Source of the DNA: Candidatus Hermodarchaeota archaeon
GTDB lineage: Archaea; Asgardarchaeota; Hermodarchaeia; Hermodarchaeales; Hermodarchaeaceae
Length of the DNA stretch: 18,170 bases
NCBI GenBank assembly: GCA_016840135.1
Contig: JAEOSX010000168.1
Coordinates: 1 to 18,170, forward strand
Direction: 5' to 3'
The translations under genes and the position numbers were made by a program. The notes beneath the pieces are model-generated. The model made no database searches. It was not told the DNA's origin and saw nothing but the letters and a program-made list of their open reading frames with translations. Below are positions 1-18,170 of the stretch, piece after piece; positions within the stretch are counted from its first letter, which is position 1, and each line of letters opens with the position of its first letter.

Positions 1-498
1 CGCTCCTTGGTGCGAGACACGCTAACAGCGCGACAGCTGCTTGAAGCAGAGGGTTCCAGCTGGGAGGAGTTTCTCCTAGAGGAACACATCACTGAAAGAT
101 TTCCAGAAGCTTCAGGGAAGCTTCAGATAGGAGAACAAGCACCTCAGGGAGAGACACCTGTAGAATTAACAGGCCAGACCTCGGCCAAAATGGCGGCTAA
201 AGCAGCAGACATAGTCTCTGATATTATTACACTAATTGATATCGCCAAGCTTGGTGATGTCGCCAGAATGGATTTAATCGTACCCTTACTAGACGATGCA
301 ATTATCTTACTCACGAAATATCCGAATTTTCCCCCTGACTATTGGATTCTAATTGCATTGAAAGAGTGGCGGGATAGGCTTCAACAGCGTGACCCACGTG
401 ATAAACTCTCACCAGAAGAAGCAAAACACCTTGAATTTCAGTCAATCCGATGGTTGAATGATTTCAAACGACGTCTTCGGGAGATGGCTGCCGAGTAA
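1..498 (+). CDS. vps28: ESCRT-I subunit Vps28-like, 5'-partial. The frame is open to the left window edge, so the TTG at nt 7 is probably not the true start.
   Basis: The C-terminal ~100 aa (nt ~184-495) match, motif for motif, my recollection of the human VPS28 C-terminal four-helix bundle. AADIVSDIITLIDIAKL..ARMD compares with IADVVSLFITVMDKLRL..RAMD; PPDY with PPDF; KEW..RL with SQWL..L; and DKLSPEEAKHLEFQS..WLNDFKRRL with DELDDSQVRQMLFDLESAYNAFNRFL. There is no stop between nt 1 and 7 in this frame. It is the first gene in a run of ESCRT genes. Confidence 0.8.
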   Translation, partial: RSLVRDTLTARQLLEAEGSSWEEFLLEEHITERFPEASGKLQIGEQAPQGETPVELTGQTSAKMAAKAADIVSDIITLIDIAKLGDVARMDLIVPLLDDAIILLTKYPNFPPDYWILIALKEWRDRLQQRDPRDKLSPEEAKHLEFQSIRWLNDFKRRLREMAAE

Positions 499-516
499 TT
501 ATGTCGAGGCAGATAG

Positions 517-813
517 TTGATGAAGGGTTCAGCGTGGTCATTTGCAGAGATGCGAGAGCGGCTGGTGAATGTTATAAATAAAGCAAATCTACAGATAAAC
601 GCTGAATATGTTCTTGAGGACCTCGATGTGGTCGTCGCGTTCGCTCAGGCTATGCTTGGTAACAACCATCTGGTTACAACTGAGGCACAAGAATGGTACG
701 GATACTTCTGGGATAAGTACCGCAATAACCTAGAACAACATGTGGAGGAGCACGAAGCACGTCGTTTTGCGATGTGTGCAGAGATGTGGTTAAATTACAT
801 TCGACAGATTTGA
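517..813 (+). CDS. Small all-helical hypothetical protein (98 aa), possibly a stand-alone Vps28-C-terminal-domain-like four-helix bundle. The true start may be the ATG at 520.
   Basis: It fills the gap between vps28-like and vps22-like on the same strand (18 bp and 12 bp spacers). The tail EEHEARRFAMCAEMWLNYIRQI parallels the upstream gene's PEEAKHLEFQSIRWLNDFKRRL, and the earlier VINKANLQ...LEDLDVVV parallels LIDIAKLG...PLLDDAII. The similarity is pattern-level only. Confidence 0.5.
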   Translation: MMKGSAWSFAEMRERLVNVINKANLQINAEYVLEDLDVVVAFAQAMLGNNHLVTTEAQEWYGYFWDKYRNNLEQHVEEHEARRFAMCAEMWLNYIRQI

Positions 814-825
814 GGAGGACTTGCT

Positions 826-1563
826 GTGTGTGGACTTCATGAAATAGAAAAACGAATAGAGATGGATGCTGCTTATCGACGGAAACGTGCCAAGCTTATG
901 CTCAAAGAACTGGAAAATATGCTTCAAACTATCGCGGAACTAGGCAGCCAAGCGGAAAATTTCGAAAGATCATATGGTGAAATTCTAGAAGATACGCCAG
1001 AGCTTGGTGAGAAGGTTGCAGCAATTGCTAGAGAACTTGGGATCACCCTGCCCAGTGTTTCAGCGCCCGTTGATGTGGAAGATAAGCCAGGGCTGTTCGA
1101 GCGCATCACAGGACGTGGACGTTTCTACGAACAGCTAGGATTACAAATTCTTGACCTAGCTAAACGGCGGAGAAGTGAAACTGGGGGTATAATGACTCTT
1201 GCAGAAGTTGTAATCTTGGTAAATAAACGTCGCCGCCACAATGTTTCTCAGGTTGATGTGGCACGTGCCATCCACCACCTTACTAGTGCTAAGCTGATTC
1301 CAGGGCTACACAAGCTCAGGTCCGGCATCAAGATTGTCGAGTTTATTCCTCGTGAATTTACTGAAGACCAAGTTATCGTGCTTTCCCTTGCTAGCCGAAC
1401 TGGGTACACCACACTTGAAGATGTTATGACTCAAACTCGGTGGAATCGAGAACGCGCACTTGCAGCGCTCCAGAGCCTCAAAGATTCAGGTGCGGCTAAA
1501 CTTGACGAATCTTACGCTCATGGAACCCGATACTTCTTCCCTGGACTTACTCCTTCAGCATAA
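826..1563 (+). CDS. ESCRT-II subunit Vps22/Vps36-like (EAP30 family, closest in pattern to SNF8/Vps22). The GTG start at 826 is uncertain.
   Basis: GRFYEQLGLQILDLAKRRRSETGGIMTLAEV...VSQVDVARAIHHL compares with human SNF8 GDFYYELGVQIIEVC...NGGLITLEEL...VSQDDLIRAIKKL as I recall it. The second winged-helix part VIVLSLASRTGYTTLEDVMTQTRWNRERALAALQSLKDSGAAKLD...YFFPGL compares with VVLQLAEKNGYVTVSEIKASLKWETERARQVLEHLLKEGLAWLD...YWLPAL. A GGAGG-like motif lies at ~813-820 upstream. No GLUE/PH-like N-terminal domain is visible. Confidence 0.88.
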   Translation: MCGLHEIEKRIEMDAAYRRKRAKLMLKELENMLQTIAELGSQAENFERSYGEILEDTPELGEKVAAIARELGITLPSVSAPVDVEDKPGLFERITGRGRFYEQLGLQILDLAKRRRSETGGIMTLAEVVILVNKRRRHNVSQVDVARAIHHLTSAKLIPGLHKLRSGIKIVEFIPREFTEDQVIVLSLASRTGYTTLEDVMTQTRWNRERALAALQSLKDSGAAKLDESYAHGTRYFFPGLTPSA

Positions 1564-1570
1564 CTGATAG

Positions 1571-1588
1571 AGACCACTAGAGTGGTTT
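1571..1588. terminator. Short inverted repeat between the convergent vps22-like and vps25-like genes; candidate bidirectional terminator hairpin
   Basis: ACCACT (1573-1578) and AGTGGT (1581-1586) form a perfect 6-bp inverted repeat, extendable by a G-U and an A-U pair, and a T-rich stretch follows. It lies in the 51-bp gap between two stop codons. The stem is short and the loop is tight, so the functional call is weak. Confidence 0.25.
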
Positions 1589-1614
1589 CTTCAACTGCTG
1601 CTCTATTCTTCATT

Positions 1615-2352
1615 TTATATTCTTATTTCTAGAACTTCCCGCTCCTTGTCTAGCCAACGGGCTCTCTTCTGTTTCACAAGGATGTCAAGAATTTCGCGAA
1701 GTTCAGATTTAGGGAGACTTTCCAGATCGTCACGGTGCTCCTTTAATTTGAAGAGCGTGAAGGTTGTACGACCAGTATCTAACGCCCAGCGATGAATCTC
1801 ATCTGCCCATTCCTCATCAGTCTTCCAGAAAACCCGGATTATACCCTCTGCTTCATCAATCCAGCGACCTAATTCCTGTTTCACAAGACTTCCCAGTATG
1901 AATCTGGCGGCACGTTGCCTGTCAGACCGTATATCATTGAAGGGGTCCAACATTACTAGCTTACGGGTAGACACGATGTGAAGGAGAACTTCCCGACAGA
2001 AATCAAGCGTGAACCCAGCCCATTCGGCGCTCCATTGTTCAATGTCTTCTTCTGAGCTAGGAATTGCGAACATGAAAGCATAGCGTCCTCGTTTTGCAAT
2101 CCAGACGTACCTTGATTTGAGGTGCTTGACTGCTAGTCTTGCAAGTTCCTCTATGCTCCTTTCCTCTTCCTCCTCAACTGGCATAACAAGAACAGCAGCT
2201 TCTTCCTCTGAATCGTCCTCTTTCTCGATTGAACGGCTTGTCTCCTGTTGTGCTTTTTCAAGAACTTGGAGATATTCCTCATCACTGAGGTGCACGGGTT
2301 TAGGCGAATCCTCCTTCTCTTTTGTCCGCCTTCTTGTCTTCTCCTTGACCAC
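1615..2352 (-). CDS. vps25: ESCRT-II subunit Vps25-like, with a ~75-aa highly charged N-terminal extension
   Basis: WSAEWAGFTLDFCRE...DPFND...LVKQELGRWIDEAEGIIRVFWKTDEEWADEIHRWALDTGRTTFTLFKL...LREILDILVKQKRARWL compares with human VPS25 LAAWCSLVLSFCRL...SPLFNN...LRKKGNLEWLDKSKSSFLIMWRRPEEWGKLIYQWVSRSGQNNSVFTLYEL...LLRALQALQQEHKAEI as I recall it. The GTG start lies 13 bp after the vps4 stop, preceded by an AGGGGATGA SD-like motif, which implies a vps4-vps25 operon. Confidence 0.85.
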   Translation of the reverse strand: MVKEKTRRRTKEKEDSPKPVHLSDEEYLQVLEKAQQETSRSIEKEDDSEEEAAVLVMPVEEEEERSIEELARLAVKHLKSRYVWIAKRGRYAFMFAIPSSEEDIEQWSAEWAGFTLDFCREVLLHIVSTRKLVMLDPFNDIRSDRQRAARFILGSLVKQELGRWIDEAEGIIRVFWKTDEEWADEIHRWALDTGRTTFTLFKLKEHRDDLESLPKSELREILDILVKQKRARWLDKEREVLEIRI

Positions 2353-2365
2353 AACTCATCCCCTA

Positions 2366-3523
2366 CTAGGAGCCGTGCTTCTCCTCCCATTCCTTATATT
2401 TTTGCAACTCCTCTGGCGTAATTGTCGTATGGATGTGACTCAAACTCTCAACGAAATCTTTCTGGATGACAGGTCGTATCTGCTTCTCCTTATCCCGAAT
2501 AGCCCCTGAGATATCCAGTTCACGAATCGGTTCAAGAGAAGCCTCCCGACAAATATGAGCGATATCGGAGCCTGCATACCCCTCAGTCATATCGCCAAGC
2601 TGGTCAAAGTCAACATCGCTTTCCAACTCGATGCCCCTCGTGTGAATCTCGAAAATCCGTACTCTTGCTGCCTTCTCGGGGGTAGGAACATAAATACGCC
2701 GTTCGAAACGCCGGCGAAAAGCTGGATCAATATCCCAAGGTCGGTTTGTCGCACCCAGCACAACAACACGGTCACCCTTCCGGCTCTTCATACCATCAAT
2801 CTCAACAAGGAATTGGGTCTTCAGGCGACGCTCCCCGCCCACTTGGTCAGTACCACGCTGGGCTGTTAAAGCATCAACCTCGTCAAGGAACACAATAGAA
2901 GGCTGAGACTTCCTAGCAGCTGTAAAAAGCTGCTTAACCAGTCTCTCTGATTCACCCAACCACTTCGAAACAAGCGACCCAGCATCTGCGTTGAAGAATG
3001 TAGCCTCAGTCTCGTTCGCCACCGCTTTGGCAATCAAAGTTTTACCACAACCAGGAGGCCCAAAGAGCAAAACTCCTCTCCAAGGTTGACGCGCACCAGT
3101 AAACAAATCTGGACGGAGAATAGGTAAGATGATGGCTTCGCGCAACGCTTGCTTTGCTTCCTCAAGGTTCGCCACATCATCCCATTTAACGCTCGGTTTC
3201 TCACGAACAACCAAACTAGCTATGTCGTCCTGTAACTCCGAATCTGGACCCTCTACTTCTGTATCCCCGATATCAGGACCAGGACCCCCCACTCTAACAC
3301 GCCCACTCCGTAGTAATTTTGCTCGAGCAATATACTGCTCAGCTCTCTCCAAGGCAATAAGCCTCATCTTTGGCATCCTCGAAATCCTCGCTGCCTTTGC
3401 GAGAATATCTGCAGCCTCGATGTAAATGGAAGCAGCCTCCGAGCGTTTGCCAGCCCTATCATATTCAGATGCCTTGCTCGCTTTTTCTTCAGCGATTCTC
3501 ATAAGATATTGTGCACTGCTCAA
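2366..3523 (-). CDS. vps4: Vps4/CdvC-type AAA+ ATPase with an N-terminal MIT domain. The start is either TTG at 3523 or ATG at 3502.
   Basis: An N-terminal three-helix MIT-like region (AEEKASKASEYDRAGKRSEAASIYIEAADILAKA...ERAEQYIARAKLL) is followed by an acidic/Gly-Pro linker. It has Walker A GPPGCGKT and Walker B IVFLDEVD. ATNRPWDIDPAFRRRFERRIYVPTPE is the typical Vps4/katanin-clade signature, and the C-terminal helix is EELQKYKEWEEKHG. Confidence 0.95.
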   Translation of the reverse strand: MSSAQYLMRIAEEKASKASEYDRAGKRSEAASIYIEAADILAKAARISRMPKMRLIALERAEQYIARAKLLRSGRVRVGGPGPDIGDTEVEGPDSELQDDIASLVVREKPSVKWDDVANLEEAKQALREAIILPILRPDLFTGARQPWRGVLLFGPPGCGKTLIAKAVANETEATFFNADAGSLVSKWLGESERLVKQLFTAARKSQPSIVFLDEVDALTAQRGTDQVGGERRLKTQFLVEIDGMKSRKGDRVVVLGATNRPWDIDPAFRRRFERRIYVPTPEKAARVRIFEIHTRGIELESDVDFDQLGDMTEGYAGSDIAHICREASLEPIRELDISGAIRDKEKQIRPVIQKDFVESLSHIHTTITPEELQKYKEWEEKHGS

Positions 3524-3745
3524 CGCTAATCAACCTACCGAGGAAGACACAAGCCACTAGTAACAAAACGCCTTCTTTAGTCTTTGTGGAAATAGTACAC
3601 AATTATTCTGAGCCTTTGTCCCTAAGAACTAGTTCATCACAATGATAGTTAGTTTACAAAGACTTAATTTGGTGTAATTCGAATAACTCTTGTCGAAAAG
3701 ATAATAAGCCTCTCTTTAGCCAGAGGAAATTGGTAGATAATAAAA
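3524..3745. promoter_or_regulatory. Divergent intergenic region between vps4 (-) and ESCRT-III (+); presumed bidirectional promoter region
   Basis: This is a 222-bp AT-rich non-coding gap between divergently oriented first genes. TATA-like AAAGATAATAA lies at ~3697-3707, about 40-49 nt upstream of the ATG at 3746. No BRE or TSS can be assigned with confidence. Confidence 0.3.
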
Positions 3746-4357
3746 ATGTCAGCAATAAGACGATTCCAACAATGGCTCGGCGGAAAACCATCACTCAAGA
3801 AGCTAATCTTCCGACTAGACGTTTTTTGCCGTAAGTTGGATTTGCAGAGGAAGATGTTGGAGAAGGAAGCTAGTAAGAGTCGTCAGAAGGCGAAGAGATA
3901 CAGGCTTCAAGGCAATATGGATGCTGTTCGTCTTTACCTGCAGCATCACCTGCGGTTCCAGAAGTGGGCTCTTAGCGTTGATGCATATCGTTTACGTATT
4001 GAAGGATTACAGACTCAGCTTCGGCAGAGCGAGGCAATGGGCGATCTTGCGAAGATTCTCGGCCAGCTTAATGCTGCCTTGGGCGGGCTGAAAACCCAAG
4101 TCAAGGTGCCGGAGGTGGCCCAGCTTGTTGATCAGATTGAAGGGAACCTACGCCACTTCGAGATGACCCAAGAGATTGCGGATGCAGGCATGGAGCGTAT
4201 GTCAGTATCTACTGAAGTGACTGATGGCGAAGTAAGCCAGGCATTAACAGATCTTGACCAGGAAATTGAAGTAGAAACAGGTACCGCACTTCCCCAACCA
4301 GAACAGCGCGTTTCGCAACTAGAGGAAGAAATTCGAAGGCTTAAGGAGGAAAGCTAG
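3746..4357 (+). CDS. ESCRT-III protein, Vps2/24/46 (CHMP1-3)-like, Snf7 family
   Basis: The N-terminus RRFQQWLGGK compares with yeast Vps2 SLFEWVFGK. The core KAKRYRLQGNMDAVRLYLQHHLRFQKW...LRIEGLQTQLRQSEAMGDLAKILGQLNAALGGLKTQVKVPEVAQLVDQIE compares with CHMP2 KMAKQGQMDAVRIMAKDLVRTRRY...SLKIQTLKSNNSMAQAMKGVTKAMGTMNRQLKLPQIQKIMMEFE. An acidic linker precedes a C-terminal MIM1-like helix SQLEEEIRRLKEE. Its stop abuts the next ATG (TAGATG). Confidence 0.88.
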   Translation: MSAIRRFQQWLGGKPSLKKLIFRLDVFCRKLDLQRKMLEKEASKSRQKAKRYRLQGNMDAVRLYLQHHLRFQKWALSVDAYRLRIEGLQTQLRQSEAMGDLAKILGQLNAALGGLKTQVKVPEVAQLVDQIEGNLRHFEMTQEIADAGMERMSVSTEVTDGEVSQALTDLDQEIEVETGTALPQPEQRVSQLEEEIRRLKEES

Positions 4358-5014
4358 ATGGCAAAAGGGAGATTCAGCTCATTATGGGAAAGGCTATTCC
4401 CTAGGAAGCCTGAACCGAAGGAAGATACTATTGCCCGGATTCACCGGGTTGTCGATGCGCTTGAGGTTCGGGGTCGCCAATATGAGACCAAGGCCAAAGA
4501 TTCTCGTGTCAAAGCTATTCGTTATGTGAAGCGCGGAGACAGGAAAGCGGCAAAGCTCCAACTCAGGAGACGATCAAGATATCTACGCAAGGCAAGGTTG
4601 GTCGAACAAGAAATTGACCTAATGGAGCGGGGCGTAGAAGCCATCGAACAGGCTAAGGGCGAGGCTGAAGTTATGGGGGCTCTCCGTGGAATCGGCTCAA
4701 CCCTTGAGCAGTTACGCGAAACTGCGTCACCCGAATCTGCTCGGGAAACCATCTTAGAAACCCAAGCACTTATCGAGGAAGCAGAGTCAACTGAAGAGAT
4801 TCTAGGCCTCGGTTTGGACGACGATGAGTTGGATGCTGACGTCGAAGCAGAATTGGAAGACATTGAGACACTAGTCGCTCTTGAAGAGGCTGGACAACTA
4901 CCCACGGTTCCTACAGGTGAATCAGAAGTGACTACAGGGGAGCTAACGTCAGAAGAAAGACGTGAACGTACCCGCAAAGAGCTTGATCGCCTTCGAAAGG
5001 AACTAGAAGAATAA
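4358..5014 (+). CDS. ESCRT-III protein, Vps20/32/60 (Snf7/CHMP4/6)-like
   Basis: The N-terminal amphipathic motif RFSSLWERLF compares with yeast Snf7 MWSSLFGW. The core VKRGDRKAAKLQLRRRSRYLRKARLVEQEIDLMERGVEAIEQAKGEAEVMGALR compares with CHMP4 KNKRAALQALKRKKRYEKQLAQIDGTLSTIEFQREALENANTNTEVLKNM. The acidic stretch is LDDDELDADVEAELEDIE. It carries a MIM2-like LPTVPT (4898-4915) and a terminal helix KELDRLRKELEE. Confidence 0.88.
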   Translation: MAKGRFSSLWERLFPRKPEPKEDTIARIHRVVDALEVRGRQYETKAKDSRVKAIRYVKRGDRKAAKLQLRRRSRYLRKARLVEQEIDLMERGVEAIEQAKGEAEVMGALRGIGSTLEQLRETASPESARETILETQALIEEAESTEEILGLGLDDDELDADVEAELEDIETLVALEEAGQLPTVPTGESEVTTGELTSEERRERTRKELDRLRKELEE

Positions 5015-5060
5015 TCAGCAAAATCCCAATCCTTCAAACATTGTCTTTCTGGCGTTTAAG

Positions 5061-6557
5061 CTAAAAGAAGGGGTCATCAGTTACAGAGTGTTCCCCAGTC
5101 AATTCGCCAATTCGGGTTTCTACTAGGTAGAGGTCCCGGCTCAAGGAACGATATTGCTTGAAGAAGCTTTCGTTAGATATTTTTCCCTCGTCGAATTGTC
5201 GCTTCAGAAGCTTCAATGTAGCTTGGAGGCTATACTTCTGTTGCCGTAACTGGAAGAGCTGGTCATGGGGAAGTCGGCTCACTTCGCTCCTTGAAGGTGG
5301 ATATTGTGCTGGTTGATGGCTTTGTGCCGTGGTATGATGACTATGGAGACCCGAGGGGACTGAGGGAATATCTTTGGTAACAGCTTGATCTATCAGCCTG
5401 TCAATTTCATCTCGTAGCACCATGATATCCACTTTCATGCTAGTCACCCGCATGGAGCCCTTGATAGTGACAAGACTGTGTTCACTGAAGTTCTGAGCCA
5501 ATGCAATTGTTTTTGGAATCTCTTGGAGTGTCTCAGAAGTTCCCCGAAGCCTTAATACATCCTCTTCAGTAGTGACAAGAAGCCTTCGACGGATGCGCCC
5601 CTCCTCTGATGTACTGGTGATTGCAGAAAGAGGTACAATACGAATCACAGATATACCCCGCTTTATCAAGCCAGTTTGACCTAGAAATAGAAGCCGCTGG
5701 GTCGTCACGAAAAGAGTTCCATGACTCACCCCCTTTCCTGTTTCTGTTTTACTCAAACTTACTAGTGGAATCGCAGCAACAGCTTTCTCCTCTTCACTGA
5801 TGTCAAGGTGTTCGGCGTATTTTGAAAACAGCATATGCCATTGTTGCAGCGGTACTAACTCCCTTTCTATAGTTCCCAATATGTCTTCTAATTCTTTGAT
5901 TAGCTCTAGACAATATCTTTCATAATCGTCGATGTCCTCTTGTATGCCTTCTATTAGTCCAGCTAGAAGTGGAAAATCTGAAACTTGCCATTTTTCGGGA
6001 TGAATAAAACGAGCTTTGCTTGCCTTGTGTCGTTCAACTACTTTGTGAGCTCGAAAGACTATTCGTTCATTTACCGCTGGAATCCTTTTCGTGATAAGTT
6101 CCAGTAATTTCTTCTCTATTTCGGGATTGTGAAGGAAACCATTATTACGTAACTCTCGGATATGCCATCGCAAAGTTCTCAAACGAGTAGCAAACCCTGA
6201 CAGTAATTCATGTCCCACACGAAGCTTGTAGTATGTTGTTTGAAACCGACTAACAAGTTTTTGCCGCATATTATGGATTGGTGTCACAGCTGTTGAACCA
6301 CAGTTGACACACAAATGCTCCCTTCGGGTCGCTCGCTGTGCTGGTTCTCCACACTCGCTGCAAACCGCCCCCTCCTCAGTTTCCTCCATACTGCTGGGAC
6401 CACAGCGGCTACAAGTGTTAAACTCGCTTACTTTCTGTTTAGAACATTTCAAACAGAAAACATAGCCACAATCCATACAACAGCGCTCAACCACACGAAT
6501 ACGGCAAATCGGGCATAACTGATCACTGCTTTGTGGTCCTTGTTTTGGTAAGGACAT
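5061..6557 (-). CDS. Multidomain hypothetical protein (498 aa): RING-like Cys cluster, zinc ribbon, helical region, GRAM/GLUE/PH-like domain and SHOCT-like C-terminus
   Basis: It has an ATG start and a long uninterrupted ORF. Six CxxC pairs occur at aa 15-86 (nt 6300-6515): CPIC-x11-CGYVFCLKC-x10-CSRC, then CSEC-x13-CVNC. At aa ~255-357 (nt ~5487-5795), GKGVSHGTLFVTTQRLLFLGQ..IRIVPLSAI..RRLLVTTEEDVLRLRG..LQEIPKTIALA has the strand pattern of GRAM/GLUE/bacterial-PH domains. At aa ~432-486 (nt ~5100-5264), LKRQFDEGKISNESFFKQYRSL is SHOCT-like. All domain calls are motif-level inference. Confidence 0.7.
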   Translation of the reverse strand: MSLPKQGPQSSDQLCPICRIRVVERCCMDCGYVFCLKCSKQKVSEFNTCSRCGPSSMEETEEGAVCSECGEPAQRATRREHLCVNCGSTAVTPIHNMRQKLVSRFQTTYYKLRVGHELLSGFATRLRTLRWHIRELRNNGFLHNPEIEKKLLELITKRIPAVNERIVFRAHKVVERHKASKARFIHPEKWQVSDFPLLAGLIEGIQEDIDDYERYCLELIKELEDILGTIERELVPLQQWHMLFSKYAEHLDISEEEKAVAAIPLVSLSKTETGKGVSHGTLFVTTQRLLFLGQTGLIKRGISVIRIVPLSAITSTSEEGRIRRRLLVTTEEDVLRLRGTSETLQEIPKTIALAQNFSEHSLVTIKGSMRVTSMKVDIMVLRDEIDRLIDQAVTKDIPSVPSGLHSHHTTAQSHQPAQYPPSRSEVSRLPHDQLFQLRQQKYSLQATLKLLKRQFDEGKISNESFFKQYRSLSRDLYLVETRIGELTGEHSVTDDPFF

Positions 6558-6627
6558 GATTCAACGTCAATAGAGTAATAGAAATAGTTTTCGTGGGATT
6601 GCGAGCCATCCATAGAATGCATAGAGG

Positions 6628-7377
6628 TCAGGTTTCAGGACGTCGAGAAGTTGATTGAGGGCGCCTAACAAGGAAATTCTCTAGCCCACGAGGAATTGGA
6701 AAATCGATTAACACGATTCTCTTTCGCAAAGGCAAAGCTACATTGAAAACAGGTGTTTTTCCTACTAATCCTTGGGTCAACCCTTGGTGGGCATGACCGT
6801 GAATAGCCATGGTTGGATTGTGCTTATTGACTAGTCTCTCAACACGCCTGCTTCCCATTTGTGGGAGTGCACGTCTCATCTCACCACTGAGAGTCTTGAA
6901 GGTTGGAGCATAATGCGAGAGAAGAATAGTGTGTTCAGCTTCAGAGCTTGCTTTTGCTAGGAGTGTGCTCAATATTCCTACACGCTGTGTGTAACGGTTA
7001 CGGATCCCTTTCACATATCGAGACTGCCAAAAGGTCGGCTGATCAAGAACCCCCCTCGTGCCTACAATTGCTACGCGCTCTCCGTTTAAAGACATGACTT
7101 TCATCTCGTCATCTAGAAAGGTGATGACATCCTTGGTCCTCTTGCGTAATTCATCCTTTATTGTATCGTACTCTTCGTTTCCGAATACTGCGAATATCGG
7201 GCATTCTAGCTCTTTTAGTTGTTCTGTTAATGGTTCTATGGCATCGACGTTACCACGATTAACCAGGTCACCTGCCAACAAGAACAAAGATGTATTATTA
7301 GGTAAATGGCTCAAAGACTTCACAAAGGAGTCCCGGAATCGGGGCCAGTGTATGTCGCTTGTCGCAGCGAGCAGCAC
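6628..7377 (-). CDS. Calcineurin-like metallophosphoesterase (GTG start)
   Basis: The full ordered set of MPE motifs is present: SDIH (DxH), AGDLVNRG (GDxxxRG), FGNEEYD (GNHE-type), SHYAP and HGHAHQG (GHxH). It lies 23 bp downstream of the prenyltransferase gene on the same strand. Confidence 0.85.
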   Translation of the reverse strand: MLLAATSDIHWPRFRDSFVKSLSHLPNNTSLFLLAGDLVNRGNVDAIEPLTEQLKELECPIFAVFGNEEYDTIKDELRKRTKDVITFLDDEMKVMSLNGERVAIVGTRGVLDQPTFWQSRYVKGIRNRYTQRVGILSTLLAKASSEAEHTILLSHYAPTFKTLSGEMRRALPQMGSRRVERLVNKHNPTMAIHGHAHQGLTQGLVGKTPVFNVALPLRKRIVLIDFPIPRGLENFLVRRPQSTSRRPET

Positions 7378-7400
7378 TTATCATTCCTCTGAACCAGATT

Positions 7401-8303
7401 TTACAGGGCACCTAGGATGAAATTCACAAGACCTAGGAAGGCACCTAATTTATCAGCTAAACTAGCGCGGGAGGCATTTCTTATAGGGTTTCGTAAGATG
7501 AGGATAGCAGAGGCAGCAACACAAAGGGATCCAGGGAAAAGGAGAATTATATAGAGAGGGCCTACCCAAGACAAACCAAACCAATTCGCGAACCAAGGTA
7601 AAAAGAACCCTGAAACCCCGATTACATTGAAAACGGCAGCCACTCTAGCAGCTGTACGCGTGCCGTATTTACGTGCAAGAGTTTGCACATCACGAAGTTC
7701 ATCACCCTCAATGTCTTCGATACCCTTTATGGCTTCTCGACCCTGGAGAACACTTGCAGCGGTAATGAAGTAAACCCAAATAACCGGCGGAACCAGTTGA
7801 GAGGTTACGAGCGAGCCATAGAAGAGTCCAAAGGCGAAGCTTACAGAAACGGCGAAGTTTCCTAAGAGACCCATTACCTTTCCTTTTGCAGCATAAATTA
7901 GGCCGACTAGACAGAAAAGTGCAGCAATTGCTAGTGTCCAAATCCCAACTGCGGATAAGGGAATGGTAAAAATGGAGAATAGAAGACCAAAGAAAATTAG
8001 TAAAGCTGTCCATACTTTAGCTTGCTTAACGGACATCTCACCACTTGGGAGTGGTCGGTTCGGTCGGTTTACTCTATCAATTTCAAGGTCATAAATATCA
8101 TTAACAACATTCCCCGCCGCGGCAATGCAAAGATAGGTTATAGAAGTATAGAGCAGAACCAAACCTAGCGGAGTGGTGAACAAGTGCGCTAAATCAAATC
8201 CATAGACGAGTCTATGGCTTGTCAGAACTCCGATGATTGTGGTAAGAGCACCAACGAAAGTATTTCCTGGGCGAGTAATCGTAATGAAGGCTTTTAGAGA
8301 CAT
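7401..8303 (-). CDS. UbiA-family integral-membrane prenyltransferase, most likely digeranylgeranylglyceryl phosphate (DGGGP) synthase for archaeal ether lipids
   Basis: The first Asp-rich motif is NVVNDIYDLEIDRVNRPNRPLPSG and the second is KGIEDIEGDELRDVQTLARKYG. There are about 8 hydrophobic segments. The size (~300 aa) and motif spacing are typical of archaeal DGGGP synthases. Substrate specificity is inferred. Confidence 0.8.
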   Translation of the reverse strand: MSLKAFITITRPGNTFVGALTTIIGVLTSHRLVYGFDLAHLFTTPLGLVLLYTSITYLCIAAAGNVVNDIYDLEIDRVNRPNRPLPSGEMSVKQAKVWTALLIFFGLLFSIFTIPLSAVGIWTLAIAALFCLVGLIYAAKGKVMGLLGNFAVSVSFAFGLFYGSLVTSQLVPPVIWVYFITAASVLQGREAIKGIEDIEGDELRDVQTLARKYGTRTAARVAAVFNVIGVSGFFLPWFANWFGLSWVGPLYIILLFPGSLCVAASAILILRNPIRNASRASLADKLGAFLGLVNFILGAL

Positions 8304-8345
8304 GGAACGCTGCCTCAGTTATTGTCTCTGTTTTGTGTCTTCTTG

Positions 8346-8354
8346 TTATAAATA
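8346..8354. promoter_or_regulatory. TATA-box candidate (TTATAAATA) in the divergent 177-bp spacer between the prenyltransferase gene (-) and the degenerate HerA-like gene (+)
   Basis: This near-palindromic TATA-like element sits ~45-50 nt upstream of the ATG at 8303. GAGG lies ~10-13 nt before that ATG on the minus strand. The orientation and the gene it serves cannot be decided from sequence alone. Confidence 0.35.
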
Positions 8355-8480
8355 GGCGAGCGTTTAGCCTACGGTCACAGAATAGTTTCGGTGAGCTCCT
8401 CCCCAGTTGTCTGTCTACCGAAATATTTTGTTACGAATACCCAATTAAGGGAAATTAGCTGAGAAAAAATCGGTGTAGGC

Positions 8481-9458
8481 ATGGAGTTCGATGGGATAAC
8501 TCACAGATTTCAGGAACTCCCTAGCTTAGAAAGTCAGATAAAACTCGGCTATACGCTGAAAGGATGTACCGCGCACCCTTTCAATCTTGCACTGAAGGAT
8601 TTCCGTAATCTAGTAATTTTAGGTGAGCGGGCAAAGGATATTTACTATCTATTCTTGAGTCAACTCTGCGACCAGCTTCAGCTGCCGATTGTGGTTCTCA
8701 AAGAGAGCAATGAAGATGCTTTTGAAAGCCTGATATGTGAGACTCCAATTTGGCACCTGGATTTGACAATCAGTCAGGTAACCTTGAATCCACTAGACTT
8801 ACGGGGTGTTGCCACACCCTCCTCTGCTGTTATTCTAGCCAACCTACTTTCAGATATCTACCAGTTGTCTCCAAAAGCAAAGAATCTCCTTCAAGATGTA
8901 GTATGGAACATCATCCAGACTAGTCATAAACCTTCAATCCAAGAACTCCGCCAAAGACTTTCATCTCATAGAGAAAACAGAACTGCTTACCGTGAACTCT
9001 CCTCATTAATAGAGGCTCTTAACGCTGATTCCCTCTTTAGCTCCTTTGACACTATATCTCTTGGTCGTTTTCACTCCATACCAACAATCATCTCAATACC
9101 AAGAAATAATAGAGGTTACCTGATAGCCAACCTGCTCCTATTAAAGCTCCTGGCTCTCCAAGGCGCTGCTCTGCCCCCTCTGCTTCTCTTCAATCCTCCA
9201 CTCAATCCTCTTCTCATTGAATTGCTTTTCAAGAGTTATGCAATCAAAGGCGACTTTCTCCTCTTCCTTGACTCGAAGGGAGAGTTTCCTCACATTGACC
9301 CACTGATTCCCCATAATCTGGTTATCTCAAGTCTGCCGGATTCCTCTCCCTTTTACCAGCAATTAACCGATGAAGAACGCAAGGTTCTCCAAAGTCAACG
9401 TGATTTTGTCGTTGTCAAGCTGTTCGGCAAACCCGCTCAGCTAGTAAACATCTTCTAA
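8481..9458 (+). CDS. HerA/FtsK-superfamily (DUF87-like) ATPase homolog with degenerate catalytic motifs; a predicted inactive paralog of the 13901-16219 gene
   Basis: It is collinear with the large ATPase in this window. IKLGY...NLVILGERAKDIYYLFLSQLCDQLQLPIVVLKESNEDAFESL matches FWIGY...HLGTFGTTGSGKTVFCKIILEEAARHGIPIIALDPQGDLASL. VTLNPLDL matches ISVNPLVL. PPLLLFNPPLNP matches PRLVFFTDEIAPF. LFKSYAIKGDFLLFLDSKGEF matches LFRQARKYGIICMVATQSPRDL. Walker A (GERAKD), Walker B (NP in place of DE) and the ATQ motif (LDS) are all lost. Confidence 0.6.
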   Translation: MEFDGITHRFQELPSLESQIKLGYTLKGCTAHPFNLALKDFRNLVILGERAKDIYYLFLSQLCDQLQLPIVVLKESNEDAFESLICETPIWHLDLTISQVTLNPLDLRGVATPSSAVILANLLSDIYQLSPKAKNLLQDVVWNIIQTSHKPSIQELRQRLSSHRENRTAYRELSSLIEALNADSLFSSFDTISLGRFHSIPTIISIPRNNRGYLIANLLLLKLLALQGAALPPLLLFNPPLNPLLIELLFKSYAIKGDFLLFLDSKGEFPHIDPLIPHNLVISSLPDSSPFYQQLTDEERKVLQSQRDFVVVKLFGKPAQLVNIF

Positions 9459-9515
9459 GTCACGCTCAAGCAACTATAATTGCAAGTTGTCCTGTCGGAG
9501 AATAATCGGACCGTA

Positions 9516-9716
9516 TTATGCGAGCTGCTTTATTTTCTCCTCAACTCGAGCAATTTGAACCTTATCGCCAAGCCGAGTGTACATATTTTTTGCTTGCGAG
9601 TAAAGTTCCTTCGCTTTATCTATCTCGCCAATACTGGCATGATGATCTGCTAGCTCCTCAAGGTACGCAGCCTTTTTCTGAAAATACCCACTAATCTGAT
9701 CGCTTGGCTTCGACAT
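9516..9716 (-). CDS. Small helical protein (66 aa), a single TPR-like or MIT-like helical hairpin
   Basis: It has an ATG start and its own AT-rich upstream spacer (9717-9777). AAYLEELADHHASIGEIDKAKELYSQAKNMYTRLGD fits the TPR spacing of small and large residues (A..L..LA......G....A...Y..A). With no other evidence, it could be a non-functional ORF. Confidence 0.45.
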   Translation of the reverse strand: MSKPSDQISGYFQKKAAYLEELADHHASIGEIDKAKELYSQAKNMYTRLGDKVQIARVEEKIKQLA

Positions 9717-9777
9717 GGAATTTCATTAATCCCTTTAGCAGAATCGAATATTAAGATAATGGAAGTATATAGCTAGA

Positions 9778-11157
9778 CTAGGGAACTAGGCGCGTACGAT
9801 CGCGAGGGAATAGGCAGGTTTCACGAATGTTCTTGTAGCCAAGCATCTGCATCGTTAGACGCTCCACACCAACAGCAAGTCCACCATGTGGAGGGGCTCC
9901 ATACCTGAAAGGTTCTGTGTAAAAGGTGAAGGTTTCAGGGTTGAGCCCCGCTTCCTTCAGTTTTTCTACAAGCAGGTTATAGTTATGGATTCGCTGACCT
10001 CCTGTAGTTATCTCCATTCCGCGATAGATTAAATCAAAACCCCGGGTTAGAGTCGGATCTGAATCCAGCGGCATTGTGTAGAAAGGACGGATTGATGTAG
10101 GATAGCGCGTCAGAAAGTAAAAATCTTCTCCGGTTTCTCTTTTGACATATTGATGCAGCTTCTCTTCCCCTTCTGAGGAAATGTCAGTATCAGAAGGTGT
10201 TTTCAGTCCTTCACTTCTTAAGATTTTTACAGCTTCTTTTATTTCGATTCGCTGAATGGGGAGGCGTGGCGGTTGGATTTCCACGTCAAGTTGTTCCAAC
10301 TCTTTTACACAATACTTCTGCACAGCCTTTAGGGTGGTTCTCAACATTTTTTCTTCCATTTGCATTACATCTTCTTCGTCTCGAATCCAGGCCATTTCGA
10401 AATCAAAGCTAGTGTATTCGTTCAAGTGACGTGGTGTGTTGTGTTTCTCAGCACGATATACTGGTGCCACTTCGAAGACCCTGTCGAAGCCTCCCACAAG
10501 GCACAGCTGTTTATAGAATTGGGGGCTCTGAGCTAGGAAGGCATTCTGTTCAAAATATTTAACAGAAAAAAGGTCTGCACCGCCCTCAGTAGCTGTGGCT
10601 ACAATTTTTGGTGTGTGAATCTCTCGGAACCCTTTCGCTTCTAGAAATCGGCGCATCCGCGAGATGGTGAAATGCTGAATTTTGAAGAGTAGTTGATTCT
10701 CATGGCGGCGCAAGTCAATAACCCGGTGGTCAAGCCGCGTGTCAATATCTGCCTTGGTCTTTCCAGAAATATCTAGAGGGAGAGTAGCAGGTGCATCGTT
10801 TATGATTATAATACTTTCAGGTACAATTTCTACGCCACTGCGGGCTTGCTGCTCTCTTTTAACTCGCCCTCTAACTGCAACAGCGTATTCATTATCTAGT
10901 TTTTCTAGAATTTCTAGAAGCTTCGGTTCTGTCCGTTTGTGATGTAGAATGCATTGGGTGAGCCCTTCTCGATCTCGAATAATTAGGAAGCTGATTTTTC
11001 CGAGTGGACGGATACGTTGAACCCAACCAACGATTGTAACGCGCCGACCCTCCATCTCTGGCTTCAGCTGAGAGGAGTAGTGGGTTCGGCGAAGTCTGCC
11101 AAGAGGATTAACGGTGCCACTATTTCGTGAAGAGGTCATCGAAGAACGCCTCTCCAT
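9778..11157 (-). CDS. aspS: Aspartyl-tRNA synthetase, archaeal/eukaryotic type (class IIb)
   Basis: An N-terminal OB-fold anticodon-binding pattern is present (VTIVGWVQRIRPLGKISFLIIRDREGLTQCIL). Motif 2 region is FEVAPVYRAEKHNTPRHLNEYTSFDFEMAW. FDLIYRGMEITTGGQRIH compares with eukaryotic/archaeal AspRS FDL..RG.EI..G.QRIH. Motif 3 is FRYGAPPHGGLAVGVERLTMQMLGYKNIRETCLFPRDRTRLVP. The N-terminal ~30 aa are unusual, so the start is uncertain. Confidence 0.92.
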   Translation of the reverse strand: MERRSSMTSSRNSGTVNPLGRLRRTHYSSQLKPEMEGRRVTIVGWVQRIRPLGKISFLIIRDREGLTQCILHHKRTEPKLLEILEKLDNEYAVAVRGRVKREQQARSGVEIVPESIIIINDAPATLPLDISGKTKADIDTRLDHRVIDLRRHENQLLFKIQHFTISRMRRFLEAKGFREIHTPKIVATATEGGADLFSVKYFEQNAFLAQSPQFYKQLCLVGGFDRVFEVAPVYRAEKHNTPRHLNEYTSFDFEMAWIRDEEDVMQMEEKMLRTTLKAVQKYCVKELEQLDVEIQPPRLPIQRIEIKEAVKILRSEGLKTPSDTDISSEGEEKLHQYVKRETGEDFYFLTRYPTSIRPFYTMPLDSDPTLTRGFDLIYRGMEITTGGQRIHNYNLLVEKLKEAGLNPETFTFYTEPFRYGAPPHGGLAVGVERLTMQMLGYKNIRETCLFPRDRTRLVP

Positions 11158-11188
11158 CCCCTAAGCTAATGCTGACTTAAACGTTTGG

Positions 11189-11788
11189 CTAAAGACCAAT
11201 CGCGCGGCGCATGTTCTTCATTAGCTTATCAGCAGCAGGTATTTTCAAGACAGAAACCGCTTTCTCTGCTGGCCCCATAAAGTCCATGAAAAGGGACTTG
11301 GGAGAACGACCTGCTTGGACGAGCTGAAGAGCATGAAGTGCATTGGCGAACCTATCAGCAGCTTCAACAATCAGCGCCTCTCGGCTAGACTGACCTTGAT
11401 ACCCCTCCCACGCCTCTTGCAGAGGAATGCGTAATTTCTGAGGAAGTTCTCCAATAAGAGAAGTCATAACCTGGTTTTCAGCTCGCCTCTTAACATCATA
11501 GAACTCTTGGAGCTCCTCTGTAGGGTCACGAGGAATATCCCCAAGACGAGACTCTGGCAGATCATGGAATAAGGACATCAAGAAAATCTTCTCAAGATCC
11601 ACCTCGCCTCCATCGAGTTTCGCTAGAAGATAAGCGATAACTGTTACCGAATGAGAATGAGCAGCAACATTCTCTGCAGTAGCTGAAGGAATACCGCGAA
11701 GCAACCAACCAACTCTCAAAACCCACTTGAGATTATCAACAGCTTGTAGAAAATCTAGTATCGCCATTTTAAAAACACCAAATATCAC
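11189..11788 (-). CDS. HD-domain phosphohydrolase, YfbR-like 5'-nucleotidase family. The start is GTG at 11788, overlapping the upstream gene by 4 nt, or ATG at 11767.
   Basis: LRVGWLLRGIP..ENVAAHSHSVTVIAYLLA followed by LFHDLPESRLGDIP matches the H...HD...D metal-binding pattern and the R.W....ENVAEHS signature of YfbR-type HD proteins. Confidence 0.8.
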   Translation of the reverse strand: MIFGVFKMAILDFLQAVDNLKWVLRVGWLLRGIPSATAENVAAHSHSVTVIAYLLAKLDGGEVDLEKIFLMSLFHDLPESRLGDIPRDPTEELQEFYDVKRRAENQVMTSLIGELPQKLRIPLQEAWEGYQGQSSREALIVEAADRFANALHALQLVQAGRSPKSLFMDFMGPAEKAVSVLKIPAADKLMKNMRRAIGL

Positions 11789-12192
11789 TTGAAGAGTTTA
11801 GCTATTTCACGACCAAAGTGTCTAAAGACAGAAACTGTATGTCCGAGCGCGTCGATTTTTACACCTGCACCAATCAGAACGAGTGGACCAGCGTCAGTCA
11901 CGACAATGTATCCCTTTTCCCCTCGAACGATAAGCTCGTATAATGGATCAAACTTCAGCTTAGTAGCTGCCTCAACTCCAGTTTGTAACAAGACAGCTGA
12001 AATCGCTGACATCAAGTCAGGATCGATGTCCACTCCCTTCGTCGCGCTATAAGCGACTCGTCGACCACCTTTCGTGACAGCCGCTAGTGTTTCCAATTCT
12101 GTGTACTGTGTAATTTCCCGTAAGAATAACACGAGTTGTTGTGCTTCGTTCTCGCCCATCTGAAACTGCAATAATTTCTCCTCTGATTTCAT
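11785..12192 (-). CDS. Roadblock/LC7 (MglB-like) domain protein
   Basis: It is 135 aa with the characteristic alpha-beta-alpha layout: N-terminal helix LLQFQMGENEAQQLVLFLREI, then LAAVTKGGRRVAY, a helix SAISAVLLQTGVEAATKL, then ELIVRGEKGYIVVTDAGPLVLIGAGVKID. It lies 16 bp downstream of the gelsolin-like gene. No sequence-specific catalytic motif is expected for this family. Confidence 0.65.
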   Translation of the reverse strand: MKSEEKLLQFQMGENEAQQLVLFLREITQYTELETLAAVTKGGRRVAYSATKGVDIDPDLMSAISAVLLQTGVEAATKLKFDPLYELIVRGEKGYIVVTDAGPLVLIGAGVKIDALGHTVSVFRHFGREIAKLFK

Positions 12193-12208
12193 CTATCCTG
12201 GTAAGTTT

Positions 12209-13021
12209 TTATCTACTAGCCTTCGCCCCTGAAGATCGCACCAGCTCTGCTAGGCGACGTTTTTCAACTTGGTATTCTTGTTCTTGTACTTGCTTCAAGA
12301 ATTCAACAGCTAGCACTTGCCCATTCTGAATGACTATTCGGGGCGTGTAACCCTGCGCGAAGAGAACTCCCTCTGGTAGGCTGTCTATTCGTTGTAGCCG
12401 TTGAGTTACAGTCCTTTTTCCTAAGAGAGAAGTTGCTTCTTCTGTTATAGCGAAGGCATCGAATCCTATTAACACAAACTCCCGCCGAAAACCAGGAACT
12501 GGTTCTAACTGTTTCACTTGCTCGATTATTTCTTGAGAGCTATGCGGAACCTGAACAGATTGTTGTTGTGATGGTTTCGCAGTTCGTGCTGTCACCACGC
12601 GTGTGTAGTCTAGTTTGGGCTGGGGGGTTGTAGCTGGTTTGGGCTGACTTGTCTTTGGAGTTGAATCTGGCGATGGAGTGAAGGAACTGTCGGGAGTTTT
12701 TGATGCCGCTGCGTCCGGGCTTGAGGTAGGGGTCTGACTCATAACTTGAAGGAATCCTTCATCCTCTTCTCCCGCATCTTCTGACACAATCTTGTAAACG
12801 AGTCCTCTAACATCACGAATTCTCTGTGCAGAGCGTGCTGCGATGAATTTCTTACGGACTGGTGCATCAACACCTTTCCATATCCATATTCTCTTTTGTT
12901 CGTCATCAATGACGATGAGGACCTGATCTGCTTTCATATGCATGCTAACAGGTTCATCACCTGAAATCTGGTCAACTTCACCAGAATCCCTAACGCTTAG
13001 CAATACCAAATTGTCAGACAA
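12209..13021 (-). CDS. Gelsolin-domain protein (1 gelsolin/cofilin-like domain, Pro/Thr/Ser linker, uncharacterised C-terminal domain); TTG start
   Basis: At aa 30-95, ADQVLIVIDDEQKRIWIWKGVDAPVRKKFIAARSAQRIRDVRGLVYKIVSEDAGEEDEGFLQVMS aligns with human gelsolin G1 [63 protein letters not shown] as I recall it. The linker is TPTSSPDAAASKTPDSSFTPSPDSTPKTSQPKPATTPQPK. The C-terminal ~110 aa look beta-rich and have no motif I recognise. Confidence 0.75.
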   Translation of the reverse strand: MSDNLVLLSVRDSGEVDQISGDEPVSMHMKADQVLIVIDDEQKRIWIWKGVDAPVRKKFIAARSAQRIRDVRGLVYKIVSEDAGEEDEGFLQVMSQTPTSSPDAAASKTPDSSFTPSPDSTPKTSQPKPATTPQPKLDYTRVVTARTAKPSQQQSVQVPHSSQEIIEQVKQLEPVPGFRREFVLIGFDAFAITEEATSLLGKRTVTQRLQRIDSLPEGVLFAQGYTPRIVIQNGQVLAVEFLKQVQEQEYQVEKRRLAELVRSSGAKASR

Positions 13022-13118
13022 CGGAAGTTCAGCCCCAACTCAGTAATTTACATTCAATATCATTAATATAATTGCTTTCCTGCGAATAATAAGAAATTTA
13101 CCGCGGTCAATATCTCGT
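13022..13118. promoter_or_regulatory. Divergent AT-rich spacer between the gelsolin-like operon (-) and the membrane-protein gene (+); presumed promoters
   Basis: This is a 97-bp gap containing TATA-like TTAATATAATT at ~13063-13073, about 45 nt from the minus-strand start and 50-80 nt from the possible plus-strand starts (13119 or 13149). Confidence 0.3.
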
Positions 13119-13829
13119 TTGAAGAAAACTTTTTGTGTTCACACTCATATGAGGCACAGTGAATTTAAACATCTATCTATCGGAGAGAATGTTTTGCGTC
13201 TTATTCTATTAGGTGGAATGTCCACAGGTATAGCCCTAACTTTGCTAGTAATAGCAATATTTCTGGATCCAAGTATCGCGTTTCTAGCTTACCTTGGCTG
13301 CGTCGTATGCACTGGTATTGTTATTGCTTGTGCAGTAGTAAACAGCTTAACGACTTGGCCTGGGTTCGTACACCCCGATGACCGGCTCTGGTCAAACATA
13401 CTAGCCTACCTTCTCACTCTCTTTTCGATTCTTACTCTTGGCCGCTTCCTCAAAGAAGACGTTCGTGCTGATTGGTGGTTCTCCCTTCTGTTCAATGTTG
13501 GCACATTACTACTGTTGGCTTTGATTTTAGTCCTGAGTCTTATTGGTTTGAGTGGTAAGTTTCGACCGAAGGGTCTAGCAGAGGGGGCAGAAGCCAAGGA
13601 CCGTTCAAAGGAGGTTGCTTCTCGTCTAATCCTTTTTGCACTCCTTGTCGGTGCAGTTATGGCGTTTGGTCAAACAGGTCTAGTACTTCTTTGGGATTAC
13701 TTCAATACAACCTACGGTTCGCCCCTTAGTTACTACTACATCTCTATTACAATCGGAAGCATATCGACTCTAATCCTGTTCACTCTAGGAATAGTTCTAC
13801 GCTCAAAATACGAATCAGTTCGAACGTAG
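13119..13829 (+). CDS. Polytopic membrane protein, hypothetical. The start is TTG at 13119 or ATG at 13149.
   Basis: There are six or so long hydrophobic segments, for example ILLGGMSTGIALTLLVIAIFL, AFLAYLGCVVCTGIVIACAVV, ILAYLLTLFSILTLG, WWFSLLFNVGTLLLLALILVLSLIGL, LILFALLVGAVMAFGQTGLVLL and ISITIGSISTLILFTLGIVL. Short charged loops separate them. No family motif was recognised. Confidence 0.6.
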   Translation: MKKTFCVHTHMRHSEFKHLSIGENVLRLILLGGMSTGIALTLLVIAIFLDPSIAFLAYLGCVVCTGIVIACAVVNSLTTWPGFVHPDDRLWSNILAYLLTLFSILTLGRFLKEDVRADWWFSLLFNVGTLLLLALILVLSLIGLSGKFRPKGLAEGAEAKDRSKEVASRLILFALLVGAVMAFGQTGLVLLWDYFNTTYGSPLSYYYISITIGSISTLILFTLGIVLRSKYESVRT

Positions 13830-13863
13830 AAATAACTGAATGACTTAACTTTGGATAAATAAT

Positions 13864-13895
13864 GAAGTGGGTTTGTTATAATGGCAACCCGCTTC
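13864..13895. terminator. Stem-loop between the convergent membrane-protein and HerA-like genes; candidate bidirectional terminator
   Basis: GAAGTGGGTT (13864-13873) pairs with AACCCGCTTC (13886-13895), giving a 10-bp stem with one G-U wobble and a 12-nt loop. It sits in the 71-bp gap between the two stop codons. Whether archaeal termination uses it is inference. Confidence 0.35.
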
Positions 13896-13900
13896 ACTTC

Positions 13901-16219
13901 TTAATATCGAAGGAAAGGCTTGCCTTTAACAATACGGCTAACTATCGAGTTAATTTTGGCTCGCTTTACGATGCCTTCAAAGCGTCGTTTAATATGTGGG
14001 ATATTCACTTTCTCAGGATTAACACGAAGCTTCTTGGCGAGCGCAATGAAGAGGCGCTTGAAATCATAGACTAGACACCTCTTTTCTTCCTCCTCGCCTT
14101 CACTGACTGCGAGTCCCTGTTCAATAGCTGTGCGCAACTCGTTTATGTAGTAAACTTTCGCCTTTTCGTAGCTCATCGCCTTCTCTTTAATTAGCTCCTG
14201 TAAGAAGGGTAAACCAAACTTTGATCGAGCTATCTTTTCAAGACGTGCCAAGAGTGCGTTAAGAATATCGTCGTGAGACAATTTATCATAATCTGCAAGC
14301 TTAGTTGGAATATGCTTGACAAGCTCTTGCTCTTCAGTCAATGAACCAGAAAGTGGCACAGGTTCTGTAGTAATTGTGGTTCTTATCTTCGGCTTTGGTG
14401 TAGTTCTGGTTCTTCTCTTTGGTTTGGTCTTGGTTCTAGTTCTTCTCTTTGGAGTGGTTATGGTCTCTACAGATGGCTCTGGAACAGTAATTTTTATTGT
14501 CGGCTTCGGCGTGGTGATTTCTACTGTTTTTGGTGGCTGGATTTCCACTGTAGGTTCTTGTGTAGTAATTTTTATTGTCGGCTTCGGCGTGGTAATCTCT
14601 GTTGTTCTTGGCTTAGTGGTTCTATGGTCCGTTTTCGGTTCACTAGTTTCCTGAGTTGGTTTTGGTACCGCAGTCTCACGTACCCCCCTCGGTTTTGGTT
14701 CGGTAGTTTCATGTGCGATTTTAGGCACAGGGGCATCACTAACTATTGTTGGTGCGGAGGTTTCAGGTTCTTGTTTAGGTATGAGCTTTGGAGTCTTGAA
14801 CTGCTGTTTAGCTGTCGCTTTTGGAGCCTTGGTCTTTGGTCTTTGTTCAGTTGCTGATGGAGTTTTAGGCGCCTGTTCAGTTTTTCCTTTGAGGTGAGGC
14901 TTGGGTGTAGGATCCATATCAAAGCTCAGTATTTTCTTGCCCTGAGCAAGTCGTTGGATATCGTCTTCAGTGAGTGTTAAATGCTGAGTTAGGAGCCATC
15001 GGGTTCTTACACGAATCATATTATCCGGTAAAATCGGGTTCACAACGAGGAACCGAGCTAGCGTTAAACGTGAGATTTCATCGATTAGCGGCGTTTGGTT
15101 CTGCTCGCCAATTGATTGGTCTAGCAGATGTTGAATCGTCTTTTGGGATTGCGGTGAGATAATTCGACCTAAGCCTAGAGTATTAAACTGGTCAAAAGCC
15201 TTGTAATCGAGATCTCTAGGAGATTGGGTGGCAACCATACAAATAATTCCGTACTTGCGTGCTTGACGGAAAAGCATCAGAAAGGTATCCTTCGGACCTG
15301 GTTTTAGGGCGCCCGCTGGCACGAACGGTGCTATTTCATCTGTGAAGAAGACTAACCTCGGAGTCTTGGAGGAGCCTTGCTGCAGCATCCAGCTATACAT
15401 CTGGCTTAGGAGAATGGAAACGAAGAACATCTTCTCCTCCTCGCTTCTCAGTGTCTTCAAGAAGAAGATGTTTAGTGGGGTTTTCCCCTCGACTTTCTCT
15501 ACAATTCTGGAAAAGTCGATGGGTTCACCGGTACTGAAGAGTAGTTGAGAGGTTCCAATAGTTAAGCTGCGTATCGCGTGGCTCAGGCGCAGCCGCTCTG
15601 CCGGCTTCATAAACTTGTCGAGTGGGACTCCCAGCTCCTCAGGAGTTTGTGCAACTAAATCAGCAAGTTCGGAGAGGTCACTTATCTCTCGCTTTCTGTC
15701 CCAAAAGAACTTCAGTATTTCGAAGATAATGGCGAAGGCTCTGCTCTCGTGGGTTCCTGGTAGCCCCGCAGTTTTAATTAGAACCCGAACTAGTGTGCGT
15801 GACGAGTTATCTATAATCCTGATGACATCTTCTGGATCCGCCTTGCGGCTAGGTAAAACAAGAGGATTGACTGAGATACGTGACCCTTTTGAACTCGCGG
15901 GTGTGAAGATTCGGACCGCAACCCTCTCCTTGAATTCCTTTTGCATCTCTCTGCTAATCCCATTCCTTTCTAGCTCTTCGGGATTACCAGGCATCGCTAG
16001 ACTGGCGAGGTCCCCTTGGGGATCAAGAGCGATAATTGGAATTCCATGGCGTGCCGCCTCTTCAAGAATAATCTTGCAGAATACTGTTTTACCTGAGCCA
16101 GTGGTTCCAAACGTTCCTAGGTGGCGCCTAAGCATATCCGCGTCAAGATGGACCAGTTTGTCAGTGACTTTCCCATCTGCTGTGAACTCGTATCCTATCC
16201 AGAATTTCATCCTATACAC
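13901..16219 (-). CDS. HerA/FtsK-superfamily (DUF87-like) P-loop ATPase with a long basic Pro/Thr/Lys-rich linker and a C-terminal helical domain
   Basis: Walker A FGTTGSGKT lies at nt 16085-16108 and Walker B RLVFFTDEIAPF follows. The ATQSPRDLD motif is typical of HerA/VirB4/FtsK-like pumps, and the arginine-containing LGLGRI follows it. The ATPase module covers aa ~1-430. Aa ~435-625 are low complexity. Aa ~626-772 are predicted helical with no recognised motif. Confidence 0.85.
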   Translation of the reverse strand: MYRMKFWIGYEFTADGKVTDKLVHLDADMLRRHLGTFGTTGSGKTVFCKIILEEAARHGIPIIALDPQGDLASLAMPGNPEELERNGISREMQKEFKERVAVRIFTPASSKGSRISVNPLVLPSRKADPEDVIRIIDNSSRTLVRVLIKTAGLPGTHESRAFAIIFEILKFFWDRKREISDLSELADLVAQTPEELGVPLDKFMKPAERLRLSHAIRSLTIGTSQLLFSTGEPIDFSRIVEKVEGKTPLNIFFLKTLRSEEEKMFFVSILLSQMYSWMLQQGSSKTPRLVFFTDEIAPFVPAGALKPGPKDTFLMLFRQARKYGIICMVATQSPRDLDYKAFDQFNTLGLGRIISPQSQKTIQHLLDQSIGEQNQTPLIDEISRLTLARFLVVNPILPDNMIRVRTRWLLTQHLTLTEDDIQRLAQGKKILSFDMDPTPKPHLKGKTEQAPKTPSATEQRPKTKAPKATAKQQFKTPKLIPKQEPETSAPTIVSDAPVPKIAHETTEPKPRGVRETAVPKPTQETSEPKTDHRTTKPRTTEITTPKPTIKITTQEPTVEIQPPKTVEITTPKPTIKITVPEPSVETITTPKRRTRTKTKPKRRTRTTPKPKIRTTITTEPVPLSGSLTEEQELVKHIPTKLADYDKLSHDDILNALLARLEKIARSKFGLPFLQELIKEKAMSYEKAKVYYINELRTAIEQGLAVSEGEEEEKRCLVYDFKRLFIALAKKLRVNPEKVNIPHIKRRFEGIVKRAKINSIVSRIVKGKPFLRY
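14350..14917 (-). repeat. In-frame low-complexity and tandem-repeat coding region (Pro/Thr/Lys/Arg-rich) inside the HerA-like gene
   Basis: The region encodes ...TPKPHLKGKTEQAPKTPSATEQRPKTKAPK...TTPKPTIKITTQEPTVEIQPPKTVEITTPKPTIKITVPEPSVETITTPKRRTRTKTKPKRRTRTTPKPKIRTT. At DNA level, AGTAATTTTTATTGTCGGCTTCGGCGTGGT starts at both 14486 and 14564 (78-bp period, 30 identical nt, then 2 mismatches in the next 7). GTTCTTCTCTTTGG occurs at 14409 and 14439 (30-bp period). Confidence 0.85.
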
Positions 16220-16371
16220 TTCTATGGCTTGAGAAATTCCTCTCAGTCTAGTTTAGTCCTCTAGAAAAAATATCCAGTTCTAAGGCTATAAACTATCTGC
16301 TTACAATGACTATGTGTAGCCTCAATTGGCGATTCCGTTAATAGCCGTCAGGAGAATGAATCAATATCTTG

Positions 16372-17751
16372 CTAGCTTTCTTGCTGAGGGAGTGGTGTAA
16401 TATACTTGTGTGGAGCAGCCTCAATTGGCTTCAAGTACTTCAGTAGTGGCTTTGGAATAAGGATACGGCCATCGGGTTGAATGTTGTTCTCAAGCACCGC
16501 TGTAATCGCACGGGTAGTCGCAATTACCGTAGAATTCAATGTGTGCACGAAGCCCTTGGTGGGGTGTCCCCGCTTCTCGGCAAACCTTGTATCGAGGCGT
16601 GCGGATTGATAGTCCGTGCAGTTGCTACAAGAGACCATCTCCCGATACTTGCCTTGGGACGGCATCCACACCTCCATATCATAGGTCTTCGCAGCTACTT
16701 TTCCAAGGTCACCGCCACACATATTCACGATACGGAAGGGAAGGCCCAGCGGTTCCCACACTTCTTCTACATTCTGAATCATTTTCTCAATCCATTCCCA
16801 AGAATCCTCAGGATGACAGAACACAAACTGTTCGACTTTAGAAAATTGATGGACACGGAAGATTCCTTTTGTATCCTTGCCGTGGGCTCCTGCTTCCTTC
16901 CTGTAGCATGGACTGTATCCTGCAAGAAGTAAGGGTAGTTCATCAATCTCGAGGACTTCTCGCATGTATCGCGCAGCAATTGGGTGCTCAGAGGTAGCAA
17001 TCAGGTATAGGTCACGGTTTTCCAGTTTGTAAAGTGCGTCCTCGAAAGCGCCGATGTCTGTAACTCCACTGTATGCATCATGGTTCAATAGGTGGGGGGG
17101 CATTACAGGGACGAAACCACGCCGAGTGATTTCATCTAGAGCATAAAGTCCAAGAGCTTGATTTAGCCAGAAAATTTGATCAATTAGAAAGTAGTATCTT
17201 GTTCCGGTGGTCTTTGCGGCTCGTTCGGTGTCTATCATACCTGTCTGTTCAGAGATGTCATAATGGCTAGGTGGCTGTTCTTCAGTTACAGTGTATTTAG
17301 CTGGGAGTCCTTGGGCATCAGCTAGAAATTGTTCAAGGTAATTCTGCCAGACTCGAGGTGTTCCTATATACTTGACTGGTTGGTTCTCTGTTTCATCCCG
17401 TCCCTCAGGAACACTCTCGTGTGCGATGTTAGGGATACTCTGCAGTACGCTTGTTCGCTGTTTGTCAATCTTCTCAACACGTTGTTCCTCTTTAGAAACC
17501 TTCTCTGATAGCAGTTTAGTTTCCTGTATTAATCGCTGTTTTTCCTTCTGTTCCTTGGTTTTAGCGATACGTCGGGAGACCTCGTTTCGTTGTCGTTGTA
17601 GTTCACTTACTTTTGCTCGCGCCTTACGCCACTTAGCATCAAGTCTGACTGCTTTGTCTACGACACTGGTGTCTAGTCCACGCAGTCGCTGGGAACAACG
17701 CAGTTTTTCTGGATTATTCCGCACTGCTTCAAGTATACTCCAAGCACTCAA
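16372..17751 (-). CDS. serS: Seryl-tRNA synthetase (class IIa, standard non-methanogen type); TTG start
   Basis: The N-terminus ILEAVRNNPEKL....LRGLDTSVVDKAVRLDAKWRKARAKVSELQRQRNEVSRRI is the canonical SerRS coiled-coil arm. Motif 2 is CYRKEAGAHGKDTKGIFRVHQFSKVEQFVF. Motif 3 region is GFVHTLNSTVIATTRAITAVLENNIQPDG. Confidence 0.93.
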   Translation of the reverse strand: MSAWSILEAVRNNPEKLRCSQRLRGLDTSVVDKAVRLDAKWRKARAKVSELQRQRNEVSRRIAKTKEQKEKQRLIQETKLLSEKVSKEEQRVEKIDKQRTSVLQSIPNIAHESVPEGRDETENQPVKYIGTPRVWQNYLEQFLADAQGLPAKYTVTEEQPPSHYDISEQTGMIDTERAAKTTGTRYYFLIDQIFWLNQALGLYALDEITRRGFVPVMPPHLLNHDAYSGVTDIGAFEDALYKLENRDLYLIATSEHPIAARYMREVLEIDELPLLLAGYSPCYRKEAGAHGKDTKGIFRVHQFSKVEQFVFCHPEDSWEWIEKMIQNVEEVWEPLGLPFRIVNMCGGDLGKVAAKTYDMEVWMPSQGKYREMVSCSNCTDYQSARLDTRFAEKRGHPTKGFVHTLNSTVIATTRAITAVLENNIQPDGRILIPKPLLKYLKPIEAAPHKYITPLPQQES

Positions 17752-17888
17752 CTTCCTACACCTAAAGGATTCCCACTGCCCTTAACCCTAAAAGCATTCC
17801 TTTATTCATCAAGACCATTCTCTTCTATAGTTGGAGATGACCTTCGTCTTTCTTGGAGGGACTATCAGTGATATCGGCTCGACTAGGT

Positions 17889-18170
17889 CTAGAACCATTT
17901 CTTACGACGCGCATAGACTACCAAGATTACAAGGAAGGCTACAACTACAACTGCCCCTACAATCCACCATGGAAAGGGAATCTGATCGTGGATGAGAATT
18001 TCTTGCAGCAGTTCTGTTTGGTTCAACAGGGCAAGAGTGCTAATAGCCCAATGTGTTTGCAGAGCAAGCCCACTTCCTTCTGCTGAATCTGCGAATCCTC
18101 CATCATCAATCTGCTTGTTGATAACCCATGAAGCAGTTTCTTCTTCCTGAATTTGATTTTCTGCATCAAG
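17889..18170 (-). CDS. 3' end of a gene running off the right window edge: a membrane-anchored protein with a prenyltransferase/terpene-cyclase-like (alpha-alpha toroid) repeat. It is not in the supplied ORF track.
   Basis: My own reverse-strand translation from nt 18170 is LDAENQIQEEETASWVINKQIDDGGFADSAEGSGLALQTHWAISTLALLNQTELLQEILIHDQIPFPWWIVGAVVVVAFLVILVVYARRKKWF, ending at a stop (TAG, complement of 17889-17891). W..N.Q..DGGF.......T.WA...L is the classic repeat signature. The C-terminal hydrophobic helix plus RRKK is a stop-transfer anchor. It has no start in the window, which is why the ORF caller missed it. Confidence 0.6.
   Translation of the reverse strand, partial: LDAENQIQEEETASWVINKQIDDGGFADSAEGSGLALQTHWAISTLALLNQTELLQEILIHDQIPFPWWIVGAVVVVAFLVILVVYARRKKWF

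Follow-up and report, generated by a model that had tools for sequence, protein, structure and literature searches.

On the evidence of its sequence and predicted structure, the 498-aa protein encoded beside the ESCRT-III genes of the window (the whole 18,170-nucleotide stretch of Hermodarchaeota DNA analyzed here) is most likely a membrane-binding arm of archaeal ESCRT-I rather than a novel type of ubiquitin ligase. We consider it probable that the gene is the Hermodarchaeial ortholog of Znr_CC_PH_SB (cog.011556), an accessory subunit of archaeal ESCRT-I. The ORF is complete and real, and its coordinates confirm the initial annotation, which had placed its end 46 bp from the stop codon of an ESCRT-III (Snf7-family) gene in convergent orientation (Table 1). 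The product of this Snf7-family gene (4358..5014) is an ESCRT-IIIB, with an Asgard Vps20/32/60-like protein and a Heimdall ESCRT-IIIB as its top PDB matches and with a very acidic C-terminal tail. Elsewhere in the locus, EAP30 is the only Pfam match of the Vps22/36-like protein, which has no GLUE domain, as the annotation had noted. The 98-aa ORF, considered as a candidate steadiness-box partner in the headpiece, was detected neither by Pfam nor by the family steadiness-box profile, and we do not equate it with the free-standing steadiness-box protein of Loki and Thor ESCRT neighbourhoods (Hatano et al.). A promoter and terminator scan of the gene junction was uninformative, as it applied bacterial consensus patterns to archaeal sequence.

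Table 1. Genes of the ESCRT locus and modules of the 498-aa protein (window coordinates).
Feature	Position	Strand	Basis
Vps28	7..498	+	Pfam
98-aa ORF	517..813	+	
Vps22/36-like EAP30	826..1563	+	Pfam
Vps25	1615..2352	-	Pfam
Vps4	2366..3523	-	Pfam
ESCRT-IIIA (CHMP1/2/3-like) gene	3746..4357	+	
ESCRT-IIIB (Vps20/32/60-like) gene, conserved convergent neighbour	4358..5014	+	Pfam Snf7, PDB matches
Znr_CC_PH_SB-type protein, 498 aa	5061..6557	-	Complete ORF, homologs
Steadiness box (Vps23 core helical hairpin), aa 430-487	5097..5270	-	Pfam PF09454, profile, AF2
Disordered linker, aa 398-429	5271..5366	-	pLDDT below 50 (AF2)
PH-fold domain, bPH/GRAM/GLUE-like, net basic, aa 256-355	5493..5792	-	AF2, Foldseek, Pfam
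Three long helices, intramolecular stalk/coiled coil, aa 94-251	5805..6278	-	AF2
CxxC-x13-CxxC zinc ribbon, third predicted Zn site, aa 66-86	6300..6362	-	Invariant C66, C69, C83, C86
Eight-Cys C4C4 zinc module, B-box/RING-like, two predicted Zn sites, aa 15-52	6402..6515	-	Conserved cysteines

The protein had been annotated as undescribed, but its family is published as Znr_CC_PH_SB (or Znr_PH_CC_SB, asCOG cog.011556), an Asgard-specific family of ESCRT neighbourhoods for which Makarova et al. (mBio 2024, PMC10936438) proposed, on computational grounds, membership in ESCRT-I and a PH domain that associates with membranes. Lu et al. list it as a steadiness/Vps23-box asCOG, and its members include a 650-aa protein of Lokiarchaeum GC14_75 (PMC10936438). 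Homology searches recovered 35 full-length homologs with 49-81% identity in Hermod/Thor-type MAGs, and a profile search yielded 147 cluster representatives; a second homolog search with a diverse alignment returned the same close relatives only. The profile search also ties the window protein to Loki-type members of 600-800 aa (649-aa proteins, E about 1e-36). By this homology to Loki-type members, the window protein is a Hermod-type Znr_CC_PH_SB: it carries three zinc modules, a helical region, a PH domain and a steadiness box, identical in content and order to the published family, and differs not in kind but in being compact, with a short linker. The four-part architecture is retained at about 20% identity, and all named matches are from Asgard archaea (Hermod, Thor, Odin, Baldr, Asgardarchaeia and Loki), many further matches carrying no taxon name.

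Judged by its sequence, the C-terminal hairpin (helices at residues 430-456 and 462-487 in the AF2 model) is a bona fide Vps23-type steadiness box. The Pfam model Vps23_core scored 27.5 bits on the full protein and 31.8 bits on the isolated tail (gathering cutoff 26.8), and the family profile of this region aligned over its full length with yeast Vps23 in the ESCRT-I crystal structures 2p22, 2f66 and 2caz (E=7e-7 to 2e-5), with weaker matches to TSG101 (E=0.026) and VPS37B (E=0.063). A SHOCT-like tail, as initially annotated, is ruled out, as the isolated tail gave no Pfam SHOCT match at E<=10 and matched Vps23_core instead. The hairpin is homologous to that of Vps23/TSG101 over its whole length, whereas the remainder of the two proteins differs: Vps23/TSG101 has a UEV domain and a stalk that runs into the box, while the window protein has no UEV or UQ_con match, an intramolecular three-helix bundle with a disordered linker before the box, and zinc modules and a PH domain at its N-terminal side that Vps23/TSG101 lacks. 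The family could also have been a replacement for the missing UEV-Vps23 of Thor and Loki; this idea is weakened by its coexistence with true UEV-Vps23 in a Baldr-type cluster and in Hermod genomes, where UEV-Vps23 is encoded elsewhere (Lu et al.).

Upstream of the box, the AF2 model shows three stalk helices (aa 94-138, 145-185 and 192-251, pLDDT 84-98) followed by a PH domain with a seven-stranded sandwich and a C-terminal helix (aa 259-355, pLDDT about 90). This substantiates the annotated resemblance to GRAM, GLUE and bacterial PH domains, with Foldseek matches to 3dcx and 3hsa (TMt 0.64-0.67) and to the human Vps36/EAP45 GLUE domain 2hth (TMt 0.59). Among 52 family members, Pfam assigned bPH_3 to 21, GRAM to seven and the Vps36 GLUE family PF11605 to a single one, which is not the window protein. 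The PH profile found only five sequence matches in the PDB, namely bPH domains and yeast Vps36; the affinity to GRAM and Vps36 GLUE is weak, and the better matches are to bacterial PH domains. No other module of the family is as consistently basic as the PH domain (mean net charge +5.1, positive in 96% of members), with K/R conserved at positions 288, 299/300 and 324/325. The linker between this body and the steadiness box spans 34 residues in the window protein, compared with a family median of about 176 and a maximum of 458. For the full model, the top Foldseek matches were DH-PH RhoGEF-like (E about 2e-5), with a TM of about 0.2 and an rmsd of about 20 A; Pfam gave no RhoGEF match for the target, nor was there one among the family matches listed, and we take the resemblance to be a generic likeness of helical bundle plus PH domain.

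The gene keeps its linkage to ESCRT genes from one Asgard class to another. In each of the 13 Hermod/Thor contigs that reach far enough, the gene and that for ESCRT-IIIB are convergent, and ESCRT genes adjoin it in seven of nine distant Asgard contexts (17-27% identity) in which the other neighbours are unrelated; in the remaining two, no ESCRT gene lies within 8-10 kb. The distant linked genes are nearly always convergent with an ESCRT-IIIB paralog, which is the nearest Snf7 gene in 7/7 loci linked to ESCRT-III and directly adjacent in six of them. A Baldr-type locus (L021) places the family gene beside a full cluster including UEV-Vps23, Vps28 and EAP30, and a Hermod clade with 52% identity keeps the target, ESCRT-IIIB and ESCRT-IIIA together, with about 8 kb of unrelated genes before Vps4. 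The steadiness box and this conserved linkage uphold the part of the initial annotation that foresaw an ESCRT-associated adaptor. Relative to the portions of the published text searched, the convergent linkage with ESCRT-IIIB, the PH domain as sole basic module and a pattern of cysteine loss that favours a cross-brace (see below) appear to be additional; the family itself and its assignment to ESCRT had been published before.

The constancy of the ESCRT-IIIB neighbour raises an alternative to which we give a low probability, namely that the protein acts directly upstream of ESCRT-IIIB to recruit or nucleate it. As an ALIX/Bro1-like bridge parallel to ESCRT-II, it would link ESCRT-I (via the steadiness box) or the membrane (via its PH domain) to the Vps20/32/60-like subunit without an intermediate. 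The 7/7 association and the trio that stays intact in the 52%-identity clade despite the gap to Vps4 would fit such a bridge, and the basic PH domain could bind the acidic ESCRT-IIIB tail. On the other hand, the gene pair is convergent and not co-transcribed, the protein has no Bro1-like domain and the adjacency could simply survive from an ancestral ESCRT cluster. Bridging would moreover be compatible with an ESCRT-I subunit and does not exclude it. In its fullest form, which we hold to be similarly doubtful, an archaeal bridging factor would couple membrane and ESCRT-I directly to the initiating ESCRT-IIIB, bypassing ESCRT-II much as ALIX does but with unrelated domains, and with the B-box/RING-like cross-brace as an oligomerization or ubiquitin-related module; if true, ESCRT-III nucleation would once have been achieved in an ancestral way that was later lost and that is older than the Bro1 and GLUE wiring of eukaryotes.

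The N-terminus bears on a second alternative. Across 52 members (about 20% identity), 12 invariant or near-invariant cysteines form six CxxC pairs and three predicted zinc sites. The annotated peptide CPICRIRVVERCCMDCGYVFCLKCSKQKVSEFNTCSRC indeed occupies residues 15-52, and the separate CxxC-x13-CxxC ribbon that had been described after it is present, with Zn_Ribbon_TF, Zn_ribbon_8 and DZR matches among family members. The proposed ligands, in contrast, have to be revised: instead of C30-x-Y32 or C26, the family conserves C27 in the set C15, C18, C27, C30, C35, C38, C49 and C52 (C-x2-C-x8-C-x2-C-x4-C-x2-C-x10-C-x2-C), whereas position 26 varies (Y/I/L), as does position 32 (A/S/E/V in the family, Y32 in the window protein). 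Compared with the B-box1 consensus, the first six ligands have the same spacing, C-x2-C-x8-C-x2-C-x4-C-x2-C, while the last ligand pair is His...His in B-boxes and C-x2-C after 10 residues here. Pfam zf-B_box matched 14 of the 52 members (best E=2.4e-5) and an ANCHR-like B-box seven; the window protein itself has no Pfam B-box match. Cysteine pairs 1 and 3 are lost together in two members (P0129 and P0130), a pattern that favours an interleaved cross-brace for the C4C4 module, as in B-box and C4C4 RING-like fingers such as TRIM B-box1, the ANCHR B-box and the CNOT4 RING. For the predicted fold of the zinc region, Foldseek returned no significant RING or B-box structure and a lone RING match, BIRC7, at probability 0.14. 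Where the published description gives the N-terminus as 'three Zn ribbons', our data suggest a B-box/RING-like interleaved eight-Cys module plus one ribbon.

An E3 ligase of the RING type, which would attach ubiquitin to cargo or ESCRT subunits and thereby channel them into the pathway, was the alternative initially envisaged; in our view it has only a slight chance of being correct. The N-terminal profile does match true RING domains in the PDB by sequence (COP1 at E=1e-4, RNF4, TRIM31, RNF123 and BRE1), the cysteine co-loss favours a RING/B-box-like cross-brace, and zf-C3HC4_3 is the top, if weak, Pfam match of the isolated N-terminus. However, this match reaches 10.0 bits on the full protein and 16.9 bits on the N-terminus against a gathering cutoff of 27, a RING family is matched at E<0.01 by one of 52 members, and B-box models suit the family better than RING models. 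In RING domains, E2 is contacted by a hydrophobic residue at C6+4, a Pro at C7+1 and a basic linchpin after C8, whereas the family has E/K at C6+4, S/G/Q at C7+1 and Gly in the linchpin position in 38/52 members. E3 activity of the 498-aa protein is unlikely because neither these E2-contact positions nor the RING His position, occupied by the variable residue 32, are conserved, and B-boxes are generally not catalytic. What stands of the annotated RING-like finger is the fit of its eight cysteines to a B-box/RING-like C4C4 module; a canonical RING E3 is rejected on the ligand pattern, the model thresholds and the E2-contact residues, together with the absence of a RING or B-box fold in Foldseek. 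As to the cellular context, Hermodarchaeia encode ubiquitin, but the Asgard ubiquitin cluster already encodes a separate RING E3 (Lu et al.), and Thorarchaeota seem to have no ubiquitin although the family is present in them.

That a generic prokaryotic bPH protein lies beside an ESCRT cluster by chance, a caveat of the initial annotation to which the bacterial PH domains as best PH matches and the two unlinked contexts might lend weight, is effectively refuted by the synteny in distant lineages with unrelated flanks, by a C-terminus that is a steadiness box and not SHOCT, by the Asgard origin of every named match and by the conservation of all four parts at about 20% identity.

In the ESCRT-I model that we favor, the steadiness box would insert into the ESCRT-I headpiece with Vps28, joined where present by UEV-Vps23 and/or a free steadiness-box protein, and the linker would tether the body of zinc modules, stalk and PH domain. 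The basic PH surface would bind anionic membrane and, by analogy with the yeast Vps36 zinc fingers, the zinc module may engage cargo, ubiquitin or the C-terminal domain of Vps28. One protein would then unite two roles that are separate in eukaryotes, that of Vps37/Mvb12 as membrane-binding subunits of ESCRT-I and that of the GLUE domain in ESCRT-II Vps36. Phosphoinositides are the GLUE ligand in eukaryotes; to our knowledge, they are not established in these archaea. This speaks against the model, as do the two distant contexts with no ESCRT neighbour nearby and a candidate headpiece partner, the 98-aa ORF, that the steadiness-box profile did not recognize. In addition, a disordered linker separates stalk from steadiness box, unlike in Vps23 and Vps37, and therefore the geometry of headpiece assembly may differ. 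Finally, the conserved adjacency is convergent, and the gene pair is therefore not an operon. Because the local Vps22/36-like protein has EAP30 only, a PH domain supplied in trans, as the annotation had suggested, is a reasonable analogy, one likewise drawn by Makarova et al. (PMC10936438). The descriptions of the family found in a literature search are computational only.

The likeness to eukaryotic subunits has limits. The PH domain has the superfold and GRAM-like sequence features in common with the Vps36/EAP45 GLUE domain, and yeast Vps36 also carries zinc fingers. These are, however, NZF inserts in GLUE as opposed to N-terminal modules, and the window protein has no winged-helix domains to which its PH domain could be fused as in Vps36. 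Vps37 and Mvb12 are likened to it in the model, as steadiness-box-type subunits that give ESCRT-I a basic membrane-binding element: homology is undetectable outside the hairpin, and the element is a basic helix or MABP domain there versus a PH domain here. A clear Vps37 is absent from Asgard archaea (Hatano et al.).

As a discovery, the window protein adds little to the 2024 computational prediction of the family and its ESCRT assignment. The compact Hermod version, with its short linker, would nevertheless be a convenient construct. Among prokaryotic models for how eukaryotic membrane remodelling arose, Asgard ESCRT is the closest, and this family alone among Asgard ESCRT-I-type proteins has an obvious membrane-binding domain; the family has no counterpart in eukaryotes. 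Knowing whether its binding target is lipid, Vps28, ESCRT-IIIB or ubiquitin would help to explain how the archaeal machinery is directed to membranes and what in the eukaryotic ESCRT-I/II wiring (Vps37/Mvb12, GLUE) took the family's place.

The genes of a complete Asgard ESCRT cluster lie in the window, and the 498-aa ORF that the initial annotation had described is real: it is convergent with the second Snf7 gene, 46 bp separate the two stop codons, and the quoted peptides are found at their assigned residues. That annotation's description of the protein as undescribed did not hold up, since the ORF belongs to a published family, called Znr_CC_PH_SB or Znr_PH_CC_SB (asCOG cog.011556) in the searched text of Makarova et al. 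(mBio 2024, PMC10936438) and placed among the "Steadiness/Vps23 box" asCOGs by Lu et al. The protein is thus a member of a published family of predicted Asgard ESCRT-I proteins, on which full-text literature searches found no experimental work, and the novelty of the finding is low. Three points appear to extend the searched text of PMC10936438: the first zinc module is likely a cross-brace, the PH domain is consistently basic across members, and the convergent pairing is specific to the ESCRT-IIIB paralog.

Coordinates of the target gene, its protein modules and the neighbouring genes (window unless another locus is named)
Feature	Position	Strand	Remark
Vps28	7..498	+	ESCRT cluster
98-aa ORF	517..813	+	ESCRT cluster; L021 16355-16651
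Vps22/36-like EAP30 protein	826..1563	+	ESCRT cluster
Vps25	1615..2352	-	ESCRT cluster
Vps4	2366..3523	-	ESCRT cluster
First Snf7-family gene	3746..4357	+	ESCRT-IIIA, CHMP1/2-like
Second Snf7-family gene	4358..5014	+	ESCRT-IIIB, Vps20/32/60-like class
Target ORF, 498 aa	5061..6557	-	convergent with second Snf7 gene
Metallophosphoesterase	6628-7377	-	
UbiA-family prenyltransferase	7401-8303	-	L024 4845-5690
Rce1-like CAAX protease			L021 9108-9935; L024 3816-4664
325-aa ORF	8481-9458	+	no Pfam family
Roadblock/LC7 or Arf/Ras-like GTPase	11785-12192	-	L018 7757-8704; L019 1195-1710; L020 387-2783
ORFs without Pfam match	12209-13021, 13119-13829		flank HerA/DUF87-type ATPase
HerA/DUF87-type ATPase	13901-16219	-	L017 6038-9079; L023 4625-7348
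Inositol-1-phosphate synthase			L025 4462-5553
ESCRT-IIIA/Vps4 insert			L007 12877-20533; L008 similar
Conserved cysteines, first module	C15, C18, C27, C30, C35, C38, C49, C52		
Conserved cysteines, following	C66, C69, C83, C86		
Beta-rich zinc region	aa 24-93		AlphaFold2 model
Three long helices	aa 94-138, 145-185, 192-251		AlphaFold2 model
Seven-strand sandwich with helix cap	aa 259-355		AlphaFold2 model
Two short helices	aa 365-393		AlphaFold2 model
Disordered linker	aa 398-429		AlphaFold2 model
C-terminal helical hairpin	aa 430-456 / 462-487		AlphaFold2 model

We recovered 35 full-length relatives (49-81% identity) from Hermod/Thor-type MAGs, and an exhaustive profile search returned 147 cluster representatives, of which 51 reach E<=1e-30, with named sources in Hermod-, Thor-, Odin- and Baldrarchaeia, Asgardarchaeia and Lokiarchaeota. 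When the window is compared with loci L004-L016, the target diverges much faster than its ESCRT neighbours: identity between Hermod clades is 51-54% for the target, ~83-86% for ESCRT-IIIA/B and ~70% for Vps4. The AlphaFold2 model, with 24 homologs as input, is confident (mean pLDDT 81) and resolves the conserved domain set of zinc modules, helical stalk, PH domain and C-terminal hairpin. The linker spans 34 aa in the target versus a family median of ~176 aa, and because of longer linkers many members reach 600-830 aa.

Twelve cysteine positions show complete or almost complete conservation among 52 diverse members sharing only ~20% identity. The first eight follow the spacing C-x2-C-x8-C-x2-C-x4-C-x2-C-x10-C-x2-C, whose first six ligands fit a B-box1, and one classical zinc ribbon comes after this module. 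Pfam zf-B_box was detected in 14/52 members and an ANCHR-like B-box in 7/52, and one ortholog bears the NCBI name "B-box zinc finger protein". In two members (P0129 and P0130) Cys pairs 1 and 3 are both lost while pairs 2 and 4 persist with an exact 18-residue spacing, a joint loss that may be a single evolutionary event and that is expected of interleaved zinc binding as opposed to two tandem ribbons. By its sequence pattern the first module is B-box/RING-like and probably a cross-brace. The initial annotation had read it as a RING, with Y32 or C26 as a ligand, and had raised the prospect of an E3 ligase. Resemblance to RINGs is partly borne out, in that the N-terminal profile matches genuine PDB RING domains such as COP1 (E=1e-4) and RNF4, but neither proposed ligand is conserved (position 26 is Y/I/L, position 32 A/S/E/V). 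Moreover, Pfam RING models score 16.9 bits or less on the target, far below the cutoff of 27, and E2-contact-equivalent positions are E/K, S/G/Q and Gly instead of hydrophobic, Pro and basic. Foldseek with a dedicated model of aa 1-100 gave nothing significant, the best matches being zinc-ribbon proteins (E=0.3 or worse) and the matches including one RING (probability 0.14). E3 activity therefore finds no support.

The C-terminal hairpin scores above the curated cutoff (26.8 bits) of Pfam Vps23_core, the ESCRT-I "steadiness box", both in the full protein (27.5 bits) and in isolation (31.8 bits). A profile of this region, built from 21 diverse members, could be aligned along its entire length with yeast Vps23 as present in crystal structures of the ESCRT-I core (2p22, 2f66 and 2caz; E=7e-7 to 2e-5); its matches to TSG101 and VPS37B were weaker. 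The tail had been likened to SHOCT, which went undetected even at E<=10; the turn G-x-I-S-x-x-x-[FY], common to both, probably accounts for that impression. The 98-aa ORF lies between the Vps28 and EAP30 genes in the window and in the Baldr-type cluster L021; it matched neither Pfam nor the family steadiness-box profile, and may correspond to what Hatano et al. describe as a 'free-standing steadiness box' protein.

Foldseek against the PDB returned PH-superfold domains for the sandwich: bacterial PH 3dcx and 3hsa (TMt 0.64-0.67), the GRAM-type PH domains of Lam6 and myotubularin, and the human EAP45/Vps36 GLUE domain 2hth (TMt 0.59, E=9e-4). The "GLUE/GRAM/PH-like" assignment was thus right at the level of fold, with GLUE not specifically favoured: among the 52 members Pfam reports bPH_3 in 21, GRAM in seven and Vps36 GLUE in one, and a PH-domain sequence profile had just five PDB matches, all marginal, of which two are bacterial PH domains, two are entries for yeast Vps36 and the fifth is an unrelated protein. 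This domain is the family's sole consistently basic module (mean net charge +5.1, positive in 96% of members), with conserved K/R columns at 288, 299/300 and 324/325.

In all Hermod/Thor contigs that extend far enough (13/13), the gene faces the same two Snf7 genes in convergent orientation, but as these contigs are collinear over the full 18 kb, this result alone says little. More informative are nine distant contexts, with members at 17-27% identity and unrelated flanks, seven of which are ESCRT-linked. Here, a Snf7 gene is immediately convergent in six (gaps of 3-200 bp; Vps4 and Vps25 are also nearby in one) and 1.5 kb away in another, and two have no ESCRT neighbour; in L021 the member adjoins a full cluster with UEV-Vps23, Vps28, the 98-aa ORF and EAP30. 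In every ESCRT-III-linked distant context the neighbouring Snf7 gene is orthologous to the window's ESCRT-IIIB, and in a Hermod clade at 52% identity the target, IIIB and IIIA remain together, ~8 kb of unrelated genes away from Vps4. This paralog-specific linkage and the retained trio refute the caveat that the adjacency is coincidental, and the conserved linkage suggests that the protein and the initiating ESCRT-III subunit are functionally connected. The insert that splits this clade's cluster encodes an amidohydrolase, a nitroreductase and three ORFs without Pfam match (639, 588 and 127 aa).

Other genes recur around family members. A large HerA/DUF87-type ATPase gene occurs repeatedly near Asgard ESCRT-III genes: in the window its distance from the target is ~7 kb, and in two distant loci it separates ESCRT-IIIB from ESCRT-IIIA (L017, where an unannotated 355-aa ORF lies beside it, and L023); in L024 the two Snf7 genes have an unannotated 457-aa ORF between them. 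In the window and three distant contexts, a member has Roadblock/LC7 and Arf/Ras-like small-GTPase genes no more than 10 kb away, which could be chance, such genes being many in Asgard genomes; the window Roadblock protein (~80% identical across the Hermod clade) is more conserved than the target. The 325-aa ORF keeps its position in Hermod/Thor loci and diverges fast (33-67% identity). Upstream of the target and co-directional lies a UbiA-family prenyltransferase gene, with a metallophosphoesterase gene in between; in L024 a UbiA gene immediately precedes a homolog that is just ~20% identical, and Rce1-like CAAX-protease genes adjoin homologs in L021 and L024, neighbours that may suggest a connection to lipids or prenylation. 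In a single context without ESCRT neighbours (L025) an inositol-1-phosphate synthase gene directly precedes a member; the PH domain and the question of archaeal inositol lipids make this placement interesting.

We propose that the steadiness box would dock, alongside Vps28 and further steadiness-box proteins, into the headpiece of ESCRT-I; Hatano et al. reported yeast two-hybrid contacts of Vps28 with a free-standing steadiness-box protein in Loki and Thor. The flexible linker would tether a rigid zinc-stalk-PH body, whose PH domain would bind anionic membrane, in keeping with the membrane association expected by Vps36 analogy in the searched text of Makarova et al. (PMC10936438). The zinc module would contact cargo, ubiquitin or the Vps28 C-terminal domain, like the zinc fingers of yeast Vps36, an analogy also drawn there. 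A role as simple substitute for UEV-Vps23 is disfavoured, since both proteins coexist. More adventurous, and compatible with the paralog-specific adjacency to ESCRT-IIIB, would be a direct bridge from ESCRT-I and membrane to ESCRT-IIIB, analogous to ALIX. As the local Vps22/36-like protein is EAP30-only, the earlier proposal that the target could provide a GLUE-like function in trans is reasonable. Asgard archaea lack Mvb12 and a clear Vps37 (Hatano et al.), the membrane-binding ESCRT-I subunits that the protein would resemble in function.
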